Assembly: GCA_964430135.1 (NCBI GenBank)
Contig: CAYSEG010000008.1
Location: 1 to 43,165 of the forward strand
Origin: an uncultured Candidatus Saccharibacteria bacterium
Lineage (GTDB): Bacteria > Patescibacteriota > Minisyncoccia > JAHIHE01 > DAOWLE01
Reading direction: 5' to 3'
DNA: 43,165 nucleotides
In this document: positions 1 to 43,165 of the stretch, in pieces
Numbering within the stretch: position 1 is the first letter of the stretch
How the letters are laid out: the number at the start of each line of letters is the position of its first letter
The notes under the pieces: model-generated
The model's database searches: none
What the model was told of the DNA's origin: nothing
What the model saw: the letters and a program-made list of their open reading frames with translations, nothing else
Position numbers and translations under genes: made by a program

Positions 1-143
1 CCGTTGTCCTTATTTCTTATTCGTTGATTCAGGAAATAAAGAAGATACTTGGAATGTAATCCTAAATTAATTTTCAATTTTTAAATCTTAATTTTTAGTG
101 AAATCTCAAGCACCAAATTCCGAACAATATGATTTATATATAA

Positions 144-464
144 GAAAGAACGGCAAAATTTGCTGAAGCAGTTATTGAGCTTATGAAAAAAATACCGCAA
201 GATAGCATCAACAAAGGAATGATAGAGTAAATTGTTGCCTCTGGTGCATCTATTGAAGCAAATTATTGCGAGGCAAATGAAGCAGAGAGTAAAAAAGATT
301 TCCAGCACAGAATTAGCATTGTTAAAAAGGAAACAAAAGAGACTAAACACTGGACACGTCTTTTAATAGTAAAAACTAATCCAGAATTTAAAAAAGAATT
401 CAGAAATCTATGGCAAGAAACACAAGAATTGCTTTTAATATTTTTCAAGTATTATGAAGTCTAG
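144..464 (+). pseudogene. four-helix-bundle protein (TIGR02436-like) disrupted by an in-frame TAA
   Basis: Plus-strand frame reads ...KKIPQDSINKGMIE*IVASGASIEANYCEANEAESKKDFQHRISIVKKETKETKHWTRLLIV.... This matches the conserved LLRSGTSIGANxxEAxxAxSKKDF...ANETxxWLxLL core. The TAA at 228-230 sits where the family has a conserved Gln. The region upstream of 141 also has stops, so the N-terminus is decayed. The minus-strand ORFs 81..350 and 263..448 are not supported. Confidence 0.55.
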
Positions 465-545
465 CAGAAATAAATTTTAAAAACTGGAATTTGGAACTTC
501 ATTGGTGCTTGGAAATTGAAAATTTCAATTATTGCCAGGTTAATT

Positions 546-875
546 ATGTTTACTAAAATCAATAAAACATTTCTCTTTTCGATAATCATTTTCTTGCTGT
601 TGTTTGCTCCTTTCACTTTTGCTCAAATTAATGAACCCACCAATAAACCAATCGCAGATATTTTAGCTGATCTTGTTGACTGGCTTTTAAGTCTGGTGGG
701 CATCATTGCCGTTGCAATGATTATCATCGGAGGAGTTCTTTATTTGACTGCCGGAGGAAACGAGAGACAACTGGAAATGGCTAAAAAAACTTTAATTTAT
801 GCTGTCATTGGTCTATTGATTTGCGGAATTTCTTATGTGATTGTTAAAACAGTAGCGGAGATACTAACGAAGTAG
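546..875 (+). CDS. T4SS pilin-like protein (TrbC/VirB2-like, CPR-type), paralog 1
   Basis: Signal-peptide-like N-terminus (MFTKINKTFLFSIIIFLLLFAPFTFA) and two hydrophobic helices. The core GGVLYLTAGGNERQLEMAKKTL...GISYVIV is shared with the two downstream paralogs. An alternative TTG start lies at 516. Confidence 0.65.
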   Translation: MFTKINKTFLFSIIIFLLLFAPFTFAQINEPTNKPIADILADLVDWLLSLVGIIAVAMIIIGGVLYLTAGGNERQLEMAKKTLIYAVIGLLICGISYVIVKTVAEILTK

Positions 876-963
876 AATTTCAATTTCAGAATTAATTAAA
901 GGTGAAGATTCCGAATTTTACGGTTAGTGATCAATAAGGCAATATCAAAAGTCAAACGTTAAA

Positions 964-1323
964 ATGCAAAATGACAAGTTAAAATTCAAAAATGAATTCA
1001 AGAAAAGGCTTTATAATTTTACTCTCTGTTTAATAGAATTTCTTGATTCTTTACCTAAAGATAATGTTTCAAGAAGAATTGGCGACCAACTATTAAGAAG
1101 CGGGACAAGCATTTTAGGTAATTACATTGAAGGTCAATCAGCCAGTAGTAAGAAAGATTTTACAAATTTCTTTAATACTTCTTTAAAATTAGCTAATGAA
1201 AGTAAATTGTGATTTATTTTACTTCGTGACAGCAAAAGAACCAAGCCTGAAAAAGTAGCTTGGTTCTTGAAAGAATTAGATGAAATCGCTAATATTTTTT
1301 GCTTCGAGCATTCTTACTCTTAG
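964..1323 (+). pseudogene. four-helix-bundle protein with an in-frame TGA at a conserved Trp codon
   Basis: ORF 964..1212 ends ...SKKDFTNFFNTSLKLANESKL*. The same frame continues FILLRDSKRTKPEKVAWFLKELDEIANIF to TAG at 1321-1323, which restores the normal length of about 120 aa for this family. The TGA at 1210-1212 aligns with the ANETxxW Trp (TGG to TGA). TGA is a genuine stop elsewhere in the window (frr, and the ATGA overlap upstream of ftsH). Confidence 0.55.
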
Positions 1324-1389
1324 GGGAAGAAATAATTTTGATTTTTGTATTTTAATTTTTAATTTGAATAATGAAGGGAGGTGAGAAAA

Positions 1390-1752
1390 GTGTTCCAAAT
1401 TTTAAAAAACAAACGAAACAAAATAATACTATCCGCACTTGTATTAGTGATAATGGTTTTTCCTCTTTTAGCCTCGGCTGGTTGGAATATGCCGAATAGG
1501 CCAAATGGCTTACCAGATAAAGAATTAGACGAAGTCATTATGACTATCACTGATTGGGTCTTAGGATTTGCCGGAATAATTGCTATTTTAGTAATTGTCT
1601 ATGGCGGACTCTTATATCTTACTTCAGCCGGTAATGAAGACCAAATGGAAAAAGGCAAAAAAACTCTAATGTGGGGCATTTTAGGTTTGGTAATTATCGG
1701 CATTTCCTATGCGATTGTCAAGGTTATTGTTGAGGTTTGGCTGAAGGCATAA
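1390..1752 (+). CDS. T4SS pilin-like protein (TrbC/VirB2-like), paralog 2
   Basis: GTG start at 1390, preceded by AGGGAGGTGA. The 1381 GTG lies inside the SD. Core GGLLYLTSAGNEDQMEKGKKTL...GISYAIV. Confidence 0.65.
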   Translation: MFQILKNKRNKIILSALVLVIMVFPLLASAGWNMPNRPNGLPDKELDEVIMTITDWVLGFAGIIAILVIVYGGLLYLTSAGNEDQMEKGKKTLMWGILGLVIIGISYAIVKVIVEVWLKA

Positions 1753-1866
1753 TTTCCTTGTCTAATTTCGAAAAATTTGCTATAATTGCAATAGTTGTGG
1801 ATAACTTTCTTATTATTTTCTTATTACTTATAACTTATTATTTATTCAGAGAGGGGGTGAAGAAAA

Positions 1867-2226
1867 GTGAAGACATTAAAAAAGATTGGGAAAATAGCTG
1901 CTCCATTGGTTTTAGTAGGTATTTTTGCTTTAACAACCGGTGTGGCGCTTGCGGCAAATGCATGGGGTCCGCCAGATCAGCCAACAAACGTGCCGAATAA
2001 TCTTGCTAGTGCTATATTAAATGTTACTAACTGGATTTTAGGTTTTATCGGATTGATCGCTGTCTTAATTATTATCTGGGGTGGAGTTTTGTATTTAACT
2101 GCTGCTGGAAATGAAGACCAAACCGCAACCGCCAAGAAGACAATTAGCTGGGGTATTATGGGTTTGGTGATTGCCGGACTTGCTTATGCTATTGTCTATG
2201 TAATTTACACTGTCTGGCTTGGGTAG
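1867..2226 (+). CDS. T4SS pilin-like protein (TrbC/VirB2-like), paralog 3
   Basis: GTG start preceded by GAGGGGGTGA. Signal peptide with ALA-AN cleavage site. Core GGVLYLTAAGNEDQTATAKKTI...GLAYAIV. Confidence 0.65.
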   Translation: MKTLKKIGKIAAPLVLVGIFALTTGVALAANAWGPPDQPTNVPNNLASAILNVTNWILGFIGLIAVLIIIWGGVLYLTAAGNEDQTATAKKTISWGIMGLVIAGLAYAIVYVIYTVWLG

Positions 2227-2290
2227 CGCTTAGTTTAATATAGAGAAAAGAATTGATAGTTAATCTAGATCTAGATTATTATAGCCATAC

Positions 2291-2333
2291 AAAAAACAGA
2301 CACGATTCGTTATTGAAAAGTGTCTGTTTTTTC
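2291..2333. terminator. bidirectional rho-independent terminator
   Basis: AAAAAACAGACAC-gattcgttattgaaaa-GTGTCTGTTTTTT: a 9-bp perfect stem flanked by an A-run and a T-run. Confidence 0.7.
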
Positions 2334-2380
2334 ATATTTAAAATTTTAAGCCTAAAACCAATGATTTAAGATTAAAAGCT

Positions 2381-2672
2381 GAATAATTTTCAATTTTCAA
2401 TAACCAATTTTCAATAAATTTTCAATTCACCCAGTTAAATAATTGCGGAGTAAATTTAACAGGGTAAATCAATTTTTTTAAAAAGGCAATTTGTCATTCT
2501 TAACTTGTTTCAGGATCTTCTTTGCCTCGCCGTTAAAACAAACAGTTTGCGAAACAGATAAAAGATTCTGAAATGAATTCAGAATGACAATCCATAGCTT
2601 AAAGTGCTTAAAGTTTGAAAATTGAAAATTGGGATTTGATTGAGAATTGAAAATTGAGAATTAAAAATTTTC
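2381..2672. repeat. family-C TTTTCAAT/ATTGAAAA element split by a nested insertion
   Basis: Left half 2381-2432 (aattttcaattttcaataaccaattttcaataaattttcaatt) and right half 2613-2672 (gtttgaaaattgaaaattgggatttgattgagaattgaaaattgag) match the two halves of the intact copies at 32848-32962 and 41806-41948. The 2433-2612 interior carries a different palindromic element. Confidence 0.6.
2491..2590. repeat. palindromic MITE-like element with TTGTCATTCT terminal inverted repeats, nested inside the family-C element
   Basis: TTGTCATTCTtAACTTGTTTCAGGATC (2491-2517) is the inverted repeat of GATTCTGAAATGAATTCAGAATGACAA (2564-2590). It shares the TGTCATT terminus with family A. Confidence 0.55.
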
Positions 2673-2708
2673 CAACTTAATTTTTAATTTTGAATATAAT
2701 TGCAGTAT

Positions 2709-2806
2709 CCGTTGGTTCGGTCGTCCGCGACTGAACCAGCAAGTGGAATGGTATTGGCTATTTAGAAAATTAAACCTATGGTTCAATCGGAACGATTGAA
2801 CCAACG
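2709..2806. repeat. family-B double-hairpin MITE-like element (copy B1)
   Basis: CCGTTGGTTCGGTCGTCCGCGACTGAACC ... GGTTCAATCGGAACGATTGAACCAACGG. Terminal inverted repeats CCGTTGGTT/AACCAACGG, each next to a 10-bp-stem hairpin. Homologous to copies at 19189-19296 and 30196-30308. Confidence 0.7.
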
Positions 2807-2842
2807 GGCATAATTTGGATTTTGGAATAATTATTAAATTCC

Positions 2843-4363
2843 TTATTTTAATTTTCTAAATATAATTGCGATATCATCCTGATAAATTTCATCCCAATCT
2901 GGGCTTAATCTTAATACTTGAGCCAGCGCCCTATCTTTTTTAATAAGCATCCATGAGACATTATATTTTTCAAGAAGATCTTGCCAATTACTCTGAAGCA
3001 TGTTTATTTCAGTGTAATCTTTAAGAATATGGAGATCCTTATTTTTCCAATGAGCCATTCTTCCATCAATGAAAGTTTTTACTTTAGGATATTCCCAGAT
3101 TAAATAACCGCCGAAGCCATAGTCATTAAACATATTTCCTTCTTGGGGATTTTCTTTGAGAAATTCCACTGCTTTTCTTGGATATTTTGCTTGCTCCGCT
3201 AAAATCGCGGGAGAATTAATTGCTTTTATTGTTTCTTTTAAAGAAAGGAGATGAGGAATATAGATGATAGAAAGAAGCACAAGTCCGATAAATATCACTT
3301 TTGTCTTTAAAACCTCTGAAAGTATTTTTTCCGGGACGCCTTGGATACTTTCTAATAGAAAAGGGATAGTAATAATAACGAAAAGCGGAACATGACGGGC
3401 GCTTTGAAGAGCCAGCCATAGAAAAGCCATCAAAAGAACAAATTGGGTAGGATCAATTCTTGATTTTTTTAAAGCAAGAATTTCAATGATGATCAAAAGA
3501 TAAATAGCAAAAAATATTCCCTCAGTACTATGAAAATTCAAAGAGAGCCACTCAATAATAATATTTGTTCCATAGGAATCAGTAAAGGTTCTTTTAAGCT
3601 CCCAAAGAAGTTTATAGCCGTAAGGATTAATGAATGCAACCAAGAAAGAAAGGGTAGTAAATATGCATAATTTTTTCCAAGCATTTTTTGTTAAGGTTTG
3701 AGATTTTTTTATCCATTCTGTTTCTCCTTTGTTTATCAGTCCTCTAATTTTTATTCTTTCAGTAGAAATGATGATTCCTAAGGTAATAAGGCCAATGACA
3801 AAAGAGGCATGCATATTTGCCCAGAGTAAAAATAATAAAGGAAGGGCGAAAACTGTTTTTGTTTTTTCGTTTTCTTTTAGTTTTTTCACAATAATTAAAA
3901 CCAAAACTAATCCCAAAAGAGTCAGAACTTGGGGGCGAATGCCAATAAAACTCCAGGAAACAAGAACACCAAGAATTCCGATTATTATTTTACTTTCCAA
4001 AGAATTTTTTTTCCGAGTCGTTTCGCCGATTAAAAAGCCAAAAACAGCTACGATAATTAAAGCAAAGGCAATACTTAATCCCCAATATCCAAAAATACTG
4101 TAGATACCGTAGATGAGAATTTCGGTCAGCCATTCATGATCAATCCAAGCAAAATCTGGCATTGTATAAGAATACCAGTCAAGATGAGGAATAGTTTTTG
4201 TTCGCCAAATTAATTCCCCTGTTTTTAGGTGCCAGCCCAAATCAGGATCGCCGGGCGATTTAAAGCCAAACAAAAAAATTATAATCAGGCCCAAAATAAC
4301 AAAACCGTATTTAGTTATATTGTGATTTTTAAATTCGGATTGAAGAAGTTTTTCAAAATTCAT
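2843..4363 (-). CDS. polytopic membrane protein, putative GT-C-type glycosyltransferase
   Basis: 506 aa with more than 10 predicted TM helices. First loop PGDPDLGWHLKTGELIW. It sits in the same tightly packed minus-strand block as the Arn-like enzymes. Confidence 0.4.
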   Translation of the reverse strand: MNFEKLLQSEFKNHNITKYGFVILGLIIIFLFGFKSPGDPDLGWHLKTGELIWRTKTIPHLDWYSYTMPDFAWIDHEWLTEILIYGIYSIFGYWGLSIAFALIIVAVFGFLIGETTRKKNSLESKIIIGILGVLVSWSFIGIRPQVLTLLGLVLVLIIVKKLKENEKTKTVFALPLLFLLWANMHASFVIGLITLGIIISTERIKIRGLINKGETEWIKKSQTLTKNAWKKLCIFTTLSFLVAFINPYGYKLLWELKRTFTDSYGTNIIIEWLSLNFHSTEGIFFAIYLLIIIEILALKKSRIDPTQFVLLMAFLWLALQSARHVPLFVIITIPFLLESIQGVPEKILSEVLKTKVIFIGLVLLSIIYIPHLLSLKETIKAINSPAILAEQAKYPRKAVEFLKENPQEGNMFNDYGFGGYLIWEYPKVKTFIDGRMAHWKNKDLHILKDYTEINMLQSNWQDLLEKYNVSWMLIKKDRALAQVLRLSPDWDEIYQDDIAIIFRKLK

Positions 4364-4371
4364 TTTATTAT

Positions 4372-6069
4372 TTATAACACCTTATAAATTACTGCTTTTT
4401 CGTTTTTATAAACCGGCTTTAAATATTCCATTTTTTCCGGATGAAAGTTTTCTAGATTGTAGTTAGAGAAAAATTTTGGAGAGTAATCAGGGAAAAGATC
4501 TGAAGAGTAGTCGGTGAAGAGCTCTGGAGAATATAGAAAATAAGCAATTTTGTATTTTTTTAAAAATTTATATTTTTGCTCTTTTTTTTCATCATCTTCA
4601 ATGAAATGTTTTAATTGGTTCATTTTTTTTGAAATATTTATAGTACGAGGAATATAGCCCGCAAAAACTATATTGCCGGACAACCCGGGGATAAGATTAC
4701 TGATTGAATATCCTGAAAGGACTATTTCTGAAGAATGAGTATTGTTTTTTAGCCAATCTACAGCTTCAAGATAAGATTTATCTAAATAAATAGGACAGGC
4801 AAGATAAATTTTTATATTTTGATCCTGATTTTTAGAAAAATAATCATATAGGGCAATATCAGTTAGCACGACATTAATATTGGAGAGAGATGTAAAAGAT
4901 ATTATGATAGAAAAAAAGATAACCTTTACTTTCTGAAAGGAAAAAGAAAATCCTTTTTGCGTCCATTTGTTTTTAAGATAATCTGAAAGAAGGAATAAAC
5001 CGAGAGTAGCTAAAATGACCATTGGGATATGCAAACCTTCGGTAAATTTTCTCTGAAATGGTAAAAATGACTGAGACGAAAGAAAGGAAGATGCAATTAT
5101 CCATGCTAATATAAAAAAAGAATTCCAATTTTTATTTTTAATAATTTTTAATATTCCTATTAGAGCTAAGAAAAAAATTAAGCCAAAGCCAGATATATAA
5201 CCCAGAAAGGATTTATTAAAAGTAATTCCTCCTTTTTCAAACCACCATTTAAGAGACGGACTATTGTTAATAGCATAATAATTATAAAGAATACCTGGCA
5301 AAAGAATTACTGCCATTATGAAGCAATATTTCAAAGTTATTTTTGGTTTCAAGTCCTTAATTAGAAATTTAAGAAATATAAAAAATCCAATAGTCAGCCA
5401 GACTATGAAAATATCATAAGTATGAATTAAGGAAAGGCTTAAAAGCGCTATACCTGATCCAACAGCATACTTTAACTTTGGATTTTTAAAAAATTCGAGA
5501 GTTAAGATGAATATAATGAGTATTAAAATTAGGGAGAGCAAATTAAGCGGTGATTCTAAAAGATTTAAGAAAGTAATTGTTTCTATCTGCCAAAGGTCAA
5601 TAGAGTAGTTTCCGGCTATCCAGCCGAATCCAGAGGAAAAAGTAAGAAGCAGAAAACATACCCCCCGCTTCAAAATGCCTTTTAAAAAATAAGAAATAAA
5701 TATATAGGCAATAAATAAGAATATAAAACCAAAAAATATTCTGAAAAGATGATAAGTAAAGATATTTGAAAAGTTGAAAATTCTGGCAAAATGCCCCATT
5801 GCCAGAAAAAGAGGATGAAAAAGAATTCTTCTTTGCGGTTCTACGCAGTATGGATCCTTGAATAAAAAGTGTCCTTCATTAGCTTGTTGAATCCAGGCGA
5901 TATAAGTGTAAGTATCACAAGTATTTATTTGGTGTTGCCCCATAAATTGAAAATTAGGCGGGGTAATATGGATAGCATAAAGATAAGGAAGTAATGTAAT
6001 ACTCATTATAATTATTGAAAAAACAAGGACAAAATACCATTCTTTTTTGGGAATAAAAGGAATAGACAT
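4372..6069 (-). CDS. polytopic membrane protein, putative GT-C-type glycosyltransferase
   Basis: 565 aa with many TM helices. The ATG overlaps the stop of the upstream gene by 1 nt (TAATG), which suggests translational coupling. Confidence 0.4.
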   Translation of the reverse strand: MSIPFIPKKEWYFVLVFSIIIMSITLLPYLYAIHITPPNFQFMGQHQINTCDTYTYIAWIQQANEGHFLFKDPYCVEPQRRILFHPLFLAMGHFARIFNFSNIFTYHLFRIFFGFIFLFIAYIFISYFLKGILKRGVCFLLLTFSSGFGWIAGNYSIDLWQIETITFLNLLESPLNLLSLILILIIFILTLEFFKNPKLKYAVGSGIALLSLSLIHTYDIFIVWLTIGFFIFLKFLIKDLKPKITLKYCFIMAVILLPGILYNYYAINNSPSLKWWFEKGGITFNKSFLGYISGFGLIFFLALIGILKIIKNKNWNSFFILAWIIASSFLSSQSFLPFQRKFTEGLHIPMVILATLGLFLLSDYLKNKWTQKGFSFSFQKVKVIFFSIIISFTSLSNINVVLTDIALYDYFSKNQDQNIKIYLACPIYLDKSYLEAVDWLKNNTHSSEIVLSGYSISNLIPGLSGNIVFAGYIPRTINISKKMNQLKHFIEDDEKKEQKYKFLKKYKIAYFLYSPELFTDYSSDLFPDYSPKFFSNYNLENFHPEKMEYLKPVYKNEKAVIYKVL

Positions 6070-6434
6070 TATGATTTAGAGACTAAAAATACTCCTAAGC
6101 AAATAATAATAACTCCGATTAAACGAAGAGGAGTAATATGCTCATTGAATAAAAATACAGAAGAAATTAAAACTAAAACAAATGAAAGACTCATAAAAGG
6201 ATAGATATAACTTATTTCTTTTTTAGATGCCGCAGCCATATAAGTAAAGCTTCCTAAGAAAGCTAAAACGAGACTTAAAATCACATATCTGTTAGATAAT
6301 GATTTTATAAAAAACGGGGTAATTTGTGAAAAATCCATCGGAAACTTTCCGACAATATTCATTCCATGCTTTAAAATTAACTGTCCGGCCGCTGTAAATA
6401 GAATTGTAATAAGTATCAGCAAATAGACTATCAT
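6069..6434 (-). CDS. ArnE/ArnF-like small EamA/SMR-type flippase subunit
   Basis: 121 aa with 4 TM helices. TAAGQLILKHGM and YIYPFMSLSFVLVLISSVFLFNEHITPLRLIGVIIICLGVFLVS match E. coli ArnE (AGQLCQKQA ... [43 protein letters not shown]) as I recall it. Confidence 0.6.
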   Translation of the reverse strand: MIVYLLILITILFTAAGQLILKHGMNIVGKFPMDFSQITPFFIKSLSNRYVILSLVLAFLGSFTYMAAASKKEISYIYPFMSLSFVLVLISSVFLFNEHITPLRLIGVIIICLGVFLVSKS

Positions 6435-6437
6435 TTT

Positions 6438-7565
6438 TTATTTTTTTATTATATCAATAACTGAACGAATAATATATCTAACTTCTTTGCGGGTTAATTT
6501 AGGATAAAGAGGAAGGGTAATGGTGCTCGCGCCTATTTTTTCAGCATTAGGATACATCCCTTTTTTATATCCATATTTTTTTCTATAATATTTCATTAAA
6601 TGAATTGGTCTAAAATTTACAGCTATCCCTATTTCTTTTTTTTGAAGTTGGTGTATTATTTTATCTCTTTTCTTTGGGTCCACTTGGATTGTGTAGATAT
6701 ATCTAGCTGGTTTTGTCTTTGGTAAAATTTCTGGAATTTGTATATTTTTAATATTTTTAAAAGCATTATTATAAATTTGACAAATTTTCTCTCTTTTTTT
6801 TAATCGTTCTTCTATCTTGTCTAATTGATTTAATAACATCGCTGCTTGAATGTTGGTCATATTATATTTCCAACCCAGAAATTCCATATCGTAATGTTGA
6901 TATTTTTTACTATATCGTTCAGCAGCGCTTTTACTCATGCCATGAAGTCTTGCTTTTTTTAGCCATTCAGCAATATTTTTGTCGTTAGTAACAACTGCTC
7001 CTCCTTCTCCCGAGGTAATATTTTTAATAGCATAAAAACTAAAGGAGGCTGTATTTCCTATTTGTCCGGCTCGATATCCATCTCTTTGGGCTTCTAAAGA
7101 ATGTGCTGCATCTTCTATTATAATAAGATTATATTTATTAGCAATCTTTTGGATTTTTTTCATATCGCAAAGCTGTCCGTAAAGATGAACAGGGATAATA
7201 GCTTTAGTTTTTTTAGTAATTGCTTTTTCAATTAAATCTGCATTTATATTTCCAGTGTTTTTTTCTACATCAACAAAGACTGGTTTGGCGCCAGTAAATT
7301 CAATTGCGTTAGCAGTAGAGATAAATGACATTGGGCTGGTAATAACTTCATTATCTTTGCCGATGCCGTAAGCTAAAAGAGAAAGATGAAGAGCGGCAGT
7401 GCAACTAGTAAGGCCAACAGCATATTTTACCCCTAAGTACTTAGCTAATTTATTCTCAAATTCTCCTACTGTTTCTCCAGTAGTCAAAAATAGAGAATTA
7501 AGAACTTTATTAACGTTTTCTATGTCTTTTTTTTCTAAATTGTGTTTAAAAAAATCTACTTTCAT
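6438..7565 (-). CDS. DegT/DnrJ/EryC1/StrS-family PLP aminotransferase (ArnB-like sugar 4-aminotransferase)
   Basis: SFYAIKNITSGEGG (PLP-binding Lys), AIIPVHLYGQ, IIEDAAHS. Overlaps the upstream gene by 4 nt. Confidence 0.9.
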   Translation of the reverse strand: MKVDFFKHNLEKKDIENVNKVLNSLFLTTGETVGEFENKLAKYLGVKYAVGLTSCTAALHLSLLAYGIGKDNEVITSPMSFISTANAIEFTGAKPVFVDVEKNTGNINADLIEKAITKKTKAIIPVHLYGQLCDMKKIQKIANKYNLIIIEDAAHSLEAQRDGYRAGQIGNTASFSFYAIKNITSGEGGAVVTNDKNIAEWLKKARLHGMSKSAAERYSKKYQHYDMEFLGWKYNMTNIQAAMLLNQLDKIEERLKKREKICQIYNNAFKNIKNIQIPEILPKTKPARYIYTIQVDPKKRDKIIHQLQKKEIGIAVNFRPIHLMKYYRKKYGYKKGMYPNAEKIGASTITLPLYPKLTRKEVRYIIRSVIDIIKK

Positions 7566-9208
7566 TTTTTATTTACTTTAAAGAAATAAAATTTTTGGTT
7601 ACATTTTTCATATTTAGTATAATCAAAAGTCGCTTCATCGGTAGCTAATAGAGAGTATTTATCAGGATTGCTAAGAAGATAGTTTTGTATATCAAGGTAC
7701 TCTAATATCTTATTCTTATATGGTATTTCACAATAAGAAAACTTTTTAAGATTAGTTTCCTCTAAAAATATCATATCACAATTTTTACTAAAAATAAAAA
7801 AGTCTATTTTGATAATTTTTTCTAATTTTTTTAATTCTTCTATATTTTTAGGCGGATGCCAGATGATCTTAATTGGGTAGTTTTGCCAAGCGTATAAAAA
7901 AGTATAAGGGGATACAATAACTTGTGGATTATACGCTTCTATATTTTTGTCTATCATTTGCGAAATAAGCGACTGTTCTTTATATTCCCTTTCTATTTTA
8001 TTTTTCATTTGGATAACGGAAATAATGTCTACAGATAAAAAAATAATAAATAGGCCGCTTATCAGAACCATCTTTTTTATTTCTTTATTGTTTAATTTAG
8101 ATAGATAATTTTCAAGAAATATTGAAAAATATATCAGAAGAAAAGGAATAAACCATAATAATATTCTTGTTTCTATTCTGTTCAATACACTGTAAAAAAG
8201 AAATAAAAGCAAAATATTTATTATAAATATAGGAAAAAATAGCCAGAAAAATCTTTTTTGTTTTTCATCACAATATTTATTATATGAAAGCAGAGTGAAA
8301 AAAGCTATTAACCAATAAGAAAACTTTAGAAGATCTTCGCTGTTTATTATTCTAAGGGTAGTCGCTTTATCAAAATTAAAAAGAAAATTTTCTTTGAGGC
8401 CCCATAATTTTTTATAGAAAGTATCCCATGAATTAATAATATTAAAATTATTGGGATAAATTTGTCTATCTGCTGAAAAGATTGGAAGGTAAAGAGTAAA
8501 AAATAAAGCTAAAAAAACTAAACTAAATATTATAATATTTCTCAGTCTATTTTCTTTGTTATAAATACAGAGTGAACCGATAACAGGCCATAATAAAAGT
8601 CCAAACGTTTCCCTAAAAAACATTCCAATAATTAAAATTACGGCCAAAATTATTGGTTTTGTATAATTATTTTTAAGTTTTATTAGAAGATAAAAGAATA
8701 AAAGACAGAGAAAAACAATGGAAATTTCAGTCATTACCATATTGGTATACAGCCAAAATACTGGAAATAAAATAAATAAAACAATTGATAGATTTCTGGC
8801 TTTTATATTTTTGTCAAGTAATTCTTTTGAGAGAAAATAAAATATAGCAATAGAGGTTAAATATAATAAAAAATTAGGCAGTAAAGCTATATAGTCATTG
8901 ACTCCGAATATTTTAAAGAAAACTGCCACAAGAGTAGAAAAACCAGGCATATGAAATGGTCTATCAAAGCCGCCATTTTTTATTATACTTTCGGTTATAT
9001 AAAGATTTGACGAAATTTCTCCTTTAAAAGCTATATTTCTGGCAGTTAGAGCGTATTCTATTTCATCAGAGTGTGAAATTTGTTGAAATAAAAATAAATT
9101 AGAGACAATTAAAACAATTGTCCCTAATAATAGACAGGTTTTAAGATTGATTGATTTATTTTTATATTTTTTGAAATAATTAAAAAAAGAAGTCGCTGAA
9201 CTATTCAT
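7562..9208 (-). CDS. GT39/GT83-family (ArnT/PMT-like) polyprenyl-phosphate-sugar-dependent glycosyltransferase
   Basis: 548 aa, polytopic. First periplasmic loop SDEIEYALTARNIAFKG: a DE..YA..A motif typical of ArnT/PMT enzymes. Confidence 0.65.
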   Translation of the reverse strand: MNSSATSFFNYFKKYKNKSINLKTCLLLGTIVLIVSNLFLFQQISHSDEIEYALTARNIAFKGEISSNLYITESIIKNGGFDRPFHMPGFSTLVAVFFKIFGVNDYIALLPNFLLYLTSIAIFYFLSKELLDKNIKARNLSIVLFILFPVFWLYTNMVMTEISIVFLCLLFFYLLIKLKNNYTKPIILAVILIIGMFFRETFGLLLWPVIGSLCIYNKENRLRNIIIFSLVFLALFFTLYLPIFSADRQIYPNNFNIINSWDTFYKKLWGLKENFLFNFDKATTLRIINSEDLLKFSYWLIAFFTLLSYNKYCDEKQKRFFWLFFPIFIINILLLFLFYSVLNRIETRILLWFIPFLLIYFSIFLENYLSKLNNKEIKKMVLISGLFIIFLSVDIISVIQMKNKIEREYKEQSLISQMIDKNIEAYNPQVIVSPYTFLYAWQNYPIKIIWHPPKNIEELKKLEKIIKIDFFIFSKNCDMIFLEETNLKKFSYCEIPYKNKILEYLDIQNYLLSNPDKYSLLATDEATFDYTKYEKCNQKFYFFKVNKK

Positions 9209-9224
9209 TATTTCATTTTATTTT

Positions 9225-10262
9225 TCAAAATATTCTATTTTTATATTTAACCTCTCGTAAAATTTTATCCGTTTCAATTAAATATTTGTAATAATCTACC
9301 GTTTTCGTTTTGATATCATCTGTTATTTTTCTTTTTTCTAATGCATCTTTTATTTCTTTAATTCCATCCTCAATATCCTTTTGTGGTCTAAAGCCTAATA
9401 CTTTTTGGATTTTAGAAAAATTAACATTATAACTTCTTTTATCTGGATCACTTGGAACATTCTCAATTATTGCGTTTGGAATATTTTTTTTAATTAAATT
9501 AGCCACTTCATAAACTTGATAATTTTGTTGGTTAGATCCAATATTAAATATTTCTCCATTAATCTTTTTTTTGTCAGCTTCCAGAATCAATATAAAAGCT
9601 CTAATTAAATCTTGGAGATGGATAAGCGGTCGCCATTGTTTTCCTCCCCCAGTGATAAATATTTTTTTATTTTTAAAGGCATGAAGAGTCATAATATTTA
9701 TAATTAAATCAAAACGCATTCTTTTGGATATTCCGTAAACAGTCGCATTTCTTTGACAGGTAAGACAGAAGTTACCATCAGCTAAACTTAGTAATTTTTT
9801 TTCTGTTTTAAGCTTTAATTTAGCATACAGCGAAACGGGAGATGTCTTAGATGATTCATCTAATTGTAAATTTTCACCTTGGCCATAGACACTACAAGAG
9901 GAGGAAAAGATATATCTTTCTACTCCCATTTCTTTAGCTATTTTTGCCGTCCTTGTTGATCCTTGAAAATTTATAGAATAAGTTATTTTAGGATTGAGAT
10001 CACAGGACGGATCATTTGAGATAGAAGCCAAATCAATAACCCCATAGACATTTTTTAGGATTTCTTTTGGAAAATATCTAATATCTTCTTTTATAATTTC
10101 TATGTTAGGATTGCCTAAGTATTCGTCAAGGGCCTCTATTCCAAAGAAAAATCGATCAAGAGCTTTTACTTTATAACCTTTTTTTAAAAGCTGGCCTACT
10201 AATTCTGAGCCAATGTATCCTCCAGCGCCGGTAACAAGAATTGTTTTTTTATTTATATTCAT
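9225..10262 (-). CDS. extended-SDR NAD-dependent epimerase/dehydratase (UDP-glucuronate decarboxylase / ArnA C-domain-like)
   Basis: TGAGGYIGSEL Rossmann motif, SSSCSVYG, YAKLK (YxxxK), TGGGKQWRPLIHLQD (cf. ArnA DGGKQKRCFTDIRD), GEIFNIGS. Confidence 0.7.
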   Translation of the reverse strand: MNINKKTILVTGAGGYIGSELVGQLLKKGYKVKALDRFFFGIEALDEYLGNPNIEIIKEDIRYFPKEILKNVYGVIDLASISNDPSCDLNPKITYSINFQGSTRTAKIAKEMGVERYIFSSSCSVYGQGENLQLDESSKTSPVSLYAKLKLKTEKKLLSLADGNFCLTCQRNATVYGISKRMRFDLIINIMTLHAFKNKKIFITGGGKQWRPLIHLQDLIRAFILILEADKKKINGEIFNIGSNQQNYQVYEVANLIKKNIPNAIIENVPSDPDKRSYNVNFSKIQKVLGFRPQKDIEDGIKEIKDALEKRKITDDIKTKTVDYYKYLIETDKILREVKYKNRIF

Positions 10263-10325
10263 ACTTTGTAAATAACGTATAAATTTTAACGAGAATTTTA
10301 ATCATTTTTTATTTTGATAAAAATT

Positions 10326-11054
10326 TCAATTAGGAGTGAACCATTTATGATAAACTAATTTGGCATCGTAGATTCTAAAACCAATTTTTTGGTAAAGTCT
10401 TTGGGCAGATATATTTTCTCCTTCTGTAGTAACTTCTATTTCATCTATATTTTTTGAGTTAAACCATTTTATACTTTCGTTTATTAATAATTTTCCATAT
10501 CCTTTTCCTTGATATTCTGGAAGTACTCCAATTAGATCAATTATTCCAATTTTATTTTTAATTTTACAGCTAATAAATCCGTAAATTTCATTCTTTATTT
10601 TTAAAACAATGATTTTATCAGCGTATCCTTTTAAAGAATTTTTTATCCATTCCCTATATATTTTTCTTGAGATATTTTTCTTTATTTTCTTGTCTTTATA
10701 AAAACGGCTTGTTTTCCCCACATAATTATTTATCTGAATTAGTTTTTTTATATCAGAAATTTTAGCATCTTCTAACTTTATATTTCTGGGAATGGAATTC
10801 AATTTATTATTTCTTTTTTTAAGATTTAAGTTATAGCCAACTTTAATATTTATTAAATCAAATTTATTCTCTTGAGCAATATTAATGGTATTGTAGTTGA
10901 TATTTACAAAACAAAAAAGACAAGAAAGATTTATTTTTTTACATTCGTCTAAAATTTTTCCAATATTTTTTTTATTCAAAGAATTAATATTTAATTTTCC
11001 AATATTCTTTTTAAATATTTTACTGTCCCATTCTAGATATTGAATATAGTTCAT
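10326..11054 (-). CDS. GNAT-family N-acetyltransferase (WecD-like aminosugar N-acetyltransferase candidate)
   Basis: C-terminal GNAT core IGVLPEYQGKGYGKLLI ... AQRLYQKIGF. Placed between the SDR and the GT2 gene. Confidence 0.7.
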   Translation of the reverse strand: MNYIQYLEWDSKIFKKNIGKLNINSLNKKNIGKILDECKKINLSCLFCFVNINYNTINIAQENKFDLINIKVGYNLNLKKRNNKLNSIPRNIKLEDAKISDIKKLIQINNYVGKTSRFYKDKKIKKNISRKIYREWIKNSLKGYADKIIVLKIKNEIYGFISCKIKNKIGIIDLIGVLPEYQGKGYGKLLINESIKWFNSKNIDEIEVTTEGENISAQRLYQKIGFRIYDAKLVYHKWFTPN

Positions 11055-11058
11055 AGAT

Positions 11059-11988
11059 TTATTTTATAAACTCATTAATAGAATAAAGCGGTCTTTTTTT
11101 TGTCTCAATATAATTTCTTCCTATATATTCTCCTAAAATACCAATCATTATTAGTTGAATTCCTCCTAAGAAAAATATTGAAACAATCAAAGAAGACCAT
11201 CCAGAGATAGCGGTGCTATAAATTATTTTTTTGAGTATAAAATAAGTTCCTAATATGAAAGAAATCAATGAGATAGATATTCCTATTAAAGTAGTCATCC
11301 TTAAAGGTAAAATAGAAAAGGAGAAAACAGCATCAAATGTTAATTTTAACATTTTGAATAGAGAGTATTTTGTCTTACCCCTGAATCTTTTATTATGATT
11401 TATTTCTATTCCTGTCTGTTTAAATCCTACATAACCAAATAATCCAATTATATATCGATTAGTTTCTCTGCATTTGTTTAATTCTAAAACTACTTTTCTT
11501 TTCATTATACGAAAAATAGTATTGTTAATTTCTATTTTTTCTTGAATGATTTTTTTTATTAAAAAAACAAAAATCTTTGAGGTTATCCTTTTAAACAATT
11601 TATCTTGTCTATTTTTTTTAATTCCATATACTATATCATATCCTTTGTTTAGTTTATTTAATAATTTAGGAATTTCTTCGGGTTGATCCTGCAAATCTCC
11701 ATCCATTAAGACTACCAATTTTCCAGTGCAATGATCTAATCCAGCAGTGATGGCAATGTGGTGTCCAAAATTACGAGAGAATTGAATGATTTTAACATTA
11801 TTGTCTATTTTATGTAATTCGTTTAATATTTCAAAAGATTTATCAGTGCTGCCGTCATCAACAAATATCATTTCATAAGTCTTCCTCAAATTCAGCAAAA
11901 CTTTAAATAGCCTTCTATAAAGTTCTTTTAAGTTTTCTTCTTCATTATAAATGGGAATTATAATTGAAATTTCAGTTGTTTTGTTCAT
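11059..11988 (-). CDS. GT2 polyprenyl-phosphate sugar transferase (ArnC/GtrB/DPM1-like)
   Basis: SIIIPIYNEEENL, VDDGSTDKS, DGDLQDQP, plus two C-terminal TM helices: the classic ArnC/GtrB architecture. Confidence 0.85.
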   Translation of the reverse strand: MNKTTEISIIIPIYNEEENLKELYRRLFKVLLNLRKTYEMIFVDDGSTDKSFEILNELHKIDNNVKIIQFSRNFGHHIAITAGLDHCTGKLVVLMDGDLQDQPEEIPKLLNKLNKGYDIVYGIKKNRQDKLFKRITSKIFVFLIKKIIQEKIEINNTIFRIMKRKVVLELNKCRETNRYIIGLFGYVGFKQTGIEINHNKRFRGKTKYSLFKMLKLTFDAVFSFSILPLRMTTLIGISISLISFILGTYFILKKIIYSTAISGWSSLIVSIFFLGGIQLIMIGILGEYIGRNYIETKKRPLYSINEFIK

Positions 11989-11999
11989 GAATATAAAAT

Positions 12000-13676
12000 T
12001 TAAAGATGTTTTATCTTCCAGATTTCAGTATCTTCATTTTGATAGGTCTTTTTAAATTTACTATCATTATTTAAGATATTTCTAAGGTTTTGATACTTTG
12101 ATTTACCACCGATAAAAATATACTCGGCTTTGAATTTTTCTTTGATAACTTGAGAAATAGGTTTATCTTTTTGGGGAACTTTGCATTCTGGCAAACTGCA
12201 GATAATTCCTTCTTCGCTGATATGCCGCCAGAGCCAGTATTTCTGAGGGTCGGCTACATACATAAAAGTCGGATCCATTCCTATTATATAATAATTATGA
12301 TGATTATAAAAGAATAATTGCGGAAAATTTCCCCAGTTGGCATTAAAGACAATTGATCCTTGAGGAGTATTTTTATTCAGCCATTCAGCAGCATCTTTGT
12401 ATTGATCATATTTTATTCCCTGATCAATCGCCCATGAAGCATAAGAAATGTTGGCTAATACTAAACCAAGCAGAGTTATCGCGGTGAAAAATTTAATAAT
12501 TTTTTTATTAGTTTGCTTCTTTAGTGTTATTGCGGGCGACTGAAGGGAACGTGGTAATGACAGCCGGGTTAACGAATCTACCCCAAAAGCTCCAAAAAGT
12601 ACAGTAAACGGCACCCAGTATTCAACAAAACGGTTGGCTTTGAGGGTTAGAACGAAAAAGAAAAGAGAAATGATAAAAAGCGAATAGAGAATTACTTTTT
12701 TGTCGTTTCGATCCGCTTGCTCTTTTGTCATTGCGAACGAGCCCGAATAGGGCGAGCGTGGCAATCCCGTATTTTCGCGGGATTGCTTTGTCGTTCCGCT
12801 TCTCGTAATGACAGAGGAGATAATGCCGATCGCAAAACATATCAAAACAAGCAAATTCGCGCGGGCAAAGTTGGCAAGGTCAGCGATTGGAAACCATTCC
12901 ATTCCTACGGGGATAGAGTGGAATATTCCTGCCTTGAAAATTTGTATATAAAGATAATAAAAATTTTTTGGAAAATAAGGATTAATGATTAATCCTCCTA
13001 ATAGTCCAATTCCGGAATAAATTAATAATTTTAGACCTGGCTTCCTGTTAATAAATAAATTTAAGCAGAAGAAAGAAAAAATGAAAAAGAGTAATATTAA
13101 AGAAGCTCCATATGTCCAGGAATACAAGAAAGATAAAACAAAAAGAAGAAAATATTTCTTTTTGATTATAAGATAGAAGCCTAAAAATAAGAATATTATT
13201 GAAATACTTTGGGTTTTAAGTAAATTTAGTCTAAAAATAAAAATTTGAGAGGCGCAGAATAATAAAATTGTCCAGAAAAAAGTAGATTTTATTTTATTTT
13301 GTTTTAATATCCAATAAAAAACTAAAAAGACGAGGCTGTTAAAAATAATTGTGGCTAATTTTGCTCCAAAGATTAAATCTCCATAAGTAAAAGGAACTAA
13401 AAGAATATGGAATAAAAAGTGAAAATCAGAAAAATTGTCTTTCCAGATAGTAAATTGCAGCCAGGGAAAATTATTAATAAACCCCTGTGTTCTTAAAAGA
13501 TAAGCGTTTTTTATGTGATAATAACCATCAGCCCCGGCCAAATTAGGAGTAGAAAATTGTATAAGAGAAAATATGATAAAAAAAAGTATGAAAACAGATA
13601 AATAAGGAATATATTTTTTGATTAGTAAAAAATTCATATTAAGTAAAAAATACTTTGATTTACTTAATTGTATCAT
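12000..13676 (-). CDS. polytopic membrane protein (putative glycosyltransferase) carrying an in-frame repeat-element insertion
   Basis: 558 aa with many TM helices. The loop RSGTTKQSRENTGLPRSPYSGSFAMTKEQADRNDKK is encoded by a GC-rich palindromic element (see repeat 12697-12814). Confidence 0.4.
   Translation of the reverse strand: MIQLSKSKYFLLNMNFLLIKKYIPYLSVFILFFIIFSLIQFSTPNLAGADGYYHIKNAYLLRTQGFINNFPWLQFTIWKDNFSDFHFLFHILLVPFTYGDLIFGAKLATIIFNSLVFLVFYWILKQNKIKSTFFWTILLFCASQIFIFRLNLLKTQSISIIFLFLGFYLIIKKKYFLLFVLSFLYSWTYGASLILLFFIFSFFCLNLFINRKPGLKLLIYSGIGLLGGLIINPYFPKNFYYLYIQIFKAGIFHSIPVGMEWFPIADLANFARANLLVLICFAIGIISSVITRSGTTKQSRENTGLPRSPYSGSFAMTKEQADRNDKKVILYSLFIISLFFFVLTLKANRFVEYWVPFTVLFGAFGVDSLTRLSLPRSLQSPAITLKKQTNKKIIKFFTAITLLGLVLANISYASWAIDQGIKYDQYKDAAEWLNKNTPQGSIVFNANWGNFPQLFFYNHHNYYIIGMDPTFMYVADPQKYWLWRHISEEGIICSLPECKVPQKDKPISQVIKEKFKAEYIFIGGKSKYQNLRNILNNDSKFKKTYQNEDTEIWKIKHL
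12697..12814. repeat. family-A palindromic element (copy A1) inserted in frame inside a CDS
   Basis: TGTCATTGCGAACGAG ... CTCGTAATGACA terminal inverted repeats. Internal hairpins GCCCgaataGGGC and GCAATCCCGtattttcgCGGGATTGC. GC content is far above the flanking sequence. The insertion keeps the reading frame and falls between two TM helices. Confidence 0.65.
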
Positions 13677-13761
13677 AGAAATTTATTTTGAGGAATTTTT
13701 GGATAAAAAAAAGAGGCAGGTGATTTGTTGTCTTATGACAATAAATTCCTTACCTATTTTA

Positions 13762-14640
13762 TTAATTTGTGTATACTCTGACATTATCAAAGTGTACTTT
13801 TGGCCTGCCCCACACGGATTTTAGTCCGACTGTGGAGTAACTTCTTCCATTTAAGGGATTGGGATCATAGAAGTGTGCGACTCTTTTGCCGTCAACGAAG
13901 AGAGAAATATCTCCGCCTATTCTTTGCGCTTTGATGTGATAGATTTTTCCCGGTCTTACTAATTCGTTTTTGTTCTCATCCATAAAGTAGTTATTTCTGA
14001 GAATTGATGTCTTGGTGTTACTGTTTCCTCCGAAAGCGAATGTGTAGCCGATGTCAGGGTTATAATCTGTTCCTATAGTACATTCTATGCCTGCGCTAGG
14101 ATTATTTTTGTCGGTATAAGCGTCAAATTCCAGGATTACATCTCCTGGGAATTTTTTTTCTAAAATAACCCACATTCCTGCGCATTGGTTTTTCTCACCG
14201 CTTAGTTCTCCGTTTTTCATTGCCCAGTTTCCGGATTTAACTATCCAATTGCGATTTTCTTCTTGATTAAATTTATCTTCAAAGACGAGAACGAAGTTTC
14301 TGGAGTTTTTAGAAATAACTTTTTCAGCCGGCCCGTCATAATTACTGACAACAGAGGCAATTACTACTATTACAACAATTACTGTTATCACTCCAATAAC
14401 TGTCCCCCAAGGGGTTTTCTTTAGTGCTTGTGTTGTTGGTGCTCCTATAATTTCTGGTTTTTCTCGACTTATTATGAAATCTGCGACTACTATGATTATT
14501 CCCAGAAAAAAAGATATTCCTGCTATTGTTCCGATTGGCAAATTAGTAAAAATTACTAAGATGCCAGTAATGAACATTGGAATGACCAACAGCTCTATTC
14601 CTATCTTTCTCGTATCTATCTTTTCTATGTCCATATCCAT
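13762..14640 (-). CDS. membrane-anchored protein with a C-terminal concanavalin/LamG-like jelly-roll domain (DUF1080-like?)
   Basis: An N-terminal domain of 3 TM helices followed by a beta-rich domain (WAMKNGELSGEK ... ILEFDAYTDKNNPSAGIE). Family assignment is tentative. Confidence 0.3.
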   Translation of the reverse strand: MDMDIEKIDTRKIGIELLVIPMFITGILVIFTNLPIGTIAGISFFLGIIIVVADFIISREKPEIIGAPTTQALKKTPWGTVIGVITVIVVIVVIASVVSNYDGPAEKVISKNSRNFVLVFEDKFNQEENRNWIVKSGNWAMKNGELSGEKNQCAGMWVILEKKFPGDVILEFDAYTDKNNPSAGIECTIGTDYNPDIGYTFAFGGNSNTKTSILRNNYFMDENKNELVRPGKIYHIKAQRIGGDISLFVDGKRVAHFYDPNPLNGRSYSTVGLKSVWGRPKVHFDNVRVYTN

Positions 14641-14642
14641 TT

Positions 14643-15758
14643 TTACTCATCTCCTTTTTTCTTTAGCATACCTGAAATTCCGGCAGCGATTGCTCCAATG
14701 TCAGCAATTCCTTTTTCAAGTCCTGCACCAGTAGCAATAAGTGTTCCTTTTCCTGCTGCTTCAAGTAGATCTTTTTGTCTAATGTAAGTCATTACTTGTA
14801 ATGGCGTTAAAGTTTCCCCGGTCTCTTCTTTTACTAATCTGATAATTTCTGTAATTTCCCTTGATTTTTCCAGTCCTTCGCCTATTCCTCTTTTTTCTGC
14901 TGCTTTTAGATTAAATGCTTCTTCCTCAACTTTCTTTCCTGCTAAATGAATCGCTCTTCTTTGTTTCTCTGTATCTTCGTGTAGTCTGATATCTGTTATC
15001 AGGACTGCTTTAAAATCAATTCCATATTCTTTAAGTGCCTCATCGGCTTGTTTTTCTATTCTTTTAGAGATACTTAGTTCTATGTATTCTTTTTTTGCTT
15101 TTTTTCTTTCTTCTTCGGTTAATTCTATTCTTGATTTTATTGCTTCGTCTAATTTAATGCGTCCACAGAATCCTCGAGTTAGTGAGTCCACCATTTCTTG
15201 CACTAAATATTTCCAGCCGCCTTCAGTAGTTACTTTGTATGTCGCTGCTACTACATCAAATACTTCCACTGTTGATCTTATTGTTACTATTGCTGAATCA
15301 TCTTCAAAGTCCAGCTTGCTTCTTTTTTTCTTTTCGCCATTCTCCTGTATATGTTCGATTTCATCCATGTAAAGATCGATAATTATCGTACTTTTGTAAG
15401 GGATTTTACTTTTTACTGTCATTATTCCCGGGATTATAACATAAGGCAGAAATCGCGGCTTCCATACGTCAAAATATTGACCGAAGAGTTCTATTATCCA
15501 ATGATATGGTTTATGGACGACTCTAAGCAAAAGCAATAATCCGGCAATACTAATAATACTTATTCCTTGTAGTGTTCGGTTTCCGAATATCGATCCGACG
15601 ATTAAAAGTATTAATGTAGTAGCAATAGTTCCTCTGATTGCATACCGGATGATTTCTTCAATTCGTTTTCTTTGTTCTTCTCTCTTTTCTTCTTCTTCTT
15701 CTTCTTCTTCTGTTTCTTCTATTTCCAATTCCTCTTCTTCTCTTCTTTCTTCGCTCAT
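14643..15758 (-). CDS. SPFH/band-7 (stomatin/prohibitin-like) membrane protein with an acidic poly-Glu N-terminal tail
   Basis: One TM helix, then IKLDEAIKSRIELTEEERKK ... ALKEYGIDFKAVLITDIRL ... AEKRG, which follows the stomatin core pattern. AGGAGGTGA SD. The N-terminus is EEEEEEEE encoded by (GAA)n. Confidence 0.65.
   Translation of the reverse strand: MSEERREEEELEIEETEEEEEEEEKREEQRKRIEEIIRYAIRGTIATTLILLIVGSIFGNRTLQGISIISIAGLLLLLRVVHKPYHWIIELFGQYFDVWKPRFLPYVIIPGIMTVKSKIPYKSTIIIDLYMDEIEHIQENGEKKKRSKLDFEDDSAIVTIRSTVEVFDVVAATYKVTTEGGWKYLVQEMVDSLTRGFCGRIKLDEAIKSRIELTEEERKKAKKEYIELSISKRIEKQADEALKEYGIDFKAVLITDIRLHEDTEKQRRAIHLAGKKVEEEAFNLKAAEKRGIGEGLEKSREITEIIRLVKEETGETLTPLQVMTYIRQKDLLEAAGKGTLIATGAGLEKGIADIGAIAAGISGMLKKKGDE
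15691..15712. repeat. (CTT)7/(GAA)7 trinucleotide microsatellite inside the SPFH gene
   Basis: cttcttcttcttcttcttcttc on the plus strand. It encodes the in-frame poly-Glu run and could vary in length by slipped-strand mispairing. Confidence 0.7.
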
Positions 15759-16194
15759 TTTCTATATCTTTCACCTCCTAAATTCTTTTTTTCTACCAAA
15801 TCCAAATCCAAATTTTGAACGAACATTTTTTTACATCACTCTCCTATTTTTATTTGTCTTGACATTTTTTTTACAGCCCAAAGGCTGAATTTCAATGTCA
15901 AAATTTTTCCCGGCAAGATTACTGCCGGTAGTCTCATAGGGCGTAGCCAAAGCCACACTCTATTTTGACCTTTTATTATATCAATTTTAGAAACTTTGTC
16001 AAGACCAAGGGGTCAATATTGGTTGAAATAAAGGATTTTTTGGCTTTGTTGTTTCTTTATTTTTAGTCTATAATAGAAGCAAGATTATTTTTAAAAATTC
16101 CCCTAACCTTTTTACAAGGGGCGAGGAGGAGAATTTCATTTTTTAAAGGAGGGAACGGATTGGAGGTATTTTGCGGAAAGGGGAATGAATCTGT

Positions 16195-16223
16195 TTGATA
16201 TAAAATTAGTTTTGCCTTATAAT
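16195..16223 (+). promoter_or_regulatory. sigma-70-like promoter for tRNA-Leu
   Basis: TTGATA-N17-TATAAT, ending 9 nt before the mature tRNA 5' end. Confidence 0.5.
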
Positions 16224-16231
16224 AAAAATAA

Positions 16232-16317
16232 GCCGAGATGGTGGAATTGGTATACACGTAGGATTTAGGATCCTATGGTCCTTATGGACCTTGTGGGTTC
16301 AAATCCCACTCTCGGCA
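16232..16317 (+). tRNA. tRNA-Leu (anticodon UAG)
   Basis: 7-bp acceptor GCCGAGA/TCTCGGC. Anticodon stem-loop TAGGA-TTTAGGA-TCCTA. Long variable arm GGTCCttatGGACC. T-arm GTGGG-TTCAAAT-CCCAC. CCA is not encoded. Confidence 0.85.
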
Positions 16318-16451
16318 CAAGTGTCCAGCACATAATGGACTAAGTGAAAAATTAAAAATTCAAAATGAAAAATGACAAACTAAAAATTAAAAATAAAGAG
16401 GAAAAGAATAAACCAAAACAGCAAAAATTAACTGTTGAAATTCTTGATAAG

Positions 16452-16703
16452 ATGACGAATCTGGCGACGACCGGTCTGGGATTGGTAGCTGCTTTGGCTT
16501 GGAATGATGCGATTAAAGCTTTGTTTCGAAAAATATTTGGCGAGCAGGAAACTCTTTGGGCGATGTTTGGTTATGCGGCTTTAGTAACTATCCTTGTTGT
16601 TATCCTTACTATTCAGTTAAGCCGTCTTTTGAAAATAGCAAAGGAGAGGGAAGAAGAGCTGATTAGTGTATTGGATAGGAAAGTAAGAAAGAAAGAAAGA
16701 TAG
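16452..16703 (+). CDS. small DUF5654-like membrane protein
   Basis: MTNLATTGLGLVAALAWNDAIKALF matches the AALAWNDAI signature. The ORF-track start at 16365 adds MKNDKLKIKNKEEK..., which reads through an A-rich heptamer repeat and is probably not translated. Confidence 0.45.
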   Translation: MTNLATTGLGLVAALAWNDAIKALFRKIFGEQETLWAMFGYAALVTILVVILTIQLSRLLKIAKEREEELISVLDRKVRKKER

Positions 16704-16732
16704 ATAGTTTAATTTTATTCTTTTAAATCCCA

Positions 16733-16873
16733 ATGACCAAATCCCAAATCTCAAGCCCCAAATCCCAATTATTTTTTATTTTCGGCGTTAGCGATCCCTT
16801 GCGGGACTTATTTGGAATTTATGATTTAGAATTTGGTTGGTCATTGGTCATTGGGGTTTGGGATTTTAAACCT
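16733..16873. repeat. family-E palindromic element, copy E1 (left arm flanking the recombinase gene)
   Basis: AAATCCCAATGACCAAATCCC ... cggcgttagcgatcccttgcgggacttatttgg ... TTGGTCATTGGTCATTGGGGTTTGGGATTT. The ends are mutually inverted. The CCAAATCCCAA sub-repeat is duplicated relative to E2. Confidence 0.75.
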
Positions 16874-16927
16874 TCAGTTAGAAATTTGTCAATTTTTAAT
16901 ATAAAAGTTCAATAGTTCAATTACCTC

Positions 16928-17866
16928 TTATTTCCTTTTCCTCTGTTTTCCATGAAATGCCTGATGGATTTTCTTGAGGTGTTTATCGGTAATATGTGTA
17001 TAGATTTGAGTTGTAGTAATACTAGAATGTCCCATAAGAAGTTGAACCGAGCGAATATCTGCTCCGCCCAAAAGGAGGTCTGTTCCAAAAGCATGCCTTA
17101 ATGAGTGAGGGGTTATTTTTTTGGTAATTCCAGCGCTGGCAGCATATTTTTTAACAATTCTCTGAATACTTCTTGGCGTTAGTCTTAAAGAGGCAGTCTT
17201 ACTGGTTTTTACCGTTTTGATAAATAAAGCAGGATCAGTATCTGTTCGTTTTTCTAAGTATTTTTTGAGAGCTTCTTGAGACTCTTTTGATAAAAAAACA
17301 ATTCGCATTTTGTCTCCTTTGCCTCGAATACTGAATTCTCCTTTTTTTAAATTAATTGTTTCCCGATTTAAAGCTGTTAATTCCGAAACTCTAAGCCCGG
17401 TTGAAAAAAGCAATTCCAGAATAGCTTTATCTCTGAGTATCTGAAGATTTTCTTTATGACGCGGCTTTAATTTTTCTTTAAGAGGAGCCTCAAGAAGTTT
17501 TTCTAATTCTCTTTCTTCTAAAAATTCAATTTCGTGTTCAGGGGTTTTTCCTAATTCTACTTTTTCAGCGGCCAGGCTTTTGATGTCTATTTTTGATAAA
17601 TATTTTAAAAAACCCCTTAGAGCAATAATATGGTAATTTTGGGTAATTCTTTTTAATTTTCTGTTTTTTTCATCATGCCAGCGGTTTAAATATAGTCTGT
17701 AGTCTCTGACTTTCTTTTCTGTAATTTGCGAAGGTTTGTTTATTTTAGCCCACAAGACAAATCGTCTTAAATAATGATCATAGTTTTCAATAGTTTTTTG
17801 ACTTCGGTTTTTCTCAATTTCAAGATACTGGAGGTAGTCGGTGATAAGGGAGTTGATGGGGTTCAT
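16928..17866 (-). CDS. XerC/XerD-family tyrosine site-specific recombinase
   Basis: N-terminal core-binding region (LEIEKNRSQKTIENYDHYLRRF). C-terminal catalytic region with R (GLRVSEL), HSLRHAFGT and LLMGHSSITTTQIYTH (the Tyr nucleophile). Confidence 0.85.
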   Translation of the reverse strand: MNPINSLITDYLQYLEIEKNRSQKTIENYDHYLRRFVLWAKINKPSQITEKKVRDYRLYLNRWHDEKNRKLKRITQNYHIIALRGFLKYLSKIDIKSLAAEKVELGKTPEHEIEFLEERELEKLLEAPLKEKLKPRHKENLQILRDKAILELLFSTGLRVSELTALNRETINLKKGEFSIRGKGDKMRIVFLSKESQEALKKYLEKRTDTDPALFIKTVKTSKTASLRLTPRSIQRIVKKYAASAGITKKITPHSLRHAFGTDLLLGGADIRSVQLLMGHSSITTTQIYTHITDKHLKKIHQAFHGKQRKRK

Positions 17867-17924
17867 ATGGTTTTAATTGATTATATTATGAGTTAACTTT
17901 AGCAAATCTCCTACTTAAAGTTAA

Positions 17925-18047
17925 AAATCTTAAACCCCAGTGACCAATGATCAACCAAATCTTAAATCATAAATTCTAAATAAGTCCCGCAAGGGATCGC
18001 TAACGCCGAAAATAAAAAATAATTGGGATTTGGTCATTGGAATTTTA
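17925..18047. repeat. family-E palindromic element, copy E2 (right arm, inverted relative to E1)
   Basis: Its reverse complement aligns with E1 at about 95% identity over roughly 120 bp, through ...aattattttttattttcggcgttagcgatcccttgcgggacttattt. Confidence 0.75.
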
Positions 18048-18210
18048 GGCAATTCTTATATTTTTACCAAAGTTGAATCTTAATATCTTAATTGTACGAC
18101 ATCTTCATCTGTTCTGCAAGCTCTTGCTTTATTTTATTTTTATGTTATTATTAAATAAATGGTTACATTGTTACATTGTTAAATGGGTTATCGTTTAACA
18201 ATGCAGCCAT

Positions 18211-18492
18211 TTGACCATTAAATTTATGCTTAAACCAAAGAAAAAAAATAAACTTATTGAAAAACACAGATTGCACAGCAAAGACACCGGTTCTCCTGAA
18301 GTTCAAATATCTATTTTGACTGAAAGAATTAATCAATTGACCAATCACTTAAAAATTCATAAAAAGGATAATCATTCCCGTCGGGGGCTTTTGCAAATGG
18401 TTGCTAAGCGAAGAAAGTTTTTTGATTACTTAAAAAGAAAAGATAAAAACAGATATAATAAAATTGTTAGAGATTTAAAATTAAAAAAATAG
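18211..18492 (+). CDS. rpsO: 30S ribosomal protein S15
   Basis: [54 protein letters not shown]. The start may instead be the ATG at 18226. Confidence 0.9.
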
Positions 18493-18502
18493 CTACTAAA
18501 AA

Positions 18503-18637
18503 TGTCATTGCGGCGAGGGGGCTTTAACCCCGAAGCAATCCCATAGGAAAGGATAAGATTTTCATATAAGAAAAAATATAATAATGTATTTATAAGGAAA
18601 TTGCCTCGTCGTCCTTCGGATTCTTTACAATAATGAC
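18503..18637. repeat. family-A palindromic element (copy A2) immediately after the rpsO stop
   Basis: TGTCATTGCGGCGAGGGGGCtttaaCCCCgaagcAATCCC ... GGATTctttacaataATGAC. Same modules as A1 and A3, but a longer AT-rich central loop. Confidence 0.55.
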
Positions 18638-18654
18638 TTATAATTTGTATTTTT

Positions 18655-19164
18655 ATGACCAGTACCGTTAAACATAAAGATCAACGGATAGGAGTATTAG
18701 TTGATGCGCAAAATATGTATCATTCAGCGAGAAATCTTTATAAAGCTAAGGTAAATTTTAAAGAAGTTCTTAAAAGCGCTGTAGCTGGAAGAAGATTAAT
18801 TAGGGCTATAGCTTATGTTATTCGGACGGAAAGCGGAGAAGAGCAGGTGTTTTTTGAAGCTCTTTCAAAACAGGGCTTTGAAATTAAAGAGAAAGATCTC
18901 CAGATATTTATTGGCGGGATGAAAAAAGCTGATTGGGATGTCGGGCTAAGTGTTGATGCAATTAAACTGGCTAATAAACTTGATGTAATTGTTTTGGTGA
19001 CCGGCGATGGGGATTTTGAGCCGCTTGTTGAATATTTAAAGACAAATAAAGGATGCCTTGTTGAAGTAATTGCTTTTGGTGAAAGCGCTTCTCATAAGCT
19101 TATTGAGGCGGCTGATGATTTTACTGATTTAAGCAGGGTGAAGAGTAAGTTTTTGATAAAGTGA
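18655..19164 (+). CDS. NYN-domain (LabA/DUF88-like) predicted ribonuclease
   Basis: RIGVLVDAQNMYHSAR ... GRRLIRAIAYV ... VIVLVTGDGDFEPLV are the NYN/LabA motifs. Located between rpsO and pnp. Confidence 0.8.
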   Translation: MTSTVKHKDQRIGVLVDAQNMYHSARNLYKAKVNFKEVLKSAVAGRRLIRAIAYVIRTESGEEQVFFEALSKQGFEIKEKDLQIFIGGMKKADWDVGLSVDAIKLANKLDVIVLVTGDGDFEPLVEYLKTNKGCLVEVIAFGESASHKLIEAADDFTDLSRVKSKFLIK

Positions 19165-19188
19165 ATTTGATGATAAAAATCAAAGACT

Positions 19189-19296
19189 ATTTGTTGGTTT
19201 ATATTTATTGGTTTAATCGTCCCGATTGAACCATAAGTTTAGTTTTCTTGGTAATCAAAACATTAAGGTTCAGTCGTGGACGACTGAACCAACGGA
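19189..19296. repeat. family-B double-hairpin element (copy B2)
   Basis: TTGTTGGTTtatatttattGGTTTAATCGtcccGATTGAACC ... aatcaaaacattaa GGTTCAGTCGtggaCGACTGAACCAACGG. Confidence 0.7.
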
Positions 19297-19398
19297 AGGT
19301 CCTGAGTTTATTTCAGAATTTAGCACGACAAATTAGTTTTTGATTATTTCGTATAAGCAATTCAAAGTAACAATAATTTTTTTCATTAATCGTTATCT

Positions 19399-19450
19399 GG
19401 TCTTCAGACAGATAGACTATTTAAATATTTTAGTCTGTAGTCTGAAGACG
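19399..19450 (+). promoter_or_regulatory. long hairpin in the pnp 5' leader (candidate RNase III / autoregulatory site)
   Basis: GGTCTTCAGACagatAGACTA-loop-TAGTCTgtaGTCTGAAGACg: a 10-bp perfect outer stem plus a 6-bp inner stem, 25 nt upstream of the AGGAAGGA SD. Confidence 0.5.
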
Positions 19451-19474
19451 AGAGGCGGACAGGAAGGAACAAAA

Positions 19475-21622
19475 ATGAAAGAAGAAAATTCTATTTCAGA
19501 AAATCAGGAGGGAAAAACTGAAAAAAAATTTACCGCTGAGATAGACGGTAAAAAATTAATTATTGAGATTGGAAAATTAGCCAATTTTGCTAATGGTGCG
19601 GTTACTGTTCGGTACGGAGACACGGTAGTTTTAGCTACGGCAGTGATGAGTAAAAATAAGCGGGAAGGAATTGACTATCTTCCTTTATTGGTGGATTACG
19701 AAGAGAGAGTCTACGCTGCCGGGAAAATTAAGGGCAGCCGTTTTATCAAGAGAGACGGACGGCCAACCGACAGGGCGGTCGTGAGCGGCCGAGTGATTGA
19801 TCGGGTTATCCGTCCTCTTTTTAACAGTCGAATAAGAAATGATATTCAGGTAGTCGTCACTGTTCTTTCGGTGGACCAGGAAAATGATCCTGTTATCTGC
19901 GCCGTTTTGGGAGCTTCGTTGGCATTGGGTATTTCCGATATTCCCTGGAACGGTCCAGCGGGAGCGGTGGAAATAGCTAAAATAAAAGATCAGTTAAAAA
20001 TTAACGCCGTCTATAAAGAACGAGAGGAGGCGGAATTTGACCTTATTGTCGCTGGCGTCGAAGATAAAATTAATATGATTGAAGGAGAAGGTCAAGAAGC
20101 GGAAGAAAAGGATGTTATAGAAGGAATAAAATTAAGCCAGCGATACATTAAGGAGTTGGTTGATTTTCAAAAAAGAATCATCAGAGAAGTCGGATTACCA
20201 AAAATCCAGCCTATTTTAGTAGAAGTTTCCGAGGAAGTAAAAAAAACAATCAGGAAATTTTTAGCCGATAAATTAAAAGCGGCGATTTACGAAACCGATA
20301 AAACAAAACGAATTGAGGAAGAAAGAAAACTGAAAGAATCTTTAGAAAATTACCTTAAAGAAAAATACCCCGAGGATTTTAAGGAAAAAGGATATAACGA
20401 AGCAGCGGAGATAATAATGGACGAAGAAATTGATAGGGTCGTCCACGAGGGCATTATTAAAGAAAATCGTCGCCCTGACGGCCGGAAAATGGACGAAGTA
20501 AGATCTCTTTCCGCCGAAGTGGGAGTTTTGCCTCGCACTCACGGAACGGGGCTTTTCAATCGCGGCGAGACGCAGGTTCTATCTGTTTTGACGCTTGGCG
20601 CGCCGGGCGACGAACAATTGCTTGACAGTATGGAAGAAAATGGAGTGAAGCGATTTATGCATCATTATACTTTTCCAGGATTTTCGGTTGGCGAGGTAAG
20701 GCCGATGAGAGGTCCTAGCCGTCGCGATATCGGTCACGGTAATCTAGCGGAAAGGGCGCTGGAAAAACTTATACCCGACAAAGAGGATTTTCCTTATACT
20801 ATCAGATTGGTTTCGGAAGTTCTTTCTTCTAACGGCTCTTCTTCTATGGCGAGTGTTTGCGGCAGTAGTTTAGCTTTGATGGACGGCGGTGTCCCTATTC
20901 CCCGTGCAGTGGCGGGAATTGCAATGGGTTTAATGATTGATGAAAAGGATGGTAGTTATAAAATTCTGACCGACATTCAGGGTCCTGAGGACCATCACGG
21001 TGATATGGATCTCAAAATAGCCGGTACTAGGAAAGGGATTACTGCTCTTCAAATGGATGTTAAAATTAAGGGTGTTACTTTGGAAATTTTAAGGGAGGCA
21101 TTTGGAGCCGCCCGTCAGGCGCGGTTAAAAATCATTATGGAAATGAACAAAGCGATCAGCGTTTCCCGTAAAGAGCTTTCTGTCTACGCGCCGCGAATTA
21201 CCACTTTAAAAATTAATCCGGAGAAAATTCGTGATGTAATCGGTCCCGGCGGCAAAGTGATAAACGAGATTATTGATCAAACCGGGGTAACAATTGATAT
21301 TGAGGATGATGGACTTGTGATGATTACTTCAAAAGATGCCAAAGCTGCTGAAAAAGCTGTAGATTGGGTTAGAGATTTAACTCATGAAGTAAAGCCGGGA
21401 GAAATTTTTAAAGGTCAAGTGAAGAGAATTATGGATTTTGGGGCTTTTGTAGAGATTTTGCCTGGACAGGAGGGGCTTGTCCATATTTCGGAAATGGCTC
21501 CATGGCGAGTAAATCGAGTTGAAGATATTCTTAAAGTAGGAGAAGTTATTTCGGTAAAAGTAAAGGGGATTGACGAGCAAGGGAGAATCAATTTAACTTT
21601 AAAAGGGATAAATAATAAATAA
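19475..21622 (+). CDS. pnp: polyribonucleotide nucleotidyltransferase (PNPase)
   Basis: Two RNase PH domains, then KH (IRDVIGPGGKVINEI) and S1 (GEIFKGQVKRIMDFGAFVEI) domains. ATG at 19475 with an AGGAAGGA SD. The upstream extension to 19340 runs through the leader hairpin and is not supported. Confidence 0.95.
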   Translation: MKEENSISENQEGKTEKKFTAEIDGKKLIIEIGKLANFANGAVTVRYGDTVVLATAVMSKNKREGIDYLPLLVDYEERVYAAGKIKGSRFIKRDGRPTDRAVVSGRVIDRVIRPLFNSRIRNDIQVVVTVLSVDQENDPVICAVLGASLALGISDIPWNGPAGAVEIAKIKDQLKINAVYKEREEAEFDLIVAGVEDKINMIEGEGQEAEEKDVIEGIKLSQRYIKELVDFQKRIIREVGLPKIQPILVEVSEEVKKTIRKFLADKLKAAIYETDKTKRIEEERKLKESLENYLKEKYPEDFKEKGYNEAAEIIMDEEIDRVVHEGIIKENRRPDGRKMDEVRSLSAEVGVLPRTHGTGLFNRGETQVLSVLTLGAPGDEQLLDSMEENGVKRFMHHYTFPGFSVGEVRPMRGPSRRDIGHGNLAERALEKLIPDKEDFPYTIRLVSEVLSSNGSSSMASVCGSSLALMDGGVPIPRAVAGIAMGLMIDEKDGSYKILTDIQGPEDHHGDMDLKIAGTRKGITALQMDVKIKGVTLEILREAFGAARQARLKIIMEMNKAISVSRKELSVYAPRITTLKINPEKIRDVIGPGGKVINEIIDQTGVTIDIEDDGLVMITSKDAKAAEKAVDWVRDLTHEVKPGEIFKGQVKRIMDFGAFVEILPGQEGLVHISEMAPWRVNRVEDILKVGEVISVKVKGIDEQGRINLTLKGINNK

Positions 21623-21724
21623 GTTCAAAGTTTAAAAGCGAAAAGGTAAAAATATTTCAGGGTAAAACCCAAAAAGATCTTGATTTTTTATTCGACATTG
21701 TAGACTTTCGCCTTTTGAATTGTC

Positions 21725-22885
21725 TTGTTTTTGCTTTTTACATTTTTAATTTTGAATTTTATTCATATGAGAACATTTGAACAAAATGAACAAAATAAAG
21801 ATATTTTAGAAAAATCAAGAATAAGAACAATGTCAAAAGATTTGAAAGAGATTCAGACAATAAAAAAAGTTCCTTCAGAAAAAAAAGAGCCTGAAAAAGA
21901 GAAAACTACTACAGAAGAAAAAATAAAAGAGGAAGTTCCGAAAGAAGAGATTTCAAAAAAAGAAGAAACTATAAAAGCGGCAGAGCCGACTAAATTTATT
22001 GAACATATAACTCCTCCTGAGAAAAAAAGCGAAAGAGAGTTATCGCCTCAAGAACGTTTAGCTTATGGAGTAGAGTTTAGAAGACCAAAGCCGGTAGAAA
22101 AACCGCCTTCCGCCGAAACTTCAAAGTCTGCCCCGGTTAAAGTTTCAAAGCGGCCGTCGATTTTTGAGTTTCTTAAGAGGGCGCCAAAACATCCAGAGCT
22201 TTCTAAATTAAATGCTTTAGTAAAATCAAAAAAGTTTTTGGCTTTGATTATTCTTGTTTTCGCTATTAGTATAGGTTCTTTTCTCTATTATAGATATTAT
22301 TATTCGCCTCCGCTTCCGTCTTCTCCTGTTATTCCTGAACCTGCGGCAATTATTCCGATAGAAAATAAAATCGTTATTAATTATTCTGAAGGAGAAAATC
22401 TTTTAGCGAAAGTTGAAACTAAGCTTCGGAGAATGTCAAATCTGCCCGAAATTTCCCGATTGAATATTAAAAATCAAAATGGTTATTATTTAGATTTAAA
22501 AGATATCACTGAAAAATTAAATATTAAAATACCCGAAGAATTGGCGGCAAATATAAAAGATTATAATTTACTCGTTTTTTCTTTAAAGGATGAGGGATTA
22601 AGATTAGGATTAGTTTTTGAAGTAGCTGATATAAAATTGGCTGAAAGTTACACAAGAAGCTGGGAGCGCAAAATGAAGGTTAATTTAAGAACTCTTTTCC
22701 TACATTCTTATGTGAAAACACCGGCTAGATTAAATTTTCAAAATGGTGTTTATCAAAATGTATCTATTCGTTATCTTAATTTACCTAATCCTTTTGTAAG
22801 CATAGATTACGCTTTTGTTGGCAATAAATTAATTATTACCACTTCTAAAGCAAGTATATATAAGATTATTGACATTATAAAATGA
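21725..22885 (+). CDS. hypothetical membrane-anchored protein (K/E-rich N-terminus, one TM helix, C-terminal domain of unknown function)
   Basis: ORF whose TGA overlaps the ftsH ATG (ATGA). No recognisable motif. The true start is probably the ATG at 21767 or later. Confidence 0.4.
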
Positions 22886-24720
22886 AAAAGAAACAAATAA
22901 GAGAATTATTTAAAAATTTAGGAATTGCTTTTCTTTTATTTTTGATTATTGCCGGTATTTTTAGCCTGTATAGTTCTCCTTTTGAAAAACCTCAAGAAAT
23001 TAGCCTGAGTACTTTAGTCGGTCAAATTAACGAGGGAAAAGTGAGAGAAATTGAAATAATAAATGAAGAAGAACTTACTATTAAACTTAAAGATGGAATA
23101 GAGGAGAAAAGCTTTAAAGAGAAGGGAACTGGTTTGGGAGATTCTCTAAAAAACTACGGAGTCGATCCAGAAAAATTGACTTTAGTAGATGTCAGGGTGA
23201 AAAGTGTTTCCAGGAGAGAATTTCTAACAGGAATGGCTTTTTCTATTCTGCCCGTTCTTTTAATTCTTGGCCTTTTATGGTTTATGCTTTCTCAAGCTCA
23301 AAAAGCCAACATTCAGGCGATGGGCTTTGGCAGGTCTTTAGCGCGGATGATTAGGCCGGAGGAGCAGAAAGGAAAAAAGAAGACAACTTTTAAAGATGTA
23401 GCTGGCGTCAAAGAGGCGAAAGAGGAGTTGCAAGAAGTGGTTGAATTTTTAAAAAATCCTAAAAAATTTACCAGTCTCGGAGCAAGAATTCCGAAAGGAG
23501 TTTTATTGGTTGGACCTCCGGGAACCGGAAAAACTCTTTTAGCAAGAGCTGTAGCTAATGAGGCTGGCGTTCCTTTTTTTCATATGTCTGGTTCAGAGTT
23601 TGTAGAAATGTTTGTTGGGGTGGGAGCATCGCGGACAAGAGATCTTTTTAGAACAGCGAAGAAAAATGCTCCTTCGATTATTTTTTTAGACGAGCTTGAT
23701 GCGATAGGTCGTCACAGGGGCGCCGGGCTTGGCGGAGGACATGATGAGCGAGAGCAAACCTTAAATCAGATTCTTGTTGAAATGGATGGTTTTGAACCGG
23801 ATGTTGGAGTGATTGTTCTTGCGGCGACAAATCGTCCCGATGTTCTTGATTCGGCATTGCTTCGGCCGGGTCGGTTTGACAGGAGGGTAATTTTAGATTT
23901 ACCTGATATTGAAGGACGGGAGAAAATTTTGGAAATTCATGCAGCAGGCAAGCCTTTAGCAAAAGATGTTAGTTTTCGTGAAGTGGCCGAAAGAACACCT
24001 GGTTTTTCCGGAGCTGATCTTTCAAACTTAGTCAATGAAGCAACAATTTTAGCCGCCAGGCGCAATAAAAAAAATATCGGCAAAGAAGAAATTTTTGCTT
24101 CAATTGAGAAAGTTCTTCTGGGTCCGGAGCGAAAAAGTCATATTCTTTCAAAACACGAGAAAAAAATCACTGCTTATCATGAAGCCGGTCATGCGTTGGT
24201 GGCAGCGTCGCTTCCTCATACTGATCCGGTTCATAAAGTTTCTATTATTGCCAGAGGCAGAGCCGCTGGATATACGCTTAAACTTCCCAAAGAAGATAAA
24301 CGCTTGAGAACTAAATCCGAATTTTTAGATGAACTATCAGTGCTTTTTGGCGGATATATTGCTGAAAAATTAGTTTTTAAGGAATTAACTACTGGAGCAA
24401 CTAATGATTTAGAGCAAGCGAGTTTTTTAGCACGAAAGCTGGTTACCGAATACGGGATGAGCGAGAAGATAGGCCCGATAAGTTATGTTGAGAGACCTGA
24501 TATGGTTTTTTTAGGAAGGGATTTAATTGAAAAACATCGCTATAGCGAGGAGATAGCCCGAAAGATTGATCAAGAAGTGGCTCGTTTTATTGGCAATGCC
24601 TGTAAAAAAGCAAAAAAGATTTTAGTAAAAAAAAGAAAAAAATTAGACAAAATAGCCGCAAGATTGATAGAAAAAGAGACGATTGAAAGAAAGGAATTTG
24701 AGGAGTTGATGAAAGAGTAA
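22882..24720 (+). CDS. ftsH: ATP-dependent zinc metalloprotease FtsH
   Basis: N-terminal TM helices. Walker A GPPGTGKT, Walker [12 protein letters not shown] region, and the HEAGHA zinc site. Confidence 0.95.
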
Positions 24721-24737
24721 ATTTCAAAGTAAAAGTA

Positions 24738-24800
24738 AAAAAAACCGCCTAAAATTTAGATTTTTGATCTAAAGGGCGGTTGTTTTGTTTATTTTTGTTT
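24738..24800. terminator. bidirectional terminator between ftsH and the convergent gene
   Basis: AAAAAAAACCGCC-(palindromic loop tttagatttttgatctaaa)-GGCGGTTgttttgtttattttt. Confidence 0.55.
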
Positions 24801-25134
24801 AATGAATCTCTTTTTGCTTCTCTTTATATTGTTTGATTGCCCAGGTTTCTTCTTTTTCTATTTTTTCTAATACTTGGTATAACTTTTCTAATCCAATTTC
24901 TTTTAGAGAAAGAGAGGGCATTTCTTTAGGTTTAAAAAGTCTCATTTCGTCTATTGATCCTTTCAAGTAGTATATTAGAATTCCGATCAGTGTTGGATAT
25001 GTCGCATCATGGGCTATTAGGTTTTCTAATTGCGTTATTATATCTTTTGCTGTAATTATAGTTTGTTTTCTTACATCTTCTTCGGTTAGTCCTTCTTTTT
25101 CTTCTATTTTTTCACTTTCTATTTTTTTATCCAT
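24799..25134 (-). CDS. hypothetical protein
   Basis: 111-aa ORF with an AGGAGG SD at the right spacing. No recognisable domain. Confidence 0.4.
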   Translation of the reverse strand: MDKKIESEKIEEKEGLTEEDVRKQTIITAKDIITQLENLIAHDATYPTLIGILIYYLKGSIDEMRLFKPKEMPSLSLKEIGLEKLYQVLEKIEKEETWAIKQYKEKQKEIH

Positions 25135-25312
25135 TTCTATTCCTCCTATTTTTTTTTATTTAGTTGTTAAAAAGCAATATCATCCTTTTTGGTTAAAATA
25201 AACCAAATTTGAGTCCATTGTTCTTTGATGCTTAAAGTTTATCATCTATGAGAAATTTCGTCAATAATTTTTTATAGGTAGAAAATTATGCGTCTCACTC
25301 TGATAGTTCAGA

Positions 25313-25341
25313 TTGACATTTTTCTTTAGATAAGATAATAT
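25313..25341 (+). promoter_or_regulatory. sigma-70-like promoter for tRNA-Ile
   Basis: TTGACA-N17-TAATAT, ending 11 nt before the tRNA 5' end. Confidence 0.5.
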
Positions 25342-25352
25342 AAATTCAGATA

Positions 25353-25429
25353 GGGGCCATTAGCTCAGTTGGTTAGAGCGCGATCCTTATAAGGTCGATG
25401 TCCCTGGTTCGAGTCCAGGATGGCCCACC
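25353..25429 (+). tRNA. tRNA-Ile with a UAU anticodon
   Basis: GGGCCAT/ATGGCCC acceptor. D-arm TAGCTCAGTTGGTTAGAGC, typical of bacterial tRNA-Ile. Anticodon stem CGATC/GGTCG with loop CTTATAA. T-arm CCTGG-TTCGAGT-CCAGG. CCA is encoded. Confidence 0.8.
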
Positions 25430-25470
25430 AAAGGTTCCGCACATAAATTATATGCGGAACTAAATTCAAA

Positions 25471-25899
25471 ATGCAAAATTACAAATCAAAATTTAAAAAG
25501 AAGCATCAACACACTTTGGCTATAGCTAGCGCTTTTATTGAAAAAAATAAGAAATATCTTTTAATTTACGATCCAAGATTTAGTTGTTGGAGAGTTCCGG
25601 GCGGCAAAGTAGATTTTGGCGAAAGAATTGAAAATGCTCTTCAAAGAGAAATAAAAGAAGAATTAGGAGTGAAAATTATTATAGATGGATTTTTAGGTTT
25701 CGGACAGGATCAGATGATTTTTAAAAAGAAATTTCAAACATCAAGAGCTGTCTTTTATTTTAAGTGTAAAACAAAATCTAGTAAAATTAATCCTAACCAG
25801 AGAGAAATTTCAAGATATAAATGGCTATCTTTATCCGAAATTAAAAAGCATAGAAATTTAGAAGGAGCAATGAAAGATTATTTTAGAAGATTTCGTTAA
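25471..25899 (+). CDS. NUDIX hydrolase
   Basis: Nudix box GGKVDFGERIENALQREIKEELGV. Confidence 0.8.
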   Translation: MQNYKSKFKKKHQHTLAIASAFIEKNKKYLLIYDPRFSCWRVPGGKVDFGERIENALQREIKEELGVKIIIDGFLGFGQDQMIFKKKFQTSRAVFYFKCKTKSSKINPNQREISRYKWLSLSEIKKHRNLEGAMKDYFRRFR

Positions 25900-25938
25900 G
25901 TAAGGACGACTAGTTCGGCTTATCCCTAAAAAATTTTT

Positions 25939-26014
25939 GGGCTTGTAGCTCAGGGGTTAGAGTGCTTCGTTGACATCGAAGAGGTCGGTGGTTCAAATCC
26001 ACCCAAGCCCACCA
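25939..26014 (+). tRNA. tRNA-Val (anticodon GAC)
   Basis: GGGCTTG/CAAGCCC acceptor. Anticodon stem-loop CTTCG-TTGACAT-CGAAG. T-arm GGTGG-TTCAAAT-CCACC. CCA is encoded. Confidence 0.9.
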
Positions 26015-26076
26015 GGGAAGTTATAGCGTTTCAGTAACATTGAAGAGGTTGTAGGTTCGGGCCTCGTCGCGCCCAT
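26015..26076 (+). pseudogene. degenerate tRNA-Val-derived remnant
   Basis: GGGAAGTTATAGCGTTTCAGTAACATTGAAGAGGTTGTAGGTTCGGGCC retains blocks of tRNA-Val (TAGC, CAG, CATtGAAGAGGT, GGTTC) but cannot fold into a cloverleaf. Confidence 0.45.
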
Positions 26077-26102
26077 TCGGAGAATTTAATAATAAATAAT
26101 TA

Positions 26103-27032
26103 GTGATTCTAAAAGTCAAAAAAGATCAAGAGGGGATTAGGTTGGATAAATTTTTAGTGGAGAAATTTCCAGAATATTCCCGCGGGTGGCTTCAGAAAAT
26201 TATTCAGAATAGGGGTGTTTTGATAAATAACAAGGAAGTGAACCCGAGCTATATTTTAAAAAAAGATGATAGAATTTTAACTAAGATTTATCCCCCTGAA
26301 AAGATTAGCCTTGAACCAGATTTTTCCATTAAGTTTAATATTGTCTATGAAGATAGGGATATTGTTGTTATCGACAAGCCAGCTGGGCTAGTTATTCATC
26401 CAAGTAATACTTGCAAAGCTGGCACTTTAGTTAATGCTCTTTTGGGACGTTGGCCAGATTTAAAAAATGTCGGTGAAGACAAACTTCGGCCTGGAATTGT
26501 TCATCGTTTAGATAAAGGCACTTCGGGACTTTTAATCGTCGCTAAAAATAATCAAACTTTTAAATATTTAAAAGATCAGTTTCAGAAGCGAAAAATAGAA
26601 AAACATTACATTGCTTTAGCAACTGGACAAATAAAGGGAGAACGGGGTATAATTAAAAAGCCCATAGAAAGATCAAAGAAAATTCCAATAAAACAGAAAA
26701 CAACAGAGGGCAAAAACGAAACAAAAAAATCTAAAAAGGCTGAAACAGCCTATAGGGTAATTGAAAGGTTTAAAGGCTATACTTTACTTGAAGCGATTCC
26801 TAAAACCGGAAGAATGCATCAAATTCGTGTTCATTTCGCCAGTATTGGACATCCTTTAGTTGGGGATAAAAAATATACTTTCAAACGGCATAAATATCCA
26901 GCGGGACTCACTAGACATTTTTTGCATGCTAATTATTTGAAATTTAAATTACCAAACGGTAAAATGATAGAGCTTGAATCAAAATTGCCGAGGGATTTAG
27001 ATAAATTTTTAGACGAACTCAAAAATAACTGA
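26103..27032 (+). CDS. RluA-family 23S rRNA pseudouridine synthase (RluD-like)
   Basis: N-terminal S4 domain (RLDKFLVEKFPEYSRGWLQKIIQNRGVLINNKEV). Catalytic motif HRLDKGTSGLLIVAKN. GTG start. Confidence 0.85.
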   Translation: MILKVKKDQEGIRLDKFLVEKFPEYSRGWLQKIIQNRGVLINNKEVNPSYILKKDDRILTKIYPPEKISLEPDFSIKFNIVYEDRDIVVIDKPAGLVIHPSNTCKAGTLVNALLGRWPDLKNVGEDKLRPGIVHRLDKGTSGLLIVAKNNQTFKYLKDQFQKRKIEKHYIALATGQIKGERGIIKKPIERSKKIPIKQKTTEGKNETKKSKKAETAYRVIERFKGYTLLEAIPKTGRMHQIRVHFASIGHPLVGDKKYTFKRHKYPAGLTRHFLHANYLKFKLPNGKMIELESKLPRDLDKFLDELKNN

Positions 27033-27072
27033 TAGATAATTTTTAATACGGAATTTTAACTTTTGAGTTAAT

Positions 27073-28137
27073 ATGAAAAAATTTTTGTATATTTTAACAC
27101 TTCAAATTTTCCTTTTACTCTTTACTGGAGTTTCTTGCGGAATGCCTTCGAAAGACATAAAAACAGGAGGAGTTTTTAAATCTGTTGATAGGGGTTCTAC
27201 CTGGGAACAAAAAGTAAAAATTGAAAAGAAAAAGACTATTGCTTCTGTGAGTGTTTTAAGTATGGCCATTGATCCTCATAATTCTAAAGTGATATATATC
27301 GGGACTGAAAATAGGGGAATTTACAAAACAGAAAATAGCGGTGATTCTTGGAGGCAACTGGCAATAAATAATGGTTCGGTAAATTCCATCGCTCTTGATC
27401 CTAAAAGTGAAGGCATTGTCTATGCAGTTAATTCCGGTAAAGTTTTTAAGAGCACTGATGGAGGAGCTCAATGGCAGATGATTTATATTGAGTCGGGGGG
27501 AGGTACTATTAATACAGTGACTGTTGATTCTTATGATTCAAAAAATATCTATACTGGGACATCGAATGGCGGATTTTTAAAAAGTGCTGATTGCGGTAAT
27601 TCTTGGTCTATTCTTAAATGGTTTGACAGCTCAATAAAGTATATTGTTATTAATCCGAATGACACCAGACAGATTTATGTCGTTACGGCGGAAAAGTTTT
27701 ACAAAACCAATGACAGCGGTCTGAGCTGGGAAAATATCAGTGAAAATCTAAAGGATTTTAAAGGAGCAGATAAAATAAATTGCATTTATGTTAAAAATGA
27801 AGTTTATCTCGGAACAGAAGCGGGATTGTTAAAGAGCGCTGACGCGGGAGTCTCCTGGGAAAGTTTAAGGATATTAATTCCTCCTAAGAAACCGCTGATT
27901 ACATCTATTACTGTAAGTCCTGAGAATTCTCGCGAAATTTATTTTAGCAGTGGGGCTACTCTTTTTAGAAGTTTAGACGGCGGTTTGAACTGGCAGGTGG
28001 TTCAACTGCCTACTTCTCGGAGGATTGAAGTAATTAAGATAGATCCTGAAAATCCCGATATAATCTATATAGGCGTTAAGTTTATTAAGGAGAAAAAGAA
28101 AGGATTTCTTCCTTATCAGCCTGCTCCTCCTAAATAA
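27073..28137 (+). CDS. BNR/Asp-box repeat beta-propeller lipoprotein (Ycf48/sortilin-like)
   Basis: Signal peptide with a lipobox-like FTGVSCG. At least seven S/T-x-D-x-G-x-S/T-W repeats (SVDRGSTWEQ, TENSGDSWRQ, STDGGAQWQM, SADCGNSWSI, TNDSGLSWEN, SADAGVSWES, SLDGGLNWQV). Confidence 0.6.
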   Translation: MKKFLYILTLQIFLLLFTGVSCGMPSKDIKTGGVFKSVDRGSTWEQKVKIEKKKTIASVSVLSMAIDPHNSKVIYIGTENRGIYKTENSGDSWRQLAINNGSVNSIALDPKSEGIVYAVNSGKVFKSTDGGAQWQMIYIESGGGTINTVTVDSYDSKNIYTGTSNGGFLKSADCGNSWSILKWFDSSIKYIVINPNDTRQIYVVTAEKFYKTNDSGLSWENISENLKDFKGADKINCIYVKNEVYLGTEAGLLKSADAGVSWESLRILIPPKKPLITSITVSPENSREIYFSSGATLFRSLDGGLNWQVVQLPTSRRIEVIKIDPENPDIIYIGVKFIKEKKKGFLPYQPAPPK

Positions 28138-28300
28138 TATTTTCTAGCTTAAAAAATCATATTTCTAATAATTGTCTTTAAAATAGGAATTATTTATTTA
28201 TTTTCATCAATTCTTAGAAATAAAAGGTTAGTGAAATTTAAAATTAAGAAATAGAAATTAAATAAAAATTAAAAAATAAGAAATAAGAATTTTTTATAAT

Positions 28301-28858
28301 ATGTATCAGGAAATTATTGATAAAATTAAACCCGAATTAGAAAAATCGATCGAGCATCTAAAAGAAACGTTAGCTAAACTTCGGACCGGGAGAGCAACTC
28401 CAGTATTAGTTGAGGACATTTTAGTTAATTATTATAATTCAAGAGTTCCCCTAAAACAAATTGCAACTATTTCTATACCTGATGCAAGAACTATCGTAAT
28501 TCAACCGTGGGATAAAGGAATAATTAAGGATATTGAAAAAGCGATTTCGTCTTCTGGTACTGGGCTAAATCCAGTTATCAACGGAACTAAAATTCATATT
28601 AATTTGTCTCCTTTAACTGAAGAAACCAGAAAAGATTTAGTGAAAATACTCCATAAAGAAATAGAAAAAACAAGAGTTAATGTCCGGATGATTCGGGAAA
28701 ACGCTTGGCGCCAGATAAAGAATTTAGAAAAAGAAGGTAGTATTTCAGAAGATGATAAATTTCAAGGAAAGGATAAATTACAAGAAGTGATAAATGAGTT
28801 TAATAATAGAATAGAGAAAATAGGAGAGGATAAGGAAAAGGAGATAATGACGATTTGA
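28301..28858 (+). CDS. frr: ribosome recycling factor
   Basis: 185 aa. LRTGRATPVLVEDILVNYYNSRVPLKQIATISIPDARTIVIQPWDK. Ends with TGA. Confidence 0.9.
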   Translation: MYQEIIDKIKPELEKSIEHLKETLAKLRTGRATPVLVEDILVNYYNSRVPLKQIATISIPDARTIVIQPWDKGIIKDIEKAISSSGTGLNPVINGTKIHINLSPLTEETRKDLVKILHKEIEKTRVNVRMIRENAWRQIKNLEKEGSISEDDKFQGKDKLQEVINEFNNRIEKIGEDKEKEIMTI

Positions 28859-28972
28859 AAAAAGTCAAAAGTCAAAAATCAAAATTCAAAAATAAAAGTT
28901 AAAATTCAAAAGTGATTATAAAAATTTTGACTTTTGAATTGAACTTTTGCTTTTGCCTTTTACCTTTTGAAT
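28858..28972. repeat. family-D 7-bp-periodic A-rich imperfect palindrome (copy D1)
   Basis: AAGTCAA|AAGTCAA|AAATCAA|AATTCAA|AAATAAA|AGTTAAA|ATTCAAA - central loop - TTTTGAC|TTTTGAA|TTGAACT|TTTGCTT|TTGCCTT|TTACCTT|TTGAATT. Confidence 0.65.
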
Positions 28973-28981
28973 TAAATATAT

Positions 28982-30091
28982 ATGTTAATCACGATTATTA
29001 TTTTTATTCTAATCTTGGGTCTTCTAATTTTTGTCCACGAATTTGGGCATTTTATTGCGGCTAAACGTGCCGGGGCAAAAGTAGAAGAATTTGGACTTGG
29101 TCTTCCGCCAAGAATTTTTGGTGTAAAAAGAGGCGAGACAATCTATTCATTAAATTGGCTTCCTATTGGCGGATTTTGTAAAATTTTAGGCGAGGGAGGC
29201 GAGAAGAAAAACGACCCTCGGAGTATGGCTTCTAAATCAATCGGACAGCGAGCAAAAATATTTGCCGCGGGCGTGTCAATGAATTTTGCCTTAGCTGTTG
29301 TGCTTTTGATAATAGGTTATACCATTGGGCTTCCATCGATTATTAAAGATGATCAAGTAGGGACTGTTAGAGATCCGAAAGTTCAGATAGTTGAAGTGGT
29401 AAAAGATTCACCAGCCGAAAAAGCTGGGTTAAAAGTAGGCGATGCCATAATAGAGTTAAAAGTTAAAAGTGAAAAGTTAAAAGTTGATGAGGTTGAAAAA
29501 TTTCAGGAATTAATCAAAGCGCATCAAGGTAAAGAAGTTATTTTGGGAATTAAAAGAGGAGATGAAGAGTTGGAAATTGCCGCTGTGCCAAGAGAAAATT
29601 TTCCAGAAGGTCAAGGTCCTTTGGGAATTGGATTAGCCGAGACTGGCATTGTTTCTTATCCAATTCACAAAGCTATTTGGATGGGGATTACCAGTACCAT
29701 TAATTTAACCATAACAATCATTTTTCTTTTTGGAGGTCTTCTTTGGAGTCTGATTTCTACTGGCACGGGAAACATAGATGTGGCCGGACCAGTTGGCATT
29801 GCTGTTTTAACCGGACAGGTAGCCCAGATGGGCTTTATCTATGTTTTGCAGTTTACCGCGCTTATTTCTATTAATCTTGCCCTGATTAATATTTTCCCAT
29901 TTCCGGGATTAGACGGGGGTCATCTTTTGTTTTTGGCTATTGAAAAGATAAAAGGAAGACCAGTCAGGCGAGAGGTTTTGAATACTATCAACAACATCGG
30001 TTTTATTCTTTTGATGCTTTTGATTTTAGCAGTTACTTTTAGAGATTTTGCCAGGTTTGATGTTTGGGAGAAGCTGAAGGGAATTTTTTGA
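28982..30091 (+). CDS. rseP: RIP zinc metalloprotease RseP (site-2 protease)
   Basis: HEFGHF, a PDZ domain (KDSPAEKAGLKVGDAI) and the C-terminal PFPGLDGGHLLF motif. Confidence 0.85.
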   Translation: MLITIIIFILILGLLIFVHEFGHFIAAKRAGAKVEEFGLGLPPRIFGVKRGETIYSLNWLPIGGFCKILGEGGEKKNDPRSMASKSIGQRAKIFAAGVSMNFALAVVLLIIGYTIGLPSIIKDDQVGTVRDPKVQIVEVVKDSPAEKAGLKVGDAIIELKVKSEKLKVDEVEKFQELIKAHQGKEVILGIKRGDEELEIAAVPRENFPEGQGPLGIGLAETGIVSYPIHKAIWMGITSTINLTITIIFLFGGLLWSLISTGTGNIDVAGPVGIAVLTGQVAQMGFIYVLQFTALISINLALINIFPFPGLDGGHLLFLAIEKIKGRPVRREVLNTINNIGFILLMLLILAVTFRDFARFDVWEKLKGIF

Positions 30092-30195
30092 AGTTAAAGG
30101 TTTAAGATGCAAAGTTTAAAATTACAGTTAGAAGTTTAAAATTTATTCCCTCTCTTGGGAGGGATTAGGGGGATGTGTAGATTGAAAATATTTCT

Positions 30196-30308
30196 GTCAG
30201 TTCAGTCGTCCATTCTGTTAGTTCAATCGTTCACGATTGAGCTACGTGTTTAGTTTTTAGCAATCAAAACATTAAGGTTTAGTCGTGGACGACTAAACCA
30301 ACAGAGGA
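30196..30308. repeat. family-B double-hairpin element (copy B3), abutting the truncated Fic gene
   Basis: cagttcagtcgtcc (partial hairpin), GTTAGTTCAATCGttcaCGATTGAGCTAC, spacer gtttagtttttagcaatcaaaacattaa, then GGTTTAGTCGtggaCGACTAAACCAACAG. Confidence 0.7.
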
Positions 30309-31064
30309 ATGTTTTATTTAAGCTAAAAATTGACGAAAAGACCAAGAAAATAAATTCTTTACGGCCTTTGCCGAAGGAATCATTAAAATCTTTAGAGGAA
30401 AAACTTGCTATTGACGAGATTTATAATTCTACGGCCATTAAAGGGAATACTTTGACCTTAGGCGAAACTGCTTTGGTTATAGAAAAAGGAATAACAGTTT
30501 CTGGAAAGCCTCTTAAAGATCATCTTGAAGTTTTGGGCTATAATAATGCTTTGAAATTCTTAAAAGATATTGTCAAAGAAAAAGAAAAATATCCCTTGAA
30601 CGAGGATTTAATTAAAGAAATTCATAGAATTTATTTAAGCCAATAGAGGATATTGGAAAGGAATATAAAACCGGAATTGGATTTTACAGAGGAAATCAAA
30701 GATTTATTAAAAGTTCCCGCCATATTTTGCCGCGTCCAGAAAAGGTTCTGCATCTAATGGAGGAATTTGTAAAAATTATCAATACTTTTGATATACATTC
30801 AATTAAACGAGCCGCCTTGTTTCATTTTGGTTTAACTCATATCCATCCTTTTTCGACGGTAATGGCAGAACCGTACGGATTCTGATGAATTTAATGCTTT
30901 TAAGAAATAATTTTACGATTGCCGTTATTCCAGTTGAAAGAAGGTCCAACTATATTAATTCTTTGGAAAAAGCATCAGTAGAGCACGACGGCAGTGATTT
31001 TCTGAAATTCATTGTTGTTTGTCTTGATGATGTTTTAAATTTATATTTTACGATTGTGAGATGA
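30309..31064 (+). pseudogene. Fic/Doc-family (AMPylase-like) gene, 5'-truncated and interrupted by at least two frameshifts
   Basis: The reading frame runs through the B3 element with no start codon. The N-terminal region has STAIKGNTLTLGE. The frame breaks after IHRIYLSQ (30646) and again inside HPF|FDGNGRTVRILMNLMLL (a T5 run near 30855), which is the Fic HxFx(D/E)GNGRxxR motif. Confidence 0.6.
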
Positions 31065-31134
31065 TAAATAATTCAGAAATAAAAAAGTTCCAAGTTTTAA
31101 ATTCCAAATTGTAAGTTATAAATTTCAAGATTTT

Positions 31135-32838
31135 ATGCGTCAATCAAGACTTTTCGGGAAAACAACTAAAACGATTCCCCGCGATATAAAAGCGATAAGT
31201 CATCGATTACTATATCAAGGCGGATTTATTAGAGAATCTGCAGCGGGCAGATATTATTTTTTGCCGTTGGGAATAAGAGTTAGGGACAAAATTGTAAAGA
31301 TAGTTGAGGAAGAAATGAATAAAGCTGGAGCGATTAAGTTAATCACTCCGGTGCTTCATCCAATTGAACTTTGGAAAAATACTCAGCGGACAGAGTCAAT
31401 TGGATTTGAACTGATGAAAGTAAAAGACCGTGAAGGAAATGATTTTGTTCTGGGCGGGACCGCAGAGGAGATGATAATTGATTTAGTTAAAAAATTTAAT
31501 ATCAGTTATAAGGATTTGCCTTTTAATATCTATCAATTTTCCCAGAAATTCCGCGATGAACTTCGGCCAAGAGGCGGACTGCTTCGCTTACGGGAATTTT
31601 TAATGAAAGATGCTTATTCTTTTAATTTGGACGAAAAAGATTTCAAAGGCGAATATCAGAAGATGTGGAAAGTATACACTAAAATTTTTAAGCGGTTGGG
31701 ACTTGAAATTATTGTTGTTGAATCTGATAATGGATATATCGGTGGGGATTATTGTCATGAATTTGTTGTAGAAAGCGAGGCTGGTGAGAGTCGTTTTTTT
31801 ATTTCTGAAGATGGAAAATACGCTGCTCACGAAGATGTGGCAAAATTTAAGAAAGAAAAGAAAAATTTAGATGAAGAAGAAAGAAGATTAGAGGAAGTTG
31901 AAGCTAAAAGAGGAAAAACAATGGAAGACGGGGTTAAATTGCACCGGCTTCCTCTTTGGCAACAAATTAAAGATGTAATGTTTATTGATGACAAAGAAAG
32001 ATTCATTTTAGCGATTATTCGCGGAGATTTTAATGTTAATGAGATAAAATTAAGAAATTTAATTGGAGTTAACGATCTGAGGTATGCTGATGACGAAGAA
32101 ATTAAAAAATTAGGCAGTGAACCTGGATTTATTTCTCCAGTTGGAATAAACAAAAAAGTCATTATTGTAGCAGATGATTCTTTAAGAACAATAAAAAATG
32201 CTTATGGAGGAGCGAATAAAAAGAATAGGGATTTACTAAATATAAATATTGATCGAGATTATAAGCCTCATTTTGAAGGTGATATCGCTTTAGCAGAAGA
32301 AGGATTTTTAAGCGAACAAGGAAGCAGATTAAAAGAAGGCAGAGGAATAGAAGTTGGAAACATATTTCAACTCGGATATTATTACACTAAGAAAATGAAC
32401 GCGACTTTTACTGATAAAGACGGCAAAGAAAAGTTTTATTATATGGGTTGTTATGGCATAGGAATAGACAGAACTCTAGCAACTATTGTTGAAAAGCATC
32501 ATGACAGAAAAGGAATGGTTTGGCCGGCCCCTGTTGCTCCTTATGATGTCCATTTAATAGAAATTGGAAATCAAAAAGATGAAATCCGCGGTGTCGCAGA
32601 AAGAGTCTACAACATTTTACAATCTTCGAATATTGAAGTATTATATGATGATAGAGATGAATCAGCCGGAGTAAAGTTTGCGGATAGTGATTTGATCGGG
32701 ATACCGATAAGAATAGTAGTAAGCGAGAAGACGATTGAGAAAGATAGTGTGGAGTTGAAGAGAAGGAACGAGAAAGAAACACGGTTTGTGAGGATGGATA
32801 GAATTGGCAGGGAAATAGATAAATGGTTAGATCAATAA
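31135..32838 (+). CDS. proS: prolyl-tRNA synthetase
   Basis: 567 aa, bacterial-type class II synthetase. RESAAGRYYFLPLG, FRDELRPRGGLLRLREFLMKDAYSF, and a C-terminal anticodon-binding domain. Confidence 0.9.
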   Translation: MRQSRLFGKTTKTIPRDIKAISHRLLYQGGFIRESAAGRYYFLPLGIRVRDKIVKIVEEEMNKAGAIKLITPVLHPIELWKNTQRTESIGFELMKVKDREGNDFVLGGTAEEMIIDLVKKFNISYKDLPFNIYQFSQKFRDELRPRGGLLRLREFLMKDAYSFNLDEKDFKGEYQKMWKVYTKIFKRLGLEIIVVESDNGYIGGDYCHEFVVESEAGESRFFISEDGKYAAHEDVAKFKKEKKNLDEEERRLEEVEAKRGKTMEDGVKLHRLPLWQQIKDVMFIDDKERFILAIIRGDFNVNEIKLRNLIGVNDLRYADDEEIKKLGSEPGFISPVGINKKVIIVADDSLRTIKNAYGGANKKNRDLLNINIDRDYKPHFEGDIALAEEGFLSEQGSRLKEGRGIEVGNIFQLGYYYTKKMNATFTDKDGKEKFYYMGCYGIGIDRTLATIVEKHHDRKGMVWPAPVAPYDVHLIEIGNQKDEIRGVAERVYNILQSSNIEVLYDDRDESAGVKFADSDLIGIPIRIVVSEKTIEKDSVELKRRNEKETRFVRMDRIGREIDKWLDQ

Positions 32839-32847
32839 ATAGATATA

Positions 32848-32962
32848 AAATTTTCAATTACCAATTTTCAATTTCCAAAGTGTTTTATTTAGTTTTTTGT
32901 TTGAAAATTTAATTATTGAAAATTCATTGAAAATTGTGATTTAAAAATTGAAAATTAAATTG
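32848..32962. repeat. family-C TTTTCAAT/ATTGAAAA element (copy C2)
   Basis: aattttcaattaccaattttcaatttccaa ... tttttgtttgaaaatttaattattgaaaattcattgaaaattgtgatttaaaaattgaaaatt. Near-identical blocks occur in C3. Confidence 0.65.
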
Positions 32963-33012
32963 TTGTTATTTTACTTAAAGTTTAGTAAATAAAAATATTT
33001 AGTTAAAAATTA

Positions 33013-34071
33013 TTGATTATGTTTAATAAACTCTTCAGCGCTTTTTCACACGACATTGGAATAGATCTCGGCACAGCCAATACCCTGGTTTATGTTAGAG
33101 GAAAAGGAATTGTGATGAATGAACCTTCGGTGGTAGCTATTAATCAGAAGACTGGTCAGATTTTAGCTGTTGGAAATGAGGCTAAGAAAATGGTCGGAAA
33201 GACACCGAGCCACATTATTGCCAGTCGTCCTCTGATAGATGGAGTAATTTCTGATTTTGAAGTGACCGAGCAAATGCTTCGTTATTTTATAGAAAAAGTC
33301 CATCACGAGACTTTTACAATTTTAGTTCGTCCAAGGGTAGTTGTTGGGATTCCTTCAGGAGTTACTGAAGTAGAAAAAAAGGCTGTTCAAGACGCTACTC
33401 TAAATGCCGGGGCACGTCAAGCTTTTTTGATTGAGGAACCAATGGCTGCGGCTATTGGAGTAAGACTTCCAGTCCAAGAAGCGGCCGGTAATATGATTGT
33501 TGATATCGGGGGAGGAACTACAGAAGTAGCGGTTATTTCTTTAGGGGGTATTGTTACTTCAAGAAGTTTGAGAATCGCTGGTGATGAATTAAATGAGGAT
33601 ATTATTCAATATGCCCGTGATGAATTTAATTTGCTTTTAGGAGAAAAAACGGCTGAAGATATAAAAATTGCTATTGGGTCAGCTTACGACTTAGAAGAAC
33701 CTCTTGAAGTTCCGATGCGCGGACGCGATTTAGTAACAGGTCTTCCTAAAGAGGTAATGGTTAATGATACACAAATTAGAGAAGCCCTTGTTCGGTCAGT
33801 AAAGACGCTTGTTGATGCCATTAAGACGACAATTGAAGAAACCCCTCCGGAATTAGTAGCAGATATTATGCATCGGGGAATTATTTTGGTTGGTGGAGGA
33901 AGTCTTCTTAGGGGTTTAGATAAGTTAGTCGCTAAGGAAACTCAGATGCCGGCAAAGGTTGTTGATGATCCAATGACTGCAGTTGTCAGAGGAACCGGAA
34001 TAGTTTTAGAAAACATCAACGCATTGAAAGAAGTGCTGATTAGTGTTCAGCATGAAGAGGCTTTGAAATAA
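33013..34071 (+). CDS. mreB: rod-shape-determining protein MreB
   Basis: DIGIDLGTANTLVYV, DIGGGTTEVAVIS: the actin-fold signatures. Confidence 0.95.
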   Translation: MIMFNKLFSAFSHDIGIDLGTANTLVYVRGKGIVMNEPSVVAINQKTGQILAVGNEAKKMVGKTPSHIIASRPLIDGVISDFEVTEQMLRYFIEKVHHETFTILVRPRVVVGIPSGVTEVEKKAVQDATLNAGARQAFLIEEPMAAAIGVRLPVQEAAGNMIVDIGGGTTEVAVISLGGIVTSRSLRIAGDELNEDIIQYARDEFNLLLGEKTAEDIKIAIGSAYDLEEPLEVPMRGRDLVTGLPKEVMVNDTQIREALVRSVKTLVDAIKTTIEETPPELVADIMHRGIILVGGGSLLRGLDKLVAKETQMPAKVVDDPMTAVVRGTGIVLENINALKEVLISVQHEEALK

Positions 34072-34240
34072 AGTTTTATTATAAAAAATATTAAAGCGTA
34101 ATTAAAATTTCAAGTTTTGGACGGATTGCAAATTAAGGAATTTTTTAAAATTTTAAGTTTATTAATAAGAAAAGGATTGTTGATTTTTATTTAGATGCAA
34201 AAGACGGGTCCGGTTTTGGACGTTTATTGTTATTTCAGTT

Positions 34241-35083
34241 TTGATTTGGTCTGTGATAATCATTTTTTATTCATGTTATATTATGCGCAAGTTATTTTCA
34301 TCAGGGCTAATTACTTTAATATTTTTTTTAATACTAACAGGATTTCTTATTTTTTTAAATTCAAAAAATTATCTTAAGATTCCTAAAGATATTTTTTATA
34401 CTCTCAGTGAGCCTATTCAGAAAGTTTCAATGGCTTCTTTTAATAAGACGAGTAGTCTTATTGATTTAATAAGCTCCATAAAAAATCTTAGAAGGGAAAA
34501 TATAAGGATGAAAGAAGAGCTGAGATTTTTAAAGGCAGAAAATGCGAGGCTTAAAGAAATAGCTTATGAAAATAAAATTTTAAGAGAACAGTTTAAATTA
34601 TCAATTGATCAGAAGCTCCAGTTAATTTCTTCGTATGTGATAGGAAAAAGTTCTAAAAATTTCTCGCAGTATCTACTTATAGACAAGGGTTTAGATGATG
34701 GCGTTGAAAAAGGAAATCCGGTCATTACTTCGGGTGGAATTTTAATCGGTAAAGTCTCAGAAGTTTCATCGGGCTCGGCAAAAATTTTACTTATTACCGA
34801 TCCCTCAAGTGTTATAAACGCTATTATTCAAGAAACAAGAGCGAGCGGAATAGTTAAAGGAGAATATGGGCTAGGTCTTGTTATGGATATGATTCCTCAG
34901 AATGAGGAAGTCAACATCGGTGATACAGTGATTACTTCAGCTTTTGGCGGAGATTTTCCAAAAGGACTTTTAATTGGGCAGATTAAGGAAATAAAAGGGT
35001 CAGAAAACCAAATTTTCCAAAAAGCAATTATAGAACCAGCTCAAGAATTGAAAAAATTAGAGATTGTTTTTGTAGTTCAATAG
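34241..35083 (+). CDS. mreC: rod-shape-determining protein MreC
   Basis: TM helix, coiled coil (LRRENIRMKEELRFLKAENARLKE), and a beta domain with GNPVITSGGILIGKV ... GDTVITSAFGGDFPKGLLIGQI. The likely start is the ATG at 34283 (MRKLF). Confidence 0.8.
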   Translation: MIWSVIIIFYSCYIMRKLFSSGLITLIFFLILTGFLIFLNSKNYLKIPKDIFYTLSEPIQKVSMASFNKTSSLIDLISSIKNLRRENIRMKEELRFLKAENARLKEIAYENKILREQFKLSIDQKLQLISSYVIGKSSKNFSQYLLIDKGLDDGVEKGNPVITSGGILIGKVSEVSSGSAKILLITDPSSVINAIIQETRASGIVKGEYGLGLVMDMIPQNEEVNIGDTVITSAFGGDFPKGLLIGQIKEIKGSENQIFQKAIIEPAQELKKLEIVFVVQ

Positions 35084-35085
35084 GA

Positions 35086-35213
35086 TATCATTGCGGGGAG
35101 CCCCTTAAGGGGCGATGAAGTAATCCCGTGCTATTAATACAGGCTTTTTATAAATCTACGGGATTGTTTCATCGTCCTGAAGCATATAGTTCAGGATTTC
35201 TCGCAACAACGGA
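35086..35213. repeat. family-A palindromic element (copy A3) between mreC and mreD
   Basis: TCATTGCGGGGA-GCCCCttaaGGGGC-GATGAAGTAATCCCGT ... ACGGGATTGTTTCATC ... TTCTCGCAACAA. Nested inverted repeats, GC-rich. It ends 3 nt before the mreD ATG. Confidence 0.65.
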
Positions 35214-35216
35214 TTT

Positions 35217-35729
35217 ATGAAGATTAGTTTAAATATTTTAATTTTGTTCTTAACTGTTATCTTACAGGTTACTCTTGTGCCTCATTTAAGTATTTTTGGA
35301 GTTTACCCTGATTTTGTATTTATCTTGATTATCTTTTTTAGTATTTTAAAACCCATCCATCAATCATTAATTTTTGCATTAGTCGGCGGATTATTTCTAG
35401 ATTTTTTTACTTTATACCCTTTAGGTGCTATTACATTAAGTTTTATTTTAATTTCGTATCTTTTTAGTTTTGTTGTTCAAAATATTCTAAAAAGCCATAA
35501 TTTAGCAACATTTATAATTCTTGGTTTTATCGGAACAATAATTTACGAAATATTAGTATCTTCTTTTATAAAATTGGCTGATTTTATTTATTCATCTAGT
35601 AAAATTCTTGAATTTCGATATAATTTTATTTATTTTATATTACCAGAAGCAGTTTATAATACTATTTTGATTTTCCTTGTTTTTTTATTCTTTCGGTGCT
35701 TCAAGCAACGTTTATTAGCATATAAATAA
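35217..35729 (+). CDS. mreD: rod-shape-determining protein MreD (putative)
   Basis: 170 aa with 5 TM helices, positioned between mreC and the PBP2 gene. Confidence 0.55.
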   Translation: MKISLNILILFLTVILQVTLVPHLSIFGVYPDFVFILIIFFSILKPIHQSLIFALVGGLFLDFFTLYPLGAITLSFILISYLFSFVVQNILKSHNLATFIILGFIGTIIYEILVSSFIKLADFIYSSSKILEFRYNFIYFILPEAVYNTILIFLVFLFFRCFKQRLLAYK

Positions 35730-37660
35730 TGAGCTTATTTTTTTCTTTAAATAATTCAAACAAATATCGTCTCAAGAGATCATTTAAAAAAGATATTGAA
35801 CCAGAAGAAGTTTTTTTAGATTCTCCTTTTGAAGACGCCCCTCGTCTAAAATATCTTCATGCTCAGAGATATTTTATTGCATTGGGACGAATTCTAATTT
35901 TGCTTCTGATTATTCTTATTGTCAGAATAGGGTGGCTCCAAATTGCTAAGGGGGATTATTATCGGGAAATAGCCCAAGCAAACCGTATTCGCACTTGTCC
36001 TATAAGGGCAGATCGAGGAATTATTTATGATAGGAATGGAGTGCCCTTAGTTAAAAATATACCCGCTTTTGATTTAGTTATTATTCCTTCTAAATTACCA
36101 AAAGACGAGATTCATCTTCGTATTTTGACTAATATCATTTCTTCGGTAATTGGCCAGCAACGAGAAGAAATAGAAAGAATAATAAAAGAAGCCGATCATT
36201 CTTCATCAGATCCAATTTTAATAAAAAGAAATCTTGACAGACAAAAAGCACTTATTTTAAAAACTAAAACTGTTGGTTTTGAAGAAGTGAGAGTAGAAAT
36301 AAATGCCATGCGGGATTATTTTGATGGTGTCATTTTTTCTCATATTATTGGATATACTGGCAAAATCAATGAGCAAGAATTGAGAGATTATCCATCTTAT
36401 AATCTTACTGATTATATTGGGAAGGTTGGGATAGAAAAGACTTACGAAAAAACTCTTCGGGGTAATTACGGGAGCGAGGAGTTTGAAATTGATTCTTTAG
36501 GAAGAATTCAGCGAGTTATAAACAAAAAAGAAGCCGAGCCCGGCTTAAATCTTGTTCTTTCAATTGACAGTGCTCTTCAGAATAAACTTTATGAAATTTT
36601 AGAAAAACAACTCCAAGTTCTTAAAGTAAAAGGAGCTGCTGGGATAGCTGTTGATCCCCGAAATGGAAAGGTTTTAGCCTTGGTGAGTTTGCCAAGTTTT
36701 GACAATAATCTTTTTGCCGAAGGAATTTCCGAGAAAGATTTTAAAGCCTTGTTAAACAATCCAGCTCATCCTTTTCTAAACCGCGTCATTAGCAGCCAAT
36801 ACCCACCCGGTTCAACAATTAAACCGATTATTGCCAGCGCTGCTCTCGAGGAAAATATTATCAGCAGTTCTGAAAAAATTAATTGTCAAGGCAGGTTAGT
36901 TATACCAAATCCATACTGGCCGGACAAGCCTTCAGTTTTTTTAGATTGGAAAGTTCATGGTCCGACAAATATTACAAAAGCCATTGCTGAGTCCTGTAAC
37001 GTATTTTTTTATACTGTTGGCGGAGGATTCGGCAAAATAAAAGGTTTAGGAATAGAAAGAATTAAAAAATACTTCCATCTTTTTGGACTGGGAGAAACTC
37101 TTGGTATTGATCTTACAGGTGAGGCGCCAGGATTGGTTCCCGATATAGAATGGAAGAAGAAAAATAAGCATGGTGAACCTTGGCGTTTAGGAGATACATA
37201 TCATACTTCAATCGGTCAGGGAGACACTACCGCTACCCCGCTTCAAATCGCTATGGCGACGGCGGTTGTTGCTAATGGCGGAACATTATTCCAACCGCAG
37301 ATAGTTGATAAAATTATTAATTCCGAAAAGGAATTAGTTAAAGATATTGAGCCTAAAATAATCAGAAAAGATTTTATTGACCCAAAGAATCTTCAAGTTG
37401 TCCAAAAGGGAATGCGAGAAGCGGTGATTTATGGTTCTTCTCGGAGAATGTCCAATTTGCCGGTGAAAGCAGCTGGGAAAACCGGCACAGCTCAATTTGG
37501 AAAAAATAAAGAAACTCATGCTTGGTTTACTTGTTATGCTCCTTATGAATCGCCGGAAATTGTTCTGACTATTTTAATTGAGGGCGGCGGCGAGGGGCAT
37601 GCCGGGGCTTTGCCGGTGGCAAAGGAGGTGCTAGAATGGTATTTTAGCAATAAAAATTAG
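35729..37660 (+). CDS. mrdA: penicillin-binding protein 2 (elongasome transpeptidase)
   Basis: N-terminal TM helix and dimerisation domain, then transpeptidase motifs STIKP (SxxK), SCN (SxN) and KTGTA (KTG). Confidence 0.9.
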   Translation: MSLFFSLNNSNKYRLKRSFKKDIEPEEVFLDSPFEDAPRLKYLHAQRYFIALGRILILLLIILIVRIGWLQIAKGDYYREIAQANRIRTCPIRADRGIIYDRNGVPLVKNIPAFDLVIIPSKLPKDEIHLRILTNIISSVIGQQREEIERIIKEADHSSSDPILIKRNLDRQKALILKTKTVGFEEVRVEINAMRDYFDGVIFSHIIGYTGKINEQELRDYPSYNLTDYIGKVGIEKTYEKTLRGNYGSEEFEIDSLGRIQRVINKKEAEPGLNLVLSIDSALQNKLYEILEKQLQVLKVKGAAGIAVDPRNGKVLALVSLPSFDNNLFAEGISEKDFKALLNNPAHPFLNRVISSQYPPGSTIKPIIASAALEENIISSSEKINCQGRLVIPNPYWPDKPSVFLDWKVHGPTNITKAIAESCNVFFYTVGGGFGKIKGLGIERIKKYFHLFGLGETLGIDLTGEAPGLVPDIEWKKKNKHGEPWRLGDTYHTSIGQGDTTATPLQIAMATAVVANGGTLFQPQIVDKIINSEKELVKDIEPKIIRKDFIDPKNLQVVQKGMREAVIYGSSRRMSNLPVKAAGKTGTAQFGKNKETHAWFTCYAPYESPEIVLTILIEGGGEGHAGALPVAKEVLEWYFSNKN

Positions 37661-37690
37661 GCGAACTTTTTGATTAATTTAATAAGATAA

Positions 37691-37804
37691 GAAAAAGTCA
37701 AAAATCAAAATTCAAAACTAAAAGTCAAAAATCAAAAGTGAATTATTTGAAACTTTTAACTTTTAACTTGAACTTTTAGCTTTTGAATTTTGCATTTTGA
37801 ATTT
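37691..37804. repeat. family-D 7-bp-periodic A-rich imperfect palindrome (copy D2)
   Basis: AAAGTCA|AAAATCA|AAATTCA|AAACTAA|AAGTCAA|AAATCAA - loop - TTTTAAC|TTTTAAC|TTGAACT|TTTAGCT|TTTGAAT|TTTGCAT|TTTGAAT. Confidence 0.65.
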
Positions 37805-37807
37805 GTT

Positions 37808-38266
37808 ATGAAAAATTTTATTACCAAAGAAGGACTTAAAAAATTAAAAGAAGAATTAAATATTCTTAAAAGAAAAAAACGTCAAGAGATAGCCAAACGT
37901 ATTGGTGAGGCAAAAGAAATGGGGGATTTATCTGAAAACGCCGAATATGCCGAAGCAAAAGAAGCGCAATCTCTTAATGAACAGCAGATTGCTGAATTAG
38001 AGCAAACGATCAGAGAGACTGCTCTGATTGATGAGACAAGAAATAAGACTACTATTGTGCAAATAGGATCAACAGTTACCGTGAAAAATAATGATCAAAC
38101 TAAATGTTTTACTATTGTTGGTTCAAGTGAAGCAAATCCCTCTCAAGGAAAAGTATCTAACGAATCTCCGTTGGGGGCAGCTTTTTTAAACCATAAAATA
38201 GGGGATGATATTGAAGTAAAAACTCCGGGAGGAACAGTAAAATATAAAATAATAAAAATTGAATAA
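37808..38266 (+). CDS. greA: transcription elongation factor GreA
   Basis: MKNFITKEGLKKLKEELNILKRKKRQEIAKRIGEAKEMGDLSENAEYAEAKEAQ, then the C-terminal FKBP-like domain. The ORF-track start at 37790 lies inside repeat D2. Confidence 0.9.
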   Translation: MKNFITKEGLKKLKEELNILKRKKRQEIAKRIGEAKEMGDLSENAEYAEAKEAQSLNEQQIAELEQTIRETALIDETRNKTTIVQIGSTVTVKNNDQTKCFTIVGSSEANPSQGKVSNESPLGAAFLNHKIGDDIEVKTPGGTVKYKIIKIE

Positions 38267-38292
38267 GTTAGAAATAAATAGTAAGGATGTAA

Positions 38293-40008
38293 ATGAGCTT
38301 AACGGTTATTTTTATAATTTTATCTTTTTTATGGTTTTTACGGACAATTAGAGCCGCGCTTTTTAATGTTTGGATTTGGCAAATTAAAGAATATCGGCTT
38401 GACAGAATGTGGGCTCACTTGAGTATTTTAAGTGGCAAGAGATTATTTCTTAATTGGTTAAATATTATTAAATTAGGACTTCTTGTTCTCTTTCCGTTGT
38501 TTTTACTTCTAAGGCCGTTTCTTTTTTTAGGGTTAGTTATTATTCTCTTTTCTTTAGAATCATTTTTAGGATTCAAAGAATTTCTGGATAAACGATTTTA
38601 TCGGCCGAAATTTACTCCTAAGGCGACGATAATTTTGGCTGGAACTGTTGGAATTGAAATCATTATTGTTTTTTTCTTGACTTATATTTTATTTGAAGGA
38701 GCGTTCTTTGGGTTGAGATTTACTTTATTATCTATAGGTAATTTAAATGAAGTTATACAATATACTTCTATTAGCTGTTTTTCTTTTTTATTTCTAATAT
38801 TGAGTGTTGTTCTGCCGTTAATTGTTTTTCTTTTGGTATTAGTTCTTAACCCGATAACAAAATTATTTAAAGCGAGAACGATTAAAAAAGCAAAAAAGAA
38901 AATAAAGAAATTTTCGAATCTTATTGTAATTGGAATTACTGGAAGCTATGGCAAAACTTCAACAAAAGAATTTTTAGCAACAATTCTAGCTGAGCGTTTT
39001 AATGTTTTAAAAACAATTAAAGCCAATACTGATATTGGCGTGGCGAAAACTATTCTTGAAAAATTAAAACCAGAACATCAAATTTTTGTTGTGGAAATGG
39101 GAGCTTATAAGCGAGGGGAAATTAAGGCAATTTGCGATATTGTAAAGCCGAAGATTGGAGTTTTAACCGGAATCAATGAACAACATTTGGCACTTTTTGG
39201 AGGGTTGGAGAATACGATAAGAGCGAAATTTGAGCTGATTGAGGCGTTGCCGGAAGATGGGTTGGGGGTAATAAACAAAAAGTTAAAAGTTTCCGCCTTC
39301 GTCCCTGCTGGGACTACGACGGACAAGCAAAATTCAAAGTTCAAAGTTGCAGTTAAAAGTTTAAAGTTTTTTTCTGGTAGCGAAAAATCAGATATTTATG
39401 CGAGTGATATAATAATTGAAAAAGATAAAATCAAATTTAAAGTGATAAACGGCGAGGAGAGCGAGGATTTTGAAGTTAGTTTAATCGGCAAGCAGAATGT
39501 TTCAAATATCTTGGCTTGTGTGGCTGTGGCTGAATATTTAGGAATGACTTTAAAAGAAATTTCTAAGGCAGCGAAGAAAATTAAGCCGATTGAGAAAACA
39601 ATGAAAGCTTATCAAGGAATTAATGGAATAACCTTGATTGATGATACTTATAATGCTAATCCGGCCGGTGTTTTGGCGGCTTTGGATTATTTGAAAATTT
39701 GGAAGGGCAGAAAAGCGATTGTGATGCCCTGTTTGATTGAGCTGGGAAGTACGTCAAAGGATGTTCATCAGAGAATCGGCGCGAAAATCGGCGAGAACTG
39801 CGATTTGGCGATTATTACCAAGAAAGAGTGTTATGAAGATATTAAAAAAGCCGCTTGCGAGAACGGGATGGATAAACAGAATATTTTGCTTTCGCAGGAC
39901 CCGCGGGAAATTTTTGAAAAATTAAAAAATTTTAACAAGCCCGAAGATGTGATATTATTAGAAAGCAGGGTTCCTCAGCAATTGATTGATATGTTGGAAT
40001 TTGAATAA
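38293..40008 (+). CDS. murF: MurF-type Mur ligase fused to an N-terminal polytopic membrane domain of about 200 aa
   Basis: Residues 1-200 contain 5-6 TM helices. They are followed by IVIGITGSYGKTSTKEFLATIL (Mur ligase P-loop), GVLTGINEQHLALFGGLENTIRAKFELIE and LIDDTYNANPAGVLAALDYL (MurF C-terminal domain). Confidence 0.75.
   Translation: MSLTVIFIILSFLWFLRTIRAALFNVWIWQIKEYRLDRMWAHLSILSGKRLFLNWLNIIKLGLLVLFPLFLLLRPFLFLGLVIILFSLESFLGFKEFLDKRFYRPKFTPKATIILAGTVGIEIIIVFFLTYILFEGAFFGLRFTLLSIGNLNEVIQYTSISCFSFLFLILSVVLPLIVFLLVLVLNPITKLFKARTIKKAKKKIKKFSNLIVIGITGSYGKTSTKEFLATILAERFNVLKTIKANTDIGVAKTILEKLKPEHQIFVVEMGAYKRGEIKAICDIVKPKIGVLTGINEQHLALFGGLENTIRAKFELIEALPEDGLGVINKKLKVSAFVPAGTTTDKQNSKFKVAVKSLKFFSGSEKSDIYASDIIIEKDKIKFKVINGEESEDFEVSLIGKQNVSNILACVAVAEYLGMTLKEISKAAKKIKPIEKTMKAYQGINGITLIDDTYNANPAGVLAALDYLKIWKGRKAIVMPCLIELGSTSKDVHQRIGAKIGENCDLAIITKKECYEDIKKAACENGMDKQNILLSQDPREIFEKLKNFNKPEDVILLESRVPQQLIDMLEFE
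39278..39372. repeat. heptamer-flanked GC-core palindromic element inserted in frame in murF
   Basis: AAAAGTT|AAAAGTT-tccgccttcGTCCCtgctGGGACtacgacggacaagc-AAAATTC|AAAGTTC|AAAGTTG|CAGTTAA|AAGTTTA|AAGTTTT. It encodes KKLKVSAFVPAGTTTDKQNSKFKVAVKSLKFF. The core resembles the family-E core atCCCTTGCGGGACt. Confidence 0.55.
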
Positions 40009-40018
40009 AAAAAATAAG

Positions 40019-40032
40019 GCACCGAAGTGCCA
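40019..40032 (-). terminator. rho-independent terminator of the minus-strand mini-gene
   Basis: GGCACcgaaGTGCC, followed on the minus strand by TTATTTTTTTT. Confidence 0.6.
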
Positions 40033-40051
40033 TTATTACGCATTAAGTTTT

Positions 40052-40279
40052 TCATTCGCCGCGCTGTGTGCCTGTTGTGCACGATGCACGCACAACCCAG
40101 ACCGACAAGACGAGAGCAATTACTAATGCTATCCAGGGCAATAATAGCCCTGTAAGCACTGCATCCCTTGTGATTAGAAAAACTAGTCCGCTGGCAGCCA
40201 TCGTCCATACAATTATATCTACTAACAATGTCACAGCGGCTTTCCAGATTTCCCATGGATCGTTTGGTTTATACTTCAT
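40052..40279 (-). CDS. small (75 aa) two-TM hydrophobic protein encoded in a GC-rich patch
   Basis: AGGAGGTGA SD 8 nt upstream of the ATG. A TTGACA -35 box lies about 70 nt upstream. The unit has its own terminator. GC content is far above the window average. Confidence 0.45.
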   Translation of the reverse strand: MKYKPNDPWEIWKAAVTLLVDIIVWTMAASGLVFLITRDAVLTGLLLPWIALVIALVLSVWVVRASCTTGTQRGE

Positions 40280-40502
40280 TATTTTTTCACCTCCTATTTT
40301 TTCCTTCTTTGTCTAGATCTTATCAGATATTATAGAGTTGTCAAGAGCAAAGATTGCTGGCTCTATAGTCCTGAAGGGCCGTGGAGCTTGAATGCAAACC
40401 TGTATCATTTTCGAAATTATTCCTATAATATAAGCGTAAGTCTTGCATTTTGGCTCCATAGGGCTATCGCCACTATGGAGCCAGCGAAGATATAAAAGAT
40501 AT

Positions 40503-41801
40503 ATGTCCAATCCATTTAGGCCAATTTCAGTCGCTTTATCACCAAATACATCTTGGGAAGATATTTTTTTGGCGCTGTCTTTGATAATTTTTCCTTGGAA
40601 TTGGTTGAAATGGAAAAAAGGCAATGCGATTGAAAAATTGGAAAATAAATTTAAGAATTATCTTGGAGTAGAATACGCTTTTAGTTTTGCCAGCGGAAGG
40701 GCGGGACTTTTTGCGATTTTAAAATCTCTTGATTTAAAAGAAGGAGATGAGGTGATTACTCAGGCATATACAACTGTGGCGGTTCCAAACGCAATTATTT
40801 GGGCTGGGGCAAAACCGATTTATGTTGATATTGATGAAGAAACTTTTAATATGGATCCGAAAAAACTTGAGGAAAAAATTACTTCCCGGACAAAAGCAAT
40901 AATTATCCAGCACACTTTTGGATTATCCGGAAGAATAAAAGAAATTTTAGAAATTTCAAAGAAGTATAATTTATTTGTCATCGAGGACTGTGCCCACGCT
41001 TTAGGTTCGGAATACCAAAACAGGAAAGTCGGCACCTTTGGCGATGCCGCCTTTTTCAGTTTTGGCAGGGATAAAATTATTTCTTCAGTTTTTGGCGGGA
41101 TGGTCGTTTTAAAAGACCAAAAGATATACCAGAAATTTCAAGAAATTTATAGGGAGATGCCATATCCTTCAGCGCGATGGATTTTTCAGCAAATTTTTCA
41201 TCCGATCGCTTTTGCGATTATTCTGCCGAGTTATTATTTTTTTAAACTCGGACAGATTTTGTTGTTTTTATTTCAAAAATTAAACTTGCTTTCCCGAGCG
41301 TATCTTAAAATAGAAAAAAACGGCGAGATGCCAAAAAATTTTCCGCAAAAATTCCCAAATGTTTTAGCTAAATTAGCGCTTGTCCAATTTAAAAAATTAG
41401 AAAAATTTAACAGACATAGAATAAAAATCGCTAAATTTTATTCTAGAAATTTGAAGATTGATAGAACTATAGACCACTCAGTAGGTCTAAAATACAAATT
41501 GCCTCAAACACCAGAAAATTCGAAACATATATTTTTGTATTATACAATTCAGAGTTCAGAAAGAGATAAAATTTTAGAAACAGCGAAAAAAAATCATATT
41601 ATTTTAGGCAACTGGTTTAGCGGACCTGTCAGTCCTGAAGAAGTGAATTTAAAAGCGGTGGGTTATCAAAAAGGGGATTGCCCAGTTGCGGAGAAAGTTG
41701 GAAAGATGTCTTTGAATTTACCAACACACCACAGGATAACTTTGGAAGATGCAGAAAAAATTGTTAATTTTTTGAAAAATTCGTCGAATAAAACTGCTTG
41801 A
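40503..41801 (+). CDS. DegT/DnrJ/EryC1/StrS-family aminotransferase (second copy, long form)
   Basis: GVEYAFSFASGRAGL, IIQHTFGLSG, VIEDCAHALGS, FFSFGRDKIISSVFGG (PLP-binding Lys). The ORF-track start at 40443 runs through a GC-rich hairpin; MSNPF at 40503 is more plausible. Confidence 0.8.
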   Translation: MSNPFRPISVALSPNTSWEDIFLALSLIIFPWNWLKWKKGNAIEKLENKFKNYLGVEYAFSFASGRAGLFAILKSLDLKEGDEVITQAYTTVAVPNAIIWAGAKPIYVDIDEETFNMDPKKLEEKITSRTKAIIIQHTFGLSGRIKEILEISKKYNLFVIEDCAHALGSEYQNRKVGTFGDAAFFSFGRDKIISSVFGGMVVLKDQKIYQKFQEIYREMPYPSARWIFQQIFHPIAFAIILPSYYFFKLGQILLFLFQKLNLLSRAYLKIEKNGEMPKNFPQKFPNVLAKLALVQFKKLEKFNRHRIKIAKFYSRNLKIDRTIDHSVGLKYKLPQTPENSKHIFLYYTIQSSERDKILETAKKNHIILGNWFSGPVSPEEVNLKAVGYQKGDCPVAEKVGKMSLNLPTHHRITLEDAEKIVNFLKNSSNKTA

Positions 41802-41805
41802 TGAA

Positions 41806-41948
41806 TAATTTTCGATTACCAATTTTCAATTTTCAACCAAACTCCAAATTCCAATTTTCAAATTGTTAATTTTATATCAGTTATTTTTTTGTTTGAAAAT
41901 TGATTCATTGAAAATTCATTAAAAATTGGGATTTGAAAATTGAAAAAT
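41806..41948. repeat. family-C TTTTCAAT/ATTGAAAA element (copy C3)
   Basis: aattttcgattaccaattttcaattttcaacc ... tttttgtttgaaaattgattcattgaaaattcattaaaaattgggatttgaaaattgaaaaatt. It ends at the femAB ATG. Confidence 0.65.
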
Positions 41949-41949
41949 T

Positions 41950-42996
41950 ATGCTGATAAAAGAAATTAAAAACAAAGATTACTGGGAAAACTTTCTTTTA
42001 TCCCAGCCAGAACCGTCTTTCCTACAATCCTGGTATTGGGGCAAGTTCCACGAATCGCTCGGCGATAAAATTTTTCGCTTGGGAATTTTTGACAACGAAG
42101 AAATTGTCGGCGCGGCTTTGATAATTAGAGTTTTGGCGCGGCGAGGATCATTCCTTTTTTGCCCTTATGGACCAATAATAAGTCAAAAGTCAAAAGTCAA
42201 AAGTCAAAAGCGTAATTCAAAATGCAGAAGTATTGAGATTTTGACAAATTATTTGAAAGATTTAGCGAGAAAAGAAAAGTGCTGTTTTCTTAGAATTAGT
42301 CCGAATTGGGAGAGAAGCGAGAAGGATATAAAAATTTTCAAGGATTTAGGATTTAGGGATGCGCCGATTCATCTTAAGCCGGAAATAACTTGGCTTTTGG
42401 ATATTAGACCGAGCGAAGATGAAATTTTGATGGGAATGCGAAAAACTACTCGGAATTTAATCAGAAGAGGATATAAAGAAAATATCCAGATTATTAAAAG
42501 CGAAAATCCGGATGATTTGGGCGAATTTTATGAAATTTATCAGAAAACCGCTAAACGGCAAAATTTTGTTCCGTTCTCCAAAGAATATTTAAAAAAAGAA
42601 TTTAGTGTTTTTGTTGGAGAAAAAAAAGTCAGTTTATTTTTCGCCAAGCATAAAGATAAACTACTGGCAGCTTCTTTTTTTATTTTTTATGGACGTCAAG
42701 GTTTTTATCATCATAGCGCTTCTTTGCCGAATACTTCTAAAATTTCAACTTCTTATCTTTTACTTTGGAAAGCAATTCAGGAAGCGAAGAAAAGAAATTG
42801 CGAAATTTTCAATTTTTGGGGTATTGCCCCGAAAAATAAACCAAAGCATCCTTGGCAAGGTTTAACTTTTTTTAAAAAAGGTTTTGGCGGTTATCAAAAA
42901 GATTTAATTCATGCCCAAGATTTGCCAATGGATAGGCGATATTGGTTAAATTGGGTGGTTGAAACTTTCCGAAGAATTAAACGAGGATATTCATAA
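41950..42996 (+). CDS. FemAB-family peptidoglycan interpeptide-bridge aminoacyltransferase
   Basis: SFLQSWYWGKF ... FLFCPYGPI ... and C-terminal ...FFKKGFGG matches the FemAB-family (PF02388) architecture as I recall it; this family is commonly annotated in CPR bacteria. Confidence 0.75.
   Translation: MLIKEIKNKDYWENFLLSQPEPSFLQSWYWGKFHESLGDKIFRLGIFDNEEIVGAALIIRVLARRGSFLFCPYGPIISQKSKVKSQKRNSKCRSIEILTNYLKDLARKEKCCFLRISPNWERSEKDIKIFKDLGFRDAPIHLKPEITWLLDIRPSEDEILMGMRKTTRNLIRRGYKENIQIIKSENPDDLGEFYEIYQKTAKRQNFVPFSKEYLKKEFSVFVGEKKVSLFFAKHKDKLLAASFFIFYGRQGFYHHSASLPNTSKISTSYLLLWKAIQEAKKRNCEIFNFWGIAPKNKPKHPWQGLTFFKKGFGGYQKDLIHAQDLPMDRRYWLNWVVETFRRIKRGYS
42178..42245. repeat. in-frame (AGTCAAA)4 heptamer array with a partner arm inside femAB
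   Basis: aagtcaaaagtcaaaagtcaaaagtcaaaag ... attgagattttgac, encoding SQKSKVKSQKRNSKCRSIEILT. Same unit as the family-D intergenic repeats. Confidence 0.55.
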
Positions 42997-43165
42997 GTAA
43001 CATTTTGAAAATCAAGAAATATTCCTGCCAAATCATTATAACTATGCAACCAAAGCAGCTTGGCGAGAAGGCTTGAGTTTTCTAATCAGATATTTTCTTT
43101 TCAGCTTTATCCTCTTTTCGGCTACATCCCGCGCCGGCGGTTCCGATGAAAATTTGGGCCTTTGT

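What the first reader, a model, noticed from the sequence alone, without database searches (positions are those of the whole stretch)
516..2226. Tandem triplication of T4SS-pilin-like genes with hypervariable mature N-termini
Three paralogs share signal peptides and a near-identical C-terminal core (GG-LYLT-AGNE-Q-E-AKKT ... GISYxIV). The segment just after the predicted cleavage site is unrelated between copies: QINEPTNKPIADILADL, AGWNMPNRPNGLPDKELDEVIMTI and ANAWGPPDQPTNVPNNLASAILNV. This is the pattern expected for surface-exposed pilin tips under diversifying selection. The genes sit directly beside an 11-kb glycan-transfer block, so they may be its substrates.
Basis: partly seen in the sequence, partly recalled or inferred. 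Interest (0 to 1): 0.55.

Follow-up and report, generated by a model that had tools for sequence, protein, structure and literature searches.

The report
Patescibacterial VirB2-like pilin gene array
Three neighbouring genes encode small secreted two-helix membrane proteins of the VirB2-like "T4SS pilin" family, which is already known to form multi-gene arrays in the ultra-small Patescibacteria. This is an ordinary member of that kind, and its predicted outward-facing ends are its most variable parts.

Summary
The three ORFs are real (516/546-875, 1381/1390-1752, 1867-2226, + strand). All match Pfam PF18895 T4SS_pilin above its cut-off. The window is a low-GC Patescibacteria chromosome fragment.

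Such arrays are already published: 441 arrays of 2-11 VirB2-like pilin genes in 383 assemblies, and an essential array in Southlakia. The finding is therefore a new member of a known kind.

- The cores are 56-65% identical, not near-identical.
- The signal peptides are not shared.
- The N-terminal segments are alignable on a W..P..P..TNW scaffold conserved in at least 90% of 80 homologues.

They are nevertheless the least conserved mature parts. Among seven near-identical strains, amino-acid changes cluster there and in the C-tail (pN/pS 0.55 versus 0.09 in the core, p=0.01). The ratio is not above 1.

Sister contigs show the array continues upstream with "head" pilins, which carry Cys-rich domains on TTTTAPGP linkers. 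Head presence and pilin copy number differ between strains.

No virB4 lies in the window. In the closest clade the order [quoted passage not shown] is conserved. The glycan link is thus more than chance adjacency, but glycosylation of the pilins is untested.

The parts
1..59 (+). 3' end of an upstream pilin-domain gene. It is 347 aa in sister contigs: signal peptide, Cys-rich head, (TTTTAPGP)n linker, pilin core. The window is cut inside it.
   Evidence: Window 1-59 aligns within the full-length 99.2-99.4% matches to L001 and L003, at the end of the 347-aa PF18895 gene. It also matches the end of a second head-pilin gene at 91.5%.
546..875 (+). Pilin copy 1. The ORF opens at TTG 516, but the likely start is ATG 546. 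Predicted mature N-terminus: QINEPTNKPIADIL...
   Evidence: PF18895 54 bits and PF04956 30.7 bits, both above cut-off. Sister-contig gene calls start at MFTKINK. In L093 the same core carries a Cys-rich head plus a T8 linker.
964..1212 (+). Four-helix-bundle protein gene (TIGR02436 / PF05635) interrupting the array. It is truncated to 82 aa by TGG->TGA at 1210-1212.
   Evidence: The gene is intact at 119-123 aa in L001, L003 and L005.
1390..1752 (+). Pilin copy 2. The ORF opens at GTG 1381, but the likely start is GTG 1390, preceded by GGAGG. Predicted mature N-terminus: GWNMPNRPNGLPDKELDEVIMTITDW...
   Evidence: PF18895 52.5 bits, PF04956 36.8 bits, NF045849 41.2 bits against a cut-off of 40. 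AF2 model with pLDDT 82.6: leader helix, coil 30-45, then helical hairpin 46-77 / 83-118. Start codon read.
1867..2226 (+). Pilin copy 3. GTG start preceded by GGGGGTGA. Predicted mature N-terminus: (A)NAWGPPDQPTNVPNNLASAILNVTNW...
   Evidence: PF18895 48.5 bits. It is 65% core identity to copy 2 and groups with copy 2 beside the 'last-gene' clade of related arrays.
2296..2332 (.). Terminator-like hairpin after the array. Stem CAGACAC / GTGTCTG, 16-nt loop, A-run before and T-run after.
   Evidence: Read directly from the sequence. The consensus scan (loop up to 8 nt) did not report it.
2843..13676 (-). Convergent neighbour: a block for a lipid-linked amino-sugar and its transfer. Its genes are:
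- four large polytopic membrane proteins (506, 565, 548 [PMT_2] and 558 aa)
- an ArnE/F-like small EamA protein
- a PseC/ArnB-like aminotransferase
- an SDR epimerase/dehydratase
- a WecD-like N-acyltransferase
- a PgfS/ArnC-like GT2
A functional link to the pilins is inferred only.
   Evidence: Pfam and NCBIfam. The same position between the pilin array and the XerC-like recombinase is occupied by other GT2/GT4/PMT_2 genes in related genomes.

Best explanation
This is part of a Patescibacteria VirB2-like (PF18895) pilin array.

Proposed mechanism:
- Each gene makes a Sec-exported precursor, and signal peptidase I removes the leader.
- The mature ~90-residue protein sits in the membrane as a helical hairpin. 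A Pro-rich N-terminal segment and a short C-tail face outside, and the conserved Lys-rich loop (T-A-G-N-E-D-Q...KKT) faces the cytoplasm.
- By analogy with solved VirB2/TraA pili, the subunits are extracted and polymerised by a VirB4-type T4SS encoded elsewhere. The loop then lines the lumen and both termini lie on the outer surface.

The paralogs are old and non-redundant (37-50% identical, each with its own start and leader). They are not a recent triplication.

The outward N-terminus acts as a modular display site. The three window genes carry short variable peptides there. Genes just upstream, and some strain variants, carry Cys-rich heads there instead, some on Thr-rich linkers. Surface patches at the N-segment and C-tail change fastest between strains, probably tuning what the filament touches (host-cell surface, phage).

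What is shown: family membership, hairpin prediction, array structure, where the variation lies, head modularity, synteny.
What is inferred: cleavage sites, topology, pilus formation, a T4SS partner, the reason for the variation.
For: - Family: all three are above the PF18895 cut-off, and two are above the TrbC cut-off. Sources name homologues 'pilin [Patescibacteria group bacterium]'. 55,460 50%-identity clusters match the profile.
- Fold: AF2 gives a leader helix, a coil, then a two-helix hairpin.
[quoted passage not shown] The array is essential in Southlakia (PMC10633639; PMC12857230).
- Generality: 65 of 79 related loci carry at least 2 pilin ORFs, with a mode of 4-5. Position-specific clades across species show old paralogs.
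- Variation map between paralogs: identity is core 56-65%, N-segment 16-28%.
- Variation map across the family: entropy is core 0.88, N-segment 1.64, C-tail 1.74 and leader 2.45 bits.
- Variation map between strains: N:S is 12:6 (N-segment) and 5:4 (tail) against 5:17 (core). In copy 2 alone it is 10:0 against 0:6.
- Termini outward in the T-pilus: bioRxiv 10.1101/2022.09.25.509369.
- Heads in sister contigs: 347-aa and 343-aa head pilins upstream. Their last 372 nt are 98.9% identical although the heads differ.
- Heads in strain variants: an extra 185-aa pilin in L004/L005 has a core 96.8% identical to copy 2. The copy-1 core carries a head in L093.
- Heads across the family: 54 of 290 pilin ORFs in 79 loci have long pre-core regions, and 36 of those have at least 4 Cys.
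Against: - No VirB4, VirB6, VirD4 or other T4SS gene lies among the ORFs of at least 100 aa scanned in the 41 kb downstream. The last such ORF, 41950-42996, was not scanned. Upstream is unknown because every contig ends there.
- In the closest clade no VirB4-like gene lies within 10 kb either.
- No pilus of this family has been seen in any Patescibacterium.
- Sequence and fold searches against solved structures gave no specific match to conjugative pilins. Helical hairpins match everything.
- pN/pS in the variable parts is below 1. The strain sample is small: 7 contigs and 57 changes in all.
- The NJ tree has no support values.
Confidence: 0.6

Rival explanations
1. Variation-cassette system. 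The copies exchange segments by recombination or gene conversion to generate new exposed N-termini under diversifying selection, as proposed for VirB2 paralogs of Bartonella and Anaplasma.
For: - Pairs of genes share nearly identical cores but carry different N-terminal parts. Copy 2 and the 185-aa extra gene are 96.8% identical over 247 nt. The two head pilins are 98.9% identical over 372 nt.
- Copy number differs between strains.
- Multi-allelic codons and several two-base codon changes occur in the N-segment and C-tail.
- All assemblies break just upstream of the array.
Against: - The three window genes are only 61-70% identical in DNA, even in the core, so they have not exchanged recently.
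- Each has its own ribosome-binding site, start and leader, so none is a silent cassette.
- Related species keep position-specific orthologues.
- pN/pS is below 1.
Confidence: 0.12
2. In this clade the proteins are not T4SS pilus subunits. They belong instead to a cell-surface glycan or glycoprotein apparatus. They might act as membrane anchors that display glycosylated heads, or as partners of the DUF4012 / Wzz-like / GT4 polysaccharide locus. The neighbouring block would then glycosylate them or build the same surface layer.
For: - 16 species-level loci share the order GT4 - (Wzz-like) - GT4 - GT4 - DUF4012 - 4-5 pilins. Downstream lies a convergent block: GT4/GT2 genes in many of these loci, PMT_2 found in the two sampled, L010 and L018.
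- A XerC-like recombinase follows in seven loci. PNPase after it was confirmed only in L024.
- The window has the same downstream order.
- The window's GT2 is most like PgfS/ArnC (1e-72 / 2.5e-69). It sits with an ArnE/F-like flippase and PMT_2-type membrane transferases.
- In S. mutans the Pgf pathway (GT-A PgfS, an epimerase, GT-C PgfM1/2) O-glycosylates Ser/Thr-rich regions of adhesins encoded in the same cluster (PMC12041528).
- The head pilins just upstream carry (TTTTAPGP)4 linkers.
- Homologues of the 506-aa and 558-aa proteins lie directly after pilin arrays in two distant lineages, L051 and L061.
Against: - The synteny is confined to one clade, in which DUF4012 proteins are 46-87% identical, so it may be inherited order rather than coupling.
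- The downstream block is absent in L011, L023 and L024, and differs even between strains (L004).
- The block is convergent, not co-transcribed.
- The three window pilins have no Ser/Thr-rich tract.
- Only 2 of 54 long-headed pilins elsewhere are Ser/Thr-rich.
- The same family sits next to VirB4/TraG in 13 other loci and in 1135 of the 1,948 pilin- and VirB4-containing assemblies (PMC12102498).
- The Wzz label is weak: 24.0 bits against a cut-off of 25.5.
Confidence: 0.15
3. The N-terminal variability has no adaptive meaning. It is a weakly constrained linker between the leader and the first helix. It drifts faster than the tightly packed hairpin, as in any small membrane protein family.
For: - pN/pS is 0.55 in the N-segment and 0.45 in the signal peptide, both below 1.
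- Between paralogs the N-segment is no more divergent than the signal peptide.
- The Pfam domain itself covers only the C-terminal ~70 residues.
Against: - The segment keeps a scaffold conserved in at least 90% of 80 homologues (W, P, P, T-N-W).
- Strain-level changes fall on the same few columns that are most variable family-wide. Up to four residues occur at one codon in sequences that are otherwise 93-100% identical.
- Copy 2 has 10 nonsynonymous and 0 synonymous changes in the N-segment plus tail, against 0 and 6 in its core.
- The same site repeatedly acquires whole domains.
Confidence: 0.3

Closest known systems
VirB2-like pilin arrays of Patescibacteria (Quinonero-Coronel et al. 2025, PMC12102498; essential array of Southlakia epibionticum ML1, Wang et al. 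2023, PMC10633639)
   Same: - Same Pfam family (PF18895/PF04956) and same phylum.
- Several divergent paralogs on one strand, sometimes interrupted by a non-pilin gene.
- Paralog identity of 37-50% lies within the published range (mean 25%, maximum 54%).
   Different: - The Southlakia array lies inside the T4SS cluster. Here no T4SS gene lies within 41 kb downstream. In the nearest clade the neighbours are DUF4012/GT4 and glycan genes.
- The papers do not describe where the variation lies, the N-terminal head domains, or the glycan neighbourhood.
Conjugative pilins VirB2 (T-pilus), TraA (F-pilus), TrbC (RP4)
   Same: - Small precursor with a long leader.
- Two hydrophobic helices joined by a short charged loop.
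- Copies 1 and 2 pass the TrbC/VirB2 HMM.
- In solved pili both termini face outward, which matches where these proteins vary.
   Different: - These organisms are monoderm, with no outer membrane.
- There is no evidence of cyclisation or N-acetylation.
- No solved relative is detectable by sequence or fold search.
- There are many paralogs instead of one major pilin.
- N-terminal domain fusions and poly-pilin proteins occur in this family.
VirB2 paralog arrays of Bartonella and Anaplasma phagocytophilum
   Same: Tandem divergent virB2 copies, with variation interpreted as altering the exposed surface (as cited in PMC12102498).
   Different: - Those belong to effector-translocating T4SSs of intracellular pathogens facing antibody pressure.
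- Here the likely partner is another bacterium.
- Related species keep position-specific orthologues, which points to division of labour rather than interchangeable variants.
Mbov_0395 family pilin-like conjugal transfer protein of Mycoplasma ICEs (NCBIfam NF045849)
   Same: A VirB2-like two-helix protein in a wall-less or monoderm setting. Copy 2 scores 41.2 bits against a cut-off of 40.
   Different: Copies 1 and 3 are below the cut-off (21.3 and 37.3 bits). That family is a single gene inside an ICE, not a chromosomal array.
Pgf protein O-glycosylation pathway of Streptococcus mutans (PgfS, PgfE, PgfM1/M2 with adhesins Cnm, CnaB, CbpA)
   Same: - The neighbouring block has a PgfS-like GT2, an SDR epimerase/dehydratase and large polytopic (GT-C-like) membrane proteins.
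- Candidate substrates with Thr-rich linkers are encoded next to it. This mirrors the pgf cluster, which encodes its own substrates.
   Different: - The GT2 is below the PgfS equivalog cut-off (245 against 500 bits) and scores equally well as ArnC.
- The membrane proteins hit PMT_2 or nothing, not YfhO.
- The block also has amino-sugar genes (aminotransferase, N-acyltransferase, ArnE/F-like flippase) that the pgf cluster lacks.
- No glycosylation has been shown.

Membership tests
PF18895 T4SS_pilin (Patescibacteria VirB2-like pilins) | Profile HMM score above the curated cut-off | tested here: met
   54.0, 52.5 and 48.5 bits against a cut-off of 26.6.
PF18895 T4SS_pilin (Patescibacteria VirB2-like pilins) | Cleavable leader followed by a hairpin of two hydrophobic helices with a short charged loop | tested here: met
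   AF2 on an 80-sequence alignment gives pLDDT 82.6, with helices 8-29 (leader), 46-77 and 83-118. A-x-A-like sites and the KKT loop are read from the sequence. Cleavage itself was not tested.
PF18895 T4SS_pilin (Patescibacteria VirB2-like pilins) | Occurs as same-strand arrays of divergent paralogs | tested here: met
   Three genes lie in the window and at least five in sister contigs. 65 of 79 related loci have at least 2 such genes.
PF18895 T4SS_pilin (Patescibacteria VirB2-like pilins) | Genetic linkage to virB4 and other T4SS genes | tested here: not met
   None of the window ORFs of at least 100 aa that were scanned is a T4SS gene. The last such ORF, 41950-42996, was not scanned. Upstream cannot be read because the contigs end. 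Linkage is not universal in the family: 1135 of the 1,948 pilin- and VirB4-containing assemblies.
PF18895 T4SS_pilin (Patescibacteria VirB2-like pilins) | Polymerises into an extracellular filament | not testable with these tools
   Not shown for any member so far (PMC12857230).
PF04956 TrbC/VirB2 conjugative pilins | Profile HMM score above the cut-off | tested here: inconclusive
   Copy 1 scores 30.7 and copy 2 scores 36.8 bits against a cut-off of 27.9. Copy 3 has no hit.
PF04956 TrbC/VirB2 conjugative pilins | Structural similarity to solved pilins (TraA, VirB2, TrbC) | tested here: inconclusive
Type IV pilins (T4P, PilA-like) | Class III leader with G|F-x-x-x-E cleaved by PilD, and a single N-terminal hydrophobic helix | tested here: not met
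   There is no G-F/M-x-x-x-E motif. The proteins have two hydrophobic helices and an A-x-A-type site.
Diversity-generating retroelement target (raised by the Avd-like four-helix-bundle gene) | Template/variable repeat pair and a reverse transcriptase nearby | tested here: not met
   The pilin region has no repeat partner other than the three cores. No RT domain occurs in the window ORFs scanned.
Pgf/Arn-type lipid-linked extracytoplasmic glycosylation (neighbouring block) | Polyprenyl-phosphate sugar synthase (GT2), a flippase and a GT-C transferase | tested here: inconclusive
   - GT2: PgfS 1.2e-72 and ArnC 2.5e-69, both below the equivalog cut-offs.
- ArnF-like protein: 1e-11, below the cut-off.
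- PMT_2: 38 bits against a cut-off of 26.1, met.
- The 506-aa and 565-aa proteins have no family.
- The 558-aa protein has only a weak STT3-like hit, 2.3e-5.
Pgf/Arn-type lipid-linked extracytoplasmic glycosylation (neighbouring block) | Ser/Thr-rich extracytoplasmic acceptor region in the proposed substrates | tested here: not met
   No such region exists in the three window pilins or in any real window ORF. It is present only in the head pilins upstream in sister contigs, as (TTTTAPGP)4.

The most novel reading that the evidence does not exclude
In this Paceibacteria-like clade, VirB2-type pilin arrays would be the protein component of a conserved surface-glycan locus (GT4 / DUF4012 upstream, a variable lipid-linked-sugar / GT-C block downstream). 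The pilin hairpin would serve as a membrane or filament anchor. Its outward N-terminus would display interchangeable Cys-rich heads on Thr-rich stalks. A Pgf/Arn-like pathway encoded next door would O-glycosylate those stalks. These would be the first glycosylated VirB2-family pilins. It would also be a modular 'display pilus' whose heads and glycans both vary between strains.
Probability: 0.2. Interest if true: 0.65.

Novelty: new member of a known kind. Interest (0 to 1): 0.35.

Why it matters
Patescibacteria live attached to other microbes. Their VirB2-like pilins are among the few surface components known to be essential (in Southlakia), yet nobody knows what the filament does or why there are so many paralogs.

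This locus adds no new kind of system. It does give three testable leads:
- Variation maps to the two ends that face outward in solved VirB2 pili.
- The N-terminus repeatedly carries whole domains that differ between strains.
- In one clade the arrays sit in a conserved position between polysaccharide and glycosyl-transfer genes rather than beside virB4.

If the pilins or their heads are glycosylated, that would link two of the most variable surface features of these cells.

Tried and rejected
1. DGR hypothesis, prompted by the Avd-like four-helix-bundle gene. No template/variable repeat and no reverse transcriptase were found. Rejected.
2. Type IV (T4P) pilin. The leader and topology are wrong. 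Rejected.
4. More strain variants. The single metagenome scan returned only three contigs of 1.1-1.4 kb.
5. Upstream context. Every contig carrying the array ends at or just before the head pilins. Searching with the partial head pilin found a 343-aa gene in another locus (DUF4258/DUF2283 ... ybeY) and a 3.5-kb contig holding only head pilins. The prediction that DUF4012/GT4 lies upstream here could therefore not be checked.
6. Identity of the 506-, 565- and 558-aa membrane proteins. There was no Pfam hit for any of the three, and the two tested pairs (506 v 565, 558 v PMT_2) showed no mutual similarity. The 506-aa protein, the only one searched against PDB, had no hit, and it had no NCBIfam hit. 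The 558-aa protein gave only a weak STT3-like NCBIfam hit. 'GT-C-like' remains an inference from size, polytopic character and D-x-D-like N-terminal loop motifs.
7. Promoter and terminator consensus scans were not above the shuffled expectation.
8. The species itself was not found among GTDB representatives. The best pilin match is 52%.
Full report
WHAT IS THERE.
The + strand carries three ORFs of 119, 123 and 119 aa at 516-875, 1381-1752 and 1867-2226. All three match Pfam PF18895 (T4SS_pilin) at 48-54 bits against a cut-off of 26.6. Copies 1 and 2 also pass PF04956 (TrbC/VirB2). Copy 2 just passes NCBIfam NF045849, the Mycoplasma ICE pilin-like family. Their cores form a 3-copy 180-nt DNA repeat at 61-70% identity.

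Reading the DNA suggests different starts. Copy 1 most likely starts at ATG 546. Copy 2 most likely starts at GTG 1390, with GGAGG 8 nt upstream. Copy 3 has the same GG(A/G)GGTGA-spacer-GTG arrangement, so the duplication included the translation-start region. A hairpin followed by a T-run (2296-2332) follows copy 3.

An 82-aa four-helix-bundle gene (964-1212) separates copies 1 and 2. It is truncated by TGG->TGA relative to the 119-aa form in sister contigs.

WHERE IT COMES FROM.
The window has about 32% GC. It carries housekeeping genes (PNPase, FtsH, RRF, ProRS, MreBCD, PBP2, GreA), the CPR-typical DUF5654 and three tRNAs. Homologues of the pilins are named 'pilin [Patescibacteria group bacterium]', Pacebacteria or Moranbacteria by their sources. 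All 79 related loci from species-representative genomes are Patescibacteria MAGs or obvious mis-binnings. No T4SS gene (VirB4, VirB6, VirD4) is among the window ORFs of at least 100 aa that were scanned. The last such ORF (41950-42996) was not scanned.

THIS KIND OF THING IS ALREADY DESCRIBED.
Quinonero-Coronel et al. 2025 (PMC12102498) searched 3,035 Patescibacteria genomes with PF18895 and PF04956. They reported:
- 441 VirB2 arrays of 2-11 pilin genes in 383 assemblies;
- mean identity 25% (maximum 54%);
- particular abundance in Microgenomatia and Saccharimonadia;
- the pilin gene near virB4 in 1135 of the 1,948 assemblies that carry both a pilin and VirB4.

Wang et al. 2023 (PMC10633639) showed that the pilin series inside the Southlakia T4SS cluster is essential. 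[quoted passage not shown] My own survey agrees: 65 of 79 related loci carry at least 2 pilin ORFs within 10 kb, most often 4-5. A profile of the three window proteins matches 55,460 50%-identity clusters.

CHECKING THE 'HYPERVARIABLE N-TERMINUS'.
Between the three paralogs, identity is 56-65% in the core, 16-28% in the mature N-segment, 9-22% in the leader and 0-50% in the C-tail. The core is conserved but not near-identical, and the N-segment is no more divergent than the leader.

The N-segments are not unrelated. In an 80-sequence alignment the segment keeps W32, P38, P42, T54, N55 and W56 in at least 90% of sequences. The consensus is W-G-x4-P-x-G-V-P-T-D-I-x-x-A-I-M-N-x-T-N-W. High entropy is confined to columns 34-37, 39 and 47-48. 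Mean entropy is 2.45 bits for the leader, 1.74 for the C-tail, 1.64 for the N-segment and 0.88 for the core.

STRAIN-LEVEL TEST.
Look-ups by exact protein and one metagenome scan gave contigs 88-99.8% identical to the window. I counted minimal changes per codon over the orthologues of all three copies.

| Region | Nonsynonymous : synonymous | pN/pS |
|---|---|---|
| N-segment | 12 : 6 | 0.55 |
| C-tail | 5 : 4 | 0.38 |
| Leader | 7 : 5 | 0.45 |
| Core | 5 : 17 | 0.09 |

- The N-segment versus core contrast gives Fisher p=0.0095.
- For copy 2 alone, the N-segment plus tail has 10:0 against 0:6 in the core.
- Single codons carry R/K/G/V (copy 2), D/N/T and S/G/N (copy 3) in otherwise near-identical genes.
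- These codons fall in the columns that are most variable family-wide.

This fits faster, possibly adaptive change at defined surface patches. With pN/pS below 1 and only seven contigs, it does not prove positive selection.

STRUCTURE AND TOPOLOGY.
AF2 (pLDDT 82.6) predicts a leader helix, a coil (residues 30-45) and a hairpin of two long helices joined by the T-S-A-G-N-E-D loop. The Lys-rich loop and the acidic, Pro-rich N-segment fit an N-out / loop-in / C-out topology by the positive-inside rule (inference).

THE ARRAY IS LARGER AND MODULAR.
- Upstream head pilin: in sister contigs a 347-aa PF18895 protein lies immediately upstream. Window bases 1-59 are its end.
- Its architecture is leader, Cys-rich domains, a (TTTTAPGP)4 linker, then the pilin core.
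- Second head pilin: another such gene lies before the 347-aa one. It has a different head, but its last 372 nt are 98.9% identical to those of the 347-aa gene.
- Extra pilin in L004/L005: this 185-aa pilin sits between copies 2 and 3. Its core is 96.8% identical in DNA to copy 2.
- It also carries a ~60-aa Cys-rich insert after the leader.
- Copy-1 head in L093: there the copy-1 core (ISEPTNKPIADIL...) carries a Cys-rich head and a T8 linker.
- Family-wide, 54 of 290 single-domain pilin ORFs in the 79 loci have more than 70 residues before the core. Of these, 36 have at least 4 Cys, and only 2 are Ser/Thr-rich.
- The family also includes proteins with 2-8 pilin domains in one chain and fusions to large Ig-like or haem-binding domains.

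The mature N-terminus is thus a general attachment point for displayed domains. I did not find this described in the papers read.

AGE OF THE PARALOGS.
In a neighbour-joining tree of 112 cores, genes from related arrays group by position in the array (first, second, third with local duplicates, last) rather than by genome. The paralogs therefore predate those species. Window copies 2 and 3 and the 185-aa extra gene sit beside the 'last gene' clade. Copy 1 and the 347-aa gene lie elsewhere. The tree has no support values. This argues for division of labour among subunits rather than a recent triplication.

THE GLYCAN NEIGHBOUR.
The convergent block 2843-13676 encodes the following:
- a PseC/ArnB-like aminotransferase;
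- an SDR epimerase/dehydratase;
- a WecD-like N-acyltransferase;
- a GT2 that scores best as PgfS (1.2e-72) and ArnC (2.5e-69);
- an ArnF/ArnE-like small EamA protein;
- a PMT_2 protein;
- three further large polytopic proteins without a family. One of them has a weak STT3-like hit.

This looks like a pathway that makes a polyprenyl-phosphate-linked N-acyl amino-sugar, flips it, and transfers it outside the membrane.

The position is conserved. Sixteen species-level loci of the closest clade show GT4 - (weak Wzz-like) - GT4 - GT4 - DUF4012 - 4-5 pilins. Downstream lies a convergent block. Many of these loci carry GT4/GT2 genes there, and the two I sampled (L010, L018) also carry PMT_2 or methyltransferases. 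A XerC-like recombinase follows in seven loci. PNPase after it was confirmed by Pfam only in L024. The window has the same pilins - glycan block - recombinase (16928-17866) - PNPase (19340-21622) order.

Several facts weaken a functional link:
- The clade is narrow; its DUF4012 proteins are 46-87% identical.
- The downstream block is missing in three loci and differs even in strain L004.
- The window pilins have no Ser/Thr-rich tract.

A real precedent exists. In S. mutans a GT-A (PgfS), an epimerase and GT-C enzymes O-glycosylate Ser/Thr-rich regions of adhesins encoded in the same cluster (PMC12041528). The Thr-rich head pilins are therefore plausible substrates, but nothing here tests it.

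Other clades show other neighbours. NTP-transferase plus SBP_bac_1 lies directly upstream in about 18 loci. VirB4/TraG lies within 10 kb in 13 loci, mostly Saccharibacteria.

VERDICT.
The pilin assignment is correct. The array is an ordinary member of a published class. The diversifying-selection idea has modest support. The glycan-substrate idea is untested, with circumstantial support for neighbouring genes outside the window.

Noticed in passing
window 964-1212: The four-helix-bundle (TIGR02436 / 23S rRNA IVP, Avd-like) gene inside the array carries a TGG->TGA nonsense change at 1210-1212. The product is 82 aa here and in L002/L088, against 119-123 aa in L001/L003/L005. L004/L005 have a second such gene on the minus strand between copy 3 and the 506-aa gene. 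In the window a different 473-nt sequence (2336-2808) occupies that position.
   Followed up: partly
window 16746-16888 and 17903-18045, flanking 16928-17866 (-): A XerC-like tyrosine recombinase gene is bracketed by 143-nt inverted repeats that are 87% complementary. A recombinase of the same family sits at the same place (after the glycan block) in seven related genomes. It may therefore be a conserved chromosomal gene rather than a mobile element. The repeats remain unexplained.
   Followed up: partly
window 2843-15758 versus L004 1744-10641: The content of the glycan block differs between closely related strains. L004 keeps the 506-aa protein and a 596-aa protein. It then has an epimerase, GT2, GT4, a methyltransferase and an Asn-synthase on the other strand. 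This is a strain-variable glycan island next to the pilins.
   Followed up: partly
window 945-1004, 16346-16405, 28865-28938, 37691-37750, 42183-42242 (complementary T-rich forms at 2380-2425, 32835-32878, 41793-41847): Intergenic regions repeat an A-rich motif with a ~7-nt period, (TCAAAAT/G)n. It often lies just upstream of start codons.
   Followed up: no
window 2751-2804, 19208-19296, 30254-30305: A GC-rich hairpin element (GGTTCAGTCGTGGACGACTGAACC and variants) recurs in intergenic regions, in REP-like fashion.
   Followed up: no
window 25354-25430: ARAGORN calls a tRNA-Ile with anticodon UAU, an unusual way for bacteria to read AUA.
   Followed up: no
P0008, P0011, P0013; L039-L046 about 7.5-15 kb: Many family members are 'poly-pilins', with 2-8 pilin domains in one polypeptide. 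Gracilibacteria/Peregrinibacteria loci have two 3-domain proteins followed by a ~1,600-aa and a ~700-aa protein, each with one pilin domain.
   Followed up: no
L037, L043, L049-L053, L061, L063-L069, L074, L077, L078, L083 (just upstream of the arrays): In about 18 loci a ~480-aa SBP_bac_1 solute-binding protein gene ends within a few bases of the first pilin gene. A sugar-nucleotidyltransferase gene often precedes it. No transporter permease was noted beside it.
   Followed up: partly
L091 1637-2668; L092 1278-2309: A 343-aa head pilin, 97% identical to the partial gene at the start of L001, lies in a different setting. A DUF4258/DUF2283 pair is upstream, and ybeY, dagK and ftsA are downstream. 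Either a second locus exists or assemblies switch at the shared 372-nt pilin core.
   Followed up: partly
alignment A2 columns for copy-2 residues 52-54; window copy 3 codons for N-V-T (about 2020-2028): An N-x-T motif just before the conserved Trp is kept in 71/80 (N) and 77/80 (T) homologues and in window copy 3. Copy 2 has T-I-T here and D-I-T in other strains. It may be structural, or it may be an N-glycosylation sequon. The 558-aa neighbour has a weak STT3-like hit.
   Followed up: no
L051 10869-12377; L061 12933-14705: Homologues of the window's 506-aa protein (29% identity, E 4e-31) and 558-aa protein (25% identity, E 3e-36) lie directly after pilin arrays, on the same strand. They occur in a Berkelbacteria MAG and another Patescibacteria MAG.
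   Followed up: partly

Follow-up and report, generated by a model that had tools for sequence, protein, structure and literature searches.

The noncoding element at positions 2491-2590 of the 43,165-nucleotide stretch of DNA analyzed here (hereinafter, the window) belongs to the CGTC-tagged REP superfamily. It is non-autonomous and consists of two TGTC-tagged REP hairpins joined head to head, with the tags outside. This dimer lies within the central loop of a larger, heptamer-periodic palindrome of a different family, which we denote family C. Taken together, the comparisons described below make it likely that the dimer integrated at the dyad of a pre-existing C palindrome, or was kept or lost there, and that the entire block has been swappable ever since. 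The element is of a known kind, that of the CGTC/TGTC-tagged REP dimers, and is found here in a phylum for which this kind had not been listed.

The locus

The window, a contig with a GC content of 31-33% that is contained in several public assemblies, comes from a bacterium of the Patescibacteria (candidate phyla radiation) and encodes three T4SS-pilin paralogues, DUF5654, PNPase and an RseP-like protease. The spacer under study covers 616 nt between the stop codon of a pilin gene at 2226 and that of a convergent gene at 2843, which encodes a 506-aa protein whose homologues carry the source labels Patescibacteria, Staskawiczbacteria, Dojkabacteria or Kazan. Just 3' of the pilin gene, there is a stem-loop with flanking A and T runs (2291-2332; 18-nt arms, 89% complementary, 6-nt loop) that is probably the terminator of this gene. 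The stem-loop is kept in both alleles of the site that are compared below (including those of loci L131 and L132) and forms one edge of a strain-variable block, L131 and L132 differing from the window throughout from there to 2809. As delimited by the alignments with L127, L131 and L132, this block (2333-2808) consists of the left C arm, a hairpin that we denote H1, the REP dimer, the right C arm and a double hairpin of family B. Beyond its other edge, a solo periodic half-arm, AATTTGGATTTTGGAATAATT (2809-2842), is again kept in both alleles and, in the alternative allele, runs on into the left arm of a four-helix-bundle cassette.

The first-pass annotation had described two halves of a C element 180 bp apart within an intergenic region of some 600 bp, with a palindromic element between them and a B element about 40 bp further on. 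All these components are indeed present, far above chance, and the geometry agrees: the C arms are separated by 180 nt within the 616-nt spacer, and the B element starts 36 nt beyond the right arm. The left arm (2381-2432), which is built of AATTTTC units, and the right arm (2613-2672), with the same 7-nt periodicity, are inverted copies of one another, the best sub-arms being 100% complementary over 16 nt and 84% complementary over 25 nt; a search for coding remnants inside 2433-2612 found none. Hairpin H1 (2425-2469; ATTCACCCAGTTAAAT / ATTTAACAGGGTAAAT, 16-nt arms, 88% complementary) is extra material within the C loop and is unique to the focal locus, no other copy being found among all the sequences compared.

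The B element (2709-2807, minus strand) comprises two hairpins with 10-bp stems, GGTTCRRTCG...CGAYTGAACC, that lie about 40 nt apart, along with an outer CCGTTGG/CCAACGG pairing. Read on the minus strand, it lies 36 nt after the stop codon of the gene for the 506-aa protein, and the copy at about 19200-19296 likewise follows its upstream gene; the other additional copy in the window is at about 30197-30305, and the motif has 4 matches in the window against 0.16 expected. Outside the window, copies were found at 15461-15541 of L128 and at 4617 of L134, that is, among the sequences compared, in this lineage only. B is a lineage-specific double hairpin. Its assignment to the CGTC or GTAG REPs was considered and rejected, given that the stem opens with G-G and there is no consistent tag.

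A head-to-head dimer of TGTC-tagged hairpins

The identification of the inner element draws on its predicted fold, the formal definition of a REP, the relatives of the element and the covariation within its arms. The element ends in an exact 10-nt inverted repeat, TTGTCATTCT/AGAATGACAA, has 29-nt arms that are 83% complementary, and folds far better than shuffled sequences (z = -6.5 for the plus strand and -6.9 for the minus strand). The 10-nt end by itself occurs in the window at the frequency expected by chance (5 matches with at most one mismatch against 4.9 expected). A REP was defined formally by the tag TGTC and a 21-nt hairpin after it, in which no fewer than 7 of the 8 stem positions are paired and the first two pairs are A-T and T-A. 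Under this definition, the sole matches in the 43-kb window are the two arms of 2491-2590, that is, one dimer, and simulated windows contained on average 0.07 arms and in none of 300 cases a head-to-head pair.

Both arms begin with TGTC on their own strand, at 2492 on the plus strand and at 2589 on the minus strand. The left REP (2492-2516, plus strand) has the stem ATTCTTAA/TTCAGGAT, with 7 of 8 positions paired, one of these pairs being G-T, and the right REP (2565-2589, minus strand) has the stem ATTCTGAA/TTCAGAAT, with all 8 paired; both open with A-T and T-A and have 5-nt loops, CTTGT and TTCAT. The tails CTT and AAG enclose a 42-nt spacer (2520-2561). The reverse complement of the right arm matches the standard left-arm form of the family consensus, which in its AT-form reads TGTC, then ATTCTGAA, a 5-nt loop, TTCAGAAT and CT.

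The dimer in the window looks like an orphan, because it is the single copy in 43 kb, its left arm combines a mismatch with a wobble pair, and no candidate enzyme is encoded nearby. The left arm, with these two departures from the perfect stem, looks as though it has begun to decay. No candidate transposase or nuclease was found in the 43-kb window or in the examined loci of Patescibacteria-like relatives, L189 among them, and a scan of the ten largest ORFs of the window against Pfam yielded no Y1 transposase. With Rfam 15, three tRNAs alone pass the threshold in the window, and none of the elements belongs to a family; nothing meaningful appeared in 2200-2900 at E-values up to 10, and across 18 related loci no model covers the dimers. 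A full-text search of the literature with sequence strings of the inner element retrieved unrelated primers only. That the 43-kb window contains a single dimer counts against the explanation that we favor, and so do the absence of a transposase or nuclease candidate from it and an arm tail of CTT rather than the published CCA consensus.

Relatives of the dimer and the folding of its arms

Do other copies of the inner element exist? This question, on which the mobility proposed by the first-pass annotation hinged, has a clear answer, with at least 120 loci in each of two collections. The species-level scan, in which one genome per bacterial species was searched for TTGTCATTCT, 60-90 nt and AGAATGACAA, returned at least 120 loci in Bacteroidota, Acidobacteriota, Chloroflexota, Verrucomicrobiota, Nitrospinota, Helicobacter and others, and nearly all the loci listed have a common consensus that extends well past the 20 queried bases. 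A metagenome scan for the AT-type arm yielded at least 120 further loci, for a total of at least 240 relatives over both scans. Among the individual copies, that of L144, which is metagenomic and lies within the infC-rplT cluster, has the arms and the spacer motif TATCTGTTTCGCA in common with the element of the window, to which it is 75% identical over 93 nt, and the copy of L189 is discussed in the next section.

The stems of these relatives covary. For 56 distinct arms that are free of the constraint imposed by the search pattern, all five outer stem positions are paired in 38 (68%), compared to 14% when the partners are shuffled. At least 12 compensated stem variants were identified, such as ATGCT/AGCAT, ACCCT/AGGGT, AAGCT/AGCTT and ATTCC/GGAAT. 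The two arms of one dimer frequently have different stems and, because the partner arms differ in this manner, the structure under selection is the arm hairpin and not only the long hairpin between the arms; the compensatory changes show that each arm folds as a hairpin of its own. The GC-type relatives form tandem G-A pairs with a GAA loop (a GCGAAGC core) rather than a plain 8-bp stem.

Heptamer-periodic palindromes with and without a dimer

A 16-mer typical of the C arms, AATTTTCAATTTTCAA, has 15 matches with at most two mismatches in the window against 1.45 expected, a more than 10-fold excess, and marks three other C palindromes. The first of these (64-524; arms 64-119 and 476-524) encloses a four-helix-bundle (PF05635) pseudogene at 144-461 that contains an in-frame TAA. 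The other two are compact and free of any insert, one located between the ProRS and MreB genes (32849-32956) and the other filling the spacer before a FemAB-like gene (41805-41950); these two intact copies are 82% identical to one another. Four-helix-bundle genes between long inverted periodic arms are found at 64-524, at 945-1365 and in the L131 allele of the focal site. The setting is notable in that cargo of several kinds is housed in the heptamer-periodic palindromes. Because the C palindrome occurs without the dimer (32849-32956 and 41805-41950) and the dimer occurs without the C palindrome (in other phyla), the two are separate entities, and family C is a distinct repeat family of this Patescibacteria lineage.

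A further comparison involves L189, where a TGTC dimer likewise occupies the center of a C-type heptamer palindrome, in this case between ECF sigma factor and DUF5667 genes. This locus comes from the same study series as the window and co-occurs with the window contig in two assemblies, but has a higher GC content and no B element, and may belong to another organism. Three further loci (L256, L258 and L259) are 96-98% identical to L189 at the DNA level over 6.4 kb, encode a neighboring protein that is 98% identical, and have a C-type palindrome that lacks the 113-nt dimer-containing segment of L189. The first-pass annotation had proposed a comparison with empty sites in relatives: such a site exists, then, at this paralogous position, L189 being occupied and L256, L258 and L259 empty, whereas none of the strains compared has an empty C palindrome at the focal site itself. 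The arms of the palindrome are only about 72% identical between L189 and L256, against 96-98% for the flanks, so that the difference exceeds a clean indel. This counts against our preferred explanation, as does the fact that the alternative at the focal site is a wholesale replacement. We would read the change as an insertion rather than a deletion.

The observations on L189 also bear on the possibility that the C arms and the TGTC dimer make up one long palindromic element that spreads as a whole, with no separate nesting at this site. The window and L189 composites align along their entire length, their junctions match on the left (AAGGCAATT|TGTCA compared to AAGACAACC|TGTCA) and on the right (TGACAA|TCCATAGCTTA compared to TGACAA|TTTGTAGTTTA), and their right REP arms are identical in 27 of 28 positions. 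The likeness of these junctions, which would fit a composite spreading as a unit, is another point to be counted against separate integration. Under the one-element hypothesis, however, it would be hard to accommodate the C palindromes without a dimer, present twice in the window and also at the site orthologous to L189, or the dimers without C arms, which are found in hundreds of loci in other phyla; furthermore, the composite of the window contains H1, which appears as a gap in L189 when the two are aligned. We therefore consider a single composite element to be unlikely. The nesting may have happened just once, long ago, with the composite spreading afterward; this would be compatible both with the integration of a dimer into a pre-existing palindrome and with how closely the junctions in the window resemble those of L189.

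Nesting of dimers in host palindromes

Is the location of the dimer inside another palindrome a peculiarity of this locus? To judge from the flanks of the relatives, it is a trait of the dimer family. When 50 nt on each side of 178 dimers from the listed loci were compared, the flanks were complementary to one another (score of at least 12) in 15.7% of the dimers, compared to 0.4% of controls shifted by 350-900 nt (Fisher p = 1.4e-19). After flanks with REP-like motifs were discarded, 24 of 109 dimers and 2 of 420 controls had a score of at least 10 (p = 9e-16). Thus, about one-fifth of the TGTC dimers are located at the center of an unrelated host inverted repeat, without a target-site duplication. 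The host arms are unique sequence in many loci, L088, L070, L092, L016 and L094 among them, and in Acidobacteriota they are a separate repeat, CAGGCTGCGGAAAAAG. Dimers of REPs inside palindromes have been reported previously in three species (Di Nocera et al., 2013; PMC3733652); the bias measured here spans phyla.

The first-pass annotation had also suggested a search for a target-site duplication flanking 2491-2590, and in this respect the outcome was negative: none is present at the boundaries (GGCAAT|...|TCCATA). Across the family, direct matches of at least 3 nt between the flanks were detected in 1 of 184 dimers and inverted matches of at least 4 nt in 19 of 184. The lack of a target-site duplication fits a REP-type element and not a classical MITE, and the latter identification was rejected because, for all the inverted ends, the direct duplication is missing both at 2491/2590 and, with the one exception, in the family.

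The complementary flanks could alternatively have arisen after the dimer, if hairpin-templated repair or template switching copied one flank and extended the palindrome outward, in which case the outer arms would be a consequence of the dimer rather than its target. In accord with such growth, complementary flanks begin right at the dimer ends in L016 (...GCTTTTTT|dimer|AAAAAAGC...), L092 and L017, and inverted flank matches of 4-6 nt are common. In many cases (such as L088 and L070), however, the complementary flanks are offset from the dimer by 5-25 nt; the host arms of Acidobacteriota are a repeat in their own right; C palindromes free of any insert exist, one of them at an orthologous site, where the L256 allele, if ancestral, would be a palindrome that predates the dimer; and the copying of a unique flank does not explain the heptamer periodicity of C. 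Outward growth thus seems distinctly improbable.

Returning to the integration of the dimer into a pre-existing C palindrome, the most likely chain of events is as follows. Two TGTC hairpins, each with an 8-bp stem and a 5-nt loop, arranged head to head around a 42-nt spacer, would have come to lie in the central loop of the palindrome, through integration of the dimer at the dyad or through its later retention or loss. To judge from the anatomy of the element, the dimer was probably single-stranded when it moved, and entered an extruded hairpin at its exposed tip without a target-site duplication: the absence of such a duplication, the hairpins formed by the arms and the bias toward palindrome centers would all fit the entry of single-stranded DNA into hairpin tips. 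Since then, the entire block has behaved in the population as an intergenic cassette that can be swapped.

Turnover of the palindromes between strains

Two alleles of the focal site were traced by way of the 506-aa protein, from sequence variants that fall into one 90% cluster. The arrangement of the window is present in L004, L128-L130 and L133, and L004 and L128-L130, when aligned with the window, show 3 SNPs and 1 indel. In strains that are about 96% identical (L127, L131, L132, L134 and L135), a different allele keeps both flanks, one reaching up to window position 2809 and the other starting from the pilin terminator at 2332, and has an interior in which a four-helix-bundle gene (PF05635) is enclosed by a periodic arm and its inverted counterpart. 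Given that the flanks are kept and the interior is replaced, the 476-nt block 2333-2808 is exchanged as a cassette.

Two more sites behave similarly. The spacer between the ProRS and MreB genes contains a C-type palindrome in the window and a zero-loop, 110-nt A-type palindrome in L263, the proteins being at least 90% identical. In L262, the sequence to the left of the C palindrome before the FemAB-like gene is unrelated to that of the window, so that synteny breaks at the 41805-41950 palindrome. Thus, periodic palindromes at orthologous sites are swapped between strains, and the intergenic heptamer palindromes of this lineage turn over much faster than the neighboring genes. Because near-identical strains carry different pieces at such sites, these pieces are best described as movable DNA rather than fixed control signals. 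The claim of the first-pass annotation that the elements are, or were, mobile and not static regulatory structures is supported by the polymorphism among strains, the occupied and empty sites of L189 and its relatives, and the turnover of the palindromes; neither of the refuting outcomes that it had named materialized.

These comparisons weigh heavily on the proposal that the elements are hairpins with a static role in structure or regulation, for example as terminators, stabilizers of mRNA 3' ends or outward promoters, and that they are repeated and adjacent without being mobile. The location between convergent genes is typical of REPs thought to act on transcripts (PMC3733652), the C arms give outward promoter-like matches (TTGAAA-N17-GAAAAT), and the B copies follow stop codons at 36-100 nt in one orientation. 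The promoter-like matches, however, are no commoner in the C arms than in shuffled sequences, and the scan scored no terminator-like site in C, in B or in the dimer. Strains in which the flanking genes are at least 90-98% identical are hypervariable in these elements, and dimers of this family are found in different phyla in settings that have nothing in common. A purely static role is therefore very doubtful, although a secondary role in RNA would be compatible with mobility.

Finally, it is highly improbable that the two C halves are partial copies of independent origin that just happen to lie on either side of the inner element. The low-complexity, periodic arms do make alignment permissive, and the joined halves (2381-2432 plus 2613-2672) are just 65-69% identical to the intact C copies. 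They nevertheless align with these co-linearly, left to left and right to right, sharing the TGAATAATTTTC start and the GTTTGAAAATTG restart, as the view of a single split element in the first-pass annotation would have it. Moreover, this architecture is seen again at 64-524, where it encloses a gene, and in L189, where it encloses a dimer, and the motif, more than 10-fold over-represented, occurs as inverted pairs. Neither growth of the outer palindrome nor static hairpins nor chance juxtaposition has as much support as the integration of the dimer.

Relation to known systems

The CGTC-tagged superfamily was defined by Di Nocera, De Gregorio and Rocco (2013, BMC Genomics 14:522; PMC3733652) as REPs with the tag CGTC or its variants TGTC and CCTC, a stem of 8-9 bp with A-T and T-A as the first pairs, a loop of 4-5 nt and a three-base unpaired tail that is mostly CCA. 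These REPs form mostly head-to-head dimers with the tags outside and spacers of 20-100 bp, heterodimers being frequent, and the survey of five phyla knew of no linked or dedicated transposase (PMC3733652). The dimer of the window resembles the class with an 8-bp stem and a 5-nt loop in its TGTC tag and A-T/T-A opening, and further resembles this superfamily in the head-to-head arrangement, a spacer within the 20-100 bp range, partners that differ, the lack of a linked tyrosine transposase, the location between convergent genes and the placement of a dimer within a palindrome. It differs in the tail, which is short and unpaired but reads CTT here and mostly CT in the relatives as opposed to CCA; in the host, Patescibacteria not being among the five phyla; and in the number of copies seen, one dimer in the 43 kb of this contig as against many per host genome. 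The GC-type relatives, with tandem G-A pairs and a GAA loop, also depart from the plain 8-bp stem of the CGTC REPs.

As in REPINs (Bertels and Rainey, 2011) and the BIMEs of Escherichia coli, two inverted REP hairpins around a spacer make up the dispersed unit, folding is possible either for each REP alone or for the two together as one long hairpin, and there is no target-site duplication. REPINs have a GTAG tag and a RAYT (Y1 HUH) gene flanked by REPs, whereas the tag in the window is TGTC; membership of the window dimer in the REPIN/RAYT system was rejected on account of this tag and because no ORF with an HUH/Y motif was found in the REP-bearing loci, no RAYT-like HUH motif being present in an estimated 1.5 Mb or so of loci with TGTC REPs.

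Insertion sequences are known to target REPs or palindromic units, IS1397, ISKpn1 and elements of the IS110 family being cases in point. These enter the hairpin of a different repeat at a defined position and so give rise to nested intergenic repeats. They are, however, autonomous insertion sequences with a transposase, and the element described here is a noncoding dimer of about 100 bp in a heptamer palindrome.

The four-helix-bundle cassettes, with a PF05635/TIGR02436 ORF inside inverted arms, are reminiscent of the intervening sequences of 23S rRNA, but those of the window are intergenic and have arms made of heptamer arrays, whereas the intervening sequences reside in the 23S rRNA. A direct tie of the inner element to four-helix-bundle genes or 23S intervening sequences was rejected: a tblastn search with the two sequences from the window found none near the 120 listed dimers.

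A candidate mobilizing enzyme and the wider context

REP-type repeats are among the commonest noncoding repeats of bacteria. For the CGTC/TGTC branch, we know of no mobilizing enzyme and of no described target rule. A possible lead is that 9 of the 240 listed REP-bearing loci encode a small GIY-YIG protein (PF01541). In 5 of these 9 loci, the GIY-YIG gene has REP arms at either end, at a distance of no more than 120 nt, and the same is true of 8 of the 2674 other ORFs that encode 80-150 aa in these loci, a contrast that involves few genes and loci chosen for containing REPs. On inspection by eye, the GIY-YIG genes of L015, L097, L150 and L237 are sandwiched between dimers or arm arrays. No paper pairing GIY-YIG with REP elements or RAYT was found in the literature searched, and a later survey of HUH enzymes described atypical structures beside some Bacteroidetes RAYT-like genes, with no link to CGTC REPs.

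These observations may point to a functional link between GIY-YIG proteins and TGTC REPs. A tentative scenario, which we regard as possible rather than probable, brings all this together: GIY-YIG nucleases would mobilize TGTC/CGTC dimers, preferentially into the extruded tips of host palindromes, and the heptamer palindromes would serve as exchangeable cassettes. Small stand-alone GIY-YIG nucleases would then be the mobilizers of a REPtron-like system that employs a nuclease superfamily other than RAYT, and the centers of heptamer palindromes would accept REP dimers, four-helix-bundle genes and a core of about 60 nt next to a tyrosine recombinase. If this scenario is correct, GIY-YIG would be the dedicated enzyme that was reported missing for the CGTC REPs in the 2013 survey (PMC3733652), and it would be explained why groups ranging from Helicobacter through Acidobacteriota to Patescibacteria have a 25-nt hairpin that is nearly the same in all of them. 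The statistically strong preference for palindrome centers, the occupied and empty alleles of near-identical strains in public metagenomes and the candidate GIY-YIG partner gene all lend themselves to testing.

The CGTC/TGTC branch of REPs now extends into the candidate phyla radiation, whose genomes are usually thought to be small and poor in repeats. In this lineage, the fast turnover of the intergenic heptamer palindromes also bears on strain typing and assembly, because the examined contigs with the 2226-2843 region stop at the window start, or within about 2 kb of it, in a repeat-rich pilin cluster.

GIY-YIG genes among REP dimers

Small GIY-YIG nuclease genes are directly flanked on both sides by dimers or arrays of REPs of the TGTC/CGTC type, that is, of the kind that form the head-to-head pair of hairpins in the window, in five of the retrieved loci (L015, 3345-3891; L097, 1080-1760; L150, 4027-4510; L237, 100-720; L160, 800-1480). 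In the REP-bearing loci among the matches listed, REP arms are found at both sides of five of the nine GIY-YIG genes, compared to only 8 of the 2674 background ORFs. The layout of these loci resembles that of the REPtron, although the GIY-YIG nuclease is of another superfamily than the REPtron enzyme.

Repeats as hosts of other repeats

The nesting of REP dimers extends beyond the Patescibacteria: in four acidobacterial loci (L027, L011, L067 and L090), REP dimers are enclosed by a second repeat with the arms CAGGCTGCGGAAAAAG and CTTTTTCCGCAGCC, a parallel example of one repeat family serving as the host of another. The infC-rplT cluster is a conserved, translationally coupled ribosomal protein operon in other bacteria. 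In the metagenomic locus L144, one dimer of which has window-like arms and spacer motif, two spacers downstream of infC in this cluster (976-1446) are filled by REP dimers, with a presumed rpmI gene between them, and the dimer at 976-1065 carries an inverted host repeat on its flanks, as do other nested dimers. A tandem pair of REP dimers was also observed in a Flavobacterium contig (L052, 3631-4399), between two matches to the Flavo-1 RNA (Rfam RF01705).

Turnover and gene content of the periodic palindromes

A given site can hold heptamer-periodic palindromes of different families in strains whose adjoining proteins remain at least 90% identical: the ProRS-MreB spacer contains a C-type palindrome in the window (32849-32956) and, at the orthologous site of L263 (4700-4809), an A-type palindrome with 55-nt arms and no loop. 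In L189, where a REP dimer lies within a C-type palindrome (3440-3690), AATTTTT units make up the left arm and AGAAATT units the right one. Each heptamer would form a G-U pair in plus-strand RNA but a C-A mismatch in the opposite strand; the genes on either side are on the minus strand.

Periodic arms also enclose genes. Two four-helix-bundle genes (PF05635/TIGR02436), each inactivated by a single stop, lie between inverted arms: that at 144-461, with TAA at a conserved Gln, between C arms (64-119/476-524), and that at 964-1320, with TGA at a conserved Trp that is an intact TGG in the related strain L128, between A arms (945-1004/1331-1365). Contigs L001-L003 end no more than ~100 nt from where the window begins, and even L128 and L129, the longest of the retrieved contigs, reach only ~1.4-1.9 kb past this point. 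The region (window 1-600) is a cluster of pilin and four-helix-bundle genes with many periodic palindromes, which suggests that repeats or differences between strains interrupted the assembly here.

A tyrosine recombinase gene (16928-17866, minus strand; Phage_integrase and SAM-like domains) is bracketed by two inverted 143-nt copies, 87% complementary, each a heptamer-periodic palindrome of the CCAAATC type with a ~60-nt core, and the entire segment (16746-18045) could be invertible or mobile. Finally, a tRNA-Ile with the anticodon TAT is predicted at 25354-25430 of the window; the reading of AUA by such a tRNA is uncommon in bacteria.

Follow-up and report, generated by a model that had tools for sequence, protein, structure and literature searches.

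A predicted extracytoplasmic glycosylation operon next to a VirB2-like pilin array in a CPR bacterium

Results

The window analyzed here (the whole stretch of 43,165 nucleotides) contains an operon that probably encodes a multi-component extracytoplasmic glycosylation system of a monoderm CPR bacterium, with an Arn-like amino-sugar module set within a CPR-typical GT-C cassette (Table 1). Most likely, the operon serves to produce an N-acetylated amino sugar that is coupled to a lipid carrier in the membrane, flipped outward, and attached to surface molecules by four membrane glycosyltransferases. A sequence-only reading had proposed an undescribed module, but this type of machinery is already known from other bacteria: well-described monoderm systems made of a GT2, a flippase, and a GT-C attach sugars to teichoic acids, to wall polysaccharides, and to proteins (PMC8035078, PMC11127046, PMC12041528). 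The underlying logic of that reading, a lipid-linked sugar passing through a flippase to a GT-C acting outside the membrane, is supported.

Table 1 Features of the operon and of the adjacent pilin array.
Feature	Position	Strand	Evidence
Three VirB2/TrbC-like pilin genes	516-875, 1381-1752, 1867-2226 (array 516..2226)	+	PF18895, 1e-12 to 2e-14
23S-rRNA-IVP-family gene fragment interrupting the pilin array	964-1212		
GTC_A, 506 aa, GT-C fold	2843..4363	-	Unnamed family; invariant D39-P-D41, W44, H45, R143, H185, R323
GTC_B, 565 aa, GT-C fold	4372..6069	-	Large unnamed family; D52, R135, D158, H216 conserved
EamA/SMR-like protein, 121 aa, 4 TM	6069..6434	-	PF00892, 29.5 bits (gathering score 28.2); TM scan
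DegT/DnrJ/EryC1 PLP-dependent sugar aminotransferase	6438..7565	-	SFYAIK PLP-lysine motif; PF01041, 1e-125
PMT_2-family GT-C (ArnT/PMT clan), ~10-12 TM and C-terminal domain	7562..9208	-	PF13231, 2.4e-9
Extended SDR, Cj1427-like/epimerase-like	9225..10262	-	GAGGYIGS, SSSCSVYG, YAKLK; PF01370, 8e-36
GNAT N-acetyltransferase, WecD-like two-domain architecture	10326..11054	-	QGKGYG acetyl-CoA motif; PF00583, 3.4e-17
Polyprenyl-phosphate glycosyltransferase, GT2, GtrB/ArnC/PgfS family	11059..11988	-	PF00535, 1.5e-35; DGD motif
GTC_D, 558 aa, polytopic, GT-C-type	12000..13676	-	Unnamed family; D50 after TM1, C-terminal W-D-D-F motif conserved
ConA-like/3-keto-disaccharide-hydrolase-domain protein, 292 aa, membrane-anchored, 3 TM	13762..14640	-	PF06439, 5.6e-7; TM scan
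SPFH/Band-7 membrane protein, 371 aa, 2 TM	14643..15758	-	PF01145, 3e-6
Sigma-70-type promoter-like site	15975..16002	-	TTGACA-16-TATAAT, 12/12 consensus, TG extension; consensus match only

The nine co-directional and partly overlapping ORFs from GTC_D to GTC_A were borne out, all on the minus strand with gaps of -4 to 63 bp and two overlaps. The transcription unit probably starts at the promoter-like site, ahead of two further co-directional genes, and no convincing terminator was found between this site and position 2843. The SPFH/Band-7 gene, the probable first gene of the operon, lies 2 bp from the next gene, and in a Saccharibacteria locus (L008) its homolog is found upstream of a GTC_D homolog. 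The PF06439 protein is a possible glycan-binding partner. The GNAT, SDR, PMT_2, aminotransferase, and flippase genes form a tightly packed block sharing an unusually low GC content. The window also encodes peptidoglycan machinery (MreBCD, PBP2, a Mur ligase, and FemAB), while no teichoic-acid or wall-polysaccharide backbone genes, no 4,6-dehydratase, and no lpx genes were found in its 43 kb.

The families and nearest homologs indicate that the window comes from a CPR/Patescibacteria organism. It encodes families typical of CPR (three PF18895 T4SS_pilin matches and a PF18898 DUF5654), and the named nearest homologs come from Patescibacteria, Kuenenbacteria, Portnoybacteria, Dojkabacteria, and Staskawiczbacteria. 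Because CPR bacteria have been described as monoderm (10.1101/2021.05.31.446380), lipid A is unlikely as the acceptor, in line with the lipid-A-free host suggested previously.

The SDR had been taken as ArnA-C/UXS-like, an assignment that did not hold. The C-terminal UDP-GlcA C4-oxidase/decarboxylase of ArnA has a Ser-Glu catalytic pair and Arg619. At the position of the (T/S)-S-E-V-Y-G motif of ArnA and UXS, the SDR carries S-C-S-V-Y-G, leaving a catalytic motif (SSSCSVYG...YAKLK) without Glu or Asp-Glu; UXS was matched at 2.5e-21, and the ArnA model aligned to the N-terminal Rossmann part only (52 bits versus a cut-off of 777). The best PDB match was 6vo6 (9.7e-43), which we take to be Cj1427, the C4-dehydrogenase of Campylobacter jejuni; the similarity is moderate (150 bits over ~308 aligned residues; next match, 83 bits), and the PDB neighbors include UDP-GlcA and UDP-Glc 4-epimerases. 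Cj1427, which belongs to the C. jejuni heptose pathways and acts on GDP-heptose, recycles its tightly bound NADH with alpha-ketoglutarate and releases, with neither dehydration nor decarboxylation, a free NDP-4-keto sugar usable by aminotransferases or dehydratases (PMC10680097). The SDR of the operon may oxidize an NDP-sugar at C4. Since it lacks the ArnA-C/UXS catalytic motif, the full 4-keto/4-amino route is putative, and since its motif would fit a plain 4-epimerase equally, it is no more than a candidate source of the keto sugar. Hence, of the "full route" to a 4-aminosugar claimed earlier, the enzyme families stand (aminotransferase, GNAT, GT2, and flippase), whereas the 4-keto/4-amino chemistry is a prediction.

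The aminotransferase belongs to the DegT family, as proposed. It matched the PseC (4.6e-109) and ArnB (5.8e-90) models, both under cut-off, and an ArnB-like protein (4lc3, 1e-65), QdtB (1e-64), and perosamine synthase (3e-63) in the PDB, scores that separate neither 4- from 3-amination nor the sugar type. The GNAT matched WecD (PRK10975) over its full length (2.9e-27, residues 3-231 of 242, under cut-off) and the TDP-fucosamine acetyltransferase 2fs5 at 1.5e-4. WecD-type GNATs acetylate the 4-amino group of the NDP-sugar in the Fuc4NAc route. None of the 11 operon proteins contains a formyltransferase or polysaccharide-deacetylase (ArnD) domain, so that a GNAT does occupy the place of the formyltransferase. 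With the amine acetylated and no deacylase encoded, the product would be a neutral acetamido sugar, unlike Ara4N, which is a cationic modifier of charge.

For lipid loading, the GT2 assignment was confirmed, with GtrB (5ekp, 6e-85 across residues 2-306) ahead of the ArnC (3e-60) for which it had been named. PgfS was its best NCBIfam match (1.2e-72), followed by ArnC (2.5e-69), both under cut-off, and a TM scan placed two C-terminal TM helices at 234-285. The EamA/SMR-like protein matched ArnF (9.8e-12) and ArnE (1.4e-6), again under cut-off; the family of the suggested ArnE-like mini-flippase is thereby retained, and the protein is a candidate ArnE/ArnF-like flippase for the lipid-linked sugar.

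The operon encodes four GT-C proteins, and each of them shows a conserved acidic residue in the extracytoplasmic loop that follows TM1. The ArnT-like enzyme is a PMT_2 protein (38 bits versus a gathering score of 26.1 for PF13231; LA_3751/2 family, 8.4e-9) that has a D-E pair at this place and whose gene shares 4 bp with the aminotransferase gene. The three further polytopic proteins lack any Pfam match, yet their GT-C character was upheld: GTC_A and GTC_B have a GT-C fold in high-confidence models, and GTC_D is assigned to the GT-C type by profile homology, its alignment with the GTC_A family (hhalign) reaching 99.5% and an E-value of 8.8e-23 over 460 columns. Most of the top structural neighbors of these two proteins, GTC_A and GTC_B, are GT-Cs that modify proteins (STT3, AglB, PglB, DPY19, and PMT). 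GTC_A, encoded by the last gene of the operon, which is convergent with the pilin array, carries a C-terminal N-x-Y-x-W-G-G-Y, and GTC_D gave a weak archaeo_STT3 match (2.3e-5); the GTC_B family consensus lacks motifs of the N-x-Y-x-W-G-G-Y or W-D-D-F type. No window protein matched YfhO (PF09586) even at E <= 10. One distant homolog of GTC_B (P0302) includes a fused YfhO-like segment.

Comparison with other genomes connects these families to GT2 enzymes. The 832 GTC_D homologs occur in Patescibacteria and Chloroflexi, some of them fused to a GT2, and Rosetta-stone fusions join GT2 domains to both GTC_D- and GTC_B-family proteins. Cassettes of GTC_D, a short GT2, and GTC_B are present in other CPR genomes, and two loci (L087/L088) contain GT2, GTC_B, and GTC_A together. 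An independent analogous operon (L090) encodes a GDP-mannose dehydratase, a DegT protein, a GT2 fusion, a GtrA flippase, a DUF2079 protein, and a GTC_A homolog, and ends with a WxL-interacting/LysM wall protein.

The pilin genes, described earlier as upstream, instead lie past the operon's 3' end, convergent and on the opposite strand. A type IV pilin identity was rejected, as the genes are of the VirB2/TrbC type (PF18895). The array is 617 bp from the GTC_A gene, and gaps between pilin and GT-C genes in eight other loci are 30-210 bp. Pilin arrays adjoin GTC_A, GTC_D, GTC_B, or DUF2079 genes, in differing arrangements, in 15 other loci, which are phylogenetically non-independent and some of which are presumed CPR members; for comparison, only 441 arrays were reported across 3026 Patescibacteria assemblies (PMC12102498). 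This recurrent adjacency gives comparative support to the proposal that pilins are candidate acceptors. At the N-termini of the mature pilins, no conserved Ser/Thr/Asn site was conspicuous. Genes of the GTC_D and GTC_A families also abound in Chloroflexi and in other phyla without pilin arrays, and these families therefore cannot in general be specific to pilins.

Discussion

In the proposed mechanism, the SDR would take C4 of a nucleotide sugar to the keto state in the cytoplasm, the DegT aminotransferase would convert the 4-keto into a 4-amino sugar (with a predicted regiochemistry), and the WecD-like GNAT would N-acetylate it. The GtrB/ArnC-type GT2 would then transfer the sugar to polyprenyl phosphate, and the ArnE/F-like 4-TM protein is predicted to flip it. 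At the outer face, the PMT_2 enzyme, GTC_D, GTC_B, and GTC_A would transfer the flipped sugar, or other polyprenyl-P-sugars, to surface acceptors. Among the observations that count against this scheme are that one GT2 stands beside four GT-C enzymes and that an in-frame repeat insertion in GTC_D (around 12690-12825) could impair the protein.

The closest general parallels are the three-component systems GtrB/GtrA/GtrC of Shigella and Salmonella and CsbB/GtcA/YfhO and GacI-L of Firmicutes (PMC11127046, PMC8035078). In these systems, of which monoderm examples exist, a polyprenyl-phosphate GT2 whose C-terminus bears TM helices works with a small flippase of 4 TM and with a GT-C that acts outside the membrane and has its catalytic Asp after TM1; the locus has a GT2 with DGD and C-terminal TM helices, a 4-TM flippase-like protein, and the GT-C acidic residue. 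Unlike them, it contains four GT-C genes, three from families without a Pfam model, an ArnE/F/EamA-like rather than GtrA-like flippase, and an embedded dedicated amino-sugar module, in a CPR host. The enterobacterial common antigen Fuc4NAc route (RffG/RmlB, WecE, WecD) also places a two-domain WecD-type GNAT after a DegT aminotransferase, but its 4,6-dehydratase has no counterpart in the window, and its Fuc4NAc is added to a lipid-PP intermediate by a cytoplasmic GT, without a polyprenyl-P carrier and GT-C.

A conventional Arn operon (PmrHFIJKLM) adding 4-amino-4-deoxy-L-arabinose to lipid A would contain the same six enzyme classes: an SDR, a DegT aminotransferase, N-acylation ahead of lipid loading, an ArnC-like GT2, an ArnE/F-like flippase, and an ArnT-clan GT-C. 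In the Arn pathway, the N-terminal domain of ArnA formylates the amine and ArnD then deformylates it. We consider this reading extremely unlikely, since, although the named models with the best scores include ArnB, ArnC, ArnF, and ArnE, no equivalog threshold was reached (301.7, 233.7, 45.4, and 28.5 bits versus cut-offs of 631, 529, 99, and 92, respectively, along with the ArnA score given above), the decarboxylase Ser-Glu pair is missing from the SDR, a GNAT replaces the absent formyltransferase, the amine stays blocked without ArnD, the GT2 is nearer GtrB than ArnC, and the CPR host belongs to a clade described as monoderm (10.1101/2021.05.31.446380). It is also rather unlikely that the sugar and lipid-carrier genes are loosely coupled, with the SDR as an ordinary UDP-hexose/HexNAc 4-epimerase (PgfE-like) feeding the GT2 a common sugar, while the aminotransferase and GNAT use a 4-keto-6-deoxy sugar from a dehydratase encoded elsewhere (e.g., RmlB) for a Fuc4NAc/Qui4NAc-type NDP-sugar. 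The epimerase-like SSSCSVYG motif, the epimerases among the PDB neighbors, and the WecD-like GNAT (the substrate of WecD is a 4-amino-4,6-dideoxy sugar) would agree with it, as would the PgfS match of the GT2, since the Streptococcus mutans Pgf operon contains an epimerase (PMC12041528). However, the SDR reached 150 bits with 6vo6 and 83 or less with any epimerase, its gene is within the tightly packed low-GC block, and the dehydratase is absent from the window. The Pgf operon (PgfS, PgfE, PgfM1, PgfM2) and GtrB/PgtC2 are nonetheless precedents in which a monoderm O-glycosylates its surface and membrane proteins outside the cytoplasm, with a GT2, an SDR "epimerase," more than one GT-C per operon, and adjoining adhesin genes (PMC12041528); they differ in that PgfM1, PgfM2, and PgtC2 are YfhO-family proteins and that Pgf, whose sugar is GalNAc, lacks aminotransferase, GNAT, and flippase genes.

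It seems improbable that GTC_A, GTC_B, and GTC_D represent divergent oligosaccharyltransferases of the STT3/AglB/PglB type, which would transfer a glycan assembled beforehand from polyprenyl diphosphate onto Asn or Ser/Thr residues in surface proteins. Their C-terminal domains do match those of AglB-S2, Pyrococcus furiosus STT3, and PglB (AglB/STT3/PglB for GTC_B), and the TM domains share a similar fold as well, with the conserved aromatic/Gly motif (N-x-Y-x-W-G-G-Y or W-D-D-F) near the start of this domain and the weak archaeo_STT3 match of GTC_D; yet the WWDYG and DK/MI motifs are absent from all three family consensus sequences, the partner by adjacency and fusion is a polyprenyl-monophosphate-type GT2, no initiating phosphoglycosyl transferase or Wzx/PglK flippase domain occurs in the 11 operon or other window proteins, and the operon has no stepwise cytoplasmic GTs. 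Possible, though in our view less than likely, is that the same lipid-linked machinery serves a cell-wall glycopolymer or lipoglycan (a teichoic-acid-like polymer, wall polysaccharide, or peptidoglycan-linked glycan) instead of pilins or other proteins, resembling CsbB/GtcA/YfhO, GacI-L, or the mycobacterial addition of GalN to arabinogalactan. In monoderms, most characterized three-component systems act on wall polymers (PMC8035078, PMC11127046), and the Chloroflexi loci without pilin arrays, the wall protein closing the L090 operon, and the peptidoglycan machinery of the window argue in the same direction; against this, the window has no such backbone genes, GTC_A and GTC_B resemble mostly protein-modifying GT-Cs, and pilin arrays show strong adjacency to these GT-C genes in CPR.

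Within the preferred reading of a surface glycosylation system, surface proteins would be the likeliest acceptors, among which the conserved neighborhood singles out the VirB2-like pilins next to the operon as the foremost specific candidate. The Pseudomonas aeruginosa TfpW pilin arabinosylation offers a parallel by gene context, as its GT-C gene immediately adjoins the pilin gene pilA, the donor is a polyprenyl-P-monosaccharide, and ArnE/F-type flippases are implicated, but TfpW modifies the type IV pilin PilA with D-Araf and has a TPR C-terminal domain, while the neighbors here are VirB2/TrbC-like (10.1101/2020.04.19.049825). More speculatively, CPR VirB2-like arrays in general might carry polyprenyl-phosphate-linked sugars, here a rare 4-acetamido-4-deoxy sugar made via a Cj1427-type oxidase, transferred by previously unrecognized GT-C families (GTC_A/GTC_D, GTC_B, and DUF2079) that travel with the arrays. 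If this doubtful idea were true, it would mark the first case of glycosylation of a conjugative-type (VirB2/TrbC) pilin and add three new GT-C families, with oligosaccharyltransferases as their nearest structural relatives. One VirB2-like pilin array was reported to be essential for the epibiotic growth of Ca. Southlakia epibionticum (PMC12102498).

Gene organization

Nine ORFs lie head to tail on the minus strand (table), with spacings of −4 to 63 bp and two overlaps. From GTC_D downwards they encode GTC_D, a GT2, a GNAT, an SDR, a PMT_2 protein, an aminotransferase, a 4-TM protein, GTC_B and GTC_A, where GTC_A, GTC_B and GTC_D are our names for three polytopic GT-C-type proteins of unnamed families. 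The window is of metagenomic origin, and the nine genes recur without exception on near-identical contigs in JGI 3300021471, two ENA assemblies and two Logan runs. Two further co-directional genes are found directly upstream. Beyond them, a TTGACA-16-TATAAT sequence with a TG extension is the sole perfect sigma-70 consensus within the scanned 14 kb, a consensus match that is no proof of promoter function, and no convincing terminator was found downstream of it in that scan. Together with the two additional genes, these features point to a transcription unit that is probably 11 genes long.

Just upstream of the operon, the window differs at the strain level from a sister contig (L001, positions 1-4500). 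A XerC/D-like integrase beside tRNA-Leu and DUF5654, also upstream, is present in the window and in two retrieved loci (L002 and L003) and raised the idea of a mobile-element origin. L001 has a GT4 glycosyltransferase, SmpB and IF3 at the integrase position, with DUF5654 and the operon unchanged, and this origin was set aside.

Coordinates of the features discussed, in the window unless another locus is named
Feature	Locus	Coordinates	Strand or orientation
GTC_A	window	2843-4363	minus
GTC_B	window	4372-6069	minus
4-TM protein	window	6069-6434	minus
DegT aminotransferase	window	6438-7565	minus
PMT_2 protein	window	7562-9208	minus
SDR	window	9225-10262	minus
GNAT	window	10326-11054	minus
GT2	window	11059-11988	minus
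GTC_D	window	12000-13676	minus
Insertion in GTC_D	window	12690-12825	minus
Partial second copy of the insertion	window	~12530-12572	
3-TM protein, ConA-like/3-keto-disaccharide-hydrolase domain	window	13762-14640	co-directional with operon
SPFH/Band-7 protein	window	14643-15758	co-directional with operon
Promoter-like site	window	16002-15975	operon strand
Strain-variable stretch	window	16232-17866	
Pilin array	window	516-2226	plus
Truncated PF05635 gene	window	964-1212	
Spacer	window	2227-2842	
tRNA-Ile (TAT)	window	25354-25430	
Mur-ligase-family gene	window	38293-40008	
Second DegT-family gene	window	40443-41801	
FemAB-family gene	window	41950-42996	
DUF2079 gene	L057	16073-18106	co-directional with adjoining array
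DUF2079 gene	L068	12223-14184	co-directional with adjoining array
DUF2079 gene	L072	15039-17054	co-directional with adjoining array
DUF2079 gene	L076	10221-12095	co-directional with adjoining array
DUF2079 gene	L084	13305-15011	co-directional with adjoining array
DUF2079 gene	L090	8394-9869	adjoins GTC_A homologue
Parallel gene string	L090	1426-13326	

Amino-sugar and lipid-carrier enzymes

The aminotransferase belongs unambiguously to the DegT/DnrJ/EryC1 enzymes (E = 1e-125), and its PLP-lysine motif reads SFYAIK. PseC and ArnB are its top named models, both below the equivalog cut-offs. Against solved structures it scored about equally with ArnB-like enzymes, the 3-aminotransferase QdtB and perosamine synthases, and the scores therefore fix neither the sugar nor the regiochemistry. 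The GNAT matched the model of WecD, the dTDP-4-amino-4,6-dideoxygalactose acyltransferase, over its entire two-domain length (2.9e-27, below the cut-off) and the WecD structure 2fs5 weakly, which fits an enzyme that N-acetylates an amino sugar nucleotide. Domain and model searches found neither a formyltransferase nor an ArnD-like deacylase among the operon proteins. The GT2 carries a DGD motif and two TM helices at its C-terminus, the 121-aa 4-TM protein passed the EamA gathering score and is ArnF/ArnE-like, and the PMT_2 protein passed the PMT_2 gathering score and has a D-E pair after TM1.

The sequence-only reading had described an Arn-like lipid-linked amino-sugar pathway, and as an observation it was largely right: the ArnB-like DegT aminotransferase, the GNAT in place of the formyltransferase, the ArnE-like mini-flippase and the ArnT-like transferase were all recovered. 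Its ArnC-like GT2 was recovered as well, matching ArnC at 3e-60 and, more strongly, the polyisoprenyl-phosphate glucosyltransferase GtrB (5ekp, 6e-85); in NCBIfam PgfS and ArnC score about the same, both below their cut-offs.

The ArnA-C/UXS-like assignment of the SDR was not borne out. This extended SDR, with the motifs GAGGYIGS and YAKLK, reads S-C-S-V-Y-G at the catalytic position where UXS and ArnA have (T/S)-S-E-V-Y-G and 4,6-dehydratases T-D-E-V-Y-G. UXS matched it at 2.5e-21 and ArnA over the Rossmann part only, whereas its closest solved relative was 6vo6 (9.7e-43, 150 bits; runner-up 83 bits), which, going by the molecule name of the entry, is probably Cj1427. Cj1427 oxidises C4 of GDP-heptose, releases the 4-keto sugar and reoxidises its bound NADH with alpha-ketoglutarate (PMC10680097). 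A Cj1427-like oxidase would feed a keto sugar to the aminotransferase and, attractively, would use up the alpha-ketoglutarate that the aminotransferase makes; the SDR may alternatively be an ordinary 4-epimerase. As for a conventional Arn operon, the enzyme classes are alike, but the decarboxylase residues, the formyltransferase and ArnD are absent and all equivalog scores fall below the cut-offs, and this reading was rejected on the motif and cut-off tests.

GT-C membrane proteins and their cassettes

For each of the four polytopic proteins, ~8-12 TM segments are predicted, with a soluble domain of ~110-150 residues after the last of them. An Asp just after TM1 is invariant or near-invariant in each of the three families that lack a Pfam model: D39-P-D41 in GTC_A, D52 in GTC_B and D50 in GTC_D. 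These families have 692, 832 (GTC_D) and 3473 matches. Searches of the PDB with single sequences and profiles gave no useful match for any of the four proteins, and Pfam at E ≤ 10 matched none of GTC_A, GTC_B and GTC_D, so that structure prediction was needed. The oligosaccharyltransferase WWDYG motif was found in none of them; despite the resemblance in fold they are therefore not classed as oligosaccharyltransferases, and the N-OST reading was rejected on motif tests. The three large families can now carry the annotation GT-C glycosyltransferase. GTC_D and GTC_A are remote paralogues (hhalign 99.5%, E = 8.8e-23, 460 columns), while the GTC_D profile gave no significant hhalign match to the single PMT_2 and GTC_B sequences. 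Recent paralogy of all four proteins is thereby ruled out, and only GTC_A and GTC_D are demonstrably related.

GTC_D also contains an insertion that keeps the reading frame, is GC-rich and resembles a palindromic repeat (GTCATTACGAGAAGCGGAACGACAAAGCAATCCCGCG...GGGATTGCCACGCTCGCC...CGCAATGAC, translating to TRSGTTKQSRENTGLPRSPYSGSFAMTKEQADRNDKK). The full copy occurs only once in the window, beside a partial second copy; relatives with 97% identity retain the insertion, which the family profile lacks. It has the look of a MITE-type element that a coding gene tolerates in one of its loops.

Fusions to an N-terminal GT2 domain occur in the GTC_D family (P0143, P0145, P0149, P0150) and the GTC_B family (P0376, P0382). 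GTC_D, a short GT2 and GTC_B follow one another in several CPR genomes (L015, L016, L056 and L068, loci retrieved with the GTC_D profile), and GTC_A homologues come after GT2 and GTC_B in L087/L088 and after GT2 in L086. In the window, the six Arn-like genes occupy 11988 to 6069, with GTC_D on one side and GTC_B/GTC_A on the other; elsewhere in CPR the GT-C genes that flank this block are directly adjacent. The block is poor in GC, at 0.22-0.31 (GNAT 0.224, PMT_2 0.246, GT2 0.256), compared with 0.33 across the window and 0.37-0.41 in housekeeping genes. Low GC and position together suggest that an amino-sugar module was inserted into a CPR-typical GT-C cassette, and are consistent with its horizontal acquisition. 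An independent parallel, with the same logic and different parts, is one string in L090, from a peat or soil metagenome: a GDP-mannose 4,6-dehydratase, DegT, a GT2-ATP-grasp fusion, PHP, two methyltransferases, a GtrA flippase, DUF2079, a GTC_A homologue and a WxL-interacting/LysM wall protein. Separately, the 1352-aa protein P0302 is a fusion of a YfhO-like segment and a GTC_B domain.

Association with pilin arrays

Three VirB2-like pilin genes form an array that faces GTC_A in convergent orientation across a gap of 617 bp. Similar arrays lie at 30-117 bp in four GTC_A-centred loci (L086, L134, L145, L160) and within ~3 kb in L094, 80-210 bp downstream in four GTC_D-centred Saccharibacteria loci (L006-L009), and 1.6-2.7 kb away in six more (L057, L068, L072, L074, L076, L084). 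In the L006-L009 type, which the tractable Saccharibacteria TM7x and Southlakia share, GTC_D and the array converge directly. In all of the last six loci except L074, the gap is filled by a gene on the pilin strand for a DUF2079 (PF09852) polytopic protein. A 'DLAIFNQ...GDHF' motif following TM1 is conserved in the DUF2079 proteins, which probably represent a further GT-C-type family tied to pilin arrays.

Counting loci with GC < 45% and at least 8 kb, an array was present in 10 of 22 GTC_D-centred and 4 of 7 GTC_A-centred loci, to which L134 (GC 0.45) was added, giving 15 phylogenetically non-independent cases; none was found in the high-GC loci above the cut-off, Chloroflexi included. A survey of 3026 Patescibacteria assemblies reported 441 such arrays in 383 assemblies (PMC12102498), so that a random 20-kb window would contain one in well under 5% of cases, detection thresholds differing between that survey and our counts. 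Glycosyltransferases beside arrays go unmentioned in the survey, and glycosylation in Saccharibacteria is described as 'unexplored' in a study of their pili (PMC11623550).

The sequence-only reading favored the pilins as acceptors. A precedent is the GT-C TfpW, whose gene adjoins that of its pilin substrate, whose donor is a polyprenyl-P-sugar and for which flippases of the ArnE/F type are implicated (10.1101/2020.04.19.049825). One point against pilins as the acceptor in general is that members of the GTC_D and GTC_A families are common where arrays are lacking. Moreover, in an alignment of 27 pilins from GT-C-adjacent arrays, no conserved modifiable Ser/Thr/Asn stands out in the mature N-termini, and only the hydrophobic helices and a T-(A/S)-G-G-(N/D) loop are conserved. 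A more novel reading, in which VirB2-type pilins are glycosylated with a rare sugar, is considered unlikely. The recurrent juxtaposition makes the GT-C families a concrete candidate for array accessory machinery and suggests a route by which pilus antigenic or phage-receptor variation might arise.

Inspection of the spacer by eye showed a hairpin and, after it, a T-run (AAAAAACAGACAC...GTGTCTGTTTTTT), together a likely bidirectional terminator. Short 'TTTTCAAT'-type repeats, several of them in tandem, and a 'GTCATTCT...AGAATGAC' palindrome are also present. The array itself contains a truncated gene for a 23S-rRNA-intervening-sequence-family protein (PF05635), arranged identically in sister contigs; a PF05635 gene also occurs near the array of L086.

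Relation to known systems and host cell surface

The locus is in kind a three-component or multi-component transmembrane glycosylation system (PMC11127046, PMC8035078), and Pgf and GtrB/PgtC2 illustrate that such systems glycosylate proteins too in monoderms (PMC12041528). The earlier interpretation was partly right: the module is not 'undescribed' in kind. New are the occurrence together, in a CPR genome, of an Arn-like amino-sugar module and four GT-C enzymes, the assignment of three large families without annotation to GT-C, and the recurrent linkage of the GTC_A, GTC_B and GTC_D families to VirB2-like pilin arrays. Next to nothing is known of how CPR/Patescibacteria assemble and modify the surface through which they attach, obligately, to host cells; here a CPR bacterium spends ~11 kb of a small genome on glycosylation by way of a lipid carrier and four GT-C enzymes.

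That the host lacks lipid A is background knowledge of the clade and not a result of the window analysis. Signs of CPR/Patescibacteria in the window are three PF18895 'T4SS_pilin' genes, one PF18898 (DUF5654) gene and a GC content of ~33%; the named homologues of the new membrane proteins all come from Patescibacteria lineages, plus Chloroflexi for one family. CPR, Chloroflexi and Dormibacteraeota are described as a monoderm clade in a preprint on outer-membrane tethering (10.1101/2021.05.31.446380). MreBCD, PBP2, a Mur ligase and a FemAB protein are all encoded in the window, and the organism therefore makes peptidoglycan.

A second DegT-family aminotransferase (452 aa), whose split Pfam match suggests an insertion, has an unusual neighborhood (38293-42996), flanked by the Mur-ligase-family and FemAB-family genes; it might be linked to modification of the peptidoglycan stem peptide or bridge. 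Finally, ARAGORN identified a tRNA-Ile with anticodon TAT, which is uncommon in bacteria, as these usually decode AUA via a lysidine-modified CAT tRNA.

Follow-up and report, generated by a model that had tools for sequence, protein, structure and literature searches.

How does a GC-rich palindrome come to lie in frame within a membrane protein gene of an AT-rich genome, and does it do anything there? The question is raised by a locus in an uncultured Candidatus Saccharibacteria bacterium, from which a single stretch of 43,165 bp was analysed at its full length (here called the window). The original prediction placed a 118 bp palindromic element at 12697–12814 and likened its behaviour to that of the Rickettsia palindromic elements (RPEs). 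The reading that we favour, with a probability of roughly 0.75, is a non-autonomous REP-like insertion that is neutral and decaying, and is tolerated in a permissive loop of the encoded protein.

The palindrome and its host gene

The element proper spans 88 nt and consists of two inverted arms joined head to head, the left edge first proposed being 29 nt too wide. The inverted termini and the two internal hairpins of the prediction are recovered, and the parts of the locus are as follows.

12000–13676, minus strand: host gene, encoding a 558-residue polytopic membrane protein with a GT-C glycosyltransferase fold (STT3/PglB/AglB-like; predicted structure and Foldseek)
12726–12813, inside the minus strand gene: palindromic element, 88 nt, GC 0.53, encoding V289–T317 (VITRSGTTKQSRENTGLPRSPYSGSFAMT)
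12726–12736: left terminus and outer stem, TGTCATTGCGA (TGTC tag plus ATTGCGA), pairing with 12803–12813 (RNA fold)
12803–12813: right terminus and outer stem, TCGTAATGACA, partner of 12726–12736 (fold and covariance model)
12741–12753: left-arm local hairpin GCCC-GAATA-GGGC, the variable module of the family (RNA fold)
12760–12787: central stem-loop GGCAATCCCGT / ATTTTC / GCGGGATTGCT, with 12760–12770 pairing with 12777–12787; this is the conserved GCAATCCC...GGGATTGC core (fold, covariance model and family alignment)
12697–12725, minus strand: flank counted as element in the original prediction, encoding KEQADRNDKKV
12530–12567, same gene: possible short derivative of the element, encoding residues 370–383 (sister-strain sequences)

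The GC content of the element (0.53) exceeds that of the whole window (0.33) and of the host gene (~0.3), in line with the prediction. Its RNA fold has an energy of −44.2 kcal/mol (z = −6.4) and none of 200 shuffled sequences is as stable. A covariance model trained on 74 copies, all of them from other organisms, matches the intragenic copy at full length (1–97 of 97) and on both strands with 54.8 bits and E ~7e-11. Rfam searches at the gathering score yield just three tRNAs in the window, and nothing relevant at E ≤10 over 12600–12950.

The element is read on the minus strand straight through and without a stop, such that the frame of ORF 12000–13676 is kept as had been claimed. Its 88 nt are not a multiple of three, but 87 nt would be, if the inserted unit were TGTC...GAC or GTC...GACA. 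The exact ends of the inserted unit are uncertain, because the closest ortholog without the insert is only 50% identical. A TCATT microhomology is visible at the left junction and may point to a target preference.

The flank that the prediction had included is at least in part of a different origin. Segment 12697–12714 (AACGACAAAAAAGTAATT on the coding strand) is common to an ortholog bearing a different insert (L003; AACGACAAAAAA(G/A)TAATT), and therefore at least 12697–12714 is evidently host sequence and not element; 12715–12725 could belong to either. A role for 12697–12725 as a frame-restoring partial duplicate of an arm (88 + 29 = 117 nt, or 39 codons) was considered and is rejected for at least 12697–12714, since the L003 ortholog shares that sequence and the likeness to the right arm is weak (TTTGTCGTTTCG vs TTTGTCGTTCCG; 42 of 2000 shuffles score equally).

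A second segment of the gene, 12530–12567, may be a derivative of the element. Sister strains contain TGTCATT-N24-AATGACA at this position, corresponding to the outer termini without the centre, and TGTCATT-N15–45-AATGACA is expected by chance only 0.01 times per window. At 12525–12562 the covariance model gives 9.6 bits (E 2.3), short of significance. Among strains 11.6% of the columns of the segment are variable, and residues 378–380 within it are modelled with pLDDT <50.

Neither a Pfam search nor a sequence search of the PDB gives a match to the host protein. Its AlphaFold2 model (pLDDT 85.4, pTM 0.87) matches human and yeast STT3 in a Foldseek search of the PDB (E 2e-8, TMq 0.62), as well as PglB and AglB. 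A GT2 gene (11059–11988) adjoins the host gene. The insert lies between predicted helices H275–301 and H318–346, and the location between transmembrane helices is thus as proposed, although the element encodes 29 residues (V289–T317) rather than a loop of ~38. Apart from the three residues of the putative short derivative, internal pLDDT values below 50 are confined to residues 296–314, within the insert. Independent assemblies (ENA, JGI, NCBI and Logan) all have an uninterrupted ORF, and the gene is functional and under purifying selection, the latter because the pN/pS of its core is 0.19–0.45. Loop length varies among homologs, and in a 54%-identical ortholog the loop holds a GC-rich insert of another kind, which indicates that the loop is permissive.

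Further copies in this strain and in other phyla

Five copies of the family are present in ~53 kb of this strain, three in the window and two in the 10 kb past its right end, this extension being taken from a contig that matches the window at 99.6% identity. They span a spectrum of ages, their scores running from 67 down to 21 bits and their GC contents from 0.55 to 0.37. Only one is a clear intragenic copy within the window; the other two there are the intergenic ones of the original prediction, both confirmed by the covariance model:

18503–18638: degenerate copy with an AT-rich 60 nt centre, filling the gap from the end of rpsO (S15) at 18492 to the start of a NYN-domain gene at 18655; 21.3 bits, E 4e-3
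35086–35211: degenerate copy filling the spacer between mreC (ends 35083) and mreD (starts 35217); 26.2 bits, E 3e-4; fold z = −5.6

The first of these is conserved in a sister strain (L001). The segments in murF (~39280–39370) and femAB (42183–42242), which had been taken for the same element, belong instead to two other repeat families; MurF has an excess of 9–13 residues over solved MurF proteins, and the FemX alignment leaves the femAB repeat segment uncovered. No transposase genes are present in the window or its extensions, the only recombinase being XerC/D-like, and the Pfam tables of the window genes contain no Y1/HUH transposase domain or RAYT-like gene.

Repeats of the form TGTCATTGCGAG...GCAATCCC / GGGATTGC...CTCGCAATGACA occur at more than 120 loci in many phyla, including Patescibacteria, Alpha-, Gamma- and Deltaproteobacteria, Cyanobacteria/Melainabacteria, Chloroflexota, Bacteroidota, Bacillota, Nitrospirota, and Gemmatimonadota. 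The consensus of the left terminus is TGTCATTGCGAG, and of 79 copies 55 have T and 20 have C ahead of GTC. Each arm is organized as TGTC-ATTGCGAG-(small variable hairpin)-CGAAGCAAT-CCC, with a 5 bp stem (ATTGC/GCAAT) closing an interior of 12–40 nt that contains its own variable hairpin. These arm modules fold better than shuffled sequences (−5.65 vs −2.62 kcal/mol) even though 73 distinct sequences are found among the 79 copies, and the pairs that extend the central stem are changed on both sides in the family alignment (columns 54–87: CG 27, GC 17, AU 11). The CCC bases pair with GGG of the opposite arm within the dimer. Singleton arms also exist, as remnants.

Junctions of the copies give no indication of target-site duplication: of the 79 junction pairs, 57 have no match at all, 17 match over 1 nt, 4 over 2 nt and 1 over 3 nt, as chance alone would give. 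On average ~2.5 of the six frames are open per copy, and lengths have no bias to multiples of three (20 of 80); the copies that survive within genes are therefore a filtered subset. In-frame copies are nonetheless found in the UvrA proteins of two loci (L007 and L114), in the first of which ~29 residues are unmatched in solved UvrA structures, and also twice in RecG (L071), in ArgS (L104), in an O-antigen-ligase-like protein (L043), and at two genes in a genome of the Magasanikbacteria (L034).

At none of 120 loci of up to 8 kb each (~0.9 Mb of flanks, by coarse inspection) do left and right arms surround a transposase ORF. A pair of arms 2.8 kb apart at one locus (L011) was considered as an autonomous version and discarded, the ORFs it encloses being unrelated. 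Only seven plasmids in a plasmid collection contain the family, all of them unannotated. Viral contigs have just three matches, and phages are therefore not an obvious vector. As sampled, the family comes without a transposase or target-site duplication and hardly occurs in viruses. Searches of full-text literature with the DNA motifs of the family returned unrelated primer matches only, and a search of the available literature for REPs in Patescibacteria/CPR returned nothing.

Orthologs, strains and the fate of the insert

The insert is present in all ten orthologs at ≥90% identity, whereas the 50%-identical protein (P0002) and most of the 22 aligned homologs have a gap at its position, and no distant orthologs keep the loop without the palindrome. 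The loop is lineage-specific in this alignment, and the insertion probably occurred in the ancestor of a species-level lineage. Presence/absence polymorphism was not seen among the ten strains. Variable columns make up 15.9% of the element and 3.0% of the remaining gene, a ~5-fold faster change, as estimated from five strains with 14 variable columns and few substitutions, the element sequences of the window and L001 being identical. The pN/pS is 0.64–1.8 in the insert compared with 0.19–0.45 in the core; amino acid differences between strains concentrate in the insert and include radical replacements (PRSP vs SCSS, and FAMT vs LATA). Fold energies across strains range from −49 to −24 kcal/mol and compensating changes are absent. 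By these measures the element shows no sign of function.

The alternatives can be weighed against this pattern. It is improbable that the palindrome has been exapted as a cis-acting hairpin that regulates the gene, be it through a translational pause that aids membrane insertion, as a site of mRNA stability or processing, or as an internal attenuator. The strong fold (z = −6.4) would suit such a role, as would the position of the intergenic copies, which follow directly after stop codons and fill the rpsO–NYN and mreC–mreD spacers, a classic location of REPs that are thought to act on RNA (PMC3733652). Two strains with 1.5% divergence between their genes also have the same element sequence, but only ~1.3 changes are expected over 88 nt and such identity can be expected by chance. 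The stems of other strains gather uncompensated C>T and G>A changes, with the accompanying fall in fold energy, and the element not only varies ~5 times faster than the gene but is dispensed with by orthologs at ≤50% identity.

A classical MITE, that is a deleted insertion sequence with terminal inverted repeats that is moved by cut-and-paste by a DDE transposase encoded elsewhere, is quite improbable. The terminal inverted repeats of 11–12 nt, the small size and the dispersed copies are in keeping with one, and in-frame MITE fusions are documented and described as 'not unusual' in a 2024 review, with ERIC, BOX, Coxiella QMITE1 and Anabaena MITEb/e among the bacterial examples (PMC10969869). 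Like the present element, bacterial MITEs are small, non-autonomous and occasionally located within ORFs such that the protein is extended. They differ in having a non-palindromic core and usually target-site duplications, whereas the latter are lacking in all 79 copies here and the whole unit is one continuous palindrome of two hairpin arms, rather than repeats around an unrelated core. No longer, transposase-bearing version is found in the ~0.9 Mb of flanks and no transposase in the window, and termini conserved in >10 phyla fit poorly with lineage-specific IS families.

That the peptide is itself a gained functional module to which the palindrome is incidental, for example a new loop on the cytoplasmic or the periplasmic side that serves the glycosyltransferase, is very unlikely. 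The insert is fixed in the ten sampled strains with its frame kept, and Claverie and Ogata are said to have suggested a functional role for RPE peptides. However, its pN/pS is ~1 against 0.2–0.45 in the core, its pLDDT is below 50, replacements between strains are radical, and an unrelated insert occupies the same place in a related lineage. Finally, the notion of no insertion at all, with an ancestral variable loop that is palindromic by accident or an assembly artefact, draws on the varying loop length of homologs but is hardly credible and is ruled out by the ortholog alignment, the divergence profile and the match to an independent family model (E 7e-11), with GC at 0.53 against ~0.3 in the gene and the same sequence in contigs of at least five independent assemblies and samples.

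Under the favoured reading of a neutral REP-like insertion, a copy would have landed where the gene of the GT-C glycosyltransferase encodes a short loop that joins two transmembrane helices, in the ancestor of the species-level lineage. It would have persisted since the frame was kept, the frame used has no stop, and the loop tolerates extra residues; selection would thus have filtered insertions, the element not being built for coding. The 29 encoded residues would be a disordered and functionally neutral appendage, and the DNA palindrome at this site would be decaying by mutation, largely from GC to AT.

Known repeats and the mode of spread

The plan of the element, as judged from its sequence, matches that of the CGTC/TGTC-tagged REP dimers, and the locus would represent a known phenomenon, palindromic selfish DNA surviving in genes, in a new group of hosts. 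Units of these REPs pair head to head around a variable spacer, and such a dimer is able to fold as a single large hairpin (Di Nocera, De Gregorio & Rocco 2013, BMC Genomics 14:522; PMC3733652). They occur in several phyla without a dedicated transposase and are mostly intergenic, just downstream of ORFs, with an intragenic minority in uvrA, recB and tRNA-synthetase genes that encodes 20–30 residues (PMC3733652). They were stated to be missing in the Acetobacteraceae, in which the present family is common, and Patescibacteria were not sampled (PMC3733652). Each unit has a CGTC tag at its outer end, in many cases altered to TGTC, and the four CGTC families have a simple stem of 8–9 bp that starts with complementary A and T, a loop of 4–5 nt and an unpaired tail of three bases with the consensus CCA (PMC3733652).

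Several of these features are shared: the window copy starts with TGTC and ends with GACA, the arm stem starts with AT (TGTC-ATTGC...GCAAT-CCC), and head-to-head dimers, presence in several phyla, largely intergenic positions shortly after ORFs, sites in uvrA, in recB/recG-type repair genes and in tRNA-synthetase genes, and the lack of an associated transposase are common to both. The stem differs, as here 5 bp enclose an interior of 12–40 nt rather than 8–9 bp a loop of 4–5 nt. On the text description in that paper, rather than the consensus sequences of its families, the present family appears to be set apart from CGTC-1 to CGTC-4 (PMC3733652). As to the tail, theirs is CCA and here GCAAT is followed by CCC, bases that were demanded by the search pattern and hence are no independent observation.

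For the RPEs invoked by the original prediction the likeness is one of behaviour, in that a palindromic repeat lies in frame in a functional gene at a lineage-specific position. Ogata and colleagues reportedly described, in 2000 and 2002, RPE-1 to RPE-10 as palindromic repeats of ~100–150 bp that are often in frame in housekeeping genes of a small AT-rich genome and add surface loops. The hosts differ (Rickettsia vs Patescibacteria) and membership does not extend to the sequence level. NCBIfam includes RPE domain models derived from TIGRFAM, and four frames of the element and six canonical family peptides have no NCBIfam match at E ≤10, in a search in which very weak matches may be lost to the HMMER filters; at the sequence level, the element is accordingly rejected as a member of any peptide family in NCBIfam, RPE models included if the library searched has them. 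The comparison with RPEs thus stands for a dispersed, in-frame and lineage-specific element, but there is no NCBIfam peptide match and RPEs are not the sole precedent, given intragenic REP dimers (PMC3733652). RPE-4 and RPE-6 are themselves CGTC-tagged REPs (PMC3733652).

The present family shares with REPINs two inverted units with a short spacer that make a long hairpin, tens to hundreds of copies, the lack of target-site duplication, and singleton remnants. REPINs are tagged with GTAG, confined to single species or genera, and accompanied by a RAYT gene flanked by REPs; Bertels and Rainey (in 2011) and Nunvar and colleagues (in 2010) are said to have shown or proposed their mobilization by RAYT (HUH tyrosine) transposases. 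The family here instead has a TGTC/CGTC tag, an anchor kept across phyla and no RAYT-like gene in the window. Fungal mitochondrial GC clusters (e.g. yeast var1) and the double-hairpin elements (DHEs) of Allomyces are likewise short GC-rich hairpins that spread in very AT-rich genomes, sometimes in frame, but they are organellar, unrelated in sequence and have other proposed mechanisms of spreading.

Mobility and its mode are inferred from the dispersal of copies and were not observed, because no mobilising gene is present in the window and its extensions. The copies may have spread as folded single-stranded DNA, as REPs and REPINs do with HUH tyrosine transposases, or through copying by template switching or recombination; the lack of target-site duplications together with the hairpin-plus-tag design favours either of these and disfavours DDE cut-and-paste. 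A purely neutral parasite would not be expected to keep ~20 anchor bases across phyla, and the neutral account leaves this unaccounted for. That all copies belong to a single undescribed pan-bacterial family, with the ~20 anchor bases and a four-way architecture (outer stem, two variable arm hairpins and central stem) in common, is a tentative proposal that we would lean against. If it were true, the element would be copied and maintained by some conserved function of its hosts (replication, repair or a universal recombinase), or else there would be an unrecognised transfer route of very broad host range. With host machinery, the recurrent in-frame sites in uvrA, recG and argS would reflect where that machinery works. 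The conservation of the anchor across phyla without a known mobilising enzyme bears on how CGTC-type REPs spread, a question raised by Di Nocera et al. 2013 (PMC3733652).

For annotation, the locus widens the range of REP-type repeats, including their occasional in-frame survival in essential or housekeeping genes, to the Patescibacteria, an ultra-small and AT-rich group. A GC-rich island within a gene of such a genome can be a repeat of this type and need not be a foreign domain, and where intergenic copies have been annotated as short 'hypothetical proteins' the calls are spurious. The glycosyltransferase loop also offers a natural experiment, with two different repeats in the same loop of related lineages and an insert that appears to evolve neutrally.

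The palindromic element and its host gene

The palindromic repeat at 12726–12813 (TGTCATTGCGAACGAGCCCGAATAGGGCGAGCGTGGCAATCCCGTATTTTCGCGGGATTGCTTTGTCGTTCCGCTTCTCGTAATGACA) has a GC content of 0.53 against 0.33 for the window and folds at −44.2 kcal/mol (z = −6.4), a stability matched by none of 200 dinucleotide shuffles. It lies entirely within the leftwards-transcribed ORF 12000–13676 (−), where it is translated as VITRSGTTKQSRENTGLPRSPYSGSFAMT (residues 289–317), and it has three open frames out of the six. Its fold comprises:

12726–12736 with 12803–12813, outer stem, 11 bp
12741–12753, small hairpin in the left arm
12760–12770 with 12777–12787, central stem, 11 bp

The original prediction of a palindromic element at 12697–12814 was correct as to its nature but not its boundaries: an orthologous gene with a different insert (encoding P0003) has the same downstream host sequence, AACGACAAAAAA(G/A)TAATT, which assigns at least 12697–12714 to the host and places the element's end at 12726.

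No Pfam family matches the host protein. AlphaFold2 models it with confidence (pLDDT 85.4, pTM 0.87), and the predicted structure resembles GT-C glycosyltransferases such as STT3, PglB and AglB (E 2e-8, TMq 0.62). A GT2 gene follows, and the host gene is part of a glycosylation cluster containing GT2, PMT_2-family (GT-C) paralogs, a DegT aminotransferase, an epimerase and an acetyltransferase (L124, a locus of another strain, 5862–10831; window 7562–9208). Two strain loci, L124 and L126, have other residues in place of the host protein's C-terminal ~35 and different neighbors downstream, pointing to a recombination breakpoint at the 3′ end of the gene.

The insert is lineage-specific, as alignment with orthologs confirms. 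It is present in all ten cluster members at ≥90% identity (ENA, JGI, NCBI and Logan assemblies), while in an alignment of 22 homologs a gap faces the element-encoded residues in most sequences, among them P0002 (50% identity, 509 aa), the nearest ortholog from outside the species. In the model the insert is predicted to extend from the end of helix 275–301 through the loop before helix 318–346, and internally pLDDT drops below 50 mainly at residues 296–314 and otherwise solely at 378–380. P0003 (54% identical) has another GC-rich insert of ~50 residues in the same loop (GC 0.47 in a 0.31-GC gene); this insert (L003, ~1480–1655) has several small hairpins, including TCCCCCTGATCCCCTTTACAAAGGGGGA (encoding ...IPLIPFTKGEL), and is unrelated to the window element. 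The element is an insertion into a permissive loop of a functional gene, and repeats have recurrently landed in this inter-helix loop.

Variable columns in the host gene, five strains compared:
12726–12813, element, 15.9%
12697–12725, flank, 13.8%
12525–12567, candidate short derivative, 11.6%
Remaining 1400 nt of the gene, 3.0%

C>T and G>A account for many of the strain changes, and pairwise pN/pS is 0.19–0.45 in the core and 0.64–1.8 in the insert, with small counts. The L124 copy is the most canonical (GAGGAGCGAAGCGAC; −49 kcal/mol) and that of L125 the most decayed (−24 kcal/mol), with no compensating changes. The element is identical in the window and the L001 strain, as is within expectation at 1.5% divergence. 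Constraint on the insert is not detectable.

A dispersed repeat family

Scanning a single genome from each bacterial species with the pattern TCATTGCG-N15–35-GCAATCCC-N4–34-GGGATTGC found at least 120 loci, with ~3 chance matches expected by our own arithmetic from the collection size. Those listed include Acetobacteraceae and other Alphaproteobacteria, Gamma- and Deltaproteobacteria, Bacteroidota, Nostoc, Melainabacteria, Chloroflexota, Bacillota, Nitrospiraceae and Gemmatimonadales, as well as many Patescibacteria (Magasanik-, Morani-, Komeili-, Falkow- and Kerfeldbacteria). Alignment of 74 complete copies gives the consensus TGTCATTGCGAG(G)-[variable]-CG(A/T/C)(A/G)GCAATCCC-[variable loop]-GGGATTGC(T/C)(T/A/G)CG-[variable]-CTCGCAATGACA, in which the bases set by the search pattern are invariant by construction. 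Features beyond the pattern are an outer T...A pair, the GAG and CG junction bases, and pairs extending both stems with changes on both sides. The variable arm modules, with 73 distinct sequences among 79 copies, form small local hairpins of unrelated sequence (mean energies −5.65 and −4.43 kcal/mol vs −2.62 and −1.96 for shuffles), and this folding is likewise not imposed by the pattern.

Matches in the window to R1, a covariance model of the 74 foreign copies, run with filters off (E-values rough):
12726–12813, 54.8 bits, E 7e-11
35086–35211, 26.2 bits, E 3e-4
18503–18638, 21.3 bits, E 4e-3

The window contains no further significant R1 matches. Judged independently of the window, the element is a member of this family, and the two weaker matches bear out the homologous intergenic copies originally proposed. 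Two additional copies (67 and 37 bits) are located within the 10 kb by which a contig 99.6% identical to the window continues beyond its right end, making five in ~53 kb of this strain, the best preserved of which are GC-rich and near-canonical and the most degraded AT-enriched; 43.7 kb of two sister lineages (FtsH 73% identical) has one weak copy. The organism belongs to the Patescibacteria: its best named FtsH matches, 65–68% identical, are all labeled 'Patescibacteria group' or 'Candidatus Portnoybacteria'. Intergenic copies fill operon spacers right after stop codons (rpsO–NYN and mreC–mreD). Some short 'proteins' from gene callers and ORF lists are mere translations of the repeat (L130, a fetched locus, 13986–14177; window 12717–12992 (+) and 12622–12840 (−)), giving peptides of the CHCER..., ...SRND and ...LAMT types, and hypothetical proteins called on copies are likely spurious wherever the family occurs.

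In-frame copies in fetched loci, screened for open frames of at least 60 codons on both sides:
UvrA (L007, L114)
RecG, two copies in one gene (L071)
Arginyl-tRNA synthetase (L104)
O-antigen-ligase-like membrane protein (L043)
Two genes of Candidatus Magasanikbacteria GW2011_GWC2_37_14 (L034)
Large repetitive protein (L044)

Aligned to solved UvrA structures, the L007 protein has ~29 unmatched residues (SVIASKAKQS...APRNDNNG) between two conserved blocks. On average ~2.5 of a copy's six frames are open and lengths divisible by three are not overrepresented, so the intragenic copies are what selection lets through rather than a designed property. The conservation of the anchor sequence across phyla is not accounted for by neutral insertion.

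Relation to known repeats and possible spread

A classical MITE was rejected, since there are no target-site duplications among 79 copies, and an RPE (Rickettsia palindromic element) was rejected by sequence, with no NCBIfam model matching the encoded peptides; the element has no Rfam family. The broader original reading, of RPE-like selfish DNA inserted in frame, is supported, and a 2024 review describes in-frame fusions of small repeats as 'not unusual' (PMC10969869). Among described repeats, the CGTC/TGTC-tagged REP dimer comes closest. In Di Nocera et al. 2013 (PMC3733652), the CGTC-tagged REP superfamily, with a tag that is often TGTC, has stems of 8–9 bp starting with AT, loops of 4–5 nt and a CCA tail, and occurs mainly as head-to-head dimers without a transposase; intragenic copies encode 20–30 residues, notably in uvrA, recB, polA and tRNA-synthetase genes, and RPE-4 and RPE-6 of Rickettsia conorii are members. 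As described there, these repeats share with our family the tag, AT start, dimer plan, lack of a transposase, intragenic habit and kinds of host genes; our family also has a C-rich tail, CCC after GCAAT, but these bases were set by the search pattern. However, our family lacks the 8–9 bp stem and 4–5 nt loop and is common in Acetobacteraceae, where the same text gives CGTC repeats as missing, its authors adding that units with bulges may have escaped detection. Given this shared plan and these mismatches, we place the family beside the CGTC-type REP dimers, to which it is probably related and similar in working, and, going by their text description, apparently outside CGTC-1 to CGTC-4. The host group, Patescibacteria, is new, and recognition of the branched-arm family and its very wide distribution is possibly so.

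The family is dispersed and multi-copy, with copies of differing age, is very rare in viral contigs (3 matches) and plasmids (7 matches), and has no transposase in or near the copies examined. The unit probably behaves like a REP dimer (REPIN-like) and would spread as folded single-stranded DNA or via template switching rather than through a DDE transposase, and the palindromic design may keep the two halves alike via intrastrand templated repair. Copies in intergenic spacers may act on transcripts, as has been proposed for REPs.

Host and element share microhomology at both junctions (12814–12822 and 12697–12725). Orthologs without the element have ATCATTAAC or TGTATTATT at the site where it starts (T)GTCATTACG, and the host flank GAAACGACAAAAAAGTAAT is similar to the element arm GGAACGACAAAGCAAT, a resemblance stronger for the window arm than for the L124 arm, which is more canonical. 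This similarity may reflect target preference, gene conversion or coincidence.

Other repeats and features of the window

Segments of murF (~39280–39370, KKLKVSAFVPAGTTTDKQNSKFKVAVKSLKFF) and femAB (42183–42242, SQKSKVKSQKRNSKCRS) had originally been noted as repeating this in-frame behaviour; neither has an R1 match in the window run, and they represent two other repeats. One is a short imperfect GC palindrome (CCGCCTTCGTCCC...GGGACTACGACGG), and the other consists of AT-rich palindromes based on CAAAAGT/CAAAATT heptamers and scattered over the intergenic regions of the window. Relative to the murF segment, solved MurF proteins have gaps of 9–13 residues, compatible with a small repeat-derived insertion. 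Sites of the AT-rich family are:

945–1004
16346–16405
25462–25502
28863–28973
37689–37805
39325–39369, in murF
42183–42242, in femAB

These are mainly intergenic and often palindromic with their own complement (e.g. 28865–28973 and 37694–37804), and the in-frame stretches in murF and femAB encode K/S/Q-rich peptides. The GC-rich imperfect palindrome in murF (38293–40008) is at 39283–39316 (TTCCGCCTTCGTCCCTGCTGGGACTACGACGGA), encodes SAFVPAGTTTD and, with the adjoining AT-rich repeat, coincides with the 9–13 residue excess; it represents a third type of intragenic repeat-like sequence. MurF has 571 aa, of which the first ~200 (38293–38900) are strongly hydrophobic with several predicted TM segments and stand in place of the typical N-terminal domain; from near residue 200 onwards the protein is homologous to solved MurF. 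Hairpins of the form GGTTCAGTCGTGGACGACTGAACC (with variants) follow genes at 2710–2745, 19208–19296 and 30254–30305, and are probably a shared terminator-like motif or another small repeat family.

A XerC/D-like tyrosine recombinase gene (16928–17866 (−); Phage_integrase and SAM-like N domains) is situated between tRNA-Leu/DUF5654 and rpsO and is bracketed by 143-nt inverted repeats, 87% complementary (16746–16888 and 17903–18045), which together could constitute an invertible or mobile cassette. Its arrangement and orientation are identical in three sister strains (L001, L125 and L126), so no inversion polymorphism was seen among them. A tRNA-Ile with anticodon TAT (UAU) is located at 25354–25430; AUA is read in most bacteria by a modified CAU tRNA.

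Follow-up and report, generated by a model that had tools for sequence, protein, structure and literature searches.

Two palindromes built from heptamers lie in intergenic spacers of the 43,165-nt stretch of DNA analysed here (contig CAYSEG010000008.1, hereafter the window), and they raise the question of what such elements are and where they come from. The initial annotation had placed them between frr and rseP and between mrdA and greA, and Pfam identification of the flanking genes (mrdA encoding PBP2) confirms both placements for the elements termed E1 and E2, respectively; their coordinates and anatomy also held on re-examination. E1 (28859–28973) and E2 (37692–37805) are imperfect palindromes of about 115 nt, built from units of about 7 nt, in which an A-rich left arm (units of the form A4-5N2-3) is joined through a brief AT-rich centre to a T-rich right arm complementary to it. 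The left arm of E1 (28859–28917; this and all following features are given on the plus strand unless stated) begins 1 nt past the frr stop codon and has eight A-rich units, including AAAAGTC, AAAAATC, AAAATTC and one 6-nt AAAAAT, before ending in AATTCAAAAGTGATT. Its right arm (28921–28977) opens with ATAAAAATTTTGAC, continues through TTTTGAC, TTTTGAA, TTGAAC, TTTTGC, TTTTGCC, TTTTACC and TTTTGAATT, and stops shortly before the rseP ATG (28982). In E2, the left arm (37692–37744) has seven A-rich units and ends in CAAAAGTGAATT, with a 6-nt unit (AAAACT) at the position equal to that of the 6-nt unit of E1, while the T-rich units of the right arm (37750–37806) end in TTTTGAATTTG, shortly before the greA ATG (37808; start position from genes called in the strain contigs). 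The 7-bp phase had been described as strict, which is incorrect because 6-nt units occur in each arm; unit spacings in the left arms are 7,7,7,6,7,7 (E1) and 8,7,7,6,7,7 (E2), and the right arms of both elements contain 6-nt units as well.

Heptamer phasing of this kind is not matched in shuffled sequence, the comparison by which the initial annotation proposed that it be judged. The window holds 10 period-7 segments where 0.01–0.04 are expected from Markov-1/3/5 shuffles, other periods give 0–2, and A4-tract arrays of at least four units number nine against an expected 0.085. In having head-to-tail 7-nt units above chance (TRF arrays, shuffle tests) and in strain-variable numbers, the elements are like the heptanucleotide long SSRs or STRR of cyanobacteria and Xanthomonas (Mazel 1990, Mrazek 2007, Rehm 2015). 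These are also tandem and mostly intergenic, some occur as inverted pairs, their gene position is kept while length and sequence vary, and they are under-represented between divergent genes (PMC4692102). They have been described as free-standing, whereas the arrays described here are the two arms of a cassette or shell (see below).

Comparison of three strains (A, B and C) showed that both elements are kept in position in all three and that the number of units varies. E1 of strain B has a 14-nt (2-unit) deletion at 28872–28885, and E2 of strain C has one extra unit, TCAAAAG (+7 nt), at 37705, all strain indels in the two elements being exact multiples of 7. Base substitutions are few in E1 (2 in 115 nt between strains A and C, against 11–15% at nearby four-fold sites), while E2 has 7 in 114 nt, a rate equal to that of neighbouring four-fold sites. 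Steps of exactly 7 nt would be produced if heptanucleotide repeats had simply grown by slippage in AT-rich spacers, with no cassette ancestry and a palindrome of local making. Such SSRs are reported to be the most over-represented class in many bacteria, with slippage proposed as their cause (Mrazek 2007, as cited in PMC4679880 and PMC4692102), and the frr-rseP spacer of relatives holds arrays and palindromes of unrelated and varied unit types. Whether growth in place suffices as an origin depends on how the two elements compare with each other and with sequences elsewhere.

E1 and E2 are collinear and 79% identical, agreeing in the order of unit variants, in a 6-nt unit that is out of place and in having 'AAAAGTGA(A)TTAT' as their centre, and their alignment scores 115, compared to 42–69 for each against its own reverse complement. 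Both are also 78–84% identical to cassettes from other CPR bacteria, in which an A-rich arm runs into a gene for a four-helix-bundle protein of about 124 aa (PF05635, 'S23p') and a T-rich arm follows the gene. Spliced alignment of E1 with one of these (L067) gives 84% identity over 129 nt, interrupted by one 328-nt gap that corresponds to the ORF; E2 matches the same cassette at 80%, and two others (L141 and L124) give similar alignments for both elements, the single gap of about 328 nt covering the S23p gene. A cassette profile built from six cassettes, all from other contigs, was then matched by nhmmer at both ends of each element: profile positions 10–64 by the left arm of E1 (E 3.8e-7) and 396–453 by its right arm (E 6e-6), and 15–65 (E 2.4e-5) and 396–452 (E 5.5e-8) by the corresponding arms of E2, with E-values that come from low-complexity repeats and may be optimistic. 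The T-arms of L067 and L124 end in sequence almost identical to the right arm of E1. The ends of the former gene can still be read in the elements: AATTCAAAAGTGATT at the end of the E1 left arm is coding in intact cassettes (codons ..NSKFKSD) and is a relic of the first S23p codons, ATAAAAATTTTGAC in the right arm is a relic of the 3' end of the gene, and both elements keep the 3' end '..AAAAA(C/T)TTTTGAC', which is coding in intact cassettes and includes the stop codon.

Since homology links E1 with E2 and both with ORF-bearing cassettes elsewhere, the two elements are dispersed cassette derivatives that did not grow in place, and since the cassettes align with one gap spanning the gene, they are ORF-deleted shells. 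Independent growth of repeats in each spacer would not recreate the terminal codons of an ORF, nor the unit order, 6-nt unit and centre common to the two elements, nor would it give matches to both cassette ends across one ORF-sized gap; unit-variant order and ORF-end relics are likewise held in common with cassettes elsewhere. Slippage is accepted as part of the explanation and rejected as the origin of the elements, and an origin purely in place is very improbable. The reading we favour, and consider probable, is that a small selfish S23p cassette with the architecture of an rRNA intervening sequence (IVS) left E1 and E2 behind as MITE-like shells that have lost the ORF. The intact cassette consists of an A-rich heptamer left arm, a PF05635 four-helix-bundle gene of about 120–124 aa ('23S rRNA intervening-sequence protein') and, complementary to the left arm, a right arm of T-rich heptamers. 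Its left arm covers the start codon and the first 13 or so codons, and the right arm has the stop codon in its opening unit, so that the arms can pair with the gene between them. E1 and E2 would then come from an internal deletion of about 328 nt that removed the gene, and the arms and a few terminal codons would remain as a hairpin-forming palindrome of about 115 nt, whose arms would then drift in unit number by 7-nt steps, most simply via replication slippage.

In a different order of events, the palindromes would already be there, e.g., as intergenic hairpins, and S23p genes would insert into them, E1 and E2 then being virgin targets and not deletion derivatives. There is precedent in the rRNA IVSs, which replace the tetraloops of existing helices (PMC4990558), and the variety of heptamer palindromes in the same spacer of relatives is what such targets might look like, as is an arm pair in the window (2384–2433 and 2610–2674) that encloses about 180 nt of unrelated sequence. 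A virgin target, however, would not be expected to carry the coding sequence of intact cassettes, and E1 and E2 retain it at both ends (AATTCAAAAGTGATT and the 3' end with its stop codon). The N-terminal peptide concerned, MQNYNSKFKSDLK, is kept in over 100 protein clusters, the window itself offers a direct view of an ORF in decay (964–1323, see below), and partial deletion of the ORF is known in Coxiella (PMC4990558). We therefore regard the target explanation as unlikely and the shell as the product of deletion.

The likeness of these shells to MITEs and REPINs lies in a short, hairpin-forming palindrome that arose by internal deletion of a gene-bearing element with both termini kept (the cassette profile matches at the termini only) and that is present in several intergenic copies. 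They differ in that the arms are tandem arrays of variable unit number, that sequence inspection found no target-site duplication at E1 or E2, that the three strains show no empty site or presence/absence polymorphism for either, and that the parent has no recognisable transposase, RAYT or nuclease, its cargo being the four-helix-bundle protein. With no such enzyme in the cassette, it is solely the dispersal across contexts and lineages that points to mobility. Of the three options given in the initial annotation (protein-binding arrays, transcription attenuators or mobile palindromes), the last came nearest, in that homologous copies do exist in other genomes and contexts, but the gene carried by the cassette, as well as the connection with rRNA IVSs, had been missed.

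A full-length cassette of the parent type is decaying within the same window as E1 and E2. It lies at 944–1369 between two T4SS-pilin genes, and consists of an A-arm (945–963, running into the ORF), a PF05635 'S23p' gene (964–1323; Pfam, E 2.7e-10) and a T-arm (1334–1369); the cassette profile matches 944–1363 over its full length (nhmmer, E 9e-23). An in-frame TGA (1210–1212) truncates the gene in this strain, while the sister strain B has TGG (Trp) and an intact gene of 119 aa. The order pilin-IVP-pilin is also found on a Levybacteria contig. A second PF05635 subfamily is represented in the window by a pseudogene (67–533, E 1.5e-97) with arms of AATTTTC/GAAAATT units; its polarity is reversed, with the T-rich arm first, and its profile matches the remaining heptamer (AATTTTC) palindromes of the window.

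The organisation of the cassette is that of the ORF-bearing 23S IVSs of Coxiella burnetii, Leptospira and others, in which an inverted-repeat stem surrounds an S23p (PF05635) ORF, tandem heptamers stand just before the ATG in strain-dependent numbers, the ORF decays by substitution and deletion, and a sporadic distribution suggests horizontal spread (PMC4990558). In C. burnetii the terminal inverted repeats pair into a stem of 28 bp with the ORF inside, the tandem heptamers upstream of the ATG are GACAGAT (two or three by strain), RNase III cuts at the first repeat, and the decaying ORF has a 176-bp deletion in one strain (PMC4990558). The elements described here likewise have terminal inverted repeats that form a long enclosing stem, the cassette arms flanking the ORF, and the heptamer number upstream of the ORF varies between strains (−14 nt in E1, +7 nt in E2 and 14 nt between L186 and L187 of the second subfamily). 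An internal S23p ORF is present in 964–1323 and related cassettes, while E1 and E2 have none and retain its terminal codons only. [quoted passage not shown] ORFs for 23S_rRNA_IVP have also been found in rRNA insertions of CPR bacteria (PMC11270868).

The pairing of gene and arms is not confined to the window. All six CPR PF05635 genes examined, picked by protein similarity from two subfamilies, have matched arms, and in three homologues chosen on protein similarity as the sole criterion and standing in different gene contexts (P0032, P0060 and P0037), the same A-arm is upstream and the same T-arm downstream in every case, the latter abutting the following ATG just as the T-arms of E1 and E2 do. 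Of 151 loci in a 21-mer census of metagenomes, 4 were full cassettes, 6 were shells and 11 matched in part. In the majority of the 120+ contigs with the 21-mer, nothing beyond the array matches the cassette profile, so the sequence motif alone is not diagnostic, and many of these contigs are apparently non-CPR by their flanking genes. Among 72,556 plasmids, S23p homologues are concentrated in the Nostocales, a group known for heptamer repeats, and five of six plasmid PF05635 genes inspected have inverted heptamer arrays abutting both ends (Nostoc punctiforme, N. flagelliforme, Anabaena, Planktothrix and Chlorohelix). In 170 kb around five such genes, regions selected for containing one, there are 12 strong period-7 arrays, of which 8 are in contact with the gene and another two form a gene-less pair, and there are no arrays of period 5, 6, 8, 9 or 10. 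Two other sources were considered and rejected. Units resembling TTGGTCA and CCCCAGT suggested a cyanobacterial source, but the genes of the window and their nearest relatives belong to Moranbacteria/CPR, and a phage origin was discarded, the 21-mer having one match in IMG/VR.

On either strand, both elements fold as long, imperfect, AU-rich hairpins with stems of about 40 bp (dG −27 to −34 kcal/mol, z −3.8 to −5.5), and none of 200 shuffles folded as well. Pairing of the two arms of E1 gives dG −27.2 (z −4.6), and E2 gives −28.9 on the plus and −33.9 on the minus strand. This invites the view that they are host regulatory devices, i.e., intrinsic terminators, attenuators or barriers to 3'-exonucleases, selected to set the frr:rseP and mrdA:greA ratios. 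Their setting would suit that role, as each lies between co-directional genes with both flanking gene ends close, and the A-rich arm comes first and the U-rich arm last. Among metagenome copies the T-arm is downstream 32 times and upstream 8 times, with flanking genes convergent in 9 and divergent in 3, and the low divergence of E1 between strains A and C is of the kind that selection would leave. Against this, consensus scans found nothing canonical in or at E1 and E2, neither promoter nor terminator, and neither element has a short GC-rich stem-loop followed by a T-run, whereas ordinary terminators of that type are used elsewhere in the window (e.g., after ftsH and after the Mur ligase gene). 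The attenuator proposed in the initial annotation is thus without direct support. Several relatives have frr and rseP abutting or overlapping with zero spacer, the sister family has the opposite polarity, and E2 changes as fast as four-fold sites. Nor was compensatory evolution detected per locus, the arms pairing with their own partner at −25.2 and across copies at −28.1 kcal/mol, and RNAalifold (E1 and E2, three strains) gave mostly invariant pairs, with two double changes in 36, at the base. Selection on RNA structure is not demonstrated, because sense-strand folding had no consistent advantage in the window or in the spacers of relatives. That the elements are regulatory devices first and foremost is improbable on this evidence; a regulatory reading is nevertheless compatible with the cassette origin and bears on present function alone.

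Other searches for a signal were negative. In Rfam 15, tRNAs alone reached the gathering score on the window, with no rRNA, and relaxing the E-value brought sub-threshold plant miRNA-precursor hairpins and no bacterial family. The idea that relatives conserve a hairpin between frr and rseP was rejected, as arrays recur there but only some of these spacers fold significantly and many relatives have none. The motif TTTG / TAnnTTTG is a Bacteroidota promoter motif; its occurrence in the T-arms was set aside as not applicable to this CPR genome.

The omega protein of pSM19035 binds heptad operators, which the contiguous direct and inverted 7-bp units of the arms resemble. The arrays might accordingly be protein-binding sites (a DNA operator, centromere or recombination site) for a pentameric S23p or an omega-type ribbon-helix-helix protein, and the physical coupling of arrays to S23p genes across phyla, together with the membership of the DGR protein Avd in the same family (PF05635; PMC10053308), would fit such a role. 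The arm units, however, differ widely among cassettes (AAAAGTC, AATTTTC, AATTCGC, AATCCCC, ATGAAGG), although the proteins are only moderately diverged, and there is no candidate DNA-binding gene near E1 or E2. This explanation, too, has very little probability in our estimation.

Further arrays in the window had been taken for derivatives of the palindromes, and these are real heptamer arrays, but with weak or absent homology to the cassette. In rseP (29454–29485), in-frame AAAAGTT units of a related type give a 4–5-aa insertion in a PDZ loop, and in femAB (42180–42210) an in-frame (AAGTCAA)x4.4, of the unit type of E1 and E2, encodes SQKSKVKSQK; neither is significantly similar to the cassette. 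The array in the Mur ligase gene (39327–39373), of in-frame CAAAGTT units, has a weak match to a cassette arm on the minus strand (nhmmer, E 0.009). After pnp (21621–21763), A-rich units (21623–21655) and T-rich units (21705–21763) surround a larger centre. Judged by its sequence, this array is possibly a third, degenerate member of the family, but membership is not established because the nhmmer match is marginal (E 0.06).

What the shells do at present can be approached through their IVS counterparts. E1 and E2 are presumably co-transcribed with frr-rseP and mrdA-greA, and their stems are plausibly long enough to be RNase III substrates. For IVSs, excision by RNase III has been shown, characteristically with no re-ligation, and by analogy the enzyme may cut the E1 and E2 stems, uncoupling the flanking cistrons, a prospect to which we give slightly less than an even chance. 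The elements may equally be near-neutral relics. In CPR spacers, the right arm of the cassette ends just before a start codon that is without a Shine-Dalgarno sequence, and a similar placement is seen for the TAACTGA direct repeats of marine Beggiatoaceae, heptamers that lie a few nt before start codons lacking Shine-Dalgarno sequences (MacGregor 2015; PMC4679880). Arrays of the Beggiatoaceae type also occur in Cyanobacteria and Bacteroidetes (PMC4679880), but the TAACTGA repeats are short direct arrays of one fixed heptamer, with no inverted partner or associated gene reported.

If E1 and E2 are taken as S23p shells, what looked like a curious repeat becomes an element of defined kind, for which there is a parent and a published biochemical precedent, the RNase III cleavage at the Coxiella IVS heptamers. 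The stages of its decay can be followed from intact gene to fresh nonsense mutation, riddled pseudogene and empty shell. This background makes the effect of the element on operon mRNAs directly testable. IVS-type S23p elements are not specific to rRNA and are common in the spacers of CPR housekeeping operons. They also offer a lead on two old puzzles, the over-representation of 7-nt repeats in some bacteria and the identity of the widespread PF05635 'four helix bundle protein' genes. A literature search, with thin coverage of subscription journals, found no link between heptamers and S23p beyond the single Coxiella IVS; through the cassette, a part at least of the 7-base tandem repeats known from bacteria is connected with IVS-like elements. 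A broader and more tentative proposal, which we hold to be possible but doubtful, is that STRR and long SSRs largely represent arm pairs, either of S23p cassettes or of shells that have lost the gene, that the rRNA IVS is one niche of a wider selfish class also inhabiting mRNA spacers, defence operons and protein loops, and that S23p makes, recognises or uses the 7-nt arms. For CPR bacteria, shells and their in-frame relatives give rise to strain-variable indels and hypervariable protein loops, which are relevant to the assembly, binning and annotation of their genomes.

Two imperfect palindromes of about 115 nt are found in the spacers of protein-coding genes. E1 (28859-28973) lies between frr (28301-28858) and rseP (M50/PDZ, 28982-30091), and E2 (37692-37805) lies between mrdA/PBP2 (35729-37660) and greA (37808-38266); the genes were assigned by Pfam, with the start of greA taken from called genes in strain contigs. 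The initial annotation had reported heptamer-built palindromes here, and these are real and correctly positioned. In each, A-rich units (AAAAGTC, AAAAATC, AAAATTC and others) lead through a short AT-rich centre to T-rich units complementary to them (TTTTGAC, TTTTGAA, TTTTGCC and others), and a long imperfect hairpin is predicted whichever strand is folded (dG -27 to -34 kcal/mol, z -3.8 to -5.5). The excess of period-7 repeats survives comparison with shuffled sequence: there are ten such self-similar segments in the window versus 0.01-0.04 in Markov order-1, -3 and -5 shuffles, and only 0-2 at each of the other periods from 4 to 12. A4/T4 tracts spaced 6-8 nt apart form nine arrays of four or more (0.085 expected). 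Contrary to the initial annotation, the 7-bp phase is not strict, since one unit of 6 nt interrupts each left arm (AAAAAT in E1, AAAACT in E2) and units of this length are also found in the right arms.

E1 and E2 align collinearly at 79% identity with a single 7-nt gap. Their unit variants come in the same order, the 6-nt unit falls at the same place, and both have the centre AAAAGTGA(A)TTAT. They fit each other far better than either fits its own reverse complement. Independently grown arrays would not agree in this way, and the two are copies of one element. A scan of metagenomes with a 21-mer common to both left arms matched more than 120 contigs, where the elements usually fill their spacer tightly; of the 93 distinct loci, 32 have a complementary T-rich arm (T-arm) no more than 200 nt downstream and 8 have one upstream. 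In four of the contigs (L067, L141, L124 and L108) the A-rich arm (A-arm) leads directly into an ORF beginning ATGCAAAATTATAATTCAAAATTCAAAAGTGATTTAAAA (MQNYNSKFKSDLK...) and ending ...AAAAACTTTTGA. The stop codon falls inside the first T-unit, and the T-arm that follows is almost the same as the final part of the right arm in E1. A cassette of this kind is also present in the window, with an A-arm from 945, a Pfam match to PF05635 (the S23p four-helix bundle) in ORF 964-1212, and a T-arm at 1334-1369. Spliced alignment to the L067 cassette gave 84% identity over 129 nt for E1, with one 328-nt gap corresponding to the ORF, and 80% for E2. An nhmmer profile of six cassettes, none from the window, aligns end to end with 944-1363 (E 9e-23), and the left and right arms of E1 and E2 match profile positions ~10-65 and ~396-453 (E 5e-8 to 2e-5). 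Relics of the gene ends are visible in both, as first codons (AATTCAAAAGTGATT) and last codons (AAAAA[C/T]TTTTGAC). Because both the spliced alignment and the profile search match the termini only, E1 and E2 are very probably shells of S23p cassettes, with the gene deleted and both arms kept. Among the earlier suggestions of protein-binding arrays, attenuators or mobile palindromes, the last comes nearest to this identity.

The window is placed in Candidatus Moranbacteria (CPR) by a DUF5654 gene and by the closest genome matches, and the Frr of the nearest species representative is only 57% identical. Look-up of exact proteins recovered near-identical contigs from several metagenomes. Strain B (~99.6% identical) has only four indels relative to the window in about 14.5 kb, and lacks exactly 14 nt, or two units, of the E1 left arm (TCAAAAATCAAAAT). 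It also lacks one 7-nt unit (GAATTTT, at 28287) of an AT-rich period-7 stretch directly upstream of the frr start (28234-28291). In strain C (~96% identical) the E2 left arm has one additional unit, TCAAAAG. E1 and E2 thus keep their places, and their unit number moves by sevens. The whole spacer between rseP and proS (30093-31132; 1040 nt, including ORF 30368-30646) is replaced in strain B by an unrelated 805-nt sequence, and this strain-variable island has heptamer-like arrays at its borders in both versions. Within RseP itself, a 4-5-aa insertion in the PDZ loop (29454-29485) occurs at the same position in several genomes and is encoded by heptamer arrays with units AAAAGTT in the window, AAAAGTC in L036 (~5989) and strain C, and AATTTTC in L028 (~11000); the peptides differ wholly between genomes (ELKVKSEKLKV, VKVKSQKSKVK, EFSIFNLQFSI).

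The L067 protein has 1330 homologues; identity runs from 72 to 100% across the best 120 clusters, some of which are named Levybacteria or Patescibacteria. Three homologues were picked from the protein alone (contexts EamA/IVP/rpmE, pilin/IVP/pilin and GT2/IVP/GT4, IVP being the S23p gene), and all three have an A-arm upstream and a T-arm downstream that abuts the next ATG. The S23p cassette of the window splits a cluster of small T4SS-pilin (PF18895/TrbC) genes (516-2226), and the order pilin/S23p/pilin recurs in a Levybacteria contig (L180). A second PF05635 gene (~130-463) is a decayed pseudogene with in-frame stops, AATTTTC/GAAAATT arms and 1132 homologues. Three of these (P0131, P0132 and P0140) likewise lie between arrays, of AATTTTC on the upstream side and of GAAAATT on the downstream side. 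The same protein of this subfamily was found in two samples with upstream arrays differing by 14 nt. The profile of this subfamily matches 67-533 over the full length (E 1.5e-97), and by the arms only at gene-less shells between DegT and femAB (41795-41946) and between proS and mreB (32847-32957); a third shell, also matched by its arms only (2384-2433 and 2610-2674), encloses ~180 nt of hairpin sequence that is unrelated and richer in GC. As the two profiles match them, the main heptamer palindromes of the window can be assigned to two cassette subfamilies, as their shells. Strain B has an intact gene (119 aa) at 964-1323, and in the window a TGA at 1210-1212 replaces the Trp codon (TGG) that this strain has for the W in the conserved YWLELL. 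A decay series can thus be read from a gene still intact in a sister strain, through one newly hit by a nonsense mutation and a heavily decayed pseudogene (67-533), to shells left empty (E1, E2 and those of the AATTTTC type).

Other repeats were also seen. A tyrosine recombinase (XerC/D-like) gene (16928-17866) is flanked by a composite repeat in two inverted copies (16725-16872 and 17920-18045) with heptamer arms (AAATCCC, AATGACC / GGTCATT, GGGATTT) and a GC-rich core hairpin (CGGCGTTAGCGATCCCTTGCGGGAC); their profile match to the subfamily-2 arms is only marginal (E 0.035). A different dispersed repeat of ~100 nt, in which GC-rich hairpins are paired (e.g., GGTTCAGTCGTGGACGACTGAACC ... CGATTGAACC), is present between genes at three sites (~2706-2812, ~19208-19297 and ~30197-30307), and a short hairpin family, CATTGCGG(C/G)GAG(G/C)CCC..GGGGCGA(A/T)G...AATCCC, follows rpsO (~18505-18545) and mreC (~35088-35130). 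ARAGORN called a tRNA-Ile with anticodon TAT (25354-25430), which is uncommon in bacteria, where AUA is usually read by a lysidine-modified CAT tRNA.

A tblastn search of 72,556 plasmids with the CPR protein matched 31 records, almost all from cyanobacteria (16 Nostoc, plus Anabaena, Dolichospermum, Aulosira, Planktothrix and others), the remainder being some Bacteroidota and one Chloroflexota. Six loci were inspected, and the picture in one, Bernardetia, is ambiguous. Inverted heptamer arrays abut the gene in the other five: (AATTCGC)x4 upstream and (GCGAATT)x4 downstream in N. punctiforme, (TAATTCG)x4 and (TTACGAA)x4 in N. flagelliforme, AATCCCC and AATCGTA upstream and TACGATT downstream in Planktothrix, ATGAAGG and TCATAAT in Chlorohelix, and TTTTTAC and GTAAAAA in Anabaena cylindrica. 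Around five such genes (170 kb), strong period-7 arrays number 12, and periods 5, 6, 8, 9 and 10 yield none. Of the 12, eight are no more than 40 nt from the gene, two make up an inverted pair with no gene between them, and the last two stand alone. Since these regions were picked for containing the gene, the result is a lead rather than a census; it suggests that arms of S23p cassettes often account for classical STRR-type repeats. The plasmid gene also lies within defence operons in Anabaena cylindrica pANACY.01 (L204), Planktothrix p1 (L206/L210) and a Chlorohelix plasmid (L207/L211), placed between cas2 and cas1, between DISARM drmD and a BREX pglX methyltransferase, and between a helicase and an N6-methylase. 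Heptanucleotide SSRs are over-represented in some bacteria, and those of Xanthomonas and Nostoc vary in length between the same genes and are rare between divergent genes (PMC4692102; PMC4679880). A literature search, thin on subscription journals, found no link of heptamer repeats to S23p genes beyond the Coxiella IVS, and no publication on CPR heptamers.

The intervening sequence (IVS) of the Coxiella burnetii 23S rRNA is described as a 428-nt selfish element. Its terminal inverted repeats pair as a 28-bp stem, it contains an S23p ORF, and two or three tandem GACAGAT heptamers (by strain) lie just 5' of the ATG; RNase III cuts it at the first repeat, and reductive evolution is acting on its ORF, from which one strain has lost 176 bp (PMC4990558). 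Insertions in CPR rRNA are also reported to contain 23S_rRNA_IVP ORFs (PMC11270868). The window elements have the same architecture in every testable sequence feature, but they sit in spacers of protein-coding operons instead of rRNA, and E1 and E2 have no ORF. The arms are capable of pairing, and in an intact cassette the start codon and first ~40 nt of the gene would be sequestered in the stem. In the shells, the stem starts by the stop codon of the upstream gene and reaches to a few nt before the downstream ATG, which has no Shine-Dalgarno sequence. The shells would be co-transcribed within the frr-rseP and mrdA-greA mRNAs, and RNase III would cut their stems as in the IVS, parting the cistrons. 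Scans found no canonical terminator or promoter at E1 or E2, and their folding has no consistent strand bias. Evidence on selection is mixed. Between the window and strain C, E1 has 2 substitutions in 115 nt, versus 11-15% at the four-fold sites of its neighbours, and E2 has 7 in 114 nt, versus 4-6% for its neighbours; covariation is negligible, and their own arms pair no better than arms from other copies. Identity as shells is highly likely though not certain, RNase III processing, by analogy with the IVS, is slightly less likely than not, and near-neutral persistence is more probable than an adaptive role. Overall, this CPR bacterium carries IVS-type S23p cassettes, together with gene-less elements that are probably their shells, sited in the spacers of its mRNAs.
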